Source: Rebecca billardiae RCC1528
Taxonomy: Eukaryota > Protista > Haptophyta
DNA: 64,000 nucleotides
Assembly (NCBI GenBank): GCA_965240325.2
Contig: OZ251222.1
Location: 5,022,001-5,086,000, forward strand
Direction of reading: 5' to 3'
Part shown: in pieces, positions 1 through 64,000 of the stretch
Position numbering within the stretch: position 1 is the stretch's first letter
Layout of the letters: each line of letters opens with the position of its first letter
Made by a program: the position numbers and the translations under genes
The notes under the pieces: generated by a model
Told to the model about the DNA's origin: nothing
What the model saw: the letters and a program-made list of their open reading frames with translations, nothing else
Database searches by the model: none

Positions 1-114
1 ACCGAGCCCACGTGCGGCGCGGGCTGCTTCTTTGCCAACCACTTTGACCGCCAGTACTGCGGCAAGTGCGGGCTCACCTTCATGTACAAGGGCGACGAGA
101 AGGCGGCCAAGTAG
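1..114 (+). CDS. RPS27A: 3' end of 40S ribosomal protein S27a (eS31; normally ubiquitin-fused), partial
   Basis: Frame 1 reads [37 protein letters not shown], matching the S27a zinc-finger C-terminus (CGAGxFMAxHxDRxYCGKCxLT). Not in the supplied ORF track. Confidence 0.95.
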
Positions 115-661
115 GCGCGCCGTCGGCCGCGTCGCTGCAGCCGGCGGGCGACCTCGGCGCATCCTGCGGCGCCCGAGGTTGGGGCTGCGAATGCCCGACT
201 CGCTGGCCAGTCGGAGACTCGCGCCGATTCAGTGTCCGATTCGGCGTCGTCATCAGTCCGGCTATCCGCGGTGGCCGCGCATTAGCCGCGCGTGCGGCCC
301 GGAGACGCGCAGTGCTGTCGGTTTGAACTCGGTTGGCAGTGCTGCGATAGTACTGCAGCATTGACAGGGCCCTCTTTCTGTCCGTGCTCCAGCCGACGCA
401 GATTCATGAGCAAGCATGTTATTAATAATATTAATATTTAAAAAGTAGTCAGTTTTAAAGTGATCGGAATACAGACTATATAAATTATATAATATAAGAT
501 CGACGACGATGTGGCCCATATGCGTCGTATCCGTGGCTGTGAGTGGCTGCCGTCACCTCGGAACGCGGCGCGGGAACGGGCTGAATGAAAATAAAACTCG
601 CGCGCTCGTCGTGCGCGATTTGTTTTTTTTAAATACAAATGCAAAACCGCGCGTCGTGGGC

Positions 662-1492
662 TCAGTGCCAGTGCGCGCTGCTGAAGAGCTCGAGCCGCTT
701 GAGCAGCACGCCGGCCGGCGCGTCGACGACGTGCTCGACCGCGTCGGCCACGTCGTCCACGCTGAGGAACGAGGCGCGCACGTCCGCCGAGGCGCCCGCG
801 CGCTCTTGCAGCGGCGTGTCCACCCCGCCCGGGTGGATGCTCGTCACGCCGATGCCGTGCGCGCGCAGCTCGTTGCCGAGGCAGTCCGCGTACCCGGAGA
901 GGCCGTGCTTGCTCGCCGCGTACACGCTCTCGCCGCCGATCGTCCAGGTGGGCAGCCCCGCGACCGAGTTGATGAAGACGAGCCTGCCGGCGCGGGCCTC
1001 GAGCATGCGCGGCAGCACCGCCTTGGTCAGGTACATCGCGCCCTTCAGGTTCACGTCGATCAGCCTGTCCACCTCCGCCACGTCGAACTCGGCGAACGGC
1101 TTGCGCGCGTACAGCGCCGCGCTGTGCACGAGCGCGCACGGGCAGAGCGGCCCGGCGGGCGCGGCGTCGAGCGCGGCGAGCACGCCGGCCGAGAGCGCGT
1201 CCCAGTGCGCGATGTCGCACGCGACGGGCAACACCGTGCCGCCGCCGCCGTGCGCCGCGACGTCCGCGGCGAGGCTGTCGAGGCGCGCGCGCGTGCGCGC
1301 GATCGCGACGACGGTCCAGCCGCGCCGCGCAAAGCGCTCAGCGACGCGGCGGCCGACGCCCTCGCTCGCGCCGCTCACGACGACGGTCGGGCGCGGGGCG
1401 GCCGGGCTGCTCGTCGCGCCGCCCGGCGCGAGCAGCGGGCCGAACACCAGCACGAACCGCGCGATCGTCGCTGACGATGCGGCCGCCGCCAT
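662..1492 (-). CDS. Short-chain dehydrogenase/reductase (SDR)
   Basis: VVSGASEGVG Rossmann motif, DVNLKG, catalytic YAASK, IHPGGVDT. Start taken at the ATG of MAAAASS. Confidence 0.92.
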   Translation of the reverse strand: MAAAASSATIARFVLVFGPLLAPGGATSSPAAPRPTVVVSGASEGVGRRVAERFARRGWTVVAIARTRARLDSLAADVAAHGGGGTVLPVACDIAHWDALSAGVLAALDAAPAGPLCPCALVHSAALYARKPFAEFDVAEVDRLIDVNLKGAMYLTKAVLPRMLEARAGRLVFINSVAGLPTWTIGGESVYAASKHGLSGYADCLGNELRAHGIGVTSIHPGGVDTPLQERAGASADVRASFLSVDDVADAVEHVVDAPAGVLLKRLELFSSAHWH

Positions 1493-1708
1493 CGCCCATC
1501 CTTGTGGATCACCAGACACCAGCCGGTGAAATTGTGAAAATCAATCCGGGCCGGCGCTGCGGCGTCCGTTTATATTCGTTCGGACTTTCGGGGATGGACG
1601 GACGCACGGCGGTGCCAGTCACTGCCTACTGGTCGCCCTCTCTCCCGATGGCAGCAAGCGTCAGTCGGCTGGCGTTGCCGCGGCCACAGTGCCCGACGCT
1701 CGATCGCG

Positions 1709-4547
1709 TCACGAGAGCGCGTCGTCCGCGTCGGCCGGCGTGGCGAGCGTGGAGCTGAAGCGGTGCAGCGCGGCGCGCATCTCGTGGAAGAGCTGCACGC
1801 GGCTGGCGAGCACCTCGTCCAGGTGCAGCGCGTACTCCGCCGCGTCGGCGAGGCAGGCGGAGTGCTCCTCGAGCAGCGCCATCTCCTGCGCCCACGCGTC
1901 CGGGTCGTAGGCCACGCGCAGCACCTCGGTCAGCACCGAGAGGGCGCGCGCGTGCTTGCCCCTGCGCGCGGCACCAGCGGCGCGGGCGCGGGGCGGGGCG
2001 CGCGCGCGGTGAGCGCGGGGCGCGGGGCTGCGCGCGCGGCGCGAGGTGCGCGCGCACTTCTCCGCCAGCTCGGCCGCGCCCGCCTCGGCCGCGCGCCGCG
2101 CCGCGGCCACGCGCGCCTCGGCCGCGAGCTGCGCGCCCGGACTGCCGTCCGCGGCCGGGCTGGGCGCCGCGGCCGGCGCGTCCGGCGCGGGCATCGGCGC
2201 GGCGCCCGCTGGCGCGGCGGCCGGCTCGTCGGCGTCGCCGCTGCCCGGCCCGCCGGCTCGGACGGGCGTCGGCGGCGCGGCGGCCGAGTCGGCGTCCGCG
2301 TCCGCGCCCGCGCCCGCGCCCGCCGCCGGCTCGGCGCCGCCCGCGCGCGCGGCAGCCAGCACGGCGGTCGTGGCCGTGTGCGTGTGCGCCACCTCGCCGT
2401 GCGCGCGCGCCTCCGCGCCCGCCGCCTCCGCCGGCGCCGCGCGCGGCGGCCGCGGCAGCCCGTCGGCGGACGCGCGCGCGCGCGCGCCGCGCGCGGGTGC
2501 GCCGCCCTCCGCGCCACCGCGCGCCGGCTGCAGCGCCGACTGCGAGCGCGCGGCCGGCGCGGTCGGCGGGCGCGCGCGCTGCGCGCGCGCGCTGGCGCGG
2601 CCGCCGAGCACGGCCGAGCCGTGCAGCGCGCCGCCCGAGCTCGGCGCGGCCGAGCTCTGCAGCTCGCGCGCGGAGAGCGCGCGCGGCGTGCGCGCGCCGC
2701 CGGGCGCGTGCCGCGGCGAGGGCGCGCGCGGCGACGCGGCGCGGCCGCCGAGCCGCGCGCCGCCCGCGCCGCGCGCCGCCCTGCCGCGGGCGGCGGCGGC
2801 CGCGGCGGCCGCGGCCGGCGGCGCCGGCGCGTCGCCCCCCGCGCCGCCGGCCGAGGCGGCGGGCGCGCCCCGCAGCCGCGTGGCGTAGCGCAGCGTGTTG
2901 AGCGTGTGCTCGACGTTGGCGGAGGCGGGCGAGATGTTTGCGATCATCACGCAGCGCGCGCCCTGCGCGGTGAAGGCGGCGCGCAGCACCTGCGTCAGCT
3001 TGGAGCCGCGGAAGGGCGTGTGGCCCTGGCCCGCGCCGAGCGCGCGGATGCACTCCTTCAGGCAGAGCAGCGACTTGTTGATCTCCGCGCCCTCCGTCCG
3101 CGTCGAGCGCGAGCCCTCCGCCGAGTCCGCCGCGCGCTCGCTGCCCGCCAGGTCGACCATGCAGAAGCGGCCGTACGCGGCGCCCGTCTCCGCCAGCCTG
3201 AGCGTGAGCTGCAGCACGGCGTGCGAGCGCGAGGAGTGCTCGTTGGCCGAGGTGGTGCCCACGCGGCGCATCTCGTTCGCCGCGGAGGTGAGCTCGAGCA
3301 GCTGCGCCAGCGAGGCGGGCACGAGCTCCTCGAGGCCGCGCACCACCACCTCCCCCTCGGCGCTCTCCAGCACGCGGCACTGCTGCCGCCTGTGCAGCAG
3401 GTCGTGCACGGCGCCGCAGTACACCTCGTAGAAGGAGACGCCCAGGTAGAGGCACACGCCCGAGGCGCGCAGCACCTCGAGCTGCGCGAAGCAGTCGCGC
3501 GCCGCCAGGTGGAAGAGCCCGAGCTCGTCGGGCGCCGCGCCCTCTCCCTGCGCCTCGGACCCGAGCGCGTCGGCCGCGCGCGCGGCGCTGGCCACCGCCT
3601 CCCGCGCGCCGTCTGCGGCCTTGTGCCCGAGCATCGTGTGCGTCTTGCCTGCGCGCGCGCGCACAGCAAAGGGGGGGGAGGGCACGTGCGCGCGGTTGCG
3701 GCGCGTGTCACGCACGCCTGCCCGCCTGCCGCGCGCTCCGCCGCCGCGTGCCCGCGGTGGTGTGCGCGCGCGGCTCACCCGAGCCCGTCTGCCCGTACGC
3801 AAAGCAGGTGGCGCTGCAGCCGTCGAACATGGCGCACACCAGCGGGCCCGCGGTGCGGCGGTACACGGCGGCGGTGGAGGCTCCGTCGGCGTACACCTCG
3901 TCCACGTCGAACGCGTGCGACTCCATGTCCTTGGACAGGTCGACGCGCAGCCTCGGCTCGTGCACGACGATCTGGGCGCCGCCAGGCGCGCAGCTGACGA
4001 CGTCGTACTCGGCCGCCTCGGACGGGAGGAGGGGGCGCTTGCGCACGACGACGCGGATGCGCTGCGCCGTGCCGGGCGGCTCGGCCGCGCCCTCGCCGCG
4101 CGGCTCCCGCGCCATCGCCGCGCGGTACTGCTCGATCATCCGCTGGAACTCGAAGGTGCCGTCGTCGTCCGCGCGCGCGCGCCGCTGCTCCTCCACCGCG
4201 CTGCGCCGCGCCTCGCGGCGCAGGCGCATGCGCTCGACCTCGAGCACGCACTGCGAGGGCGAGGCGCTCGGCGCGACGCCCCGCGCCGGCGCGCCGCGCG
4301 CCGCGCCCTCGGCCGCGGCCGCGTTCTCCTTGCCGCCCTGCAACGGCGCGCCGCCGCCCGCCGCGCGCGCGCGAACGCCGCGCGCGCCGCCCGCCCGCTT
4401 CGGGGCCGCGGCCGCGGCGGCGTGCGGCTCGCCCCGGCCGCGCGGCGAGTCCGGCGCCTTCCCGCCGTTGCGCGAGTCGAGCCGCTGGCGCAGCTCCGCC
4501 GGCAGCGCGCTCGCGAGCGTCGGCGGCGAGCGCGGCGCGCTGGCCAT
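1709..4547 (-). CDS. Kinesin-13 family motor protein (spliced)
   Basis: RIRVVVRKRPL, EPRLRVDLSK, CFAYGQTGS|GKTHTM split by GT-AG intron 3778-3649, SSRSHA, DLAGSER, EINKSLLCLKECIRAL, PFRGSKLTQVL. Second probable intron ~2057-1963. Confidence 0.93.
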
Positions 4548-5150
4548 CGTGCGCGGCGCGTTTTCAAAGCAGCGCGCCGCGGCCCGCGCAGGCTGGGCAA
4601 CGGGCGGTGGTGCGGCCCGGTGCGTTGGTGGAGTCCGGTGGCGGTGCGCGCGCGTGGTGGCGGCCGGCTGCCGGCTGGGCGCAGCAGTCCTGGACCCAGC
4701 CGCAGGGCCAGGACAGTGCCAGTGGCCCAGGTCCATCGTCACTCGGCCATGTACGACTGTACGTGACTGTCTCGACAGCACTACTCTTAGGAGTCTGACT
4801 CGTCCCGCGAATAATGGCAGCAATCGCTCCGAATGACTGCACGGTCCAGTGCAGCAGCAGGTCAGGCGGCGCGGCCGTTCTGCGGCCAGGCTCAACGGTG
4901 TGACAGTAGTCGGATCGGTCCGCTGAGACACGCTCGCGCGCAGAGCCGGCACGCTACTGTACGGGGATTGGGAACGGGCGCGTGGCCGGTCCCGACTGGC
5001 CCGGTCTGCCGGTCACGGTGGCGGCTGCTTGCGCCGCCCGGCCCCGTGGGCGCCGGCGGCGGCCGACCGCACGGCCTGACATCTGGCAGGCGCGGGGGCG
5101 GGCGAGGGCGACCCCACGTGCGCGGGGCGCGCGCACCGCGCGCGCAGCCC

Positions 5151-6146
5151 TCAGCCGCCCCCCGCGGCCGGGCCGGGCGGGCGCGGCCCGTCCGGCGCCG
5201 CGCGTGCTGCGCCGCGCCACGCCGCCCAGCGGCGCGGCGCCGGCTCGCCCTCGAGCCGGCGCGGGGCGTGGCGCCAGCCGGGCAGCTCGGCGTCGACGAA
5301 GCGGCGCAGCGTGCGCGGCAGCGCGCGCCAGCGCCGCAGCCGCACGCAGCGCAGGCTGAGCAGGCACGGCCCCGCGCGCGCGCCGCCCGCCCAGTGCGGC
5401 GCGGGCCCCAGCTTGGTGCACGTGCCCAGCACGCGCCCGCGCGCGCGCCAGTACGCGTACCGCTCGAGCTCGCGCAGCGCGGGCGCGGCGGCGGCGCGCG
5501 CGCCGGCGTTGCCGCCCGTGCTGAACGTGAGGCCGAGCGGCGCGCGCACGTTCAGCGCCACCGCCGGCTCGGCGCGCTCGGCGGCGGGCTCGGCGGGCGG
5601 CGCGTGCAGCGCGGGCGAGAGCAGCAGCACGCGGCCGTGCGGCGTGCGCGCGCGGCCGCCGTGCGCGCACGTGGCCTCGAGCGCGGGCGCGCGCGCGTGG
5701 GCGCGCGCGCGCACGCGCAGCGCCGCGCCCGGCGCGCCGCCGTCCAGCGCCGCCGTCACGCGCAGCGCGGGCTGCGCGGAGACGGCGAGGCCGACGCCGT
5801 CGCGCCGCACGAGCACCTCGCCGCTCGCCGGGTCGCGGAAGACGCTGAGCTTGCGGCAGAGCACGGCCATGGCGGTGGCGTTGGAGTGGCGCGCGTCGTC
5901 GCGGCACACCTCCAGCGCCTCCGCCGCGGCGAGCACGCGCCCCGTCCGCAGCGAGACGAGCTCGCCCTCGCCGTACCAGTAGCTGGTGCCGACGCGCGCC
6001 GCGCGCAGCGCGCGCAGCTCGCGCAGCTCGTCGCGCCGCCAGGCCGCGGCGCGGCGCGGCGCGGCGAGGAGGAGCACGCCGATCATCGCGCCCGCCCGCG
6101 CCGCGCCGCCGCCGCCGGCCGCCCGCGCGGTCGCCGCCGCCGTCAT
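5151..6146 (-). CDS. Hypothetical protein (weak DUF1838-like resemblance)
   Basis: Long ORF with protein-like composition (YWYGEGELV, FRDPASGEVL, ELERYAYW, PHWAGG). Start codon uncertain. Confidence 0.55.
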   Translation of the reverse strand: MTAAATARAAGGGGAARAGAMIGVLLLAAPRRAAAWRRDELRELRALRAARVGTSYWYGEGELVSLRTGRVLAAAEALEVCRDDARHSNATAMAVLCRKLSVFRDPASGEVLVRRDGVGLAVSAQPALRVTAALDGGAPGAALRVRARAHARAPALEATCAHGGRARTPHGRVLLLSPALHAPPAEPAAERAEPAVALNVRAPLGLTFSTGGNAGARAAAAPALRELERYAYWRARGRVLGTCTKLGPAPHWAGGARAGPCLLSLRCVRLRRWRALPRTLRRFVDAELPGWRHAPRRLEGEPAPRRWAAWRGAARAAPDGPRPPGPAAGGG

Positions 6147-6378
6147 CGGTGCGGACTCGTCGTCGTGCCACGAGTCGCGAAGGTGGAGGTTCGACCGGCC
6201 GTTTTTCGTGGGTCCGGACAAGAATCCATTATCCATCTCTCAGCTGCTGGGCTTTGAGCCAGCTTCAGCGCGGTGGAACGCTGGAGCGACCGGTGCCGTG
6301 CAGGAGGCGGCAGCGCGGGCCGGGCGATCGATCCCGGCGCCCGCCGCGTCAGATGCGAGTGGCGCGGCGACTGAGCCC

Positions 6379-6855
6379 ATGGAGCCGAAGTACGAGGGCC
6401 TGGACATCCGCCCGCTCTGCATCAGCGAGCCGTCCACGAAGGACGTGAAGCTGGTGCGGCTGTGCGGCGTGAAGGCGCTCGCCGCATCGACCGCGTCCGC
6501 TGAGATTGTCGCCGTGTCCGGCATCCGCGCGCTCTCGGCCAACACCGCCGCGCCGTTCGTCGTCGAGGCGGTGGGGCTCGACGTGTTCAATGCGTACGTC
6601 GTCTCGCCCCTCCCGCTCCTGCTCACCGGCATCGAGGTCGGCAACCTGTACGCGGGCGCGCCCTCGCTCGCCGCGCTCAGCGGAGGCGTGTTCCTCTCGT
6701 CGCTGATCGCCTCGCCGGTCGGCGCGAGCGCGACGGGGGTGACGGGGTACAACCTCGAGGTGGGCAGCCCCGACGGGGCGTGGGTCGTCGGCCTCGAGGC
6801 CGCGCCGTCGTACGTCGTGGGCGGCAGCGCAGGCCATGGCGGTAGCGGGCACTGA
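6379..6855 (+). CDS. Hypothetical 158-aa hydrophobic protein
   Basis: ATG-initiated segment (MEPKYEGLDIRPL...) with strong C/G third-position bias; no family recognised. Confidence 0.6.
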   Translation: MEPKYEGLDIRPLCISEPSTKDVKLVRLCGVKALAASTASAEIVAVSGIRALSANTAAPFVVEAVGLDVFNAYVVSPLPLLLTGIEVGNLYAGAPSLAALSGGVFLSSLIASPVGASATGVTGYNLEVGSPDGAWVVGLEAAPSYVVGGSAGHGGSGH

Positions 6856-7998
6856 CGTCTGCCGTGCGCCACCGCGGCGGCGGCCCGTGACCTCCGTGTC
6901 CTGGTGGAAGACGGGCAGTGCTTGGCGCACGGTCCGCCCCAGCGCGGTGGCCCACCGTCGAGCACCGCCACCCGCCACCGCGCGGCGCCGTGCAGCGGAG
7001 GCCCGGCGGCGGGGCGGGGGGCCGGCAGCCGAGCACGGCCGTCACCGCGGGGCGGCCGCGGCGCCGGCGGGCGCGGCGCCGTCCGGCCTTATTGCCCTTG
7101 GAGGCTTGCTGCAGTTATACCACTGCGGGTCGCCTTAGGACCCGTTTATATCCCGCGACCGGAGTCCGAGTATAAGCTTGTTGGAGGGGTCGCGCGAACC
7201 GATTTAGCTCATCATCAGTCATCGTTTCGATTCGGGCTCATCAATTCATGAGACATTCTGAATCAACCCCTCCGCCAACATAACCGTAGTAAGTAGTCTC
7301 CTGTTGGACACCCATCGAGGGGCTGTAGTCCTGTCGTCCGCCAGTGATTGTATTCACACTGGTGCTGCATGCGGCCGCGTTTTGGTGAGCCTGTTAAACA
7401 TCCAGACCACTCTATCTCTACTGCTGCAAGATGCCAGTCATCGTCTGCCATACCGGATCAACTAGTCATGGACAGCGCAGCAGTCGTCCATGATCCTCAT
7501 CCCACCTCGTGGGCGAGCGCGTGCCTCCGGGAACCCAAACAACCTGAGTACATCCCATCCCACAAGGACGTCGCGCGCGTGACGGGCTGTCTGGGCTCTC
7601 CGCCGCCGTGCGCTGGCAAGGGGTGCACACTAGTGCGGAAAGACTGTGGCGTGAACGGTCGCGCGCGGCGTGGCGACGAACGGGACCGCGCGATCGCACA
7701 CAGCCGCGCGGATGGCAAACGGCATGCCACAGCGCCGCTGCCGCCGCCCAAGCGAGGTCGCGAGCGACTGCCCTTCGGATCGCGAGCCAGCGGCCCCGCG
7801 CCCCTCCCGCCGCCGGGGGCGAACTGACCGGCTCACCGCCGTGGGCCCGTGGCGCGACTTTCTGTTTCCGAAAGTTTTGTCGACGCTAACCTGTGGCTTA
7901 TCTCCTAAACCCCTGGACGGGTAAATCCAGGTCCCCCCCCCCCCCCCCCCCCCGGCCCACCGCCAAGTGGGTTGTAGGTACATACTCCCCCCCTCCCC

Positions 7999-8067
7999 CC
8001 CCTCCCGCGCGGAGCGCGGGAGGGGCCCTCCGCGCGGAGCGCGGGAAATCCCGCGCGGAGCGCGGGA
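7999..8067. repeat. Three tandem CCGCGC-GGA-GCGCGG triloop hairpins next to a long C run (7933-7953)
   Basis: Read directly at 7999-8025, 8030-8045 and 8049-8067. Confidence 0.85.
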
Positions 8068-8434
8068 CGATTTTTTGGGAGATGCGTCCGCCACCGCCGA
8101 TGAGAACAACGGTCGACGAAAATCCGAGACCGAAGAGTAAGACCGCGGACGTCCGCGGTTGTGCTCAAGGCAGGTGTCAGTGACGCCACGGTCAGTGACA
8201 GCGCCGCCGCAGATGTATAGTAGACATGCAGTTCAGACCTGTCTGCGCGCACGCCGCACGCGCCCGGCTGCGCGCCACTGACGACGTCCGCTCCTAGTCC
8301 TGTCAGAGCCTGCGTGCGGTGCCGTCATATGTTGGCACCATTCAGACCATTTATGACTCGGTCGAGAGACAGACAATCACTGGCAGCAATAATAACTATA
8401 GAGAATATCATTATATAAAAATAAGCAGACGGTC

Positions 8435-9490
8435 TGTCACGTGAAGAAACTGGGACTTCCTATCTGCGGATCTGGCCAAGAAACTGAGACTACGAGCCCC
8501 TGCTGACTGCCGCTGCCGGGCCGCCTGCGTCGGCGCCCTGGCGGCCGGCCCGCAGCCGCTCGGGCTGCGCGCGGTGCGGAGCGCGCCTAGCCTGGACTCC
8601 TAGGCACGTCATCAGCGCGCGCTGTTCTCGACCCGACTGGCGACTCTGGCTACAGGCAATTGCGGGCACGCAATAAGGAGCTGTCACGTTAAGAAACTGG
8701 GGCTTGCTATCTGCGGATCTGGCCTAGAAACTGAGACTAGCGATTGGCTGGTTCGCTATACGCATAGTCACACTAAGAAACCGGGACTACGTCGTCGCGG
8801 CTGACGAGTGGTCCGCCGAGGCACAGTCGGCCAGTGGGACGCGGCGCGCGGCCCGACTACGAGTACAGGCCGCCACGCGTCCCGACTTCTCCTGATGATG
8901 ACTGACTCCTGGCCAGTGCACCGCAGCATCCATGCGACATCATGCCAGATTTGCTCCAAAATGATGGCCCGCCATTTTTTTCTTCGGCCTCGCCGGCCGG
9001 GCCTAAAGACTCAGCGGGGGCTCTGCCCCCCTGCGCCCCCCGCGCCTGCGCGGCGGGCGGACCTAGCTAAGAAACTGAGACTCCGTAGGGGCTCGGGCTA
9101 CCGCCGCGGCTAAGAAACCGAGACTAGCAGTGAGATCTCTGACTTCTTATTGCCAGCGATTGCCTGTATAGTGCGCCGGCACCATGCAAAAGCATGCCAG
9201 ATTTGCTCCAAAATGGCCCAAAAGTTTCTCCGGCCTCGCCGGCCGGGCCTAAAGGTCTACTCAGCAGGGGGCTCTGCCCCCCTGCACCTGCGCGGCGGGC
9301 GGACCTACTTATACGGGAAATGAGACTCCGCCGCCTAGGCGCTAGGGCTACCGAACTGCTAACTGCTAAGACGAAACCGAGACTAGCCGTTGGATCTCTG
9401 ACGAATTCTTACGCCAGCAGTTTTATATATCCCATGGCCCAAATCCAGCCAAAGAGTAGGCCCAAAACAAACCTTCGCCTTGGGCCTGTG
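8435..9490 (+). repeat. Internally repetitive transposon-like non-coding block A (recurrent AAGAAACTGAGACT motif, GGGGGCTCTGCCCCC hairpins)
   Basis: The motif recurs about nine times; ~8910-9130 is duplicated at ~9170-9390; a diverged direct copy lies at 18165-18972. Confidence 0.75.
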
Positions 9491-10084
9491 AGGCTCTGGT
9501 TGAGGGCTCCGCTGCGTTTTTTGTCGGGCCTGGGCCGCAACCCGCGAACAATTCACGCTTTTTTTCGCGATGCCCGCGGTTCTGCCTTCCCATTGGTCGG
9601 TCGATGGATCATCTCAACTTCTCCCGGGACAAAGTGAGACATATTATCTCAATAGCATCTTTATGAATCTTTGGAATCAAAGTTGAAAGAGCCAATCGTC
9701 ATCCCGAAAGGCACGATGATGCCGATTCGGCCTAGCTGCAATCTTGTTAGCATCTCGGCCACTGTTCGCTGGATTTGTGCGGGTTTCTCAGCGGTCGAAG
9801 GGGTCTCAAGCAAAGTTGAAGGCTTGCGGGAGCGGAAAACTAGGAGACCGCGGCGAAGTGGCGACAGCTTGCGAAGGGCGTCCACGATGGGCCATACGGC
9901 TTACTGTGCAAGGCAACTCGTGCGGGATCGGGCGCGTACGGCGACGTTTGCATGGTCGTCAATGCGCAGGGTGGGCGGCCTGCGGTGAAACTCACACGAC
10001 GCCCGACCGCTGGCAACCACACCGCCGTCAGGCCGAGCTTGGCCGCACCCCGCGTGCGGCGTGGACCGGCCGCCGAGTGGCTTG

Positions 10085-10275
10085 CGGCCCGCTCAGCACG
10101 TACGTCGTCTCACGCATCGGGCCGAAGCAGAAGCGGCGGTACATGAAGCTGGCAGACTCGGTCATGGAGTGCTTGTCGGTGCCGTCGAACGTCCACCCAC
10201 CGACGTCCGTGCCGATGCCAAACTCCTTCTGCTGGCATCCGAGGCACTCGATGATCACGCCCTTCGCCTTCGGCT
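10085..10275 (-). pseudogene. Captured gene fragment, phospholipid scramblase-like
   Basis: Translates KPKAKGVIIECLGCQQKEFGIG...ESASFMYRRFCFGPMRETTYVL, resembling the scramblase ExxGCExxxEF and EESxxxxRxCxGPxR motifs. No start or continuation. Confidence 0.45.
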
Positions 10276-12015
10276 TGTGGAGGCGTCCACGGCGTACCCG
10301 TATTGATTGGGACAGGCGATGCGCGAGGACAGCTGAGGGCAAGCCAGCCCGCGCGGTCCGAGCGTGCGCAGCGCGCGCCGCTGGGCTTGCGTGGCGGCAA
10401 CAGGCTCCGTTGTGCGGCAGACGGTCGAGTCCGGGGCGCACACGTGCTGACGCAGTCGCCTACGCAACTGGCTTCGGCTGCCGTGCCTTCGCGGTCGTGC
10501 ACCAAGCCTGCGTCGCCGCGCGCCGACGCGCCGCCGGCGCGGCGGAGTGCGGGACGCGGTGCCGCCGCCAGTCAGTCGTCCGGCTGACGAGTCCGCGTCG
10601 TTCAGTCACACACGGACGACGGCTGCCGCGTAATGACCGGGCTGGCCCGCGGCCGCCCACCCAGCCAGTCCCAGGGTGTCCGGAGTCGTGACCGTTGGCA
10701 ACGGTCACGACAGTGCTCAGGCCTCCTCCGAGAAGTTCGGCGCGTCGGGCTCGATCGTCATGCCGGCTGTCATGCCGCGCGCGCTAAATATTATCGTCGT
10801 CGATCGATTAATAATCTAAACGGGCGCCGTCGCCATTGCAAACTTATTCAAAACTTAAACTACGTCCGTACCGTCGGCTAGTACCGCTCAGATACTGCTC
10901 CAGCAGTCAGACTGTCAGTCCGACGGTCACTCCGGGACCGCCGGACTCAGACTCAGTGCGTGACTTGTACTCTCCGGACCGGCACGGATGACCGCACGGT
11001 CCGACAGACGAGTCGGATCGACGGAGACAGGAGAGCCAGACTGAGACACGCGTCAGTTCGATAACGTGAGACAGTCATAGCACCGTACTCCGTAGTAGCC
11101 GACGAGGGCTCGGACAGTCGGACTCGACGTGTCAGTCCGTCAGACCGTCCGCCGTACGCGTCAGTGACGAGACAGCGGCGCCAGTCGGTCGCCAGTCGAG
11201 TCACTGACGTCGAGTGCGGCACCGGGGCGGGAGCCGGAGCCGCTGTCCGAGTGGCACGCGGGTCCGAGCAGTTACACCGTGACGCCCGGCCTAAGTCGGT
11301 CCGCGCAAGACAGAAGTCGTGAGAAGACGCCGGCGGATCTGATCTGACTTACTGAGACTGAGCAGATGGCATCATATTCATATATAGCAGCATGCTGATC
11401 ATATAATTATTATAAGTATATACCAGGTGGCCGCACGCCCTGCCTGAACCGGCAGCCGCGCTTTAGGGAAACACCATCCGGGGGGCCGCCTTTCACTTAA
11501 GGACACGCGGGTGGGTGATTACTGAACACGTGAACCATGTCCTTTTCGGACATACGCACACGCAAGATCTTGGGTACGCAGTCATACTATCTGAATCCTG
11601 AGCGCCCACAAGCCCTCTTGGGTCCATGATAGTCTGCCTCGTCAGCGAGCGTCCAAAAGCGAATCCGACGAAAGTTTTTGATTGAAAGCGAGCGCTTTCT
11701 CCAGACGAGACGGATTCCATTCTGGTCCGCTCGTTCCGAACCAAAAGGTCATGGATGCCGTTCCACGGCGCGCGCGCTGTTGGGGCGGGCGGCGAAGCGG
11801 TTTTGTCGGTGGGGTACGGTACAGTCTGTGGCGGGCCGGCGGTGGGTGAGCTACCTATGCAGTTTAGTTGCGCACGCTCGCTCGACGGCAGACCGGCCAT
11901 AATCATGCAAGTAGCAATAGCATCAAGCTGTATGTGTCCGCCACTCCGCCAAGTCAAGAAGTGCTAGTCCCTACTTAGTTACGCCGGCGGCCGGCGGGCA
12001 CATATCATTCACTAG

Positions 12016-12942
12016 AGACGGCACCCTCGACGCCACTATTGGCCTTCCGTACCCCGCCCGCCGCAAGCCCGCCGCACAATACTCAGCCGCGCTTGGCACT
12101 TCCACGCCGTCATCGGATCGGAGATGAAGACGGACTGCCTGGTCACAGCCTTTGACCTCCCCCTCCAGGGCTGGGGCACGCTGCGAGCGTACCACGAGCC
12201 GATGGGCCCGACGAAGCGTGACCTGGCGAAGTGCATCCACTACTGCCAGAAGGAGGGGCCGTCCAACTTCATCATCAGCGCCAACTGGGCAACCATTCCA
12301 GAGCACGTGTGCGGCGTCGACTGGGCGCGCGCGCTGCACGCAGCACAGTCTGCAGACGAGGCAGCGGACATCTTGCAGTGCGAGCACCCGTCGATCTACT
12401 ACCGCTACGGCCATGCCGTGCTCGCCATGATCCGCCACCGACACGGCAGCGGCGTCACGCCGCGCTTCGCCATGAGCTCGTTTGCGCGACTGCCGCTCGA
12501 CCTCTCTGATGGGATGGCTGTCGTGCTCGCAGGTGGATCCGGCCACGGCAAGACGGAGTTCGGGCTGTCGCACTTCGAGAACCCTCTTCTCGTGTCCGAG
12601 ATGGATGACCTGAAGGATTTGACGGCTCGCAACGACGGTATCGTCTTCGACGACATGGATTTCACGCACATGACGGCCAAGGCCGTGATCAAGATGCTCG
12701 ACCCCAACTACGAGCGATCGGTGCACACGCGCTACACGAATGCCAAGATCCCCGCAGACATGCCACGCGTGTTCACGACAAATCTGGCCATGCAGTACCC
12801 CTACGAGCACATCTTCCCGCCCGGTCGCAACCTCGAGCAGCAGCGTGCGCTCAACCGCCGCTTCAAAGTCGTGACGGTCGATGCCGACCTCTTTGCGGCG
12901 GCTCCCGCCGCCGGCGCGTCAGCGGCTGCCGTGCAGACGTGA
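12016..12942 (+). CDS. rep: CRESS-DNA-virus-like Rep (HUH endonuclease + SF3 helicase), copy 1; N-terminus disrupted or spliced
   Basis: Motif II WHFH (12094-12105, in frame upstream of the ATG at 12124), GRS-like AFDLP..YHEP, motif III YCQKEG (12241), Walker A GGSGHGKT, Walker B IVFDD, motif C FTTN, Arg finger ALNRRF. In-frame TAGs at 11965 and 12013. Confidence 0.92.
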   Translation, partial: RRHPRRHYWPSVPRPPQARRTILSRAWHFHAVIGSEMKTDCLVTAFDLPLQGWGTLRAYHEPMGPTKRDLAKCIHYCQKEGPSNFIISANWATIPEHVCGVDWARALHAAQSADEAADILQCEHPSIYYRYGHAVLAMIRHRHGSGVTPRFAMSSFARLPLDLSDGMAVVLAGGSGHGKTEFGLSHFENPLLVSEMDDLKDLTARNDGIVFDDMDFTHMTAKAVIKMLDPNYERSVHTRYTNAKIPADMPRVFTTNLAMQYPYEHIFPPGRNLEQQRALNRRFKVVTVDADLFAAAPAAGASAAAVQT

Positions 12943-14845
12943 GCCATCAGCAAGCGTGCGTCGGTGCATAGCCGCAAGATGCCCTGCTCAGCCCAGCTGA
13001 GCTGCTCAGACTGGCTTGACCCTCACGCTAGTGCCAGGCGGCCTGGCGGTGAGGCGCCGCGGCAGCGGGCCGCCCTTTCGTCAGCGGACTCAGCTGCGGC
13101 CCCGCCCTCTCTCGAGCGGCTTGCGGCGAGGGCGAGAACAGCGGTGAAACTGAAAACATGGGTTTCCTCGGGCCAATCAGGTTAGCGCAAACACACCGCG
13201 CAGCCTGAATGCGTTGAGAGGAGCTAGTACACCGACCCTGAATAGCCCTATGGACGAACTCGTTTTGCGGATGATGGAGGCCCCCAAGATTCCGCCGATG
13301 ATTCGGCACGATTAGGGAAGAATGCAAGCGTCCAACCGGTACAACATAAGAAGCCGCTGAGAAGTCTAGGCTCAAAAATGACCATAAGCCCCAATCGCGG
13401 GGCGTACGGTTGCGTGTGTTCGACAACTTGACCCTGAAATCAATTGGAGACCGGGTAGAGCGGTCTAAGGCGCGGCCGGCGTCAGACCGCCGACTCACGC
13501 ATATGACTTCTCCACCTGGTAATAGATTAAGCATCAGCCGTACCGCAGCAGTAAGGCTGATGTAGGCCGCCTGCGCGGCCCTGAGCGGGAGCCTGATGCC
13601 AGCTGACTCCTGTCTGAGGCGCGCCCGGCGCTGCCGCGCCCGGCACCCGGCTCCGGCGCGGCCGGTGCAGGTCAGCCGTCACTCGTCAGGGTGTCAGCGG
13701 TCAGGACCGCGTCCGGCGTCCAAAATCTACGAGCAGTCAGACTGTCAGTCCGACGGTCACTCCGGGACCGCCGGACTCAGACTCAGTGCGTGACTTGTAC
13801 TCTCCGGACCGGCACGGATGACCGCACGGTCCGACAGACGAGTCGGATCGACGGAGACAGGAGAGCCAGACTGAGACACGCGTCAGTTCGATAACGTGAG
13901 ACAGTCATAGCACCGTACTCCGTAGTAGCCGACGAGGGCTCGGACAGTCGGACTCGACGTGTCAGTCCGTCAGACCGTCCGCCGTACGCGTCAGTGACGA
14001 GACAGCGGCGCCAGTCGGTCGCCAGTCGAGTCACTGACGTCGAGTGCGGCACCGGGGCGGGAGCCGGAGCCGCTGTCCGAGTGGCACGCGGGTCCGAGCA
14101 GTTACACCGTGACGCCCGGCCTAAGTCGGTCCGCGCAAGACAGAAGTCGTGAGAAGACGCCGGCGGATCTGATCTGACTTACTGAGACTGAGCAGATGGC
14201 ATCATATTCATATATAGCAGCATGCTGATCATATAATTATTATAAGTATATACCAGGTGGCCGCACGCCCTGCCTGAACCGGCAGCCGCGCTTTAGGGAA
14301 ACACCATCCGGGGGGCCGCCTTTCACTTAAGGACACGCGGGTGGGTGATTACTGAACACGTGAACCATGTCCTTTTCGGACATACGCACACGCAAGATCT
14401 TGGGTACGCAGTCATACTATCTGAATCCTGAGCGCCCACAAGCCCTCTTGGGTCCATGATAGTCTGCCTCGTCAGCGAGCGTCCAAAAGCGAATCCGACG
14501 AAAGTTTTTGATTGAAAGCGAGCGCTTTCTCCAGACGAGACGGATTCCATTCTGGTCCGCTCGTTCCGAACCAAAAGGTCATGGATGCCGTTCCACGGCG
14601 CGCGCGCTGTTGGGGCGGGCGGCGAAGCGGTTTTGTCGGTGGGGTACGGTACAGTCTGTGGCGGGCCGGCGGTGGGTGAGCTACCTATGCAGTTTAGTTG
14701 CGCACGCTCGCTCGACGGCAGACCGGCCATAATCATGCAAGTAGCAATAGCATCAAGCTGTATGTGTCCGCCACTCCGCCAAGTCAAGAAGTGCTAGTCC
14801 CTACTTAGTTACGCCGGCGGCCGGCGGGCACATATCATTCACTAG

Positions 14846-15772
14846 AGACGGCACCCTCGACGCCACTATTGGCCTTCCGTACCCCGCCCGCCGCAAGCCC
14901 GCCGCACAATACTCAGCCGCGCTTGGCACTTCCACGCCGTCATCGGATCGGAGATGAAGACGGACTGCCTGGTCACAGCCTTTGACCTCCCCCTCCAGGG
15001 CTGGGGCACGCTGCGAGCGTACCACGAGCCGATGGGCCCGACGAAGCGTGACCTGGCGAAGTGCATCCACTACTGCCAGAAGGAGGGGCCGTCCAACTTC
15101 ATCATCAGCGCCAACTGGGCAACCATTCCAGAGCACGTGTGCGGCGTCGACTGGGCGCGCGCGCTGCACGCAGCACAGTCTGCAGACGAGGCAGCGGACA
15201 TCTTGCAGTGCGAGCACCCGTCGATCTACTACCGCTACGGCCATGCCGTGCTCGCCATGATCCGCCACCGACACGGCAGCGGCGTCACGCCGCGCTTCGC
15301 CATGAGCTCGTTTGCGCGACTGCCGCTCGACCTCTCTGATGGGATGGCTGTCGTGCTCGCAGGTGGATCCGGCCACGGCAAGACGGAGTTCGGGCTGTCG
15401 CACTTCGAGAACCCTCTTCTCGTGTCCGAGATGGATGACCTGAAGGATTTGACGGCTCGCAACGACGGTATCGTCTTCGACGACATGGATTTCACGCACA
15501 TGACGGCCAAGGCCGTGATCAAGATGCTCGACCCCAACTACGAGCGATCGGTGCACACGCGCTACACGAATGCCAAGATCCCCGCAGACATGCCACGCGT
15601 GTTCACGACAAATCTGGCCATGCAGTACCCCTACGAGCACATCTTCCCGCCCGGTCGCAACCTCGAGCAGCAGCGTGCGCTCAACCGCCGCTTCAAAGTC
15701 GTGACGGTCGATGCCGACCTCTTTGCGGCGGCTCCCGCCGCCGGCGCGTCAGCGGCTGCCGTGCAGACGTGA
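14846..15772 (+). CDS. rep: CRESS-DNA-virus-like Rep, copy 2 (same as copy 1)
   Basis: Same translation as copy 1, offset by 2830 bp (ATG at 14954). Confidence 0.92.
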   Translation, partial: RRHPRRHYWPSVPRPPQARRTILSRAWHFHAVIGSEMKTDCLVTAFDLPLQGWGTLRAYHEPMGPTKRDLAKCIHYCQKEGPSNFIISANWATIPEHVCGVDWARALHAAQSADEAADILQCEHPSIYYRYGHAVLAMIRHRHGSGVTPRFAMSSFARLPLDLSDGMAVVLAGGSGHGKTEFGLSHFENPLLVSEMDDLKDLTARNDGIVFDDMDFTHMTAKAVIKMLDPNYERSVHTRYTNAKIPADMPRVFTTNLAMQYPYEHIFPPGRNLEQQRALNRRFKVVTVDADLFAAAPAAGASAAAVQT

Positions 15773-16799
15773 GCCATCAGCAAGCGTGCGTCGGTGCATA
15801 GCCGCAAGATGCCCTGCTCAGCCCAGCTGAGCTGCTCAGACTGGCTTGACCCTCACGCTAGTGCCAGGCGGCCTGGCGGTGAGGCGCCGCGGCAGCGGGC
15901 CGCCCTTTCGTCAGCGGACTCAGCTGCGGCCCCGCCCTCTCTCGAGCGGCTTGCGGCGAGGGCGAGAACAGCGGTGAAACTGAAAACATGGGTTTCCTCG
16001 GGCCAATCAGGTTAGCGCAAACACACCGCGCAGCCTGAATGCGTTGAGAGGAGCTAGTACACCGACCCTGAATAGCCCTATGGACGAACTCGTTTTGCGG
16101 ATGATGGAGGCCCCCAAGATTCCGCCGATGATTCGGCACGATTAGGGAAGAATGCAAGCGTCCAACCGGTACAACATAAGAAGCCGCTGAGAAGTCTAGG
16201 CTCAAAAATGACCATAAGCCCCAATCGCGGGGCGTACGGTTGCGTGTGTTCGACAACTTGACCCTGAAATCAATTGGAGACCGGGTAGAGCGGTCTAAGG
16301 CGCGGCCGGCGTCAGACCGCCGACTCACGCATATGACTTCTCCACCTGGTAATAGATTAAGCATCAGCCGTACCGCAGCAGTAAGGCTGATGTAGGCCGC
16401 CTGCGCGGCCCTGAGCGGGAGCCTGATGCCAGCTGACTCCTGTCTGAGGCGCGCCCGGCGCTGCCGCGCCCGGCACCCGGCTCCGGCGCGGCCGGTGCAG
16501 GTCAGCCGTCACTCGTCAGGGTGTCAGCGGTCAGGACCGCGTCCGGCGTCCAAAATCTACGAGTCTGTCCGCGGTCTCGGCGCCCGGGTCCGGACCTTGA
16601 AGTCACTCAGCTGCGTCCGATGCCGCCATCCACAGAGGTATACAAAGTCCGTCTCCACGATCGTCAGAGTCACGCCGCCTCCTGACTAAGGCCGCCGGGC
16701 GCGCGCGCGTCGCGCCCCGGCCGTGAGGTGATCGTGAAGAACTGCGCGCGCGTACGGCGCGCGCGCGTGCCGCGAGGGCTGAATTGGAATGGAACCCTG

Positions 16800-17620
16800 C
16801 CGTGCCAGGATATGCCCATCGCCCTCTGTCCTCGGGCGTCGCCCGTCCCAATGAATACTGGTACGCAGTGGACACCTCCACCTGCAGGCGTACAAGCGAA
16901 CGGCGGCGGGCGACGAGGGGCACTGTGATGTGCGTGCTGCATCCAGGCAGCGCGCCGGACGCGTACCTGAGCTTCCTGAGAAGCTGGGCCTTGCATCGGG
17001 CTGTGCTGTTCTCGGCGGACGCGCGTCGTGTGAGCTTCACCATAGCCAGCCCACCCTGGGTGTCGACGACCTTGTAAACATCGCCATGCGTGCTCGTCAT
17101 CGTACCGCATAACGGTTCAGCCTCTCCGTAAGCCGCAGATGGGACATCCATCTGCTCGACTCCTCGCTGGGGAGCCTCGGGTCGCGCGCCGAATTCACCG
17201 ACTTGCGCGACCTCAGCAGCCGGCCGAGCGGCGCCCAGCCGCGCATGCTTGCCCCCTCAGCACGGCGCGGCGCGGCGTGCACTCGGGCCAACGGGTGCCG
17301 CACGACATTTAGATAAAGAGCTTCTGCTCCTGCACTCGCAGGTTCCATAGCACGAGCGCGCCCAAGGCGAAGAGGAAGGCGTCGACGGGTGCGGGCAGCG
17401 CGTGTTCGTCGTGCTCCCCCGAGGAGCGCGCCGAGGGCAACGCCACGTGCGCGGCGCCGGCGACGCCGGGCAGCGTGCTCATGGTGTCGTTGAGGAATTC
17501 CGAGATTCCTCTCCCAGACGCGGCGGCGGCGGTGAGGCCGCGCCGCCCTGCTTGGAAGGAGCTCCGACTCCCAAGAGGGCCTTCGGCTGCAAAGCTGATT
17601 CTCTTCCGATCTCCTAGCCG
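16800..17620 (-). repeat. Diverged inverted copy of ~9840-10340 with a different internal insertion
   Basis: The reverse complement of ~16825-16881 (GTGGAGGTGTCCACTGCGTACCAGTATTCATTGGGACGGGCGACGCCCGAGGACAG) matches ~10277-10332, and the reverse complement of ~17000-17150 matches ~9885-10026. Confidence 0.75.
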
Positions 17621-18164
17621 ATCTTCGTTTAGTCTATTGGTCCGACGAAGCACAGAAAATGTTTTTTTGGGGGCCTCGGCGTGCCGATCTCGCACGTTAG
17701 TTTGGCAAGCGGTACAGAAACGCTGCGCTCCCCCCTGCACCACCACCACCACCAGGCCACCACCACTGCTGGGCGTGCCAGGCGGGGCCCTGTCACCTGT
17801 GCCCCCGGACACACTGCTCGCCGTATGAGAAGCTCCTTATAGGCCACTGGCACGCATCGTGTATTTCATTAGAATAAAGCGCAGTCGCCACACGATGATA
17901 AGACTTATATATATATAATTATATGTATATATATAATTATTTATTATATATTAAGAAGCCGATCATCGTCAGTAGAGGCTCTCTGCTGCTAACTCATCTG
18001 CGCCTCCGCCTCTGACGCCGCTGGCGCCTAGCAGCAGCAATCGCGCTAAGCAGACAATCATATCGGGTCATCGAGCGGCGAGTGACTGGAGCACCAAGCC
18101 TGTATTAGTGTATAGGGCCTGACCAACGCCTGCAACGGGTGCGCCTGCATCCTGATGCAACATA

Positions 18165-18972
18165 TTGAGACTAGCAGTTTGCTGGTTCGCTATACGCACA
18201 GTCCCACGGAGAAATCGAGACTATATAAAAGCTACAGTGACATCCAATAATCGCTTACCGGCGGCCGGAGGCGGGCCCAGCCGCTCCGAGGGCGGCGCGC
18301 GCGCGGTGCAGCACGTCGCCTAGCGTGGACTCCAAGTCACGTCATCAGCGCCGGCGCTTCTCAGACCGCACTGGCAGTGCGCCGGCATCATGCGCAGCAT
18401 AAGGATGCTAGCAGATGTGCTTTAGTAGAATTGTGCTGCCAAAAAATTCTTCGGCCTCGCCGGCCTGGCCTAAAGACTGATGACAGCGTCTGAACGTCCG
18501 ACACTCGACAGCGGGGGGCACTGCCCCCCCGCGCCCCCCACGCCTCGGCGCGGCGAGCGGACCTAAATAACTGAGATCGACTCGTCCGTCCGTAGTAGGC
18601 GCGCTCTGGCTACCGATGCACCACCGCGATCTGAAACGGAGTCTACTAGCTAGTCTAAGTCTGTCTCTGAGCAGTCGGAGGATGGGACTTACGACTCTGA
18701 CCGACGACTAGTCGTCAATTCTGCATGATGACGAGTAAAATTGCGCCCGCGCGTCGTGATGGGCTGTGTCTTATCTGCAACTCAGAATATATGCATCATA
18801 TGAACATCATCACTATACGCTGATAGATTGCGCCCGCCTACGATGATTATATATATATATATATCGATATATATTAATGTAGCCTGATTGTAGCTTATTA
18901 TGTATTAAAATAATTGGGCCCGCCACCTGCCCTTATGAAGTAGGCCCATCAAAACAACCTTCGCCTCGGGCC
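18165..18972 (+). repeat. Diverged direct copy of block A
   Basis: Shared strings GCTGGTTCGCTATACGCA, CACGTCATCAGCGC, TTCTTCGGCCTCGCCGGCC..GCCTAAAGACT and AGTAGGCCC..AAAACAA.CCTTCGCCT.GGGCC. Confidence 0.75.
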
Positions 18973-19009
18973 GGCTGGCCCCCCCCGGGGGGGGGGGGGG
19001 GGGAGCGGG

Positions 19010-19860
19010 AGCAGCCGTGTGGGCAGCTGTGACGGCGGCGGCGTTGCCGCGTGCGCGCTACTCGGCGCGGCGAGTCAGCACGCAGCGGAGTGGCGAGCAG
19101 GCGGGGAGGTGCGCGGAGGTGGAGGGCCAGGAGTCGTTTGCGAGCAGCGTGCGCGGCAGCATCAGCTAAGGACCGCGTACTCGACCCCCCCCCCCCTCCC
19201 CCGCCCGGCCCATCGTGTCGCCGATCGGCGGCGGGCGGCGGCTGTGTGGACGGGTGACGGCGGCGGCGCGGCGGCGTGCGCGCTCGGCGGCGAGTGCGCA
19301 GCGGAGTGACGAGCGGGCGGGGGGAGGTGAGTGGCGGTGGATGGCGAGCAATCGCTTGCGAGCAGCGCGAGCGGTGACATCGGCTGGGGACCGAGCAACA
19401 CCCCCCTGCCCATTGTGTCGCCGGTGAGGAGCAGGTCAGGGCGGCGGCGGCAGCGGCGGCTGTGTGGGCGGCGGCGACGGCGGCGGCGGTGGCAGCGTGC
19501 GCGCTCGGCAACGCGTGCGCAGCGGAGTGGCGAGCGGGCGGGGGGAGGTGCGCGGCGGTGGAGGGCCAGGAGTCGTTTGGGAGCAGCGCGGGCGGCAACA
19601 TCGGCTGCGAACCGAGCACCCACCCCCTGCGGCCCATCGTGTCGCCAGTGACGAGCAGGTCGGCGGCGACGGCGGCGGCGGCGGCGGCGTGCGAGCTCGG
19701 CCGCGAGTGCACAGCGGAGTGGCGAGCGGGCCAGGGAAGGTGCGCGGCGGTGGAGGACCAGGAGTCATTCGCGAGCAGCGTGAGCGGCAACATCGGCAGG
19801 GGACCAAGCACCACCACCCCCTCCGATCGTGTCGCCGGTGAGCGGTCGGCGGCGGCGCCG
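19010..19860. repeat. Degenerate tandem repeat, about 4 units of ~190-220 bp
   Basis: Anchor AGCGGAGTG(G/A)CGAGC..GGAGGTG..GGTGGA..GAGCAGCG at ~19085, 19300, 19521 and 19713. Confidence 0.8.
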
Positions 19861-20350
19861 CACAGCATGCGCACCACACGAGTGAGGAAAGGCAACGCAG
19901 AGGAAGAGAGCAGCGGCGCAGCGCGCGCATACCACTCAGTGCGGGCTCAGCCCGCTCACACGAGAGCCCCTCCCCCACCCCCCACCCCCCACCCATGCTC
20001 TGGCCGGCAGAGGTGGTTGTGGCCGACAGCGGCGACGGCGGCGTCTTGCCTCCCGACGTCCGACTCGTCAGTTGCATGCACGACGGCAGTCATCGAAGAG
20101 CATGACTGGCGCGGACGAGACAGCGGCAGAAGCTGACTTCGCCAGAGACATGCAGCCTGCTGACCGTCGCGCTCCGAGCTCGAGAGCAAGCAGAAGCGGC
20201 GGCGCGAGGCGCGAGGCTGTGACTCCCGCGCTCCTGCCCATGTTGGGCTTGTCTCGGGCGGTGTCGTCGCTGTGGGCCGAGGCTCTTTGTTTGAGTGATG
20301 ACCGGGGCGCGGGCGGCCGCGAGTACGAACCCCCATTAGAGAGTTCGCCC

Positions 20351-20460
20351 GGGCATGCCCGGACGTGCTCTAATTACACTTACGGGGCATGCCGGGCATG
20401 CTCTATTTATCACACCCGGGCATGCCCCGTAAGTGCAATTAGAGCATGCCGGGCATGCCC
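20351..20460. repeat. Near-perfect ~45-bp-arm inverted repeat with repeated GGCATGC motifs
   Basis: TGCTCTAATTACACTTACGGGGCATGCC pairs with GGCATGCCCCGTAAGTGCAATTAGAGCA. Confidence 0.85.
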
Positions 20461-21356
20461 GCCATTTGATTAGGTACAATTCACCCGTCGCCCCCCGCCC
20501 CCCCCCCTGGGGGTCCGGGAGGCCGCGACCAGTGTCGACGCTGTGTCCGGGCGACGTCGCCAACTCGCCAAGCGGCGGCTGGAGGAGCGACGGGCGCGTG
20601 AGCGTGGCGGCTCGCGGGTATCACCGGCCTTGTGGCACGTAGTCGCGCGTGTGCGCGCCGTCGCATTGCGTGTACAACACCAGACGCTGACTCCCATGCC
20701 ATTGCCACGCACTGAAGACTGCCTCGGCACCTCGTGTCTGCGTTCAAATGCTCACGAAGCTGGCTCGCGGCGCTTGTGGCAGTGCCTAGCGTGCAAGAAG
20801 CTGCTACGAGTGGCGCCATAGCACTCAAGACCCGGCCGTCACGCATGGGGCTAGTCGGGTAGGCTAATATGTGCTATGGGCGACCAGAAAAGCAGCTCGA
20901 TCAGTGATCCGTGACTCTGGAAATGTCGCGCGGCACACACCGTTTGAAACGCGAGAGCGCGGCGCGTGCCTAACGTGACCTCTTTCAGGCGGCGTGCGGG
21001 GCCGGAAGTCCAGCGCGCGTGTACGTATACATTGTGGATACATACACCCACCTTCCCGAGCCATCTAATCGCGCCCAGGCTCCCCACATGTCGAATCGGC
21101 TGGCAGGAAGTGACCGCTCGGCACAAGCTCAAGCCCGCAAGTGGTTGCGCGCGCCAACCGCAAGGGCGACGAGCGAGGAGAGACATCAGCGGGCTGCTTT
21201 ATCGACGTTCCCCTGCGTCTTGGGGCCCGCCCCGCCCAGCGTGCCGCCACGGAACGCCCCGCAATCGACCGCTAGGACGCTCGGCGAGCACGCACCCACC
21301 GCCGCCACGGCAGCCGTCCCCCCGAGCCAGGGGTGTAGGGGACAAGCCTGTGGCGG

Positions 21357-22703
21357 TCCTCGCCCGGCGGCTTGCAAACCAAGCCCCCCAAAACCCCTCG
21401 CGCGGCGAAAGGCACCGTCCCTTAGGAGTCGATGCCTTCCGGGAGCTCTTTGAATACAGGTGGATACGGGTGGCCGACCCAACTCACGCGGAGGCCTCTC
21501 TCGGAGCATTGGGGTCGAAGGGGCGCCAGGGACGCGGACTTCAGGGGGTCCCTGGAGTTCCGCCGCAGCGCGCTTTCTGCGCTGCGGGCCCGTCTCCGCG
21601 CGTGGCGGCCGCAATGGCACTGTCCAACTAGCCCCTGGCACTGGCTGAGGCATGGGAATCGAGCTCAGAGACGCGCGCGCGGAGGAAAAGCGTGTGCATC
21701 GGCTCGGACGGTTGCTCTGGGACCTACCCACGCCAGCGCAACCGCGCCTTGCCTCGGAGTCCGCCCTTCCTGAGTCCGCGCACGCGCCTTGCGGCTTGAA
21801 ACGCTGGCGTTCGGCCTTGTGCGCGGGACTCATGAAACAAGGCGAAGGCGGCGAGAAGCGCGACCTGGCGCGTGCGCAGACGACGTTCCACGACCAGGTG
21901 AGTTCAGCAAACATCGTGCGCCGTCGTGGCGACCCGCCAGTGGGCGCTCGTGCTCGTTCGCCCACGAGCCCTCGCCACGAGGCCCGCCGCCCGCTGAGTG
22001 TCCAGTTAGCCCCGGTGTCCAGTTGACCCGTATCCACCTGTACGCGTTTGCGCGTGCGCGGGCACTCCCGGACAGCCGCCGCCAAGAAGGCCAGCTGCGC
22101 GCGCCCTCCTCGGTCGTCCGCCGCGGCGCGTGCGCGTCGAGGCGCATGACGGGCTTTGCCGTGCACGTCGTGCCTGTGCTCGCGGCTCATGCACGTCTCA
22201 CGACCGAGATGCATGTCTTGCGCGCCCTCCTTTGGCTCGCACTGCGGTCTCCTCGTCGACAGCCTTGTGATCACGCGCGCCGCCATTTCAACCGGTTGCT
22301 GGCCTGCCAGCTGTCGAGCGTGCGTGTGCGGTCTGATCGATGTCGGCATGGCTGCCGGCGAAGCAGTGATGTTGAGTACACCCATACCCATCTCGCAGAA
22401 GCGAAAAAGCTGACCTTTGAATGCCCCAGGGGCGCACGCGTGCCCATCACGCTCGTCGGACAGGCCTTCTCCAGAACTGCGCTTGCCATCCGGCAGGTCT
22501 CTGCGCGCGGAGAGGGCGGCGAGGGCGTCGACGAGGCGGCACGATTGCTGCCTACGGGTCTTCTGGCTCCCACAAAGTGCCCGCGCACGGCTGTCACGCC
22601 CGCATGCGGCCTTGGGAGCGCTGCGCAGGCGGGCCCTCGCGTCGCCCAGTGCTCGCCATCCCGTTTTGGGGGGCTTGGTTTGCAAGCCGGGGCGGGCGAG
22701 GAC
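21357..22703. mobile_element. Probable decayed TIR element (~40-bp inverted repeats ~1.3 kb apart)
   Basis: GTCCTCGCCC..CGGCTTGCAAACCAAGCCCCCCAAAAC at 21357-21394 has an inverted copy at 22663-22703. No intact transposase or TSD seen. Confidence 0.5.
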
Positions 22704-23193
22704 CCCCCCGGAAGGGGTCCTCGCCTCCCGCAGTGGCGAGGGGGTCCTCCGCCTGGCACGATTTCGTCGCTCGAGTGCACTCCGACTCTACGGGGCATCC
22801 GAAGGTCCTGTGATTCCTGCACCTGCAATAATTAATGATATTGCCAAGCGGATCCAGATCGATCACGGGAAATCTCAGATCTCCCTGGTGGAGGGGCATC
22901 CAACCACAAAGCTTTCTCTCCGAAAGGGAGATAGCTATCTCCATTGGCGCAATCTCTCATTGATGAGCATCATGGAGGGAGATATAGTACGTATAGCAAT
23001 CAACGAAATGCTCTGTTGTGATTGGTGGAGGCTTCAGCGGTGAACCGGCGGAAATTCGGCCGACCGAACTTTCACCTTGAATTGACGACGCTGCCGTTGT
23101 GTGACACTGGACCCAGGTGACGACGAGACGACGACGACGAAAGGCGGAGGCTCCTAACGCCCCTTATTGGCTTCGCTGCGTGCCCCGGCGCCG

Positions 23194-26100
23194 ATGCCCA
23201 CCTCGAGGCGAACGCGAGCGACGCTCGCGGCGTGCGTGTGCGCGGCGGGCCGCGCGTCGGCCGAGCTGGTCGTGATCGCGGGCGCGCTCGCCGGCCTCTC
23301 CGTCCCCGCGCCGCGCTACGCGCTCTCGCCCGCGCTGCCGGCGCCGGAGGGCCCGCTGCTCGCGAGCGCGGCCGCCGACTGGGATGCGTCATCGTGCCCG
23401 CCGGTGTACGTGGGCGCGCGCGCGCTGGAGGGCGCGCTCGTGGTGCTCGTGGACAAGGCGCCGCGCTGCTCCGTCGAGGCGTACGTCAAGGCCTGCCGCG
23501 CCGAGCGCTGCGCCGCGCTGCTGCTCTACTCGAGCGAGGCGGAGCGTCGCGCGCACGTCGTGCCCGGCAAGGACGCGCGCGCCTTCGACGCGGCGGACGA
23601 GCGCGCGCCGATCAGCACGCCGATCGCGGCGTCGATCACGTCGGCCGCCGCCGCGCCGCTCGTGCGCGCGCTCCTCGCCGGCGAGCGCGCGCGCGGCGTG
23701 CTGCACGACGACGGGCTGAGCGCGTGGGCCGACCTCTTCGACGGCGCGCGCTGGGGCGGCGTGCGCGCGCTGGTGCTGCTGCAGACCGCCGAGCTGGCGG
23801 AGCTCGCGGCGTGCCGGCTGTACGCGTACACGCGCCCCGCCGCGGGCGCGCCCGACGTGCCGCCCCTCGCGCCGCTCGTGCTGCTGCTCGAGCTGACGCG
23901 CGCGGCCGCCACGCTCACCAGCTGGGGCGCGGACCCGCACGGCGGCCACGGCGCGCTCAGCACGGAGGCGCGCGCCGCGCTCGGCGCGGTGGCCGACACG
24001 CTCGGGCCGCTCGCCGCGGCGCTCTTCCTCGGTGCGCGCGCGCGCGCGACGCCCCGTCCCGCGCGGCGCCGAGCCGACGCGCCCGCGCCCGCTGACGCGC
24101 CCGCCCCTGCCACCGCACACCGCCACGCACACCGCCACGCACACCGCCAGTGCTCTTTGCGCGCGAGGCGCAGCGCGCGCGCGGCGCCCCGCTCGCGCTC
24201 GCGCGCGCGCCGTGCGCCACGGCGCTCGTGCTGTGCGTGTGCGCCGCGTGCGCGCTGCGCGTCGCCGCGTGCGCGCAGCTGCACTGGGCGGCGGCCGCGC
24301 CCGCGCCCGCCGCGGCCGCGCTGCCGGCCGCGTGCGCCGCGCTGCTGTGGTGCGCGCTGCTCGGCCTCGGCGGCCGCGCGTACGCGCGCGCGCGCGCCGA
24401 GGCGTCGCGCGGGCCACCGCGCCCGCGCGCGCTGCGCGCGCTGCTCGCGCGGATGCGCGCCTCGCTCGCGTGGGGGTGCGTCGGGCTGTGCGCGCAGCTC
24501 GCGCTCGCGGCCGGCGGCGCGTGCGCGCCCGGCGCGCTGCCCGCGCTCGCGCTGCTCGCGGGCACGGGCGGCGCGCGCGCCGGGTACGCGCGCGCGGACG
24601 CGCTCTGCCCGCCGCACGCGCGCGCGCCGCGCGGCCCGCTGCGCTGGGCGCGCGAGTCCACCTGGGCCTGCCTGCGCGCGCTGTGCGCGCGCGCGGCCGA
24701 GTGGGCTGCCGAGGGCGACGACGACGACGACGAGGAGGAGGGCGGCGGCAGCGGCAGCGGCGGCGGCAGCGGCAGGGCCTCGGCGCGCAAGCCGCTCGCA
24801 AGGCGCGACGGCGCGCTGCCGCGCGCGCAGCCCGCGGCCGCGCCGCGCGCGCCGCGCGCGCCGCGCGCCGGCCGCGCGCGCCGCGCGCCGCGCGCCGCCG
24901 CGCCGCCGGGCGGCGGCGGCGGCGGACGCGCGGCCGCCGCCGCCGCGCCGGGTGACGCGCGCGCGGACGGGCGCGCGCGCGCGCTCGAGGCGGTGCGCTG
25001 GTCGCTGGGCGCGCACGAGCTGCCCGCGCACACGCTGCTCGGCGTCTCGGCCGCGTTCATCGCGGAGTGGGCGGTGGCGCACGACGCGACGGCGGGCACC
25101 ACGCTCGGCGACGTGGTGCGCGGCCTCGGCCTCAAGGAGAAGCAGCGCGTCGCGCGCCAGCGCGCGCTCGGCCGCGGCGCGCGCGAGCTGCGCGCGGGCG
25201 GCGGGCGGCACTGCGTGGACGCGGAGCTGTGCGCGCAGCTCTCGCTGGCGGAGGTGTACTGCGGCGCGCGCACGCTGGACGGCGGCGCGGCGGTGGGCCC
25301 GGCGACGCACGTGCTGCTCTGCGCGCACGAGGCCGCGCTGCTCGACGTCGCGTACGCCGCGAGCGCGCTCGGCGGCGCCGCGCGCGTGTGGCTGGCCGCC
25401 TTCTGCGCGCGCCAGCCGCCGAGCGGCGAGACGGCGAGCGAGCTGGACGCGCACCGCACGCTGCTGGTCGCGCGGCGCGTGGGCCGCGCGGCGCTGCTGC
25501 TCGACGAGTGGGACGGCGCGGGCCACGCCGCGCCGCCGCGCCCGCTGCGCCGGCTGTGGGTGTGCGCCGAGCTCGCGCAGTGCGCGCGCGCGGGCGCGCG
25601 GCTCGAGCTGCTGCCCACGCGCGCCGCGCGCCCGCACCTCGACGCGCAGCTGGCGGCGGGCGGCGACGCGGCGCTGCAGGCGGCGCGCGCGCGGCTGTGC
25701 GCCGTGGACGCGCTGGCCGCGGCGTGCGAGACGGCGGAGGACGCGCGGCTCGCGTGGCGCGTCGCGCGCCGCGCGCTCGACGAGCCGCCGCACGCCGGCG
25801 TTGACGCACGCACCGACGCCGCGCCGCCCGCGGCGGCCGACGCGCGCGCCGAGCCCGCGCCGGCGCGGGCGCCGGCGCCGGCGCAGAACGCCGCGCCCGG
25901 CGCGGCGGCCTCGGTGGCGGCCTCGGTGGCGCTGCTCGGCCCGCCCGGGTACACGCCGCAGCCGCGCGAGCCGCCCGAGCCGCAGCCCGAGCCCGAGCCG
26001 GCCGAGCTCGCGCCGCGCCTCGACGCGTGCGTGCGCGCCGCGCTGTGCGGCGCGCTCGAGCGGTACCGCGCGGCGCTGCTCGACGGCAGCGGCCCGCCCG

Positions 26101-26252
26101 ACGAGGTGGACGAGGCGGACAGCGGCTCGTCCGACGCGGCGGCGCTGGCGAGCGGCCAGCACCGCCCGCTCGCGCTCGACGACTCCGACCGCTTCGGCGC
26201 GCTGCTGCGCCGGCTCGCCGCGCGGCGCCGCTCGCCGATCGACAGCGTGTGA
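23194..26252 (+). CDS. Hypothetical multi-pass membrane protein with PA-domain-like N-terminus (spliced)
   Basis: GALVVLVDKAPRCSVEAYVKACRAERCAALLLYS resembles a protease-associated domain. GT-AG intron ~24032-24150 joins the two long ORFs; hydrophobic helices follow. Confidence 0.6.
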
Positions 26253-26296
26253 GCCGATCGATCGATCAGCTGCATCATGAGCGTGATGAATTGATC

Positions 26297-26327
<31 letters not shown>

Positions 26328-26477
26328 ATACTACACCTACAATGAATCATTGCATGCACATTAAAAGACTTGACTCAAATACTACTCGACACAAGTACAT
26401 GAGCAACCGTTGCACGACGGCGTGAGTACTGAGTTGAGTACTTGTGCGCCGGGCGCGCGCGGGGCGTTCGCTGTGCG

Positions 26478-28238
26478 ATGTCGGCGCGTCGCGGGGCCAC
26501 CCTCACGGACTCACTCGGCGCCGTCGCGCTGTACCTCCTGTGCGCCGCGCGGAGGGCGGGCGCCGCCGGGGCGACGGTCGACGTGCGCAGCGTGGCGGAG
26601 CTCGTGCAAGCGTTCGCCGACCTCCCCACGCTCGCGGAGCCCGTCACGATCCGCGTGTCCCCGGGCGTGTACGAGCTGGGCGCGACGCTGCGGGCGAGCG
26701 GCGTCAAGAACGTGAGCATCGGCGCGCACCCGCCGCCGGTGAACCTCACCGCGCAGCCGGGCGTGCGGCTGCTCAGCATCGCCGGCGCGGACGCCTGGCG
26801 CGTGCGCGGCCTCACCTTCACCGGCGTGAGCATCGGCGGCGACCCTCCGCCCGGCGCGCTGCCCGGAGGGTGCGCGCAGATCGTCGACTCGTCCGTCCTC
26901 TTCGAGTCGTGCGCGTTCGTGGGGAACGACAACCAGGGCGACTTTGGCGGCGCGCTCAGCGTCGAGGGCGCCAGCGCTGTCCGCCTCGTCAACGCCTCGT
27001 TCGTGGGCAACCACCTCGAGAGCCCGACGTACGAGCCGCCGCCCGCCTTCCTGCGCGGCGGCGCGGCGATCAACGTGGCCGGCAGCTCGGTGCTCGAGTG
27101 CGTCGGCTGCGAGTTCCGCGCGAACAGCGGCAACTGGTTCGTGTCCGGCGGCGGGATCGCGCTGCGCGACTCGACGCTCGGCGTGCTCGACGGCTGCGCG
27201 TTCGAGGCGAACATGGTGGACGGCGCGGGCGCGGGCGTGCTCGTGACCGACCGCGCGCGCGCGACCATCTCCGGCTGCGCCTTTGCCGCCAACGTGGCCA
27301 ACGGCGCGGGCGGCGCGCTGCAGCTCTTCCAGGACGCGAGCGTCAACGTCACGGACACGGCGTTCGACGCGAACGAGGGCCACCAGGGCGGAGGTGCGAT
27401 CGCGCTGTGGGACCGCGCCGCGCTCGCGCTGTCGCGCTGCGGGTTCACGGCCAACGTCGCGCAGGCGCAGGGCACCTCGGTGGGCGGCGCCGTGATGCTC
27501 GGCAGCGCGTACGGCGACACGGTCAGCGCGGACATCGAGCGGTGCTCGTTCGAGCGCAACGTGGCCGACTGGGGCGGCGCGATGGCGGCCATCGTGGGCA
27601 GGCGCTGGGAGGTGTACGGCAACACCTTTGCGGGCAACCGCGCGTCGCAGTGCGCCGCCATCTTCTCCAACGCCGACATCCCGGGCGTGTGCAAGGGCAC
27701 GGGCGAGCTCATCCGCGCACCCGACGCGTGCAACGACACGGAGGCGTCGGCCGTGTGCGCGAGCCCGCCGTTCCCGCCGCCCTCGCCCCCGCCCGGCCAC
27801 GGGACGCACAGGCCGACCTGCCCGATGTGCGTCCGGCACCGCTGCACGCTGTACGGCGGCAACAAGTGCGCGAGCAGGCGGGGGTACACCGACCCGCAGG
27901 GCGCGCAGCGCGCGCTGTGCGCGTGCGCGTGCTGCGGGGAGCAGTGCACGCTCGGCCCGCACTGCGCCGTCGAGGCCGCCGAGCTGCGGGGCGGCGCGCC
28001 GCGCAGGGCCACGCCCTCGGCTGCGAGCGGCCGGCCGCCCGCGCGGCCGCCGCCTGCTGCGGTGGACGCGGCGGCAGCCGCGGTGGCGGTCGGCGTGGTT
28101 GCGCTCGCACTGGCAGCAGCGGCGGCCGTCAGGCGTGGCGGCGGGCAGCACGTGCCCGGCGTGGCTCGTGCCGCGCGCCGCGCGGCCAGAATACGCGGCG
28201 GTGAGGGTGGCGGTGATGGTGCTGGCGGCCTGTTCTGA
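26478..28238 (+). CDS. Secreted or membrane-anchored right-handed beta-helix protein (Pmp-like GGA(I/L)/FxxN repeats)
   Basis: Repeated FxxN...GGA(L/I/V) motifs, N-terminal hydrophobic stretch, PPxPP linker, Cys-rich region, C-terminal TM segment. Confidence 0.82.
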   Translation: MSARRGATLTDSLGAVALYLLCAARRAGAAGATVDVRSVAELVQAFADLPTLAEPVTIRVSPGVYELGATLRASGVKNVSIGAHPPPVNLTAQPGVRLLSIAGADAWRVRGLTFTGVSIGGDPPPGALPGGCAQIVDSSVLFESCAFVGNDNQGDFGGALSVEGASAVRLVNASFVGNHLESPTYEPPPAFLRGGAAINVAGSSVLECVGCEFRANSGNWFVSGGGIALRDSTLGVLDGCAFEANMVDGAGAGVLVTDRARATISGCAFAANVANGAGGALQLFQDASVNVTDTAFDANEGHQGGGAIALWDRAALALSRCGFTANVAQAQGTSVGGAVMLGSAYGDTVSADIERCSFERNVADWGGAMAAIVGRRWEVYGNTFAGNRASQCAAIFSNADIPGVCKGTGELIRAPDACNDTEASAVCASPPFPPPSPPPGHGTHRPTCPMCVRHRCTLYGGNKCASRRGYTDPQGAQRALCACACCGEQCTLGPHCAVEAAELRGGAPRRATPSAASGRPPARPPPAAVDAAAAAVAVGVVALALAAAAAVRRGGGQHVPGVARAARRAARIRGGEGGGDGAGGLF

Positions 28239-28603
28239 TGGCACGCGTGCCATGCGCCGCCCGCCCCCGCACCCCATCTCACACTTTTAGGGTGACGACT
28301 ACTCGAGTCTCCGACCCGACTAGTCGGCACAGCACCGGCGGCCGTCACGGGCTCACGGCGGTCAAGGGCGTTCCCGGGATCCTGCCACACGCTCGTGAAA
28401 AGCAAAGCCCCCGCTGCTGGGGGCTTTGCCTTTTCCCGTATTCAAATGTACCCGCTTCAATAAATGATGAAGGAAGCTCGTTGCAATAGGAAGGTGGTTC
28501 AATTTGGCGCAGTATCGGACCAATGCGGGGAACGCCCCTGTGACGGCGCCGCGCCATCAGAATTCATCGCGTAGTATACGTTCAGGATCGTCGTCATCAC
28601 AAC

Positions 28604-29731
28604 CAAGGGCGGTAAGGGCTGTCAACTCCCAGTGGCGGCAGCGCCAGAGGTTGGCTCCCGCTTCGCTGCTGCGCGGCCTCGCTCCAGCGACTAACTCTCG
28701 TGGGCGCCCGCCCTGGAGGGCGAGTGGGGCGCGCACGGCGCGAGCTCCTGCGGCCGTGTACGCGCGCGCAGAGGCGGCGCGCGCGGCTGGGCAGGTGCTA
28801 GGGAGTGCATGTCGCCCTCCCACGCCGCGCGCCTTGCTCGCCGCCGCTTTCGCCGCGCCTCAGGCCAGCGCGCACGCGTGCGCCGCCTCCAGAGCCAGCC
28901 TCGGGCCCGCGGCAGCCGGCCGCGCGCGTGTGGTGCGCGGTCTGGTCGGCGCGAGTCGGTCGGGGCCATCGGGCGAGGTTCGCATACTATAGACGCGCGC
29001 TCTGCCGCCGCGCGCCGCCGCGCACGGCTGTCATGGGTCGACACGCAAGCATCTTAGGTCTGACACGAACTGCAGCACGAATGCGAAAATGCTCATGTTT
29101 GGACGCTCATGGAGACGCTGAAGAGCACAACAGACGAGCGCAGGCGATGGAGAGCGGGGCAATGCACTCATTGGACGCCGTACACGCACCCAATGCGGCC
29201 GCCTATCACGCGCATGGGCGCTCACTGTCGCGTGTTCGAGCTCATTTCTGCTTGTCGTGCATTCATCAATCAGCTTCCTTCAACAGCTTCACGGGATGGT
29301 ACCGGGCCCATGCGCGGTGGCGCGCGGCGGCAGAGCGCGCGTCTATAGTATGCGAACCTCGCCCGATGGCCCCGACCGACTCGCGCCGACCAGACCGCGC
29401 ACCACACGCGCGCGGCCGGCTGCCGCGGGCCCGAGGCTGGCTCTGGAGGCGGCGCACGCGTGCGCGCTGGCCTGAGGCGCGGCGAAAGCGGCGGCGAGCA
29501 AGGCGCGCGGCGTGGGAGGGCGACATGCACTCCCTAGCACCTGCCCAGCCGCGCGCGCCGCCTCTGCGCGCGCGTACACGGCCGCAGGAGCTCGCGCCGT
29601 GCGCGCCCCACTCGCCCTCCAGGGCGGGCGCCCACGAGAGTTAGTCGCTGGAGCGAGGCCGCGCAGCAGCGAAGCGGGAGCCAACCTCTGGCGCTGCCGC
29701 CACTGGGAGTTGACAGCCCTTACCGCCCTTG
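28604..29731. mobile_element. Non-autonomous foldback DNA transposon, P-superfamily-like (family 1)
   Basis: 421-bp near-perfect TIRs (28604-29024 / 29311-29731) starting CAAGGG; 7-bp TSD TCACAAC at 28597-28603 and 29732-29738. Confidence 0.92.
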
Positions 29732-30026
29732 TCACAACCATTCCCTGTGGCCTGACTGGGTCGTGGGTGGGTGCACCGTGCACGTGGCGGTCGCGGAGAC
29801 GTGACGAGCGCCGGCGATGTGACGGTCCGGTCACGATTCAGTATGGCTGCCGCATCACTGTAACCGCCCATAACGGTCGCCATCAACCGCGCTCCACATA
29901 GATAGCGCAGAGATTTAGAGTGCCGCGAAAATCGCTTCGCCGACTCGGACGCCGGCTGATGACCGACGGGAGTCGGCCCGACCCCCTCGGCGACCGATTT
30001 TCGGCCGCCGCCCACGCGCGGCGCCG

Positions 30027-31714
30027 ATGGCGGCCGCCGTGAAGCGGACCCACGTGCTGGGCGCGTGCGGCGTGGCGCTCGCGCTCACGATGGTGCTCGC
30101 CGCCATCGCAGGGGTCGCGCCCTACGCCGCCAAGAGCGCGGGCCCCGCCGACAGCCTGCCGACGTCGACCGTGTGGACGACGGCGAAGAAGAACGGCAGC
30201 TGGACCATGTATCGGAACGACGCGCCGTTCGTCGTCAAGGGCGCGTGCTACAGCCCCACGGAGATTGGCGGCGACATCAACTTTGTCGACGCGGACATCG
30301 CCACCACGATGTGGGGCGACTACTTCTGGGACACGACCAAGACCCCGAACGGGGAGCCGCTGTACAACTGGTACGCGCTCTGGGGCTACGGCGAGCTCAG
30401 CCCGCCGTACGTTGCGCGCAACGACCTCAAGACGATGGCGGGCCTCGGGGTCAACTCGATCCGGACCTACTTCATGCAGTCGCGCCTCTACAAGAACGAC
30501 ACGAACGACCAGACGCTGCCGTACACCGAGTGCCCGCTGCGCACGCACACGCAGTTCCTCGACGAGGCGCACCAGAACGGCCTCTCCGTGCTCGTCGGGA
30601 TCGCGCTGCCGGCGAACCTGATGAAGATGGACCTGTACATGGAGTGGAAGGCCGCCCGGCCGTCCAACCTCGACTGGTGGGTCAACGTGATCCGCGAGAC
30701 GGCGGAGCAGGTCGGCTCGCACCCGGCCGTGATGGGCTTCACGATCATGAACGAGCTGGACGACGAGCCCAACGCCTTCCCGTACGAGAACGTGCCCGTC
30801 CCAGCCGGGCAGGGGACGATGCCAAAGGCGCTGCCAGCCGACGCGAAGACCAACTTTTGGTGCGCGCGCGCGCTGCGCCCGCGAAGCCCTCCACCCAACG
30901 CCTTCCCCCCGCTGCTCCAGTGCCATCCGCAGCGCCCTCACTCGCGCGCCTCCCTGCGCGCAAACGCGCGCAACGGCGCAGGTACGCCCGCGCAATCGAG
31001 TACGCCAAGATCGTCAAGAAGGCCGCGCCGATGAAGCTGGTCGGCTGGGCGATCCACGACGCCCCCGTCTTCGTCGCCTGGTCGTCGAAGACCAAGCCCT
31101 TCTCGTCCCCCAACCTGGACCCGCTCCTCAAGCCCGACGAGGTGTACATGCAGCAGCTGTCGGCCGTGTTCGACTTTTACGGCGTCAACTCGTACCAGAC
31201 GCAGAGCCTGGTCACCGTGATGGGGGCCGCCGACATGGTCGGCGACCAGATGTCGTACGCGGACCCGAGCATCGCGGACATCGTCAAGCCCGTGCTCCTC
31301 ACCGAGCTTGGCTGGTCCTCGACCGGCCGCGCGGTGCCGTCCGACCCTTCCTCCGAGCTGATCGACAACGGCAAGACGCAGCAGAACGTGGCGGACGTGA
31401 TCGCGCGCGTCATGCCGGGCGCGTACACCACGTACCGCAGCATCTCCGTCGGCGCGTTCTGGTTCGAGTTCGCCGACGAGTGGTTCAAGCAAGGGCTCCC
31501 GACCGTGTGGAACGGCGCGGACCACACGAGCCCTGGCTTCCCCAACGGCTACTGGGACGAGGAGAGCTTTGGCATCTTTGCGCGCCGGCGCGCCGGCGGC
31601 CGTTCGAACAGCTCCAACGACTGGGCTGGCTCGGGGCCGACGCTGCCGGTGGACCAGCTCTTGCCCCGCATGCCCATCGTGAACGCGCTCAAGGAGATCT
31701 TCCGCTCCAACTAG
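30027..31714 (+). CDS. Clan GH-A glycoside hydrolase (GH2/GH158-like TIM barrel), signal peptide, one intron
   Basis: FVVKGACYSP, GVNSIRTY, acid/base IMNEL, nucleophile VLLTELG, FEFADEW. Intron 30860-30981 restores ..NFW|YARAIEY... Confidence 0.85.
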
Positions 31715-31915
31715 CTCGGCACCGTTTGCCGCGACACCAGCTGCCGCGACCGCTCACCCGATAACGGTTGACCAGTCACTGAGCTGCCCTGCATGCACCC
31801 GGCTGTTAATGTTATACGCCCCGTGGCCCGTCACGTGCTGCACGCGATGATATGATCATCGATGATGATGACTACGACGACTCGGACCGCGATGATGCTG
31901 GCAATATATATATAT

Positions 31916-31950
<35 letters not shown>

Positions 31951-32124
31951 ATATATATATATCTAGATATATATAGATATGATGATACCGATGATGTCGT
32001 CGTCGTGCTGACGATGACACGGTCCCCGGGGCCGCCCGCCGATGCTGTCGATCGCCTACTCGGCCAGTAGCCTGCGCGCGCAGAATGTCCCGGTCGGCGC
32101 CCGACTGCGGCGGACGACTACGTG

Positions 32125-33480
32125 CTAGCGCTGCGCACTGGGCTCCGGCGCCGCCGCGTCGTCGGCCGCCGCGTCGTCGTCGGCCGACGAGGGTGCGCGG
32201 CCCGTGTGCCTGCCGCTCCCGCTGCCGTCGCCGCCCACGAGCGGGGGCAGCCTCGGCGCGCCGGGGCGCGCGCGGCCGCGCAGCGCGGGCGGCATGGTCG
32301 CGTCGGTGCCGCCCGCCGCGCTCCACAGGTCGAGCAGCTCGTTGAGCGACGCGTCCGATCCCGAGTGCGCGCGGCACAGGCCGAGCGCCTCCGCCGGGGG
32401 CTCGGCCGAGGGCGATCCGACGGCGCCGCGCTGGGCGGCGCACGCGTCGACGGTCGCGCGGCGCGCCTGGAGCCGCGCGCGCAGGCCGCGCGCGGGCGGC
32501 TCGAGCAGGCCTCTCTCGAGGAGGGCCCTCGGGCCGACGGCGCCGCCGTGCGACGCGCGGCGCTGCAGGTGCAGCGGGATGCCGCCGAGCGCGGGCGAGG
32601 AGCGCTCGTGGATCGCCGAGCTCACCGTCAGCGCGGAGAGCGCGGACGTGTCCGAGCGCGCGGGCGAGAGCGGCGCGCCGCCGCCCTCCTCCGCCGCGCC
32701 CGCTGCGCCCGCGCACCGCGCGCACGGCGCGCACCGCGCGGCCGCCGCGGCGATGGTGGCGGCGCCGTACAGCACGCACGGCGCGGCGAGCGCGAGCATC
32801 GGCGCGGCGAAGCCCCCTCTCGCGTACAGCGCGCCGCCCACGAGCGGGCCGACCACCAGCCTGGCGCGGCACGCGCGGCGGGCGCGGCGGGCGCGTGAGC
32901 GGCGCGGCGCGGGCGCGGGGCCGCGGCGCCGCCGCCGCGACCGCGCGGCCGCACCCGAGCTGCATGCTGGCGTTGAAGAGCGCGACGACGCCGTCCGTGT
33001 CCAGCCCGCCGCCGTCCTCGGCCGCCGCCTCCTTGAGCGCGGGCAGCGACGGGATGAGCGCGGCCGCCTGGCCGCAGCCGAGCGCGCCGAGCGCGCACAT
33101 GGCCCACGCCCACACGGCGCGCGCGCCCCCGCCGCCCGCGCAGCCGCTCAGCGCGAGCGCGCACGCGGCGCCGCCGCTGACGAGCAGCCCGCCGCCCATC
33201 GTGAGCGCGTACGGCCGCGCGCACGCGCCGCGCGCCGCGCAGCCGTCGGCGAGCACGCCCGCCAGCGGCGCGGCGAGCGAGTAGGCGGCGGCGAGCGCGC
33301 CGAACGCGAGGCCGATCGCGCCCTGGCCGAGCCCGAGCGCGCGCAGCCGCACGCCCAGCGTGCCGTTGGTCGCGCCGAAGGCGCACGTGCCGAGGGCGAC
33401 GCCGACGGCGGCCCACGCGGTGCGCGCGCTCTGCGCGCACGCGCGCAGCGCGCCGCACCGCCGCCGCGCGCCCCCCGCCT

Positions 33481-33545
<65 letters not shown>

Positions 33546-34246
33546 CGCTTGGCCGCGCGCTCGCACCAGCGCGCGAGCGGCATCATCAGCGCGATGAGCG
33601 CGCCGATCGCGGCGAACGGCGCGGTGAACCCCCCGAGCGCGTACAGCGCCGCGCCCCCCAGCGGCGCCGCGGTGAACGCGAGTCCGATCACGACTTCGTT
33701 CACGCCCATCGCAGCGCCCAGCCACGCGCCGCACGCGTCCGCGACGATGGCGAAGACGGCGAGGTTGGCGAAGGAGGCGCCGACGCCCTGCAGCAGCCGC
33801 GCGCCGAGCAGCACGCCCACGCCGCCCGCCCCGCCGAGCGCGCGCGCCGCGGCGGGCGCCGCCGCGAAGAGCGCGGCGCCGCCGAGCTGCGTGCCCAGCC
33901 CGAGCTGCAGCAGCAGGTGGCGGCCGAGCGCGCGCGCGAGCGACGCCGCGGCGGGCGAGGCGAGCAGCATCGCTGCGGGGAACGCGCTGACCACGAGCGC
34001 GTTGAGCAGCTCGGTGGGCCCGAGCCCGGCGCCCGCCGCCATGGCGTCGAGCTCTGCGGGCAGGAAGGGCAGCAGCACGCCGATCAGCGCGTTGCCGCAG
34101 AAGGAGACGCCGCACATCAGCGCGAGCACGGGCAGCGCACCGGCCCACGCGGCGCGAGGCGGCGCCTCCGCCGCGCACCCGGGCGCGCTGCCCGCCTTCG
34201 GCGCGAGGAGCGGCTCCGCCGCGCCGCCGCCGTTGGCGCGCGGCAT
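32125..34246 (-). CDS. MFS transporter (SLC18/DHA1-like), spliced
   Basis: About 12 hydrophobic helices, GARLLQGVG, AGVLAD motif; intron 32954-32861. Confidence 0.85.
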
Positions 34247-34694
34247 GACGCGACGACTGCCGAGCCGGTCCAGGGCCGTCCGCACAGTGGACCTCGACTT
34301 GCTCGTCAGCGGAGTGCAGACTCAGCAGCAGGACTCATGAGCAGCATCGCGTCGTGGCAGCCCCGCCTAGCTACTCAGATTCTCAGCCCACTACGGCAGT
34401 CTCAGTCAAGGCAGCTGCACATGACTTGATATATATGCTGATGGCCGGAAGGATTCAGCTAGGCCCGTCTGGCCGCTGGCTTCAGTGTTCTGCTAGCACA
34501 CCGCCTGTAGTAGTGTATAGTGCGATACGTCACGGCCGACGTCACGCGGTTGGCCGACCGCACGGTAGATGACTAGATGGCACCAGGGGGCCGCCTGCTC
34601 CGATGGCGATGCTGGTGCGCTGACGGCCGCGACCGTCGTCGAGGCGTTCCATCGCGATATAGACGCGATGGGCGCGTGATCCCCGCCTCGCGGC

Positions 34695-36336
34695 TCAGGG
34701 CCCGCCGCACCCCGGCCGCCCGTCGCAGTAGTTGTGCTGCTGGCAGACGAACGCGGCCTCGTCCTCCACCTGTGCAGCGTGAGTGACAGTGCGCGCAGCG
34801 GGCACGCCCGCTCAGAGGCGGCTGCGGGCGCGCGGCGCGCGGGGCCGCGCGGCGCGCGCGCGCCTGGAAGACGGTGTGGTGGCAGCCGAAGCGCGACGCC
34901 GCCGCCTGCGCCGCGTATAGCACGGGCGCGACGTCGGTGCCCGTGGAGACGACCAGGTGCGCTGTCAGGTTCACCTTGGACGGCGCGATCGCCCAGATGT
35001 GCAGGTCGTGCACGCCGAGCACGCCGGGCAGCAGCTCGAGCGCGGCCTGCGCGCGCGCCGGGTCGATGCCCGGCGGCGCCGCGCACATCAGCACCAGCGT
35101 ACAGTCCTGCGGCGCGGCGCGGCGGCGCGCGCGCGTGGTGAGCGCACGCGCGCGCGCGCGCTGGGGCGCGCGTCGCGCCGCGCAGCGCCGCGCCGTGCCG
35201 CACGCCACCTTGATCGTGCCGTACGTGCTCATCATCACGAGCACCGCGAAGAGCAGCGTGCACACGGGGTCGACGCGGTACCAGTACGACAGGCCCGTCG
35301 GGTCGGGCCAGCGGTCGTGCAGGAAGTAGATCAGCGCGGCGGCGATCACGACGCCGATCGACTGGATCAGGTCGCCGATCACGTGCGCCATCGCCGCGCG
35401 CACCGCCACGCGCCCGCCCTCCTCGTCCGCGCACGCCGCGCCCTTGGCGGCCGCGTGCGCGCCGCCCGCCTCGGCGTCCGCGAGCGCGGCGCCGTGCTCG
35501 TGCTCGTGCCCGTGCGCGTGCTCGTGCCCGGCGTCGTGCGCGCCCTCCCCGTGCCCGTGGGCGTGGGCGTGGGCGTGCTCGCCGCCGTGGCCGTGGCCGC
35601 CGTGGCCGTGCTCGCCGCCGCCCGCCGCGTCGGCGGCGTGCGCGCCGCCGGCGCCGAAGAGGCCGTGGCCGTGCGCGTGCGAGTGGCCGTGCGCGTGCCC
35701 CCCGTGCCCGCCGAGCACCTTCATCAGCACGAGGTTGAGCAGCACGCCGAGCAGCGCGGTGACGCCCATCACGAGCCCGTCCACCTTCTCGGGGCGCACC
35801 AGCCGGTTGATCGACTCGTACACGAGGATGCCCGTCATGAACCACACGGCGAAGATGGAGAAGATGGCGCCGAGCACCTCCGCGCGGTGGTACCCGTACG
35901 AGAACTGCGCCGTCTGCGGCCACGCCGTGATGTACAGCGAGACGATCGAGACGAAGAAGCCCGCCACGTCCGAGAGCATGTGCGCGGCGTCGGTCAGCAC
36001 GGCGAGCGAGCCCGCGAGCACGCCGCCGACGATCTCGACGAGCATGAAGAGGATCGCGAGGGCCATCGCCAGCTTCAGCTTGCGCTCCGACGCGAGGCTG
36101 GACGCCGACGGCGCCGCGCGCGCGGGCGCGCCGTCGGCTGCGGCGCGCGCGCGCGGCGCGCCGTCGCCGTGCTCGGCCTCGCCGCCGTGCGCGTGGCCGT
36201 GCTCGTGCTCGTGCTCGTGGCCGTGCTCGTGCGCGTGCGCGTGGCCCTGCTCGTGCGCGTGCGCGTGCGCGTGGCCCTCGGCCTCCGTCGCCGCCGCCGC
36301 GAGCAGCGGCTCCTCGCGCGACGAGCGCGGTGCCAT
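34695..36336 (-). CDS. CDF-family zinc transporter (ZnT/MTP1-like) with His-rich segments, two introns
   Basis: SLAVLTDAAHMLSD, SYGYHRAEVLGA, HVIGDLIQSIGV, VHDLHIW, HTVFQ|VE. Introns ~35208-35107 (GT-AG) and 34863-34770 (GC-AG). Confidence 0.93.
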
Positions 36337-36546
36337 GGCGGCTTGTCGATATCAAGGCTGAGTCTCACGGCCCCGCCTCTTCCGGACGCCACGGCCCCGG
36401 GCAGCCCCGCCCAAGCAAGCGGCGTGGCGGCGTCGCGGCCCGGCCCCCGCGAAAGCGCATGCCGGCGTGAGCGGATCTCTGATCCGCTCGACCAGACTGG
36501 GCGCGCGGCGGGGGGAGGCTCCGTGCGCACTGCAGCAGCGGTGGCC

Positions 36547-37660
36547 CAAGGGGAGTCAGGGTACAGCACGTCCAGTTGGGCTGCAGCTGGAGCTTGGGTA
36601 CAAAAGCTCCCGCGGCGCAGCGGCACTCGCCGCCGCCGCCGCCGTCGAGGGGCGGTTGTGGCGCGCACGGCGTGAGCCGCTGCGGGCGCTGAGGTGCGCG
36701 CGACGGCGGCGCGCCCGGCGGCGCTGCTGTAGGAGGCCACTGCCCTCCTCTCTGCCCCGCGCGCTTCGCTCGTCGTCGCCGTCTCCGCGCCTGCGACTCA
36801 GCGCGCACGCGAGCGCGGCACCGCCCGGCAGCCGGGGCAATCTCTGCCATGACTGCGCATGTGCGTCGCGACCTGGTCGGCCCAGCGCGCGAGGCGCGTG
36901 CGGGCGAGGTAGGGCCAGTATGGGCGCGCGCCATGCCGCCTCAAGTAAGCCCATCAGAGCGTACAACAGGGAACTGAGCACGTGTGTCTGGTTGGCCGCT
37001 TGGACTGTGTTCAAGCAATGCACGGGCCATCGTCGAGGCGATCTCGAGGCACTCAGTCAAAACGTCAGTTCAGCGCGCAGACGACCTGGGCGAGAGTCAC
37101 TGACAATGTATGACTCGCATGATCACAAAAAGCTCTGCAACTATCGCGTCTGTACGCCTACTGCCTCGATCGTGCACACTGACGTCTGCGCTTGGGTGCC
37201 GCATTGTTTGTCAACGTTGTCGACAGAGGTGCAAGGCCCGCGACATGCCCACCGGCGCAAGGTCGAGGCGGCATGGCGCGCGCCCATACTGGCCCTACCT
37301 CGCCCGCACGCGCCTCGCGCGCTGGGCCGACCAGGTCGCGACGCACATGCGCAGTCATGGCAGAGATTGCCCCGGCTGCCGGGCGGTGCCGCGCTCGCGT
37401 GCGCGCTGAGTCGCAGGCGCGGAGACGGCGACGACGAGCGAAGCGCGCGGGGCAGAGAGGAGGGCAGTGGCCTCCTACAGCAGCGCCGCCGGGCGCGCCG
37501 CCGTCGCGCGCACCTCAGCGCCCGCAGCGGCTCACGCCGTGCGCGCCACAACCGCCCCTCGACGGCGGCGGCGGCGGCGAGTGCCGCTGCGCCGCGGGAG
37601 CTTTTGTACCCAAGCTCCAGCTGCAGCCCAACTGGACGTGCTGTACCCTGGCTCCCCTTG
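36547..37660. mobile_element. Non-autonomous foldback DNA transposon, P-superfamily-like (family 2)
   Basis: 396-bp near-perfect TIRs (36547-36942 / 37265-37660) starting CAAGGG; 7-bp TSD GGTGGCC at 36540-36546 and 37661-37667. Confidence 0.92.
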
Positions 37661-37809
37661 GGTGGCCCGCCCGGCCTCGCCTCGCTCATCATTCTCACCC
37701 GCTGAGGGCGCGCATCCATCGCCCGCCCCCACGCACGCCCCGACCGGGCACGCCGAACGCGCGGGCCGTGCCGCAGCAGGCGTGCGGCCGGCGCGGCGGC
37801 GCCCGGGAG

Positions 37810-39434
37810 ATGAGCGAGACGCACGACGGCGGCGCGCCCGCCGCCGCGCCCGGCGGGCCGCCGGGCGCCGCCGCGCCGGCGGCGGCGGGTGCGCCCGCGG
37901 CCGAGGTCGCGGCGCCCGAGGCGCTCGAGCGCGCGCTGCGCACGCTCGACGGGACGAAGGACCGGATCGAGGCGGCGTCCGCGGCGTTCCGCGAGGCGTC
38001 GTCGCGCGGCCTCGTCCTCGAGGCGTTCCGCGCGTGGCGCGACTGCGTGAGCGCGTGCACGCCCGACGGCGGGCTGTGGCTGCTGTACGTGGCCAACGAC
38101 GTGATGCAGCGCGCGATGGCGAGCCACGAGGCGGAGGCGAAGCAGCACACGCTCGGGCTCTTCTGGAAGCACGTGCCCGTGCTCGTCCAGCTCGCCTGCC
38201 GTGACCGCAACCCGCGCCGCTGCGCCGCCGTCCTCGAGCTGCTGCGCGTGTGGGGCGAGCGGCGCGTGCACCCGCGCGCGCTGCGGCGCGACAAGCTCGA
38301 CACGCTCGCGCGCAAGGTGAGCTGGTGGCGCTCCGCCGAGCAGCGCATGACGCAGGCGTCGCCGCGGATCTCGCCGCTCTCGCCCTCCGCGCAGCCGCCC
38401 GGCGGCGCCGCGCAGCCGCCGCCGCCGCTCGCGCCGCTGCCGCCCGCGGCGGTGGCGCCGCGGCCGCGCGCGCGAGACGCCGCGGCCGCCGCGCCCGCGC
38501 CCGCGGCCGCGCCCGCCGCCGCGCCGCCCGCCGCCGCCGCGCCGGCGGCGGCGGCGGCGGCGCCCGCGCCCGAGCGCCCCGCGCTCGCGCGCGCGCCCGG
38601 CCCCGGCCGCGCGCGCGGGCGGCGCGTCTCGTTCGGGCTCGTGCTCGTGCACACGCACTGCGTGGACGCGGGCTGCAGCGTGCCGCGGGACGGTCTGCCG
38701 GTCGGGCTCGGCCCCGCCGCCCTCTCCACGCTGCGCACGGACGTGGGCGCGTACGAGCACGAGCGCGCGCCGCGCCGGCTGCCGCGGTACGCGACGACGG
38801 GCGTGCTCACCGCGGCGCAGCGCCACGCGCTGCTGCTGTGCGCGCTGGGCGAGGCGCAGCTGGCCGCGCTCGCGCACGAGACGGAGGCGACGCGCGCGCG
38901 CCGCCGCGCGGCCGCGGAGGAGGCGCAGCAGCGGCGCGCGTCCGCGCTCGGCCCGCCCTCGCTCATCGACGTGGCGGCGCTCGACGTGGGCGGCGGCGCG
39001 GGCAGCGCGCCGCCGCCCGCGCTGCCGCCCTCCGCCGCCGCCGCGTGCGCGCGCGCCCCCTCCTCCGGCGGCGGGGGGGCCGCGCCTGGGGCCGAGGCCG
39101 CGTCCCAGGCGGCGGCGCTGCTCTCGCGGTACGCGGCGCTGCGCATGCCGCGCTGGGAGCCGCTCTTCGACCCGACGCAGCAGCAGCCCGGCGCGCACGC
39201 GCGGAGGAAGCCGCCGCCCACGCCGCCGCCGCCGAGGCGCACCGCCTCGGGCGGCGCCGACGCCGCGGCTGCCGCCGGCGGCGCGCCCTCGAGCGCGCCG
39301 CAGGCCGGCGCAGCGGCCGGCGGCGGCGGGTGCGGCGGCGGGTGCGGCTGCGCGTCCGCGTTTGTGCTGCCGCCGCCACGCGCGGCCGAGCGGCCGCCGC
39401 CGGAGCCGCACGGCGGCGCCGCGCCGACCGGCGC

Positions 39435-39473
<39 letters not shown>

Positions 39474-40458
39474 GCCCGCGGAGCCGCCCGCCGATGCCGA
39501 CGCGTCGTGCGCGGCGTCCTCCCCTCGGCGGCGGCTGTCGAAGGGGTGTGCGGGCGCGGGGCCGTCGGGCGCGCCGTTTGAGCGGAGCAAGCTGGGCGCG
39601 GCCACGGCGCACAGGCTCACGCAGGCGCCGCAGCAGCTCGACATGCGGCTGGACGCGCTGCGCGCGCCCAGCCACGCGGAGCACCACCAGTCGCACCTGC
39701 GCTCGCCCACGCGGCATGGCAGCGGCGCGGCGACCGCGGCGGCGGCGGCGGCGGCGGCCGCGGCTGCGGCGGCAGTGGCGGCGGCGACCGCGGCGGCGGC
39801 CGCGGCCGCGGCGGAGGCGCCGGCGGGCGCGCCGCGCGCACTCAAGCGGCCGTCGGTCGCGCGCCACCGCGACCGCGAGCGGCAGGCGGCGGCGGCGGCG
39901 AGCGCGGGCGGCGCGAACGGCGTCGCGGAGTGCGCGGACGGCGGCTGGAGCCTCGCGCACGCGGCGGGCGCCCGGCCGGGCGGCCCGCACGCGTGCGCGG
40001 ACGGGCGCTTGGAGGGCGCGGGGCTGCCGCCGCTGCTCGGGATGCTGCGCGCGCACAGGCCGCCCGCCATCGCGACCGACGTGGGCGGCGGCGGGCACAA
40101 CGGCGCGCAGCCCTCGCCGCCGGGCAGCGGCGGCGGGCTGCGCGCCGGCAGCAGCCCGCTCGACGGGCCGGGCGGCGCGGCGCTCGGGCGCAACGTGAGC
40201 GACGAGGCGCTGCAGGGCTGGCGCGCGCTCGCCAAGCGGCAGGCGGACGCGCCGCCCAGCGCGCGCGCGCGCAAGCGGTGCGCGCGCGCGCCGCCGCGCC
40301 GCGCGCGCCCTCTCCGGCGTCGCGCTGACCGGCGCGCCCACGCGCCCGCCCGCGCGCCCGCCGCCCGCGCCCGCCGCAGGAGCCGCGACGAGACGGCGAT
40401 GGCGGGCGGCCACCAGCCCGCCGACGGGACTGCCGGCACGGCCGCGGACGGCGGATGA
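37810..40458 (+). CDS. CID (RNA Pol II CTD-interacting/RPR) domain protein with long low-complexity tail
   Basis: LRTLDGTKDRIEAAS...LLYVANDVMQ...LLRVWGERRV matches the CID consensus; probable intron ~40278-40379. Confidence 0.78.
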
Positions 40459-41069
40459 CGAGTCGCGAGGGCGCGGGTCGGATCGTCTGGCTGTGTTCCG
40501 CGGCACAGCTCGTCTGGCTGTGCTCCGACTGCGCGCTCGTCGCGGCTGCTCGGGTCGGATCGGCTCAAGGGCGACGAGCAGCACCAGCTGACGACGCAGA
40601 CGAACGACTCAACTGCTCTTGAGTGACAGTGCAGCACTGTATGATGTCTCACGACGACGTGCTACTGCGCGATCGTGACGTCGACGCCTCGAGGCTCGAC
40701 GGCTCGACGGTCGATGCTGTCCGGCAGGGCCCTGCTGCGACGATGTATACTAGATCTATATATATACTGGCGATGATGCTATATGTATATGCCAGCATCA
40801 TCAGCGCATGTATAATTGTATCATCTGACAGTATATCAGTGATCGTCATCAATATAGAAACGCCCGAATAAGAATCAGTACCGACAGCGGTACCCCGGCC
40901 CCGGGCCGCGCGGCCGGACCGCGGAACTGCAGTAGTCACTGCTGCTGACTTCAGATCGCGCCGTCAGCGCGCCGACGGGCAGACCGAGCTCGCTGGCGCC
41001 GACGAGGCGATGCTGACTGACGGCATCGCTTCAGCGCGCGCGCGGGGGGCTCGGCGCATGCGCGTCGCG

Positions 41070-41471
41070 CTACGCCCGCTCGGCCGGCTGTGCGAGCAGC
41101 AGCCGGTGAGCGCCCGCGCGCGGCTCGCGCCCGGCGAGCAGCATGACGGCGAGGAAGCCGCCCATGACGAGCAGCCCGAACACGACCTCGGCGCACATGC
41201 ACGCCCGCCCCGCGCAGCTGCTCTGCTTGCCGAACTCGCGCGTCCACCTGCCCCTGCACCACGCGAGCGCGTGCACGCCCGGCGCGGAGCAGAGCGCGTG
41301 GTCGAGCACGAGGTAGACGAGGAAGGCGGCGGTCATGCCCAGGATGAGCACGAGGGACGCGCCAAAGTCGAGCCCGCCGGTGAACGCCTGCGCCGCGCGG
41401 TGGATCGTGTTCAGCCGCCTGGGCGCCGCGGCGGCGGCGGCGGCGGCGGCGAGCGGCGCGGCGCCGCCCAT
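41070..41471 (-). CDS. Small hypothetical membrane protein (3' end uncertain)
   Basis: Two clear hydrophobic helices; divergent from the 41675 gene. Confidence 0.5.
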   Translation of the reverse strand: MGGAAPLAAAAAAAAAPRRLNTIHRAAQAFTGGLDFGASLVLILGMTAAFLVYLVLDHALCSAPGVHALAWCRGRWTREFGKQSSCAGRACMCAEVVFGLLVMGGFLAVMLLAGREPRAGAHRLLLAQPAERA

Positions 41472-41674
41472 GGCCAAGTGGCTGCAGCGCAGCCCACCTG
41501 CTCGCCCAACTTTTGCACGCCCGCGGGAGCAGCCGAGCCCGGCCGGCCGCCATCGTGTGTGTGCCGTTCCTGCAACTGCTTGGGTGTCCGTTTCGCCCGC
41601 GCGCAGCCCAGCACGGCAGCACGCCTCCCACGCTCGGGCGAGAAGAGCATCCGCGAGCGAGCGCGACGAGAGAG

Positions 41675-44600
41675 ATGGCGCCGCCCGCCCGCGGCGGCGG
41701 CGTGCCGCCGGACGCGTCGGGCGCGCTGCCGGCGGTGGTGGTGCTGCAGGGCAAGGAGATCGTCGACCCGTCGGGCGAGCCCGCCGCGCGCGACCCGTCC
41801 GCCGCGGCCGACGGCGGCGGCGGCGGCGGCGCGCCGTCGAGCACGGCGCTGAGCGAGGTGATCGCCGAGGACTGGCAGCGCAAGTGGGCGATGGAGGAGG
41901 CGGGCGCGGCGTGGCAGCGGGGGTTCAAGGAGAACCGGCGCGCCTTCCGCTCCGCCGTGCTCTACTGCGAGCTCCAGTTCGACGCCGCGCTCAAGCGCTC
42001 GCGCGAGCTGGGCGAGGGCTCGCCCAACGCGTTCCTCACGCTCGCGGCGTGCGAGTGCGTGCAGCTGCTGCTCGGCGCGCTGGGCGAGAAGGTGCGCCCG
42101 CTCGGCCGCGTGCTGTGCACCGAGCTCTTCCGCGCCGTGTACGCCGACTACGACGACGCCTCGCGCTCCGCGCCGCGCGCGGGCGCGGGCGCGGCGGCGG
42201 CGGGCGGCGGCGGCGCGGGCGCGCTCGCGCGCGCGCCCGGCGCGCGGCACACGCCCTACTACGTCGAGCTGCAGCGCGCGCGCGCGCAGCTGGGCGGCGC
42301 GCTGGCGGAGGTGGGGCACGTGCGCGCGCTCGGCGAGCGCGCGCAGGCCGCCGTCCGCGCGCGCGCCGAGCAGCTCGACGAGGCGGTCGGCAGCCTGCGG
42401 CACGCGGCCGCGCAGGTGGCGGCCGAGGGCGAGGGCGCCGACGCGCTCGGCGCGCGCGTCGACGCGCTGGGCGCCGAGCTGCGCGCGGCGAACGCGGAGC
42501 TGGGCGAGGCGGTGCGCTTCGCGTACGCCACCTCCGTCGACGAGGCCCTCGCGCGCGTCGACGCGCTCCACGCCGACGCGCGGCGCGCGTTTGCGCGGCG
42601 CGCGTGCGGCGCGGTGCTCGCGCCCTGGCTCGCGTCGCTGCCCGCGCCCGAGCTGGTCGCGGCGGCGCAGGAGATGCTCGCCGGCGTGGGGCTGGAGGAG
42701 GGCGTCGCGCTGGTCGGCGCGCTTGTCGGCGCGCTCGCGCTCGAGGGCGGCGACGCGCTCCGCGCCGAGGTCGTGCGCGCCGCGCTCGAGCTGCCCGCGG
42801 GCGCGGCCGAGGGCGCGTGGGGCGCGGCGCTCGGCGCGCTGCTGCAGCACGGCGGCGGCCTCGGGCCCGAGCCGTCGGGGCTGTCGGCGCAGACGGGGAC
42901 GGAGGCGGCGCTCGAGTCGGCGGGCGCGAGCGCCGAGCCCTCCGCGCTCGAGGGCTCGAGCGGCGCCGACGCCTCCGCCGCCGCCTCCGCCGCGCGCGTC
43001 GGCGCGGGCGCGGGCGCGGCGCGCGCGGCCGCGGGCGCCGCGGCGGGCGCGGCCGCCGCGCGCTCGTTCGCGCACCGCCCGCACGGCGCGCCCGCGCGCC
43101 GCGCGGGCGAGGAGGGCGAGGAGGGGGGGGAGGAGGAGGAGGCGGGCGAGCTCGCGCCGCTCCCCGCCGCGCCCACCGTCGGCGCCTCGCCGCCCGTCGC
43201 GCGCACGCGGCTCGGCGCGGCCGAGGCGGCGGCGGCGCGGCGCGCGCACGCGCTCACGGCCGAGAGCCTCGCAGAGGCGCAGGCGGCGGAGGCGGCGGCC
43301 GACTCGCCGCTCGACGCGACGGGCGCGGTGCTGGGCATGTGGAGCGAGGCGCTGGACGTGGCGCGGCCCGAGGACCGCTCGGCCTCGGCGAGCTCCAAGT
43401 CGAGCGGCGGCGTGCTCGCGACGCTGCGGCGCGCGCGCTCGCCCGAGCCGCCGAGCCCGCGCACCGCGGCCGCGGCCGACGGCGACGCGGCGGCCGCGGC
43501 CGCCGCCGAGCGCGCGGGCGAGCTGGGCGCGCTCGCGCTCGAGCTGAAGCTGCGGCAGAAGCAGCCGCTCGTGGGCTCGGGCGAGCGCGCGCAGCGCCGC
43601 GGCTCGAGCCGCTCGACCGGCGGCGGCGCGCGCGCGCGCGTGGGCGGCGGCGTCTCGCTGCCGCCCGCCGTGCGGCCGCACCCGCGCCGCGCGTCCGCCG
43701 CGTCGGGCGTGGGCGCGGAGCTGCGCCGACACCTCGGCGCCGGGGCGGGCGGGCTGGGCCACGGCGCGGCGGCGGAGCGCGAGGTGGCGGAGCGCCTCGC
43801 CGCGGTGCGCGCCGCGCGCCAGGCCGCCGCCGCCGCGCGCCCGCAGCACGCCGCGCCGCCGTCGGCCGGCGGCGGCGGCGCGCCCGGCGGCGCGGACGGC
43901 GTGGCGCTGGGCGCGCTCGAGCTGTTTGCGGCCACGGCGCTGCCGCCGCTGCTCGCGCACCCGCAGCAGGCGGCGACGACGCACGCGCAGCCGCCCGCGG
44001 CGCGCGGCGGCGCCGCCGGCGCCGGCGGCGCCTCGCTGCGCCGCGGCTCGACGCAGGTGCGCATCGACGAGGGCGCGGCGATCGCGGCCGCGTTTGCCGA
44101 GGCCAAGCGCAAGGGCACGCGCCCCGACCACCGGCCCTCGCTGGCGCACGCGACCGCCGCCGCCGCCGCGTCCGCCGCGGCGGTCTTCGACGCGGCGGCG
44201 GCGGCGGAGACGGCGGCGGCGGAGGAGGAGGGCGCGGACGACGCGGCGGGCGACGCGGCGCTCGCGGGGCGCGTCGAGGCCGCCGTCGCGCGCGTCCTCG
44301 CGGAGGTGGAGGCGCGCGCGGCGCAGCACGCGGACGCGCTCGGCGCGGCGCGCGCCGCGCTCGTCGCGCGCTCCGTCACGCGCGCGCCGCTGCGCGACGG
44401 GCGCGTCGTGCTGGGCAACGAGGACGTGGCGGTGCTGATCGCGCCGACGCCGGTGTGGCTGGCGCACAAGGAGTGGGCCGCGCCGCCGCCGCCGCCGCCG
44501 CGCCGCCAGCTGCCGCCCTCGCCGCCCAAGCCCAAGGCCGCGGCGGCGCCGCCGCCGCCGAGCGGCGGCGGCGGCGGCGGCGCGGCGCGCAAGTCGAGCG

Positions 44601-46537
44601 GCGTGCCCTCCTCCGCGCTCGCCGCGATCGCCGCGGCGGCGGCGGCGGCGGAGGAGGCGGCGGAGGCGCACGCGGCGGCGGCGGGCGGCGCGCTGGCGCA
44701 CGCGGTGCCGCTCGACGACGAGGGCCGGCCGCTGCCGCCCGACGCGCTCGCGGGCGGCGGTGGCGTTGGTGGTGGCTCTCACTCGGGCATGGACGAGGGC
44801 GCGCTCTGGCTGAGGGCGCGCGCGCGCGCGGAGGCGGCCGCGCTCGACGCCGAGGGCGCGGCGGCGCAGCCGCCGCCCGTGGGCGTGCGCGCGTGCGTGC
44901 TGCTGCACCTCTGCGTGCTGCAGGCCTTCCTCGAGGCCGAGGCCAACGTCGAGATGCGCGAGCAGACGCTGGGCGGCTTCACCGCCGACTGGTTCTTGCT
45001 GCGGTACGGCAACGCCGCGCCCGCGCGCAGAGCGCTGCGCGCCTTCGCCGCCTCGATGCAGGCGCACCGGCTGGCGCTCGCGCGCGCGCGGCACGGCACG
45101 CTCGACGTGTTCTGCGCGCTGTGCGAGGGCGGGCACGCGGAGCGCCCGCGGCTCGACTTCTTCCTCGCGCTGCTGCGCTGCATGTGCGCCGAGGGCCGCG
45201 CGGCGCTGCGGCTGCAGGCGGACAACGCGGCCGCGCGGCTCGAGGTGCGGCCGGACGGCACCGTGCGGCTAAGGCCCGCGTCCGCGCTCGCCCAGCCCGC
45301 GGACGGCGGCGGCGCGCGGCTCGAGACGATGTCGCTCCTCGAGCTGCTCTGGCCGCTGCGCCCGCGCGCCTCCGACGGCGCCGAGCCCGCCGCGCGCGTC
45401 GCCAAGGCGGTGCGCGGCGCGGCCGCGCGCGTGCTCGAGGCGGGCTTCCCCGTGGCGGCCGCGCGCGTCGTGCTGATGAGCGTGCTCGGCGGCGGCGCGT
45501 GCTCCGCGCAGATGCTGGCCGAGACGCTGGCCGAGTTTGACGAGCTGCCGCTCGCGCACGGCGACGAGGTGCTCGCGCGCGCGCGGCCCGAGGGCGCGCG
45601 CCCGCGCGCCGCGTCCGCGCGCGCCAAGCCGGCGCCCGGCGCGGCGGCGGCGGCGGCGGCGGGCGCGCCCGCGGCCGCGCCCGCGGCCGAGCCGTCGCCC
45701 GGCGGCGGCCGGCGGCGCGGCGGCGGCGGCGCGTACGTGCTCGACCCGTGCGCGTTCGTGACGTTCTGCATGCAGCGGTGGGAGGCCGCGCGCGAGGAGG
45801 GCCGCTCGCGCCTGCTCGACGTGGCCGACGCGCTCGACGGCGCCGCGCCGGTCGGCGGCGCGCCGAGCGCGCGCGACGTGCACACGGCGCTGGCCGCGGT
45901 CGCGCCCGCCGTGCAGCCCGCTGAGTCGGCGTGGGTGTACCGCGAGGCGCTGCGCGCGAGCGCGGCGTACCCGGGCGGCGGCGGCGCGCGCCTCGTGCGC
46001 GACGCGCTCGCCGACGCCGCGCAGGCGCGCGGCGTGCTCGCGTGCGCGCAGCCGCACCTCGCGCTCGTGCCGGTCGCGCCGCTGAGCGCGGCCGAGCGCG
46101 CGGTCGGGCTGTGCGCGCACTGGGAGCTCCTGCGCACCGAGCTCGACGTGCGCGCAGACGCGGCGCGCGCACGCGCGCGACGCGCGCACCGCCGCGCGAG
46201 CGCGCCGCGCGGCGCGACGCGCGGGCTGACGCGCGCGCGCGCGCGCCGCCCGCCGCCGCAGGCCATGCTCGTGGGCGCGCGCGCGCCGCCGGCCGAGCTC
46301 GAGGCCGCGCGCGCGCAGATGGGCGCGCTCACGCGCGCGCTGCGCTCCACCGCCGAGTACGTGGCCGCCGAGCAGCCCGAGCTCGACCCGCTGTGCGCCG
46401 AGGGCACGCCCGTGCTCGACGAGCTGCTCGGCGAGGTGCACGCCGCCATCGAGGCGGCGCACGCGCTGCGCGAGCGCAGCGTGCGCGGCGCGGCCGCCGC
46501 CGCGCGCGCCGCCGCGGCGGGCGAGCCGCTCGAGTGA
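41675..46537 (+). CDS. Large hypothetical coiled-coil/low-complexity protein (TSNAXIP1-like features possible)
   Basis: ~1,600-codon ORF with host codon bias and globular segments at both ends; probable in-frame intron ~46148-46261. Confidence 0.7.
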   Translation: MAPPARGGGVPPDASGALPAVVVLQGKEIVDPSGEPAARDPSAAADGGGGGGAPSSTALSEVIAEDWQRKWAMEEAGAAWQRGFKENRRAFRSAVLYCELQFDAALKRSRELGEGSPNAFLTLAACECVQLLLGALGEKVRPLGRVLCTELFRAVYADYDDASRSAPRAGAGAAAAGGGGAGALARAPGARHTPYYVELQRARAQLGGALAEVGHVRALGERAQAAVRARAEQLDEAVGSLRHAAAQVAAEGEGADALGARVDALGAELRAANAELGEAVRFAYATSVDEALARVDALHADARRAFARRACGAVLAPWLASLPAPELVAAAQEMLAGVGLEEGVALVGALVGALALEGGDALRAEVVRAALELPAGAAEGAWGAALGALLQHGGGLGPEPSGLSAQTGTEAALESAGASAEPSALEGSSGADASAAASAARVGAGAGAARAAAGAAAGAAAARSFAHRPHGAPARRAGEEGEEGGEEEEAGELAPLPAAPTVGASPPVARTRLGAAEAAAARRAHALTAESLAEAQAAEAAADSPLDATGAVLGMWSEALDVARPEDRSASASSKSSGGVLATLRRARSPEPPSPRTAAAADGDAAAAAAAERAGELGALALELKLRQKQPLVGSGERAQRRGSSRSTGGGARARVGGGVSLPPAVRPHPRRASAASGVGAELRRHLGAGAGGLGHGAAAEREVAERLAAVRAARQAAAAARPQHAAPPSAGGGGAPGGADGVALGALELFAATALPPLLAHPQQAATTHAQPPAARGGAAGAGGASLRRGSTQVRIDEGAAIAAAFAEAKRKGTRPDHRPSLAHATAAAAASAAAVFDAAAAAETAAAEEEGADDAAGDAALAGRVEAAVARVLAEVEARAAQHADALGAARAALVARSVTRAPLRDGRVVLGNEDVAVLIAPTPVWLAHKEWAAPPPPPPRRQLPPSPPKPKAAAAPPPPSGGGGGGAARKSSGVPSSALAAIAAAAAAAEEAAEAHAAAAGGALAHAVPLDDEGRPLPPDALAGGGGVGGGSHSGMDEGALWLRARARAEAAALDAEGAAAQPPPVGVRACVLLHLCVLQAFLEAEANVEMREQTLGGFTADWFLLRYGNAAPARRALRAFAASMQAHRLALARARHGTLDVFCALCEGGHAERPRLDFFLALLRCMCAEGRAALRLQADNAAARLEVRPDGTVRLRPASALAQPADGGGARLETMSLLELLWPLRPRASDGAEPAARVAKAVRGAAARVLEAGFPVAAARVVLMSVLGGGACSAQMLAETLAEFDELPLAHGDEVLARARPEGARPRAASARAKPAPGAAAAAAAGAPAAAPAAEPSPGGGRRRGGGGAYVLDPCAFVTFCMQRWEAAREEGRSRLLDVADALDGAAPVGGAPSARDVHTALAAVAPAVQPAESAWVYREALRASAAYPGGGGARLVRDALADAAQARGVLACAQPHLALVPVAPLSAAERAVGLCAHWELLRTELDVRADAARARARRAHRRASAPRGATRGLTRARARRPPPQAMLVGARAPPAELEAARAQMGALTRALRSTAEYVAAEQPELDPLCAEGTPVLDELLGEVHAAIEAAHALRERSVRGAAAAARAAAAGEPLE

Positions 46538-46670
46538 GACTCTATCTACTGCTACGACTGTACAGCAGTACGGCGGTACGAACAGTAGACGCGAGCTATT
46601 CAGTCGTCACTACTACATATCGTCAATACAGTATCGTTTGAGGGGCGCGCTTGCTCGCACCCCAGCCAGC

Positions 46671-47942
46671 ATGGACGCGTGCCCGCCGCACCCGCACGGC
46701 GTGCAGCCCGAGGGCAACCTGTGGCTGGAGGGCGCGGCGGCGGCGGCGCGCTGGGGCGCCGCGCGCGCGCGCGGCCTCGGCGCGCTGGCGTGCCTCGACG
46801 ACCCCACGCTCCTCCGCGTGTGCGCCCTCGCCGGCCCGCGCGCGCTCGCGGCCATGTGCGCCGCGTCGGACGTGCTCGGCGCGTTCGCCTCGCACGACGA
46901 GCTCTGGCGCGTGGCGTGCCTGCACCGCGCGCGGGGCGCGCCCATCGCCTTCGCGCACGGCTCGTGGAAGGCCTCCTTCCTCGGCGCGCACGCGGCGCCG
47001 CCCCGCCGCCGCGCGCGCCGCGCGGCCGTGTACTCGGACGCGCTGTACGCGCCGCACCAGCTCGTGCACGGGCCGTGCGCGTTCCGCAGGCCGCCGCGCG
47101 GGCCGCCGTGCGAGCGCCGGCCGCGCGGCAGCGCGCCGCTCGACGCGCGCGCCTTCTCCGCCGAGTACGAGCGCGGCGACGGCCGCCCCGTCGTCCTCGA
47201 GGGCGCGGGCGCGCGCGCGGCCGCGTCGGGCGCGTGGGAGGCGCGCGCGCTCGCGCGCCGGTTCGGCGGCCGCGTCTTCCACGCGGGCGGGTACGACTGG
47301 CGGCTCGCGGACTTTCTCGAGTACGCGCGGTGCAACGCGGACGACCAGCCGCTCTACCTCTTCGACCCCACCTTCGAGCACACCGCGCCCGAGCTGCTGG
47401 CCGAGTACGACGCGCCCGCGTGCTTTGGGCGCTGCCTGCTCGAGCTGCTGGGCGAGCACCGCACGCGCGGCGGCGCGCAGGACTCGCGCCCGGACTACCG
47501 CTGGCTGCTGCTCGGCGGCGCGCGCTCGGGCCAGGCGTGGCACCGCGACCCGAACGGCTCGTCCGCGTGGAACCTCACGCTGAGCGGGCGCAAGCGCTGG
47601 CTGCTCTTCGCGCCGGGCCACACGCCGCCCGGCGTGCGCGCGGCCGAGCGCGGCGAGCTCGTCACGCCCGTCTCGCTCGCCGAGTGGGCGCGCGGCTTCT
47701 ACCGCGAGGCGTGCGCGAGCGCGGGGTTCCAGGAGTGCGAGACGGGGCCGGGCGACGTGATGTACGTGCCGCGCGGCTGGTGGCACATGGTGGTGAACGT
47801 CGCGCCGTACACCGCCGCGGTCTCGCACCACTTTGTGTCGGAGCGCGGGCTCGACCACGCGCTCCGGCTGCTGCGCGACGCGCCCGAGCAGGTGAGCGGC
47901 ATCGACCGCGGCCTCGCGCGCGACGCGGCGGCGGCGGCGGCA

Positions 47943-47980
<38 letters not shown>

Positions 47981-48248
47981 CGAGGGCGGCGAGGCCAGCG
48001 CGCCGCCGCCCCGCCCCGCGACCGCCGCCTCGGAGCACGCCGCGCGCCGAGCCGCCGGCATCGCCCTGCACGACCGCCTCGTCGCGGCGCTGCGCGAGCA
48101 CCGGCCGGACGCGCTCGAGCGCGCCGAGGAGCGGCTGCGCGCGAGCAGCGCGCGCAGGCGCGGCGGCCCGGCGGCCGCGGCGAGCATCCGCGAGCTGGTC
48201 GCCCCCGCCCAGGCGGCCGCCTTCGCCTTTGGCTTCGCGGACCTTTGA
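46671..48248 (+). CDS. F-box-like/JmjC domain protein (JMJD6/JMJ22-like)
   Basis: PLYLFD, RPDYRWLLLGGARSG, HRD Fe ligands, WN..GRKRW, PGDVMYVPRGWWHMVVN. Confidence 0.92.
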
Positions 48249-48999
48249 GCAGCGGCCTGATATTTTTGTGCTACTCCTGCCGTCGGTGGCGCGCGTGCCA
48301 CTTCGTCCCGCGGTCCGAGCGGCTGGCGCATATCTCACATCATCATGCATCGCATCATGCTGCATCAATCTGATGATGGCGCCCGGCCTGAGCAGACTAT
48401 ATATAGCGCTAGCGCAGTACTAGACACAGTCCCGTGCCTGCAGACTCGTCGATGATAGATCAGGCTCGGGCGGCGCCGCGGCGCCGTGGACCGTCTGATC
48501 TGGGCACGGTCATTAGGCGGGCGCGGCCCCGGGGGGCCGGCTCACTGTGCCGGCGGCCCGTCATGCACGGCCAGCAGCTCAGGCTGGCAGCCCCCCCGGC
48601 CATGAGTAGCGCCAATAAGTAGTACCGCCAGGGCAACAGGCGGCTGACGAGGCACTCGTCGCAGGGCGCGCGCGCGCCTTTCGGACGGAATTACAGACGA
48701 TGCCGACTACGACGATGAGCAGAGCACGCACGGTCGCGATGGTCGCGCGCGCTGGATGGATGCCGCCACTGCAGAGTGCAGTGAGTCAGCTGACCGCTCA
48801 GAGGCGCTCTGGGCGCGTGCCGTTCGACCGCCGCCGCGGCCATTATTTATATTGCGCGCGCGGTTTCAGTGCGCTGATCTGAGGCTGATGACGAGAAGTA
48901 GTGGTGACCCTCATCCTCTCACGCACTCGGCTGAACTGCCGCTTGATGCTTCTGACGTGCCCGTTTTGACAGGCTGGCTGGCTAGGACTCATAGACTGT

Positions 49000-51900
49000 G
49001 CTCAGTTGCACGGCCGATGGCACGGCTCTCGCGCGGTGGTCAGGACTGACGTGAGCCCGCGTCGATCACGCTGCGCGCGCTCCCGCCGCACAGACAGGGG
49101 CTGCAGTGGCCGCGCCGCGCTCGAGCTGAGCGCCCGCCGAGTGCTGCTGCTGTGCCGGCTGCTGCTGCGGAGTGCTGGCTGCAGCTGAGTGGGCCGACGC
49201 AAAGCCTGGCGCCGGAGAGGCTGGCCGCGCGCCAGGGAGCGCGCAGCAGGCCCAGCGCCTCGTCCTCGTCGAACCTGCCCCCGCCCCGGCTCCCCATCCT
49301 GCCCTTCATTTAACCTGCTCCTGGTGCGCGTAGTGAGCGGCAAGCATCAGGTCCCTCCTCATCGCGCGTGAGGGCCCGCTCTCGGCGCACAGCCGTACCG
49401 CGTACGATACGCGCCCACTGCAGTGCGGCTGGTCGCGCGCGCGCCTCACGTCAAAGGGTTAGGGTGCGCCTTGCCGCGGCGCGAGCGCGTTGAGGCCGAG
49501 ACGAGCACGTTCGATTCGAGCGCTGCCTTTGCGTGTCGGCAGCGGTGATGAGCAGCAGTCGCGCAGGCACCGCCCTGTCCCACCGCGCTGCGAGGCACAG
49601 TCACACCATTGGCACTCGCGCCCGGCTGGCCGGCCGCCCTCAGCGTGCCGTCGGACGGCCTCGAGGGGGCGGGTTGGGCGGCGGACGAGCGACGACGGGC
49701 GTCTGCTGGCGAGCCTTGGCCGCGCCGTGCGCGTCGTCTTGCCAAGCGCAGCCATCGCCCGCGCCCGCGCCCGCCGCCGCCATGTGTAGTCGCGCGTTGC
49801 CGCGCGCGGCCTGCGCCGAGTGCTCTGACCGCACGGCAGCTGCAGGTCTGGCTGGCGAGGTGCGATGAACCGCTGCGCAGCACGCGGCGTTCAAGCCGAG
49901 CGCGAGGCGTGGGACCCCCCGGGCTACCCGCACGAAGGCGCACACGACGACCTCGAGCCAGCCTCGGGCTGCGGCTGCAGCGCCTAACCTAGGCGTCCGG
50001 AGCCGTGCCGGCTGCGCCGAGCGCGCAATGCCAGGCGCGCCCGCGTCGAGTGCGGCTCGGCTGGGCTCGTCTGACCTCGGCGAAGCACGCGGCGCCGCGG
50101 TGCCGAGGTCGAGGCGTGGCATCCCGCGACTATGCCCGCGCGGGCCCGCGCGGGCTGCCCGTGCCCCAGGCTCGGGCTGTCGCGGCCGTACCGATGCTGG
50201 GCCTGGGGCAGCGCGCGCGGCCGTCGCAGGCTGTCCATCGCGCGCCCGCGCGGGCGCGACGCGTGGGGCGGTGCGAGCCAGCCGAGCGACCGCAGCGCGT
50301 GCTGCTCGGCGGCGCGTGGCGGGAGCGCGCCGCGGACGTGGCTGGCGCCGCGCACCTGAGCACACTGCCCCCGCCCCCGCGCCCCCATCTTCCACCTCGT
50401 CCGAGCAGCCTCCAGTGCGCGCCATCACGGCCGCGAGCCGCCTACGCGCAGCTGCTGCATGCCGCTGGTCGCGCACGCGCCTCACGTCGAAGGCGCGGCC
50501 GCCCCTTACAGGGACGCGTGCACGTGGCGACCGAGACGAGCACACCCCAGCGCGGTCAGCGCGGGTCGGCAGTGGCGAGCAGCGGGAGAACAGTCTCTAT
50601 GTTGAACGGCCGCGCACGCCGCCGGGCCGAGCTCTGCGCGCAGACTTGGCAGCTGTTTATGCGTTGCTGACGGGCACCGCGCACTGCGCGGCGTCGTGCA
50701 AGCGACGGAAACGCGAGTGCATCCCCCCAGTACGCGCGCTCGACCGCTCGGCAGTGCACCCGCGCGGCCGCGCGCGGCCGGCAGCGTGTGCGTGGCAGCG
50801 CGGCCGAGCAAGGTTGGCTGGCAGTGCGCTCGCGCCACCGCGATGGCCGCGCGTGGGACGCGGCGAGCTGGCCGAGGCGCTCTGGGCGCACGCTTCGACG
50901 GCGCGTGGATCCTCTCGAGCACCACTGGGCCGCCGTGCGCGCGCACGCGACGCGCACGACAGCCGCCCTCCGGCGGACGGCCGGGAAGCGGCGCCGCCAT
51001 GCTGGCTTCCGAGGCCCAGTTGACTTTTCCCTGCATTCCCTCGCCTGGAATATCGGCGCGTTGGTAATCTTTTTATATTTTCGCGACGTCACCGACGACC
51101 GTTGGTCGCGGCTGCGCGCGAATCAGCATGGCCTCTCCCCACGAGTCCGCATCCCGCGGCGCACGATGGGCGCGAGCCCGCGTCGGACGAGGCGGTCGTG
51201 CGCCTGGAGGCGCGTACGTGGAGCGCCGTATCCGCCCCTGCGCCTCGCACGAGCCCAAGGTGCGTATCTGTCCCAGCCCAGTCTCACTCGCCATCCGACC
51301 TGTCTCCGGCGAGCGGCGCGGGCCGTCCGATAGCCGCGCTGGGCGGTTTGGGGAGGCATGCGGCGATGGCGGGCGTCTATCGACGAGCCTTGGCTGCTTT
51401 GTGCACACCGTCGAATCAGCGGCCATCGCCCGCGTCGCCGCCCACCGCCGCCATTTGTGATCTCTGTCGCAGCGCGGCCTGCGAGTGTCCCGCGGACCAC
51501 TCAGCAACTGCAGCCGAGAGAGGTGGCAATGCCATCTCTCTCTGCTAAGCCTGCAGCTGGCTTGTGCCGTTGTGGCTGGCTAGGTGCTGTTGCGCTTCGC
51601 GGGGCGCAGCACGGCATGTCTGTGCGCGGGCAGTCGGGCCACTCGGACGGCCGAACTGGTGGGTGAACGGGCCACGCCCGCGAGGGCATCCCAGCGTGCA
51701 GCAAGGGCGGCCCAGTCAGGGCGGGAGCGCGGCCGCGCCGAGCGGCGCGTCACGGCTGCCGATTGCGCGGCTCTTGCGCGGTGGGACGTGTGTGTGAGCC
51801 CCACCGTGCACGCTCCTGCGGCGCCGAGGCTGCCGCTCCGCGCCCGAGCAGATCGCGCGGCGCGCGCGGCGGCGCCTGCCGGGTGCTGCTGCTGTGGCAG

Positions 51901-54900
51901 CTACCGCCGAGCGCTGCTGGCTGGGCCGCACCGGAGAGGCGGGCCGCGCGGCCGGGCGCTGCGGATGTGGAGCGCCGCAGCCGGCCCAGCGCCTCGCACC
52001 GGTCGATGCTGCCCCCGCCCCGGCCCCCCATCTTACCCTCCGTCAAGCCTGCGCCTGGTGGGCCGCGTAGTGAGCGGCAAGCATCAGGGCGCTCCTTATC
52101 GCGCGCGAGCGCCAGCTCATCTGCGCACGGCCGTCCCACTGCGGTGCGGCCGGGCGCGCGCGCGCCTCACGTCGAAGGAGCGGGCTCGCCTTGCCGCGGC
52201 GGCCGAGACGAGCACTGTCGAAAGCACTGTCGAGCGCGACCATCGCGGCGGCGAGCAGCGGTTGTGGCTGGCGCAACGCACCGGCCCAGCCCGCCCCCGC
52301 CCCCGCCCCCCCATCCTTCACCTCGTCCGAGCTGCCTCCACTGCGCGCCATCACGGCCGCGCTGCGCACGCCCGCACACGCGCCTCGCTTCGAGGGAGCG
52401 GCCGTCCCTTGCCGTGGTGCGTGGCGGTCGAGAAGAGCGCACACTCCGGCGCCCATGACCACCGCGGGTCGGCGGTGGCGAGCAGGAATCGCGCAGCCTT
52501 CATTTTCAACAGCCGCGCGCGCGCCGCGGCCGAGCTCTGCGCACAGACTTGGCAGCTGTTCACGCGTGGCTGGCGGGCACCACGCACTGCGCGGCGTCGT
52601 GCGTGCGAGTGGCGGAGACGCGAGTGCATCCCCCCAGCAAGCGCGCTCGGCCGCTCGGCCGTGCGCTCGCGCGGCCGCGCGCAGCCGGCAGCGTTTGCTT
52701 TCAGCGCGGGCCGAGCGAGCGGGCAGTGCGCTCGCGTCGGGGGCGCAGTCGCAAGGGCTACGGGTGGGGCGGTGCGAGCCGGAGGGGGTGCACCGAGCGC
52801 ATGGTGCTCGGCGGCGCGTGGCCCCTCTCGCGCACCGCTGAGTCGCGCTGAGTCGGCGTGCGTGCGCGCCGGACAGCACGACGTCCGCCTTGAGCCCTTG
52901 AGTCTTGACCCCGCGAACGCCGAGGCGGAACGAGGGCCGCCATGCTTGCCGAGGGCTGTTTTCTTTTTGCGTGGGTTGCCGGCGGTGTTTTTTTGATTTT
53001 TCCCTCGCGCTCCCGAATGCCGTCGCTTGTTCGCGAATCAGCATGGCAGCCCGAGTTCTCCGCGGGGTGGGTCTCGCTTTGCAGACGGGCGCAACGGCGG
53101 GAGGTGCCGGCGGGTCAGCAACGCGCGCACGCGCGTATGCGTGCTCCTCGTCCGCTACGCGCGCGTGCGCGCTCACTGCCTCGGCGCAGGCGTAGCTGCG
53201 CGCCGCGTGTCGGCTCGCGACCGCCGGGCGTCGCGGCTCGGGCCGCAGCGGCCTGGCAGGCGAGGCTCGCGCCGACGAGCAGCAGCCCGCGCACTGCGGT
53301 CTCGCGCGGGGTGCGTGCTGCGCGCTTGGACTATCCTCTTGCCCGCGACTGCACGCACGCTCTGCGACGCGCATGCCGCTGCGCGGCGTGGCGGCTCTCC
53401 GAGGCTGCGTTGGGCGTCGGACGGCGGCGCGGCCGCGCGCCGGGGGCGACGCGCGCATGGCACCCCACTGCCGTCCGAGCGCCTCGCACCGTTTGAAGCT
53501 GCCCCCGCCCCGGCCCCCCATCTCAGTCTTCGTTCAAACTTCACCTGGTGCGCGCAGGGGGCCGCAGCCAGGCCAGGTTGCTCATCGCGCGCGCGCGCCG
53601 CCCAGCCCACGCGCGTACTGCAGTGCAGCCGGTCGCGCGCGAGCGCGCCTCGCGCGGAAGGGGCGGGCGCGCCTTGCCATGGCGCGAGCGCGTGGCGGTC
53701 GAGACGCGCACACTCGAGCGCGGGCAGCGCGTGTCGGCGCTGGCGCCAGCACTGGCACGGGCATTGCCCTGGGCCGCCGCGCGCGCAGGTCGCCCTCTCG
53801 TGCGGCTCCTAGGTCGGCGGGCTGGGGGGCCGCCAAGGGGAGCGACGCGCTGCGCGACGTCGTGCGAGGGATGGACTCTCCATCCACCTCGTCGCGCGCT
53901 CGACCGCCCCTCCGTGCGCGGCGGGCGCGTGGCCGCACCCAGCCGGCAGCGCGCGCGCGGCCGAGCCGGGCCGGGCCGAGGGGCCGGCGGCGCGCTCGCG
54001 CCAGGGGCGCAGACGCAAAGGCTACGGGTGGGGCGGTGCGAGCCAGCGGGGGCACGCTGGGCGTACGCTGCGCAGCGGCGCGTGGCGCCGCTCGCGCACC
54101 ACTGCGCCGGCGGGGACGTGCGCGCCTTGACCGTCCGCCTTGACTCCGCCGGCGGGGACGGGGCGCCGCCATGCTTGCGGCCGAGGGTCTTGATGGCCTT
54201 TTGTTTTTCCGCGCTCGCTGTACGCCCAAAAAAAACCCGGCGGATGTTCAACTTCCCCCCGGCACCACCAATCAAACAAGGCGCCCGGACTTCGCCAAAA
54301 CAGGCGGCCGATAAATTTCACAGAAAAAACCTGAAAATAAAAGCCTTGCGCGCGGTGCCGACTGACTTGCGGGGACTGACTGTAAGTTCCCCGACTGACT
54401 TGCGGCCGCCTGCGCCATCCACGATGCCGTCGACACCACTTCCATCGTCCCGCTGGGTCTTGGGCTCCCTTTGCAGACAGACGGGCGCAACGGCGGAGGG
54501 TGTCGGCGGGTCGGCAAGGCGCGCACGTGCAGGTGCGCGCTCCTCGCCCTCCACGCGCACGTGCGCGCTCGCTGCCTCCGCGCAGGACCAGCTGCGCGCC
54601 GCGTGACGGCTCGCGGCCGCCGGGCGTCGCGGCTCGGGCGGCAGCGGCCTGACAGGCGAGGCTCGTGCCGACGAGCCGCAGCCTGCACACCGCGGTCTCG
54701 CGCGGGGTGCGTGCTACGCGCGTGGGTTGCCCTCCCGCTCGCCGGCCGCACGCACGCTCTGCACCGCGCATGCCGTTGCGGTGAGCGGCGGCTCTCAGAG
54801 GCTGCGGCGGGCGTCGGACGGCGGCGCGGCCGTGCGCAGGGCGTCCTACTGCCGACCCAGCGCCTCGCACAGGTCGAGGCTGCCCCCGCCCCGGCCCCCC

Positions 54901-57900
54901 ATCTCACCCTCCGTCCATCCTGCGCCTGGTGGGCCGCGTAGTGAGCGGCAAGCATCAGGGCGCTCCTCATTGTGTGTGAGCGCCAGCTCATCTGCGCACG
55001 GCCGTCCCACGGCGGTGCGGCTGGGCGCGCGCGCGCCTCGCGTCGATGGAGCGGGCGCGCCTTGCCGCGGCGGCCGAGACGAGCACTGTCGAAGCACTGT
55101 CGAGCGCGATCATCGCGGCGGCGAGCAGCGGTCGTGGCTGGCGCAACACGCCGGCCCAGCCCGCCCCCGCCCCCGCGCCCCCCCCATCCTCCACCTCGTC
55201 AGAGCTTCCTCTGGTGCGCGCCATCACGGCCGCGCGGCGCACGCCGCTGGGTGCCGCCGCTCGCGCGCGCGCCTAGGTTAGGGCGGTCTGGGCGGGCAGG
55301 CGGCGATGGCGGGCGTCTCTCGGCGGGCCTTGGCTGCGGCGGGCGCATCGTCTAGTCAAGCAGCAGTCACCCGCGCCCGCGCCCGCCGCCGCCGTTTGTA
55401 GTCTCAATCTGATTTTGCCGCCGCGCACTGGAGTGTTGCTGCGGGCGTGGTGCGCAGCAGCCGACCCAGCGCCTCGCACCGTTCGAAGCTGCCCCCGCCC
55501 CGGCCCCCCATCGTCCACCTCGTCCTATCTGACTCCGGTGAGCAGCAGCTGCTGAATGCCCAGCATACGCCCTTGCTGCCCGTGCGCAGGAGGCTGAGCC
55601 GTGCGGTGCGTGATGGCTGGCGGCCCGCGACTGGCGTCACGCTCGGCGTACGTGAGGCGAGTCGGCGGGCAGCCTGCGCACCACGGGTTGGCGCGCGGCA
55701 CTGGCGTGCTACACCGAGACGAGACGACACATGCGCGCCCACGCCCGCGCTGCCTGCAGCACCGGCCGGATGCACCGCTGGTGCGTTGCCACACTCAACG
55801 GCAGCAGCGGCCGGCGGTCCGGTGCGGGATGCCACGTGCGCGCGCGCGCGCTCGGCGCGGCGGCTGTGGCGGGCCGGCGGAGGGCGCAGGAGTGCGCGAT
55901 GGAATGACTGCAATGCTCCCACACCACTGCGCGGGGCCGCGTGTGCGCGCTCGCGCGCAGCGCGCTCTCTCCTCGTCAGCGTGCGCACTGCTCGATGGGC
56001 GTGCGGTCGTGCCCGAGGTGCAGCGCTTGCGTTGGGCGCGGCGGCGCGGGCGGGTGCGCACCGGGCGCCGCGTGCGGTATGCGTGCGCGGAGGCCCTCGT
56101 GCCCGCGCGACGGCGCGCGCGGTCGACCTGGCATCGCGGGAAGAGGCATGGCTCCTGACGATGCAGTCTCGCTGCGAGGCGGCGGGCGCTGCCATCGTCC
56201 TCTGCGCCTTTTTCCTTCCCGCGCATCTCGCGACGCTCCGTTTTGTTTTTGGTTTTCTTTCTCGCCGGCGCGGTCCGCTGTCCACGATGGCCGTCCGGCC
56301 TTTCCGCATGGGCGCACGAGCGCGTCGCCTCGCCGCAGCGACTTGGGCGCGGCAAGAGGGCGCGATGGCGCCCTGCGCGGCGGGCACGCGGCGTGCAGCG
56401 CGAATGCATCGTGTCCAGCTCATCGCGAGATGGCTCGCACGCTGCCGTTGCGAAGGCGGGGCCGCGGCGACGGCTCGCGGTCGGCATTGCGCTCGCGTGA
56501 TGCGGCCGCGCGTGAAGCGGGCTGGCGCACGGCCGGCGCGCCACGGGCTGGCGGGGAGCGCCGGGTAACACCCACCTGGCCCGTGTCGCGCACGCGCGAA
56601 CGCGCGCTGCCCACCGCGCCGGCCAGGGGCGCCGTGGGAATGTTGCCACGCGCGACGGCCCGGGGGACGGTCGGGACTGGCCGCCCACCAGTCGCGCGCG
56701 CGCGCGCGCGCGCGCCCGGCGCGCGACGCGCGAGCGGAGTGCGCGTGCGTGCGCGAATGGCCGATGGCGCTGCGCCCGCGCCACTGCGCGGGGCTGCGTG
56801 CGCGTACCCGCGCGCGGCCTGCTCACGTGTGGACGGCGTGTGCACGCACGGCTCTGCATGCGGCCGCGACCGCCGTGGCGCGGCGCCCGCTGCCCGGGGA
56901 CGGTGGCGCGGGCGGGTGCGCGCCGGGCGCCGGGTGACGCGTCTTCGCTGCGGCGCGCGCCTCCTCGGCCCGTGCGCGACCGCGCGCGCCTGCAGTTGCG
57001 CGAGCGGGCGCGGGCGGAGTGGCGAAGGCGCCGCTCGCGCCCGGAGGCGATGCCGCCATCGCTCTTTCCACCGGGCTGGCGGCCAGCCGCTGACGAAACG
57101 AATCGAAACGAATCCGTGTGGTCGTCTGGGCTTTCTTTTCGCGGAGCAGCCAGCATGGCTGCCGAGGCGGCGGATGGCACGTTGCTTTTTGTCGTTGGCG
57201 CTCACGGCACGCTCGCGGCGGCGCGGCGGCGTGCGGCGCGAGCGCGTGCTCGCACAGCTGGCGAGTCGCGCGCGGCACCGCTGCTCGAGACAGCGAGTGC
57301 CATCGCCGCGCAGCAGCGTCGCGTCAAAGAGCGCCGCAGCCAAGCGCGCGGCCCGCTGAGTGTAACGGCTTCCTGCCCGCCGCCGGCGCGTGCCGGCGGC
57401 GAGCACGCAGGGCTCGGCGCGTGCGCGCCCTCCGGTGCCAGACGCGAAGGCATGCGTCTTGGAGGCATACGTCACACGGCCAGCCCCTGTGCCACCGCGC
57501 CAGCGTGAGACTCGGCGCCAGTGCTCGGTCCGGCCGGCAGCCCTGCCGCCCTCAGCGTGATGCAGTCGGACGGCCTCGGGGGATGGCGGGTTGGGCGGCG
57601 GACGAGCGACGAAGGGCGTCTGCTGGCGAGCCTTGTCCGCGCCGTGTGCGTAGTCTAGCCAAGCAGCCTTCGCCCGCACCCGCGCCCGCCGTCGCCATTT
57701 GTAGTATGGTCGCCAGTTGCCGTGCACCCTGCGCACGGCGTGCCGACCACGCGGCAGCTGCTGGCCTCTGCCTTCCGGCCGGCGAAGTGCGATGAGCCGC
57801 GGCGCAGCACGCGGCGGTCAAGCCGAGCGCGAGGCATGGGACCCCCTGGCTACCCGCACGAGGGCGCACGCGACGACCTCGAGCCACCGATGCTGGGCCT

Positions 57901-58770
57901 GGGGCAGCGCGCGCTGCCGTCGCGGGCTGTAGTCCATCGCGTGCCCGAGTGGGCGCGACGGCAGCGCGTGGGGCGGTGCGAGCCAGCCGGGCGACCGCAG
58001 CGCGTGCTGCTCGGCGGCGGCGTGGCGGGAGCGCGCCGCGTACGTGGCTGGCGCCGCGCACTATCTGAGCTGCCCCCGCCCCCGCACCCCCCATCTTCCA
58101 CCTCGTCCGAGCTGCCTCTAGTGCGCGCCATCACGGCCGCGAGCGGCCTACGCGCAGCTGCTGCATGCCGCTGGTCGCGCACGCGCCTCACGTCGAAGGC
58201 GCGGCCGCCCCTTACAGGGACGCGTGCACGTGGCGATCGAGACGAGCACACCCGAGCGCGGTCAGCGCGGGTCGGCAGTGGCGAGCAGCAGAAGAGCAGT
58301 CTACATGTTGAACGGCCGCGCACGCCGCGGCCGAGCTCTGCGCGCAGACTTGGCAGCTGTTCACGCGTGGCTGGCGGGCACCGCGCACTGCGCGGCGTCG
58401 TGCGTGCGAGTGACGGAGACGCGAGTGCATTCCCCCAGCAAGCGCGCTCGGCCGCTCGGCCGTGCGCTCGCGCGGCCGCGCGCGGCCTGCAGCGTTTGCG
58501 TGGCAGCGCGGGCCGAGTGACGGGCGGGCAGTGCGCTCGCGCCGCCGCGCACGATCGCGATCGCAGCGCGTGGGACGTGGCGAGCTGGCCGAGGCGCTTT
58601 GGGCGCGCGCTTCGACGGCGCGCGGATCCTCTCGCGCCACACTGCGCCAGCGGGCGCGCGCACGCGACACAGCCGCCCTCCGGCGGCCGGCCGGGAAGCG
58701 GCGCCGCCATGCTGGCTTCCGAGGCCGAGTTGACCTTTCCGGTTTTCCCTCGCCTGGAATAGACCCCTTC
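49000..58770. repeat. Mosaic array of diverged kb-scale direct repeats
   Basis: ~49600-51055 resembles ~57530-58762; ~52010-52380 resembles ~54880-55250; ~53040-53530 resembles ~54440-54910. GCGTAGTGAGCGGCAAGCATCAGG occurs three times. Confidence 0.85.
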
Positions 58771-58885
58771 AGGGACGGTTACGGCAGCCATGCTGACCCA
58801 GACCAGCGCAGGTCGTCTCGGGGTACGCTGGTGGCGTCTCTGGATGCCCGGCGAGCACCTTGCTGCGGCGTCGACGTGCTAGCCG

Positions 58886-59250
58886 ACGGGCGTTAAGGAC
58901 TTGTTGAAGGACTTGGCGCCCGTCTCGGAGGTGATCGGCGTTGATGAGCTCGCTGGTAAGGTGTTCGCCGTCGACGCGAGCATCTGGATCCACCAGCTCG
59001 CCACTATCCATGCTGATGTGCTCGATGCGGGTGATTATCCAACGCGGCCTCTTCTTGTCGCGCGCGCGACGGCCCCATCGCATGGGACTGATTGCACAAG
59101 GTTGCCTGCGCGATAGTTTTGCGAGCGCGTCAGACTCGGCTGCTCGGAGCGATGCTGCGAATACGTGTGCGCGCCTGTCAACAGCGGGGCAATCCTTCAC
59201 CACGCGACCCTACTGGTTTCTGCGTGGGAACGATGGCGCAAGGGCAAGAC
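58886..59250 (+). pseudogene. Exo1/FEN1/XPG-family nuclease N-domain pseudogene
   Basis: (ACG)GVKDLLKDLAPVSEVIGVDELAGKVFAVDASIWIHQ matches the XPG-N consensus MG(I/V)xxL...GKxxAVDAxxWLH. The start codon reads ACG and the frame is lost after ~59040. Confidence 0.78.
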
Positions 59251-60924
59251 CACACCCACCAGTGACATCTGTAGCCTAGCGATCAGCCAGCTGTTCGGCG
59301 CGTGCCACGTGGCTGGCGCTGCTGCACCGCGAGCGGCGCGCGGGCTGCGCTGTCACCGCACGGCAGCAGCTGTGGCTGCGACACACCGGTCGAGCCGCGA
59401 CAGGGTGCCTGCTGGCCCATGGCTGCACATGCGCGGATTCGTGCACAGCCACGACACGGTATGGCAGGGCCGCTTGATCTGCTCGCGCGAGAGCCTTTGG
59501 GTGCCAGCTAGCGGGGGCGCCGCACACGCGCCCGCTCGCGCTGCGCAGCAGACGGGTGCAGTGTTGCGAGTGCCGAGGGCTGCGCACGCATCGCACGCGT
59601 TGCTGTGCGCTGCTCGCGGGTGCTCGTGGGTGCTCGCTCAGGCGCGTGGACCGTCAGGCCACCCAGCGGCCGACGCGCCTCGTCCGCTGCCGCGAGCAGC
59701 CCCGCGCTGGCGACTGGCGGTGCCCGTCTGCAGCAGGATGGCGGTGCATCGGACGGCGCGCGCCCGGCGAGTGCCCTCAGCGGCATGCTGCTGGACGGTG
59801 CACGCCAGGGTTGGCCCCCACGCGAATATGAATCGCTCCTGGCAGGCTGGTAGCTTTTAGAGATGGACGACAAACTGCGCCGGGCGGGGCCGCGCTCGGC
59901 ACCTCGGCCGAGAATCACAGCGTGTCGCCTCACTGCATGTCTCTCACATCCGCACTGGAGGCACAGTGCACGGCCGCCCGCGGAGCGCCGCAGACAGCCC
60001 TTAGAGCAGTGCGGCAGGTGTTTAACAAAACTGAGCAGAGAGCGCGGCAGCACGGCGCGCGCGCACGGCGCAAGCAGCACGCGTACTCGCCGGATGCACT
60101 TACCCCCACGTGCGCGTGCACGCCCGCAGTGCGGTCTCACTGAGTGACTAATTTCGCGCCGGAGTGTTAGGCTCCGCGTATACAATGAGCACTACGTAGT
60201 TCGGCTGGCACAGGGCAGGCAGCTCCGCTCACGCCTGACGGGCGGTGATGCCGTGCGCGGCGCGGCGTGGCTGAGATTTCGATCAATGATAGGAGTAGGC
60301 AGCACGCTGATGCTGCGCCACCGCCGCAGCGGCGTGGAACCCCGCGGTATTACCCACACGAGTGTGCATATAAGCACTACATCACGGCCTGCACAGCAGC
60401 AGCGGTAGTGCACCACTCTAGCTGAAGCCGAGTGTGTCACACCGTCTGTCAAGACTGCGCGGCCGCGGCGACGGCTCGCGGTCGGCAGGCGTCGCGTTCG
60501 CGTGTTGCGGCCGCGCGTGAAGCGGGCCGGCGCGCGGCCGGCGCACCGCGGGCTGGCGCGGAGCACACTGTCACACGCAGACGGCCAGTGGCGTGCACGC
60601 GCGCGCGCGCGCTGGCTGCCACGCCGGCCAGGGGCGCCGCGCGCATGTTGCCACGCGCGACGGCCCAGTGGGGGGGGGGGGGGGGGGGGGGGGGGCACTC
60701 GCCCGTCGCGCGCGCGCGCCGCGCGCCGCGGACGGGCGGGCGGCGTGCGCACGCGCGCGCGTGCTCGCAAAACCAGCGTGTGGGCGAGCGGGCGGCTGCT
60801 CTGCTCCAGGCTCGCAGGTGGTGGCAAGAGCGCAATGCCCAGAGCGTGGGCAGCACGACGCCAGGCGTGGTGGCTCCGGCCGTGGTAGGCAGGCGGGCCA
60901 GCGGCCAGCGCTAGCACGCGGCCC

Positions 60925-63900
60925 CGCGGCGCAACTTAGCGACGAGCGATGCATGTAATCCACGATCAGGGTGGGTTGGACGGGTGAGCGCAGCCCGAGC
61001 GGCGGAGGCCTCGCCGCACGCCGGCTGTAGCAGCAGCGTTGCTTCCGCGAGCCGCCTCAGCCTGTCAGAAGCAGCTGACGACCGGCCGGGCCCGCGGCCG
61101 TCGGCTGCGGGCGGCTCGCACGAGCCCAAGCGGCGCAACTTAGCGACGAGCGAGGCATCTAATCCAAGATCGGGGTGGGTTGGACGGGTGAGCGCAGCCT
61201 GAGCGGCGGAGGCCTCGCCGCACGCCGGCTGTAGCAGCAGCGGCGCTTCCGCGAGCCGCCTCAGCCTGTCAAAAGCAGCTGACGACCGGCCGGGCCCGCG
61301 GCCGTCGGCTGGGGGCGGCTCGCACGAGCCCAAGCGGCGCAACTTAGCGACGAGCGATGCATCTAATCCAAGATCGGGGTGGGTTGGACGGGTGAGCGCA
61401 GCCTGAGTGGCGGAGGCCTCGCCCCAGGCCGGCTGTAGCAGCAGCGGCGCTTCCGCGAGCCGCCGGAGTCAGTCAAGGAGCAGCTGACGACCCGCCGGGC
61501 CCGCGGCCGTCGGCTGCGGGCAGCTCGCACGAGCCCAAGCGGCGCAACTTAGCGACAAGCGATGCATCTAATCCAAGATCGGGGTGGGTTGGACGGGTGA
61601 GCGCAGCCTGAGCGGCGGAGGCCTCGCCGCACGCCGGCTGTAGCAGCAGCGGCGCTTCCGCGAGCCGCCTCAGCCTGTCAAAAGCAGCTGACGACCGGCC
61701 GGGCCCGCGGCCGTCGGCTGGGGGCGGCTCGCACGAGCCCAAGCGGCGCAACTTAGCGACGAGCGATGCATCTAATCCAAGATCGGGGTGGGTTGGACGG
61801 GTGAGCGCAGCCTGAGCGGCGGAGGCTTCGCCCCACGCCGGCTGTAGCAGCAGCGGAGCTTCTGAGAGCCGCCTGAGCCTGTCAAAAGCAGCTGACGACC
61901 GGCCGGGCCCGCGGCCGTCGGCTGCGGGCGGCTCGCACGAGCCCAAGCGGCGCAACTTAGCGACGAGCGAGGCATCTAATCCAAGATCGGGGTGGGTTGG
62001 ACCTGTGAGCGCAGCCTGAGCGGCGGAGGCCCCGTCTCAAGCCGGCTGGAGCAGCAGCGGCGCTTCCGCGAGCCGCCTCAGCCTGTCAAAAGCAGCTGAC
62101 GACCGGCCGGGCCCGCGGCCGTCGGCTGCGGGCTGCTGGCACGTGGCGAAGCGGCGGAACTTAGCGACGAGCGATGCATCTAATCCAAGATCGGGGTGGG
62201 TTGGACGGGTGAGCCCAGCCTGAGTGGTGGAGGCCTCGCCCCAGGCTGGCTGTAGCAGCAGCGGCGCTTCCGCGAGCCGCCTGAGCCTGTCAAAAGCAGC
62301 TGACGACCGGCCGGGCCCGCGGCCGTCGGCTGCGGGCAGCTGGCACGAGGCGAAGCGGCGCAACTTAGCGACGAGCGATGCATCTAATCCAAGATCGGGG
62401 TGGGTTGGACGGGTGAGCGCAGCCTGAGTGGCGGAGGCCTCGCCGCACGCCGGCTGGAGCAGCAGCGGCGCTTCCGCGAGCCGCCTGAGCCTGTCAAAAG
62501 CAGCTGACGACCCGCCGGGCCCGCGGCCGTCGGCTGCGGGCGGCTCGCACGAGCCCAAGCGGCGCAACTTAGCGACGAGCGATGCATCTAATCCAAGATC
62601 GGGGTGGGTTGGACAGGTGAGCGAAGCCTGCGTGGCGGAGGCCTCGCCCCAGGCCGGCTGTAGCAGCAGCGGCGCTTCCGCGAGCCGCCTGAGCCTGTCA
62701 AAAGCAGCTGACGACCGGCCGGGCCCGCGGCCGTCGGCTGGGGGCGGCTCGCACGAGGCGAAGCGGCGCAACTTAGCGACGAGCGATGCATCTAATCCAA
62801 GATCGGGGTGGGTTGGACGGGTGAGCGCAGCCTGAGCGGCGGAGGCCTCGCCCCACGCCGGCTGGAGCAGCAGCGGCGCTTCCGCGAGCCGCCTCAGCCT
62901 GTCAAAAGCAGCTGACGACCCGCCGGGCCCGCGGCCGTCGGCTGGGGGCGGCTCGCACGAGGCCAAGCGGCGCAACTTAGCGACGAGCGATGCATCTAAT
63001 CCAAGATCGGGGTGGGTTGGACGGGTGAGCGCAGCCTGAGCGGCGGAGGCCTCGCCCCACGCCGGCTGGAGCAGCAGCGGAGCTTCTGAGAGCCGCCGGA
63101 GTCGGCCAGAAGCCCTTGACGACCGGCCGGGCCCGCGGCCGTCGGCTGCGGGCGGCTCGCACGAGGCGAAGCGGCACAACTTAGCGACGAGCGATGCATC
63201 TAATCCAAGATCGGGGTGGGTTGGACGGGTGAGCGCAGCCTGAGCGGCGGAGGCCTCGCCCCACGCCGGCTGTAGCAGCAGCGGCGCTTCCGCGAGCCGC
63301 CTCAGCCTGTCAAAAGCAGCTGACGACCGGCCGGGCCCGCGGCCGTCGGCTGGGGGCGGCTCGCACGAGGCGAAGCGGCGCAACTTAGCGACGAGCGATG
63401 CATCTAATCCAAGATCGGGGTGGGTTGGACGGGTGAGCGCAGCCTGAGCGGCGGAGGCCTCGCCCCACGCCGGCTGGAGCAGCAGCGGCGCTTCCGCGAG
63501 CCGCCTCAGCCTGTCAAAAGCAGCTGACGACCCGCCGGGCCCGCGGCCGTCGGCTGCGGGCGGCTCGCACGAGCCCAAGCGGCGCAACTTAGCGACGAGC
63601 GATGCATCTAATCCAAGATCGGGGTGGGTTGGACGGGTGAGCGCAGCCTGAGCGGCGGAGGCCCCGTCTCAAGCCGGCTGTAGCAGCAGCGGAGCTTCTG
63701 AGAGCCGCCGGAGTCGGCCAGAAGCCCTTGACGACCGGCCGGGCCCGCGGCCGTCGGCTGCGGGCGGCTCGCACGAGGCGAAGCGGCACAACTTAGCGAC
63801 GAGCGATGCATCTAATCCAAGATCGGGGTGGGTTGGACGGGTGCAGGTGAGCGAAGCCTGCGTGGCGGAGGCCTCGCCCCAGGCCGGCTGTAGCAGCAGC

Positions 63901-64000
63901 AGCGCTTCCGCGAGCCGCCGGAGTCAGTCAAGGAGCAGCTGACGACCCGCCGGGCCCGCGGCCGTCGGCCGCGGGCGGCTCGCACGAGGCGAAGCGGCGC
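60925..64000. repeat. 204-bp tandem satellite, about 15 units, continues past the window end
   Basis: CTTAGCGAC anchor at 60935, 61139, 61343, 61548, 61752 ... 63792. Confidence 0.97.

Follow-up and report, generated by a model that had tools for sequence, protein, structure and literature searches.

The tandem repeat at positions 10902–16563 of the window, the 64,000-nucleotide stretch of DNA whose positions provide all coordinates given here, very probably consists of a 2.1-kb insert together with duplicated host flank. The insert lies in the genome of a GC-rich eukaryote, carries a truncated Rep gene, and apparently belongs to a large undescribed family of capsid-less Rep elements, which likely move as transposons. 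These data tie an orphan clade of CRESS-like Reps, previously represented only by short metagenome contigs, to a chromosomal element that is insertion-polymorphic and has defined ends, and through the window element the transition from virus to transposon becomes testable.

Anatomy of the locus and its empty allele

The repeat is formed by two head-to-tail units, as the initial annotation had described: all 2,832 positions are identical between 10902–13733 and 13732–16563, giving a period of 2,830 with a 2-bp AG overlap (13732–13733). We compared the window with four sequencing runs, X1 to X4, each as contigs. An X1 contig joins 11410 to 13530, jumping over 11411–13529 (14241–16359 in the coordinates of copy 2), and then runs onward to 17243. 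Because this contig skips the interval and continues into the right flank, approximately 730 bp of each unit are host flank. X1 contigs spanning 10788–11315 and 11303–11410 are unbroken across 10902, while X1 record 4 covers 13530–13733 and then continues at 16564, and X1 record 2 covers 16360–17243, unbroken at 16563/16564. At this locus X1 therefore carries the flanks but neither the element nor the duplication. X2 covers 10946–11148 and otherwise contains only flank and island pieces; the comparison of X3 and X4 with the window returned a single 35-base match that is less than 90% alike.

In copy 1, the duplicated host flanks lie at 10902–11420, which ends in an AT-rich tract and is represented in X1 and X2 contigs, and at 13522–13733. 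The 2,097-bp element core between them (11423–13519, plus strand), predicted to be non-autonomous, is skipped in X1 and is bounded by inverted repeats. The left end consists of a TA followed by the 8-bp terminal inverted repeat (TIR) CCAGGTGG (11421–11430, plus strand), 11 bases from the X1 breakpoint at 11410, and the right end of the 8-bp TIR followed by a TA (13512–13521, minus strand). Copy 2 has the same layout, with left flank at 13732–14250 (identical to 10902–11420), a 2,097-bp core at 14253–16349 (plus strand) that is also skipped in X1, TA dinucleotides at 14251–14252 and 16350–16351, and right flank at 16352–16563. The 8-bp inverted repeat is perfect, with a TA outside each end, and only 6 of 5,000 shuffles gave 8-bp ends with outer TA as good within 25 bases of both breakpoints; when the breakpoints are not used as a constraint, the repeat is weak (12 of 300 shuffles) and is not the best local match. 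Six letters lie between the two sides of the X1 junction, which is not letter-exact, and relative to the simplest preinsertion site 12 plus 2 AT-rich bases are missing, so a TA duplication is not proven. A circle junction that would take in the 9 bases to the right of the TIR was set aside, as those bases are present in the empty allele. The unit also contains an antisense ORF at 13031–13534.

Despite its empty site, X1 holds pieces of the element that are 0–1 letter off the window (14266–14638, 14793–14944, and 15438–15715), and at least two element variants are present in this run, one of which extends the Rep upstream in frame. X1 has a gap in cover over 15716–16350, which places the right end and any circle junction outside its view. 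X1 consists of contigs from a run whose kind is unrecorded, and because rare variants drop out of contigs, the filled allele may also be present in X1. Contig depths are 7–8 for the flank and 3–7 for the element pieces, and were not read as copy numbers.

The duplication junction, with its AG microhomology, is located inside host flank, ∼520 bp from the left and ∼210 bp from the right element ends. No origin-like hairpin was found at this junction, and an Rfam scan of 6,500–23,500 gave no match. The dimer is the least informative part of the locus; that it is an assembly duplication, rather than a tandem duplication in the cell, is the lesser though appreciable possibility.

The Rep gene and its clade

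The Rep ORF spans 12016–12942 (14846–15772 in the second copy), and the motifs reported for each unit by the initial annotation are indeed located in it: WHFH at 12094–12105, YCQK at 12241–12252, and the SF3 Walker A motif at 12532–12555. Single-sequence scans of this ORF against Pfam, PHROGs, and the PDB gave nothing significant, and only profiles gave matches. It matches relatives at 56% and 53% identity and is thus a real Rep. For the family, the Y1 HUH domain with a GRS-like segment gave profile matches with E values of 1.8e-7 and 1.2e-6, and its fold matches that of the TYLCV Rep (7vg8) with a TM score of 0.77. Homology to the family begins only at 12085, which corresponds to column 89 of the 379-column profile, and the gene is a 5′-truncated HUH–oligomerization–SF3 Rep (12085–12942 and, in copy 2, 14915–15772, both on the plus strand). 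It retains motif II, the GRS-like segment, motif III, Walker A and B, motif C, and the arginine finger, but by profile comparison motif I and the glutamic acid preceding motif II are absent. The first in-frame ATG, at 12124, follows motif II and leaves no usable start. Neither this truncation nor the presence of host flank in the unit had been noted in the initial annotation. With neither motif I nor a start before motif II, the window copy is, judging from its sequence, unlikely to drive replication. We also considered an intron that would supply motif I; this was rejected, as the upstream region contains no profile match or motif and the segment from the second X1 variant was not found in the window.

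In a quick tree of the nuclease (HUH) domain, the window Rep falls within a clade of 48 rows, for four loci of which DNA context was covered; in the helicase tree its rows did not come together in a single supported group (3 changes). The Rep clade is distinct and under purifying selection, with catalytic residues that are nearly invariant among 25–26 members and dN/dS values of 0.14–0.26 in all four Rep pairs. The Reps of the intact relatives contain a Y1 HUH domain, a helical middle/oligomerization domain, and an SF3 helicase, with HFH/HKH and HYCQK/YYTQK motifs and a clade-specific insertion, E-x-H-(x)n-P-x-D-P, preceding motif II. The earlier assignment to an undescribed group of geminivirus-like HUH+SF3 Reps is thus supported.

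The Reps of geminiviruses, genomoviruses, and unclassified CRESS viruses (TYLCV 7vg8 and 1l2m; Vientovirus 9pqq) share with the family the Y1 HUH domain, GRS-like segment, helical middle, and SF3 helicase, and this domain set is present in the intact relatives, whereas the window copy lacks motif I. Yet the family Rep is at most 28% identical to any viral model in BFVD. The clade-specific insertion also sets the family apart from CRESS viruses, and the motif was found in none of the 22 virus loci with distant Reps. Scans of viral contigs revealed no clade member, and neither did 60 and 54 candidate stretches from GTDB prokaryote genomes or the 72,556 plasmids of PLSDB. The family contigs are linear, with terminal direct repeats in none of four, compared with 18 of the 22 virus loci, and have a GC content of 56–61%, compared with 35–48% in all 22 virus loci. 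The GC3 values of the Rep genes are 0.64–0.84 for the family, 0.38–0.51 for four virus relatives, and 0.98 for two host genes.

Gene content, ends, and hairpins of the family

As the initial annotation had noted, the unit appears devoid of a capsid gene: none of the 25 stop-to-stop frames of at least 45 aa in its non-Rep parts matched Pfam (E ≤ 0.01), and none of the 112 non-Rep ORFs of related virus contigs matched the unit, while in a control both capsid ORFs of L001 and L002 were recognized. Extended to the relatives L003, L004, and L005, the Pfam search matched none of 50 frames (25 + 25), and no transposase gene was found by Pfam or frame searches inside the window element or these three loci. 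No gene besides the Rep was found in the family elements. The origin motif of CRESS-DNA viruses is a NANTATTAC-type nonanucleotide in a stem-loop. This nonanucleotide was found in none of the four family loci, and the unit contains a single 1-mismatch site of this type, around which no stem was seen by inspection.

TA-flanked inverted ends of 30–46 bp are present in two of the three full-length relatives. In L003 they lie at 435–466 and 2133–2164, and in L005 at 46–93 and 2604–2651, in each case with TA at the outer edge and with 0 of 300 shuffles as good in two tests; L005 also contains subterminal repeats. In L004, TA-anchored ends were not significant (149 of 300 shuffles). The ends of the window element, L003, and L005 have no common sequence. 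All three full-length relatives, L003 to L005, harbor a strong hairpin 80–200 bases upstream of the Rep start (z-scores of −6.4, −8.9, and −13.0), and no hairpin of this size was found in the window element.

Non-autonomous Tc1/mariner-type elements resemble the family in having TA-flanked inverted ends and subterminal repeats (as in L005), and the insertion of the window element in an AT-rich tract, with an empty allele in another run, is similarly like them. Unlike such elements, the family has as its cargo a conserved Rep of viral type together with a putative origin, and the ends of the window element are just 8 bp.

The nearest precedent comes from Tuber melanosporum, whose geminivirus-like transposon has 37-bp TIRs, a Rep, and two transposase ORFs; the available portion of the report describes no obvious target duplication for it and mentions no capsid (Liu et al. 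2011, PMC3198968). Like the family, this transposon places a geminivirus-like Rep inside TIRs in a eukaryote genome, a likeness of layout as judged from that partial description; in contrast, no transposase was found inside the elements analyzed here, TA adjoins their ends, and a hairpin precedes the Rep. Replitrons, as portrayed in the available text of Craig 2023 (PMC10288648), are mobile eukaryotic elements of 2–4 kb; they occur in few copies in algae and protists, and their only gene is a CRESS-related Y1 Rep, features of small size and gene content that the family shares. However, a helicase is described there as absent from Replitrons, whose Rep has the motifs HUQ and GYxxK and whose termini are short direct repeats. 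In the family, by contrast, an SF3 helicase is present, the motif is HxH, and the ends are inverted, and the Replitron Pfam models did not match the family Rep. Helitrons encode a Y2 Rep with an SF1B helicase, compared with the Y1 CRESS-type fold and SF3 helicase of the family, and the previous statement that the element is neither a Helitron nor a Replitron thus holds. Alphasatellites are capsid-less Rep replicons. So are pCRESS and the Pyropia pulchra plasmids/CRESSV6, according to the accessible part of PMC6668415, and all of these resemble the family in being Rep-only, with HUH and SF3 domains and no capsid; in contrast to the inverted ends and eukaryote-like DNA of the family, they are circular or, in bacteria, integrated at att repeats.

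Candidate routes of mobilization

We consider there to be about an even chance that the locus arose, in its entirety, from a capsid-less TIR element that carries a Rep, is moved in trans by a Tc1/mariner-type enzyme, and was subsequently duplicated in tandem with its flanks. TA plus a TIR is the Tc1/mariner signature. The window element would then likely be non-autonomous and belong to a family of transposons that carry a Rep but no capsid gene. In intact members, the Rep would bind the repeat-bearing hairpin upstream of its own gene and use rolling circle to copy element DNA that is excised or single-stranded; this would account for the conservation of the Rep. The DDE transposase of a partner element would recognize the ends and insert the element at TA. 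As the three sets of ends lack a common sequence, different helpers would be needed. An internal deletion may have removed the hairpin, the promoter, and the first 88 Rep profile columns of the window element while sparing its ends; insertion into an AT-rich intergenic tract would have been followed by microhomology-mediated tandem duplication of element and flank. The alternatives made testable are a Rep-amplified passenger of cut-and-paste transposases, which would be the Tuber layout minus the transposase, and a new class of HUH transposase that brings its own helicase.

The latter, in which the Rep itself is the transposase of a third eukaryotic HUH transposon group combining Y1 HUH and SF3 helicase, is unlikely. 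The Rep would cut an end between T and A, and its helicase would peel off one strand. The two ends would then be joined in a circle, and the hairpin at their junction, with TA at its tip, would be a CRESS-like origin split into the two "TIRs"; transfer of the strand to a TA in host DNA would leave TA on both sides with no duplication. An element that starts with A and finishes with T, inserted between T and A, would, as a matter of logic, look like a TA duplication. At its left end the window element has ten AT-rich bases more than X1, which could be flank that was carried along, as the available text on Replitron-1 describes for one of its ends (PMC10288648). The Rep being the sole gene found, its near-invariant catalytic residues and low dN/dS, and the 1.73-kb size of the L003 element, which has no space for a second gene, also favor such a role. 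However, the letters adjoining TA differ among the window element, L003, and L005 and include no common CRESS nick motif, the nonanucleotide is missing from all four family loci, symmetric 30- to 46-bp TIRs with subterminal repeats are unreported for HUH transposons in the available portion of PMC10288648, and an origin formed by the ends would make the internal hairpin superfluous. It is doubtful that a third HUH group exists after Helitrons and Replitrons in the fuller sense of a capsid-less CRESS Rep with SF3 that mimics Tc1/mariner ends, inserts at T^A, and numbers 48 or more divergent lineages in microbial eukaryotes rich in GC.

It is also improbable that the Reps are passive cargo, that is, genes endogenized from an ssDNA virus not yet sampled or from a Rep-only satellite, some of them captured by MITE-like elements, with no role in movement and with their conservation reflecting selection in the virus. 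The CRESS derivation of the Rep, the differing ends among relatives, and a window copy that is broken yet still polymorphic agree with this explanation, as does the under-sampling of ssDNA viruses in IMG/VR. Capsid-less endogenous Rep genes are, moreover, common in eukaryotes according to the available text of PMC3198968. Passive cargo would, however, require independent captures in L003 and L005 with the upstream hairpin intact, and the codon use shifted toward GC-rich hosts, the viral contig scans without a clade member, and the 22 virus loci without the clade motif also argue against it.

The remaining proposal, that of the initial annotation, treats the 2,830-bp unit as a circular replicon and the dimer as an integrated rolling-circle multimer; it is largely refuted by the empty allele in X1 and is very improbable. 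In its favor are the perfect identity of the head-to-tail units and their size, which is CRESS-like, and a one-off circle excised at the AG microhomology and reinserted would give the same structure. Against it, host flank makes up part of the unit, the junction lies at a distance from both ends of the element and without an origin-like hairpin, and neither motif I nor a start ahead of motif II is present in the Rep. The mobile HUH+SF3 class of that annotation survives in altered form, with a mobile core of 2,097 bp in place of the 2,830-bp replicon.

Element boundaries within the duplicated unit

The two head-to-tail units described in the initial annotation are identical throughout: 10902-13733 and 13732-16563 agree at 2,832/2,832 positions and have AG in common. 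The window is 72.5% GC and eukaryote-like, with genes split by introns, and the insertion site lies within a 63% GC island (7070-23100). Among the four sequencing runs listed, one, X1, which was searched as contigs, holds the locus. A single 998-base X1 contig covers 11303-11410, skips 2,119 bases and resumes at 13530; it then passes 13733 directly into 16564, reaching 17243. A second contig (10788-11315) bridges the duplication's left edge. Because the first skips the element and both cross a duplication edge, the X1 site is empty and unduplicated. The X1 flank also has a 14-base deletion compared with the window, and X1 thus likely represents another strain or haplotype. The empty-site junction is not letter-exact: its sides are separated by six letters, and 12 plus 2 AT-rich bases of the simplest pre-insertion site are missing.

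A perfect 8-bp inverted repeat, CCAGGTGG, adjoins both X1 breakpoints with TA outside each arm (in copy 1, TA and left arm at 11421-11430, right arm and TA at 13512-13521); the arms with TA have no further matches in the window except their own duplicates. Given the inexact X1 junction, the outer TA is a candidate target-site duplication. The inverted-repeat score is reached by 6/5,000 shuffles within 25 bases of the breakpoints and by 12/300 without that constraint. These ends delimit a core of 2,097 bp, the other 733 bp of each unit being flank. The duplication junction, a 2-bp microhomology, falls beyond the element ends, at distances of about 520 and 210 bases; from this we infer either a tandem duplication of the ordinary kind or one introduced in assembly, rather than a Rep-made multimer. 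The earlier reading of a 2,830-bp replicon with a rolling-circle dimer is not supported, given the flank content of the unit, the empty X1 allele and the junction position. Its companion claim, that the unit lacks a capsid ORF, stands: none was detected in the unit by Pfam on non-Rep frames or by comparison with viral non-Rep ORFs, and the positive control worked.

The truncated Rep of the window and its clade

ORF 12016-12942 had been taken for a CRESS-type HUH-SF3 Rep, and its kinship is upheld by Atlas, which puts it among CRESS Reps (scores 0.95-0.97), by profiles and by the fold of an intact relative, but the copy itself is, as read from the sequence, broken. It matches seven proteins among 5,503 candidates (top two, 56% and 53% identity). 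Two family profiles both start matching at 12085 (column 89 of 379 and column 84), and nothing upstream of 12085 scores against them. The first in-frame ATG comes after motif II, and in intact relatives motif I lies about 50 residues further upstream. X1 includes the window's own upstream junction (14793-14944) with 0 differences. A second X1 variant has a loose end that joins at that very base; by reading of 30 letters, it appears to run in frame into the E-x-H-(x)n-P-x-D-P segment that marks the clade before HUH motif II, and this segment was not found in the window. Over the Rep, an X1 contig has 6 extra bases at the position of 2 additional residues in the two closest relatives. Because the X1 variant and relatives keep segments absent from the window, the window copy would be an internal-deletion derivative. 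The identical derivative seems to be present in X1 away from this site, which hints that the element moved once truncated, with the limit that contigs drop rare alleles.

A profile built from 11 sequences recovered 32 proteins out of 7,997 candidates scored, their contigs ranging from 678 to 2,827 bases, and a representative search gave 2,508 matches at E<=0.001, 150 of them among the matches listed. For the tree, 81 near-full-length sequences of 196 matches were kept, 12 near-duplicates were removed, and the window copy, four virus Reps and three helicase-only relatives were added, for a total of 77 rows. In this quick HUH tree, 48 rows form one branch (SH-aLRT 97) that includes all 38 motif carriers and the window copy, with the four virus rows outside. 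The helicase tree did not recover the 48-row group (3 changes, weak support). The HUH profile picks out Rep structures of geminiviruses (E 1.8e-7 and 1.2e-6). The predicted structure of the intact Rep of metagenome locus L003 (pLDDT 84.7) matches PDB entries for the Reps of Vientovirus, AAV and geminiviruses; its matches in BFVD are unclassified CRESS Reps, which are no more than 28% identical to it. dN/dS is 0.14-0.26 in 4/4 pairs, with synonymous sites near saturation. No clade members were found in the GTDB genomes, plasmids or viral contigs searched; the 22 virus loci retrieved from the last have distant Reps, the motif being present in 0/22. For 22 of 24 clusters examined the contigs do not exceed 3.2 kb, and none of the 24 has an informative name.

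In two clade members, P0081 (675 aa) and P0179 (506 aa; a cluster of 23, on contigs up to 8 kb), HUH and SF3 follow a DnaJ domain that forms the N terminus of the fusion protein (Pfam E 2e-12 and 1e-11). This domain order is that of polyomavirus large T antigen; no P0179 locus was found in viral contigs.

Anatomy of relatives and possible modes of movement

One metagenome scan yielded four loci (L003-L006) from 314 candidate stretches; L006 is partial, and end tests cover L003-L005. In L003 the arms measure 32 bases, are 84% complementary and span 1,730 bp; those of L005 measure about 46 bases and span 2,604 bp, and L005 also has subterminal repeats. TA stands at the outer edge of the arms in both loci, and 0/300 shuffles reach the score in each; L004 has no significant ends (149/300). 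A long hairpin lies 80-200 bases before the Rep start in L003, L004 and L005 (z -6.4 to -13.0, for stretches chosen after the repeats were seen), and a whole-sequence scan found 15-34 pairs in these loci versus 10 in the window element. L004 (1037-1121), L005 (1137-1216) and L006 (244-265) have a repeated motif in this hairpin in common, the gapped pattern of which has 0 matches in viral contigs. In L004 its arms flank a TATA-like run; geminivirus iterons likewise enclose such a run. None of the four loci is a circular contig, and no second gene was recognised in them. To the right of the L005 element, the flank shows weak similarity to a RING-H2 exon (E 0.04-0.07). In L006 the Rep stops after the helical middle domain (1081-1143) and unrelated sequence follows, making it another truncated family member, without helicase.

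We give about an even chance to a Rep-carrying TIR element that the Rep would copy starting from the internal hairpin and that a Tc1/mariner-type enzyme acting in trans would insert at TA; the window copy would have arisen as a deletion derivative, later duplicated together with its flanks. A Rep within TIRs has its precedent in the geminivirus-like element of Tuber melanosporum, which carries transposases (PMC3198968); none was recognised in the window element or L003-L006. That the Rep is its own transposase is unlikely. As the initial annotation had held, Replitrons do not fit, differing in helicase, motifs and ends (PMC10288648); pCRESS and P. pulchra plasmids are further comparison systems (PMC6668415). 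Passive capture of viral Rep genes, in keeping with the viral fold matches, is slightly less probable than Rep as its own transposase, and a 2,830-bp replicon is very improbable, given the junction outside the element ends and the empty, unduplicated X1 site. In full-text literature outside subscription journals, we found neither the 48-row clade nor any HUH+SF3 TIR family without a transposase described; the Liu 2011 and Kazlauskas 2019 supplements could list members.

Other features of the window

Two degraded paralogous coding remnants, 9844-10332 (+) and 16826-17110 (-), lie inverted on the two sides of the insertion site, facing one another; each opens with a kinase-like Gly-rich stretch and Lys motif, and neither has a Pfam match. 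Degenerate repeats at 8400-9400 and 18160-18570 contain short GC hairpins and a motif of 12-14 bases that is iterated; the stack of several divergent X1 contigs there suggests that the low-GC island houses a further dispersed family. At 21352-22707, inverted repeats of 45 bp (91%) flank a 1.36-kb stretch with overlapping long frames (no Pfam match). Two foldback elements of 1.12 kb, 28604-29731 and 36545-37662, are related, being 74% alike over 183 bp; their near-perfect arms measure 424 and 398 bp, their ends begin CAAGGG, and 7-bp direct repeats lie outside. We take these ends to resemble those of P-superfamily non-autonomous elements. Direct repeats of 0.3-0.9 kb each (76-92% identity) cluster at 49600-60800, and a tandem array with a 204-bp period occupies 60900-64000, cut by the window end.

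What the first reader, a model, noticed from the sequence alone, without database searches (positions are those of the whole stretch)
11413..13529. Rep enclosed by inverted TACCAGGTGG ends whose outer flanks resemble CRESS nick sites
Seen: TA|CCAGGTGG at 11421-11430 and CCACCTGG|TA at 13512-13521 (repeated at +2830) delimit 2,097 bp. Both ends abut rare AT-rich DNA, and removing the segment would rejoin one AT-rich patch. Read inward, the ends are TAAGTATATACCAGGTGG and TAATCTATTACCAGGTGG. Established: CRESS Reps nick NANTATT^AC (e.g. AAGTATTAC), and Tc1/mariner elements have TA TSDs and can start CCAGGTG. Inference: either a TA-targeting TIR element carrying Rep as cargo, or an element with two inverted Rep nick sites. 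A 10-bp inverted match alone is expected by chance in 2.8 kb; only the context supports it.
Basis: partly seen in the sequence, partly recalled or inferred. Interest (0 to 1): 0.72.

Follow-up and report, generated by a model that had tools for sequence, protein, structure and literature searches.

The report
Virus-Rep mobile element with inverted ends
A 2.1-kb piece of DNA carrying only a broken copy of a virus-type rolling-circle replication gene is inserted at a site that is empty in other samples, and its short inverted ends likely form one replication-origin hairpin when joined, so it may belong to an undescribed family of jumping elements moved by that protein.

Summary
Contigs from two studies carry the empty site, and the breakpoints fall on the inverted TACCAGGTGG ends. 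The insert is 2,102 bp. Its only gene is a CRESS-type Rep (HUH plus SF3 helicase), broken at the N-terminus in this copy. The Rep sits in a 35-protein clade with no member found among viral contigs; a 53%-identical relative is also the sole gene between inverted repeats (L004).

The empty site is 3 nt shorter than a TA duplication predicts. It fits an insertion without duplication, and closing the insert puts TGGTATTAC at the tip of an 8-bp stem. The best reading (0.45) is a Rep-moved element whose ends are the two arms of one split origin. The close rival (0.38) is a mariner-type non-autonomous element carrying Rep; a neighbouring MITE shares the CAGGTGG ends and has a clean TA site. The 2,830-bp tandem duplication is absent from the one contig that spans its edge.

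The parts
11422..13523 (+). Inserted element, copy 1 (2,102 bp; four equivalent registers, 11420-13521 to 11423-13524, because 3 nt at the junction fit either side)
   Evidence: Empty-site contigs in runs X1 and X2; registers computed
11421..11430 (+). Left inverted arm TACCAGGTGG
11441..11455 (+). Inner part of the left inverted repeat (11 of 15 nt match 13487-13501 in register)
11971..11988 (+). Candidate Rep motif I (LLSYAG), in the Rep frame but cut off by in-frame stops on both sides; recognised by eye only
   Evidence: Translation; tblastn of the relatives' N-termini found no alignment here
12016..12942 (+). CRESS-type Rep frame: HFH motif II at 12097-12105 (upstream of the first ATG at 12124), YCQK motif III near 12241, Walker A GGSGHGKT, Walker B VFDDM, motif C FTTN. 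N-terminus broken in this copy
   Evidence: family confirmed on the intact relative P0002
13487..13501 (-). Inner part of the right inverted repeat
13512..13521 (-). Right inverted arm
11407..11415 (.). 9 A/T letters in the left flank that the empty allele lacks
   Evidence: searches compared
13528..13529 (.). 2 letters (TA) in the right flank that the empty allele lacks
   Evidence: searches compared
14252..16353 (+). Element copy 2, identical; part of the tandem duplication and not an independent insertion
10902..16563 (.). Exact 2,830-bp tandem duplication (element plus about 520 bp left and 210 bp right flank) with a 2-nt AG overlap at its borders; recent duplication or assembly artefact
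   Evidence: the X1 empty-site contig runs on into unique DNA to 17243
21455..22042 (.). 588-bp MITE with 17-nt perfect inverted ends starting TA-CAGGTGG; used as a control and as evidence for the rival
   Evidence: empty site in X1 (joint side only 28 nt)

Best explanation
This is a 2.1-kb insertion, absent from the same site in two other samples, whose only gene is a CRESS-virus-type Rep, and it is likely a capsid-less element moved by that Rep through a circular intermediate. Shown: the insertion, its boundaries, the Rep, the lack of any other recognisable gene, and that joining the two ends gives an 8-bp stem with TGGTATTAC (one strand) or TGGTAATAC (other strand) at the tip. Inferred: in the circle this stem-loop is the origin; an intact Rep made by a sister copy nicks it at T^AC, the helicase drives copying, and the opened circle is joined into AT-rich host DNA at a T^A step without a target duplication, leaving the two stem arms at the ends as apparent TIRs. 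The small A/T additions on both flanks would be repair scars of that event. This copy is non-autonomous because its Rep N-terminus is broken.
For: (1) The empty allele fits an insertion with no duplication, and one of the four allowed registers is T^AC on the Rep strand. (2) The closed junction has 8 of 9 matches to NANTATTAC on the minus strand and passes the -4/+1 pairing rule on both strands (PMC9973303 abstract; PMC/bioRxiv 10.1101/2020.09.01.278671 passages: T-4 and T-1 matter most). TATTAC occurs nowhere inside the linear insert. (3) Rep is the sole gene here and in L004 (no family hits for other frames). (4) The Rep is conserved under selection: dN/dS about 0.26 for window vs L004 and for L005 vs L006, with catalytic motifs kept across 27 aligned proteins at 30-55% identity. 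(5) L004, 53% identical, is enclosed by a 32-nt, 84% inverted repeat (0 of 100 shuffles), has ATACC at its left end as here, and has 9 AGGTR motifs upstream of Rep against 1.8 expected (motif chosen from the window's ends). (6) 0 of 4 clade loci hold an internal nonamer hairpin, against 13 of 24 virus-like loci. (7) X1 holds a variant whose 30 letters before 12085 read KEPHEHPNDP (my translation of a loose end), the clade's signature, so a less damaged Rep exists in that sample. (8) HUH transposons with short TIRs and no target duplication exist (HLE2; PMC11417382 passages).
Against: The loop is 5 nt, against 9-14 nt in the 13 viral origins found here and 10-13 nt in the literature. The canonical TATT^AC cut on the minus strand lies 1 nt outside the allowed registers. 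The host target fails the -4/+1 rule and is not a significant hairpin. Any insertion can be parsed as 'no duplication', and 8 of the 9 nonamer letters follow from the inverted repeat itself; only the 1-nt spacing is extra information. Two further small indels sit within 15 nt of the ends, so the 3-nt offset could be noise, or the empty allele could be an excision product. The ends start CCAGGTG, as the Mos1 5' ITR does (PMC3419177 table), and a MITE in this window shares CAGGTGG with a clean TA site. L004 has no known empty site, and its ends give no clear nonamer. L005 shows no inverted repeat around its Rep (41 of 100 shuffles). No circle and no second insertion site with its own flanks was seen. 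Selection on Rep could date from a viral past.
Confidence: 0.45

Rival explanations
1. A non-autonomous Tc1/mariner-type element, cut and pasted into TA by a DDE transposase encoded elsewhere, that carries Rep as its only gene. Rep may be a passenger or may help by copying excised circles.
For: TA flanks both arms; CCAGGTG equals the start of the Mos1 5' ITR. The inverted repeat is bipartite and about 35 nt long, like a TIR with a cleavage end and an inner binding site. The MITE at 21455-22042 has CAGGTGG ends and an empty site with one TA. L004 has a 32-nt TIR-like repeat with TA at both outer ends. Precedents: Fanzor-only elements with mariner TIRs and TA duplications (PMC3627910 passages) and the Tuber Rep-carrying TIR element (PMC3198968 passages). 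Excision followed by joining at the 3-nt ATA overlap would also give the observed empty allele (inference).
Against: The empty allele is 3 nt shorter than a TA duplication predicts, in both studies. Only 8 bp inside the TA are perfect, and no match to the MITE is apparent beyond CAGGTGG. L004's ends are unrelated to CAGGTG. No transposase was found in the 19 window frames scanned or the 6, but the host genome could not be searched. The MITE joint rests on one contig with a 28-nt side at 80% stringency.
Confidence: 0.38
2. A one-off endogenous CRESS virus or satellite circle that broke at its origin hairpin and was captured by double-strand-break repair in an AT-rich patch, with no transposition afterwards.
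For: Messy A/T additions on both flanks. Junction at an origin-like stem-loop. Broken Rep N-terminus. CRESS-type sister Reps on circular viral contigs. Non-homologous integration of ssDNA viruses is known (PMC3187698 passages). 48 of 51 listed clade proteins come from contigs of 2.5 kb or less, which also fits small circles.
Against: No capsid frame here or in L004. The 4 clade loci are linear and 58-61% GC, while 21 of 22 viral-collection loci are circular and all are 35-51% GC. L004 repeats the same layout in another sample. X1 holds two Rep variants.
Confidence: 0.13
3. The inverted 10-mer is coincidental and the segment is an ordinary insertion or deletion polymorphism.
For: Unanchored, a 10-nt inverted match is expected by chance.
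Against: The arms coincide with breakpoints defined independently by other samples, a second in-register match follows, and L004 has the same layout.
Confidence: 0.04

Closest known systems
Replitrons (Craig 2023, PMC10288648; first part and passages read)
   Same: Eukaryotic DNA element with one Y1 HUH Rep related to CRESS Reps; reported in algae and protists
   Different: Replitrons lack a helicase and have short direct terminal repeats; this Rep has a fused SF3 helicase and the ends are inverted
Helitron2 / HLE2 (PMC11417382 passages)
   Same: HUH element with short terminal inverted repeats and no target duplication
   Different: HLE2 use a Y2 RepHel with an SF1B helicase, insert at T^T and have a 3' stem-loop; here Y1 Rep plus SF3 and a TA-type site
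Geminivirus-like transposon of Tuber melanosporum (Liu et al. 2011, PMC3198968 passages)
   Same: CRESS-like Rep between terminal inverted repeats (37 bp), no obvious target duplication
   Different: That element also carries two transposase ORFs; this one and L004 carry Rep alone
Fanzor-only mariner elements such as PUl-4 (Bao and Jurka 2013, PMC3627910 passages)
   Same: Single non-transposase gene between TA-flanked inverted ends
   Different: Their TIRs match confirmed mariner families and have TA duplications; here no partner transposase is known and the TA duplication is not clean
CRESS DNA viruses (closest solved structure: Vientovirus FB Rep, 9pqq)
   Same: Rep architecture; nonamer at the tip of a stem-loop once the insert is closed
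   Different: No capsid, integrated and linear, high GC, 5-nt loop, separate Rep clade

Membership tests
CRESS-type Rep protein | HUH motifs I-III with one catalytic Tyr, fused to SF3 helicase | tested here: met
   Met for the intact relatives P0001 and P0002. The window copy keeps motifs II, III and the helicase; motif I is out of the open frame
CRESS DNA virus | Capsid gene | tested here: not met
   No other frame over 147 aa from an ATG inside the insert, none over 97 aa in L004's element; no hits
CRESS DNA virus | Nonamer in a 10-13 nt loop on a 9-11 bp stem | tested here: inconclusive
   Absent from the linear insert; the closed junction has an 8/9 nonamer on an 8-bp stem but a 5-nt loop
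CRESS DNA virus | Free circular genome | tested here: inconclusive
   No end-junction match in viral contigs; no circular joint in the laid contigs, which do not cover the ends on the filled side
Tc1/mariner (incl. non-autonomous) | TA target-site duplication | tested here: inconclusive
   TA at both ends, but the empty allele is 3 nt shorter than predicted and the flanks carry two more indels
Tc1/mariner (incl. non-autonomous) | Terminal inverted repeats of about 28 bp or more | tested here: inconclusive
   8 bp perfect, 10 bp unmatched, then 11 of 15; start equals the Mos1 5' ITR
Tc1/mariner (incl. non-autonomous) | DDE/D transposase in the element or a matching family in the genome | not testable with these tools
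   None in the element or the window frames scanned; host genome not held
Replitron | Rep without helicase | tested here: not met
   SF3 helicase present
Replitron | Short direct terminal repeats | tested here: not met
   Ends are inverted
Helitron / HLE2 | Y2 Rep fused to SF1B helicase | tested here: not met
   Single YxxK motif and SF3 helicase
HUH transposon (any group) | Insertion without target duplication | tested here: inconclusive
   Fits exactly in four registers, but from one site only
HUH transposon (any group) | Dispersed copies with shared ends, moved by the encoded Rep | not testable with these tools
   No host genome; X1 holds element pieces and two Rep variants but no second junction

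The most novel reading that the evidence does not exclude
A third independent group of eukaryotic HUH transposons, after Helitrons and Replitrons: about 2-kb, capsid-less elements whose only gene is a full CRESS-type Rep with its SF3 helicase, which integrate by opening their origin stem-loop so that its arms mimic TIRs and TA duplications. The 35-member Rep clade would be its transposase family, and some TA-flanked MITEs with matching ends could be its non-autonomous partners.
Probability: 0.4. Interest if true: 0.85.

Novelty: new variant of a known kind. Interest (0 to 1): 0.7.

Why it matters
The Replitron paper lists CRESS-type Rep with SF3 helicase for viruses and plasmids, and other Rep types for transposons. 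A family of integrated, polymorphic, Rep-only elements would be a direct intermediate between ssDNA viruses and transposons, a link argued for in PMC3198968 but shown there only with a transposase on board. It would also mean some elements annotated as TA-flanked TIR elements are split rolling-circle origins. Even under the rival reading, a Rep clade kept intact as the sole gene of TIR elements would parallel Fanzors and raise the question of what it does for them. Both readings are cheap to test.

Tried and rejected
Own genome: not held, so copy number and other insertion sites could not be counted. No RNA holder was listed. X1 had no cover over about 12912-13463 or over the filled junctions; no conclusion drawn. 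Runs X3 and X4 gave only a 35-nt unrelated match. Two separate nick-site hairpins: rejected. Hairpin-like host target: not significant (z -0.5 and -1.2). A window of 70 nt slid along the insert's non-coding parts found only modest hairpins (best z -3.0 near 11701), none tied to a nonamer. Capsid or transposase in the side frames: nothing. Clade members in viral contigs: 7 protein scans and 1 pattern scan gave 22 loci, all distant (at most 209 bits on the clade profile against 402 for L006, which is not in the profile); the scans use short exact patterns and can miss members. Prokaryote genomes, plasmids and phages: none. Sequence search of solved structures: nothing significant. The host-taxon check was uninformative; 'haptophyte-like alga' is my recalled impression from GC content and was not tested. 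The tree is the quick version, built on 88 rows chosen from the best 150 of 2,119 hits, rows under 230 aa dropped; L014-L028 were not in it. Earlier-findings look-ups gave nothing for this genome or sequence.
Full report
1. What is there. The window is GC-rich eukaryotic DNA: it has a gene with an intron, ordinary metabolic genes and a 204-bp satellite. The host taxon was not determined. TACCAGGTGG occurs at 11421 (+) and 13512 (-), again 2,830 bp on, and nowhere else with up to one mismatch. The repeat is an exact tandem duplication, 10902-13733 and 13732-16563, so the second copy is not independent evidence. By itself the inverted 10-mer is unremarkable.

2. The segment is a real insertion. 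Four runs were listed for it, two holding part of it. In X1 a 998-nt contig (depth 7.1) joins 11410 to 13530 with six letters between, and runs on without a difference into unique DNA to 17243; X2, another study, shows the same junction letters as loose ends on two 151-nt contigs. In window coordinates the empty allele is the left flank to 11406, then 11416-11421, 13524-13527, and 13530 onward. The inserted part is therefore 2,102 bp in any of four registers. The arms sit on these breakpoints, which 0.25% of random segments match, and a second in-register match (11 of 15 nt) follows 10 nt further in (0.2%). The X1 contig has a single, empty copy of the locus, so the duplication is specific to the window's allele or is an assembly artefact. 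X1 also holds pieces of the element at depth 3-7 and a loose end before 12085 that I translate as KEPHEHPNDP, the clade's signature before motif II.

3. The gene. One frame (12016-12942) encodes motifs II and III and a complete SF3 helicase; the first ATG lies after motif II and the candidate motif I is cut off by stops. Two relatives are 55-57% identical and intact. A model of one (P0002, pLDDT 93) matches Vientovirus Rep best, then AAV Rep68; Pfam and Atlas agree. A profile search gave 2,119 hits. In a quick tree of 88 rows the window Rep falls in a 35-row clade (SH-aLRT 96) that excludes all 8 virus-type rows. dN/dS is about 0.26 in two within-clade pairs. No capsid or transposase was found in the side frames.

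4. Relatives' DNA. The one metagenome scan gave 6 loci. Four belong to the clade (L004-L007): linear, 58-61% GC. The 22 loci from viral contigs are distant, 35-51% GC, and 21 are circular. L004 has Rep as the only long frame between 32-nt inverted repeats, 84% matched, starting with TA (0 of 100 shuffles), with two strong internal hairpins and 9 AGGTR motifs. L005 has no such repeat in its 2.6 kb and L006 is too short. A weaker lead: L006 and L007 agree up to CTACCTTAA, one base before the L006 contig ends, and L005 carries an inverted 13-of-15 match upstream of its Rep (1 of 3,000 shuffles); L007 goes on into an F-box-like frame (below Pfam's cut-off). So the layout 'Rep alone between inverted ends' is seen in 2 loci, hinted in a third group, and untestable in the rest.

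5. How it likely moves. A TA duplication predicts an empty site 3 nt longer than observed. Without a duplication the fit is exact, and closing the insert gives an 8-bp stem with loop TATTA and nonamer TGGTATTAC, 8 of 9 to the recalled CRESS consensus NANTATTAC. Both strands of this junction keep the -4/+1 pair that Reps need (PMC9973303, abstract), and the plus-strand T^AC cut is an allowed register. I infer that the ends are the arms of one origin, opened on integration by or after Rep nicking. Against this: the loop is short (5 nt against 9-14 nt in 13 viral origins), the canonical minus-strand cut is 1 nt out of register, the target is not a Rep substrate by the same rule, and two more small indels make the junction noisy. 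For the rival, the ends begin like Mos1, the repeat is bipartite and TIR-sized, and a MITE 8 kb away has CAGGTGG ends and an empty site with a single TA (one contig, 28-nt side). The two readings can combine: a transposase in trans could cut the element and Rep could copy the excised circle. I put them at 0.45 and 0.38, one-off viral capture at 0.13 and chance at 0.04.

6. Neither end folds. The letters outside the arms are host DNA. The left site fails the pairing rule; the right one passes, but only because host TAT meets element TAC.

7. Comparison with what is known. It fails the defining tests for Replitrons (helicase present, inverted ends) and Helitrons (Y1 plus SF3), and lacks a capsid. 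The nearest precedent is the Tuber element with Rep, TIRs and transposase ORFs. Ten full-text searches showed no description of a Rep-plus-SF3-only element with inverted ends. I saw search listings for most hits, passages of PMC3198968, PMC3187698, PMC3419177, PMC11417382, PMC3627910 and bioRxiv 10.1101/2020.09.01.278671, the first part and passages of PMC10288648, and the abstract and outline of PMC9973303. No supplements were read; those of the Replitron and Liu papers, and Repbase, could list such elements.

8. Verdict. Real, polymorphic, Rep-only insertion from an apparently undescribed Rep clade; mechanism unresolved between Rep-driven and mariner-carried, with a slight edge to the first. 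Novelty: new variant of a known kind. Interest 0.7.

Noticed in passing
window 21455-22042: 588-bp MITE with 17-nt perfect inverted ends (TA-CAGGTGG...) and sub-terminal repeats; empty site with one TA in X1, and another copy with a different flank.
   Followed up: partly
window 28604-29731 and 36547-37660: Two foldback elements with about 400-bp perfect inverted arms starting CAAGGG and 7-bp target duplications (TCACAAC, GGTGGCC); P-element-like by recalled end motif.
   Followed up: partly
window 60866-64000: 204-bp tandem satellite, at least 14 copies.
   Followed up: no
L006:1470-1490, L007:630-660, L005:470-485: Possible ends of a second subfamily: L006 and L007 agree up to CTACCTTAA, next to a small palindrome, and L005 has the inverted motif upstream of Rep.
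   Followed up: partly
L005:1039-1119: Very stable hairpin (z -9.2) built of repeated TGCAGTTG units about 35 nt before the Rep start; L006 begins with a similar stretch. Candidate Rep-binding iterons.
   Followed up: no
L004:512-546 and 638-700: Two hairpins upstream of Rep, rich in AGGTG/CACCT, the same core as the window element's ends.
   Followed up: partly
window 9929-10026 and 16999-17096: 98-nt, 76% inverted match on either side of the duplicated region; relation to the element unknown.
   Followed up: no
window 29919-31711: Host gene with one intron, weakly glycoside-hydrolase-like (sub-threshold Pfam hits in relatives), few homologues at 40-46%.
   Followed up: partly
window 8400-9420 and 18160-18600: Decayed dispersed repeats and AT-rich patches shared between the two sides of the repeat-rich island.
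   Followed up: no
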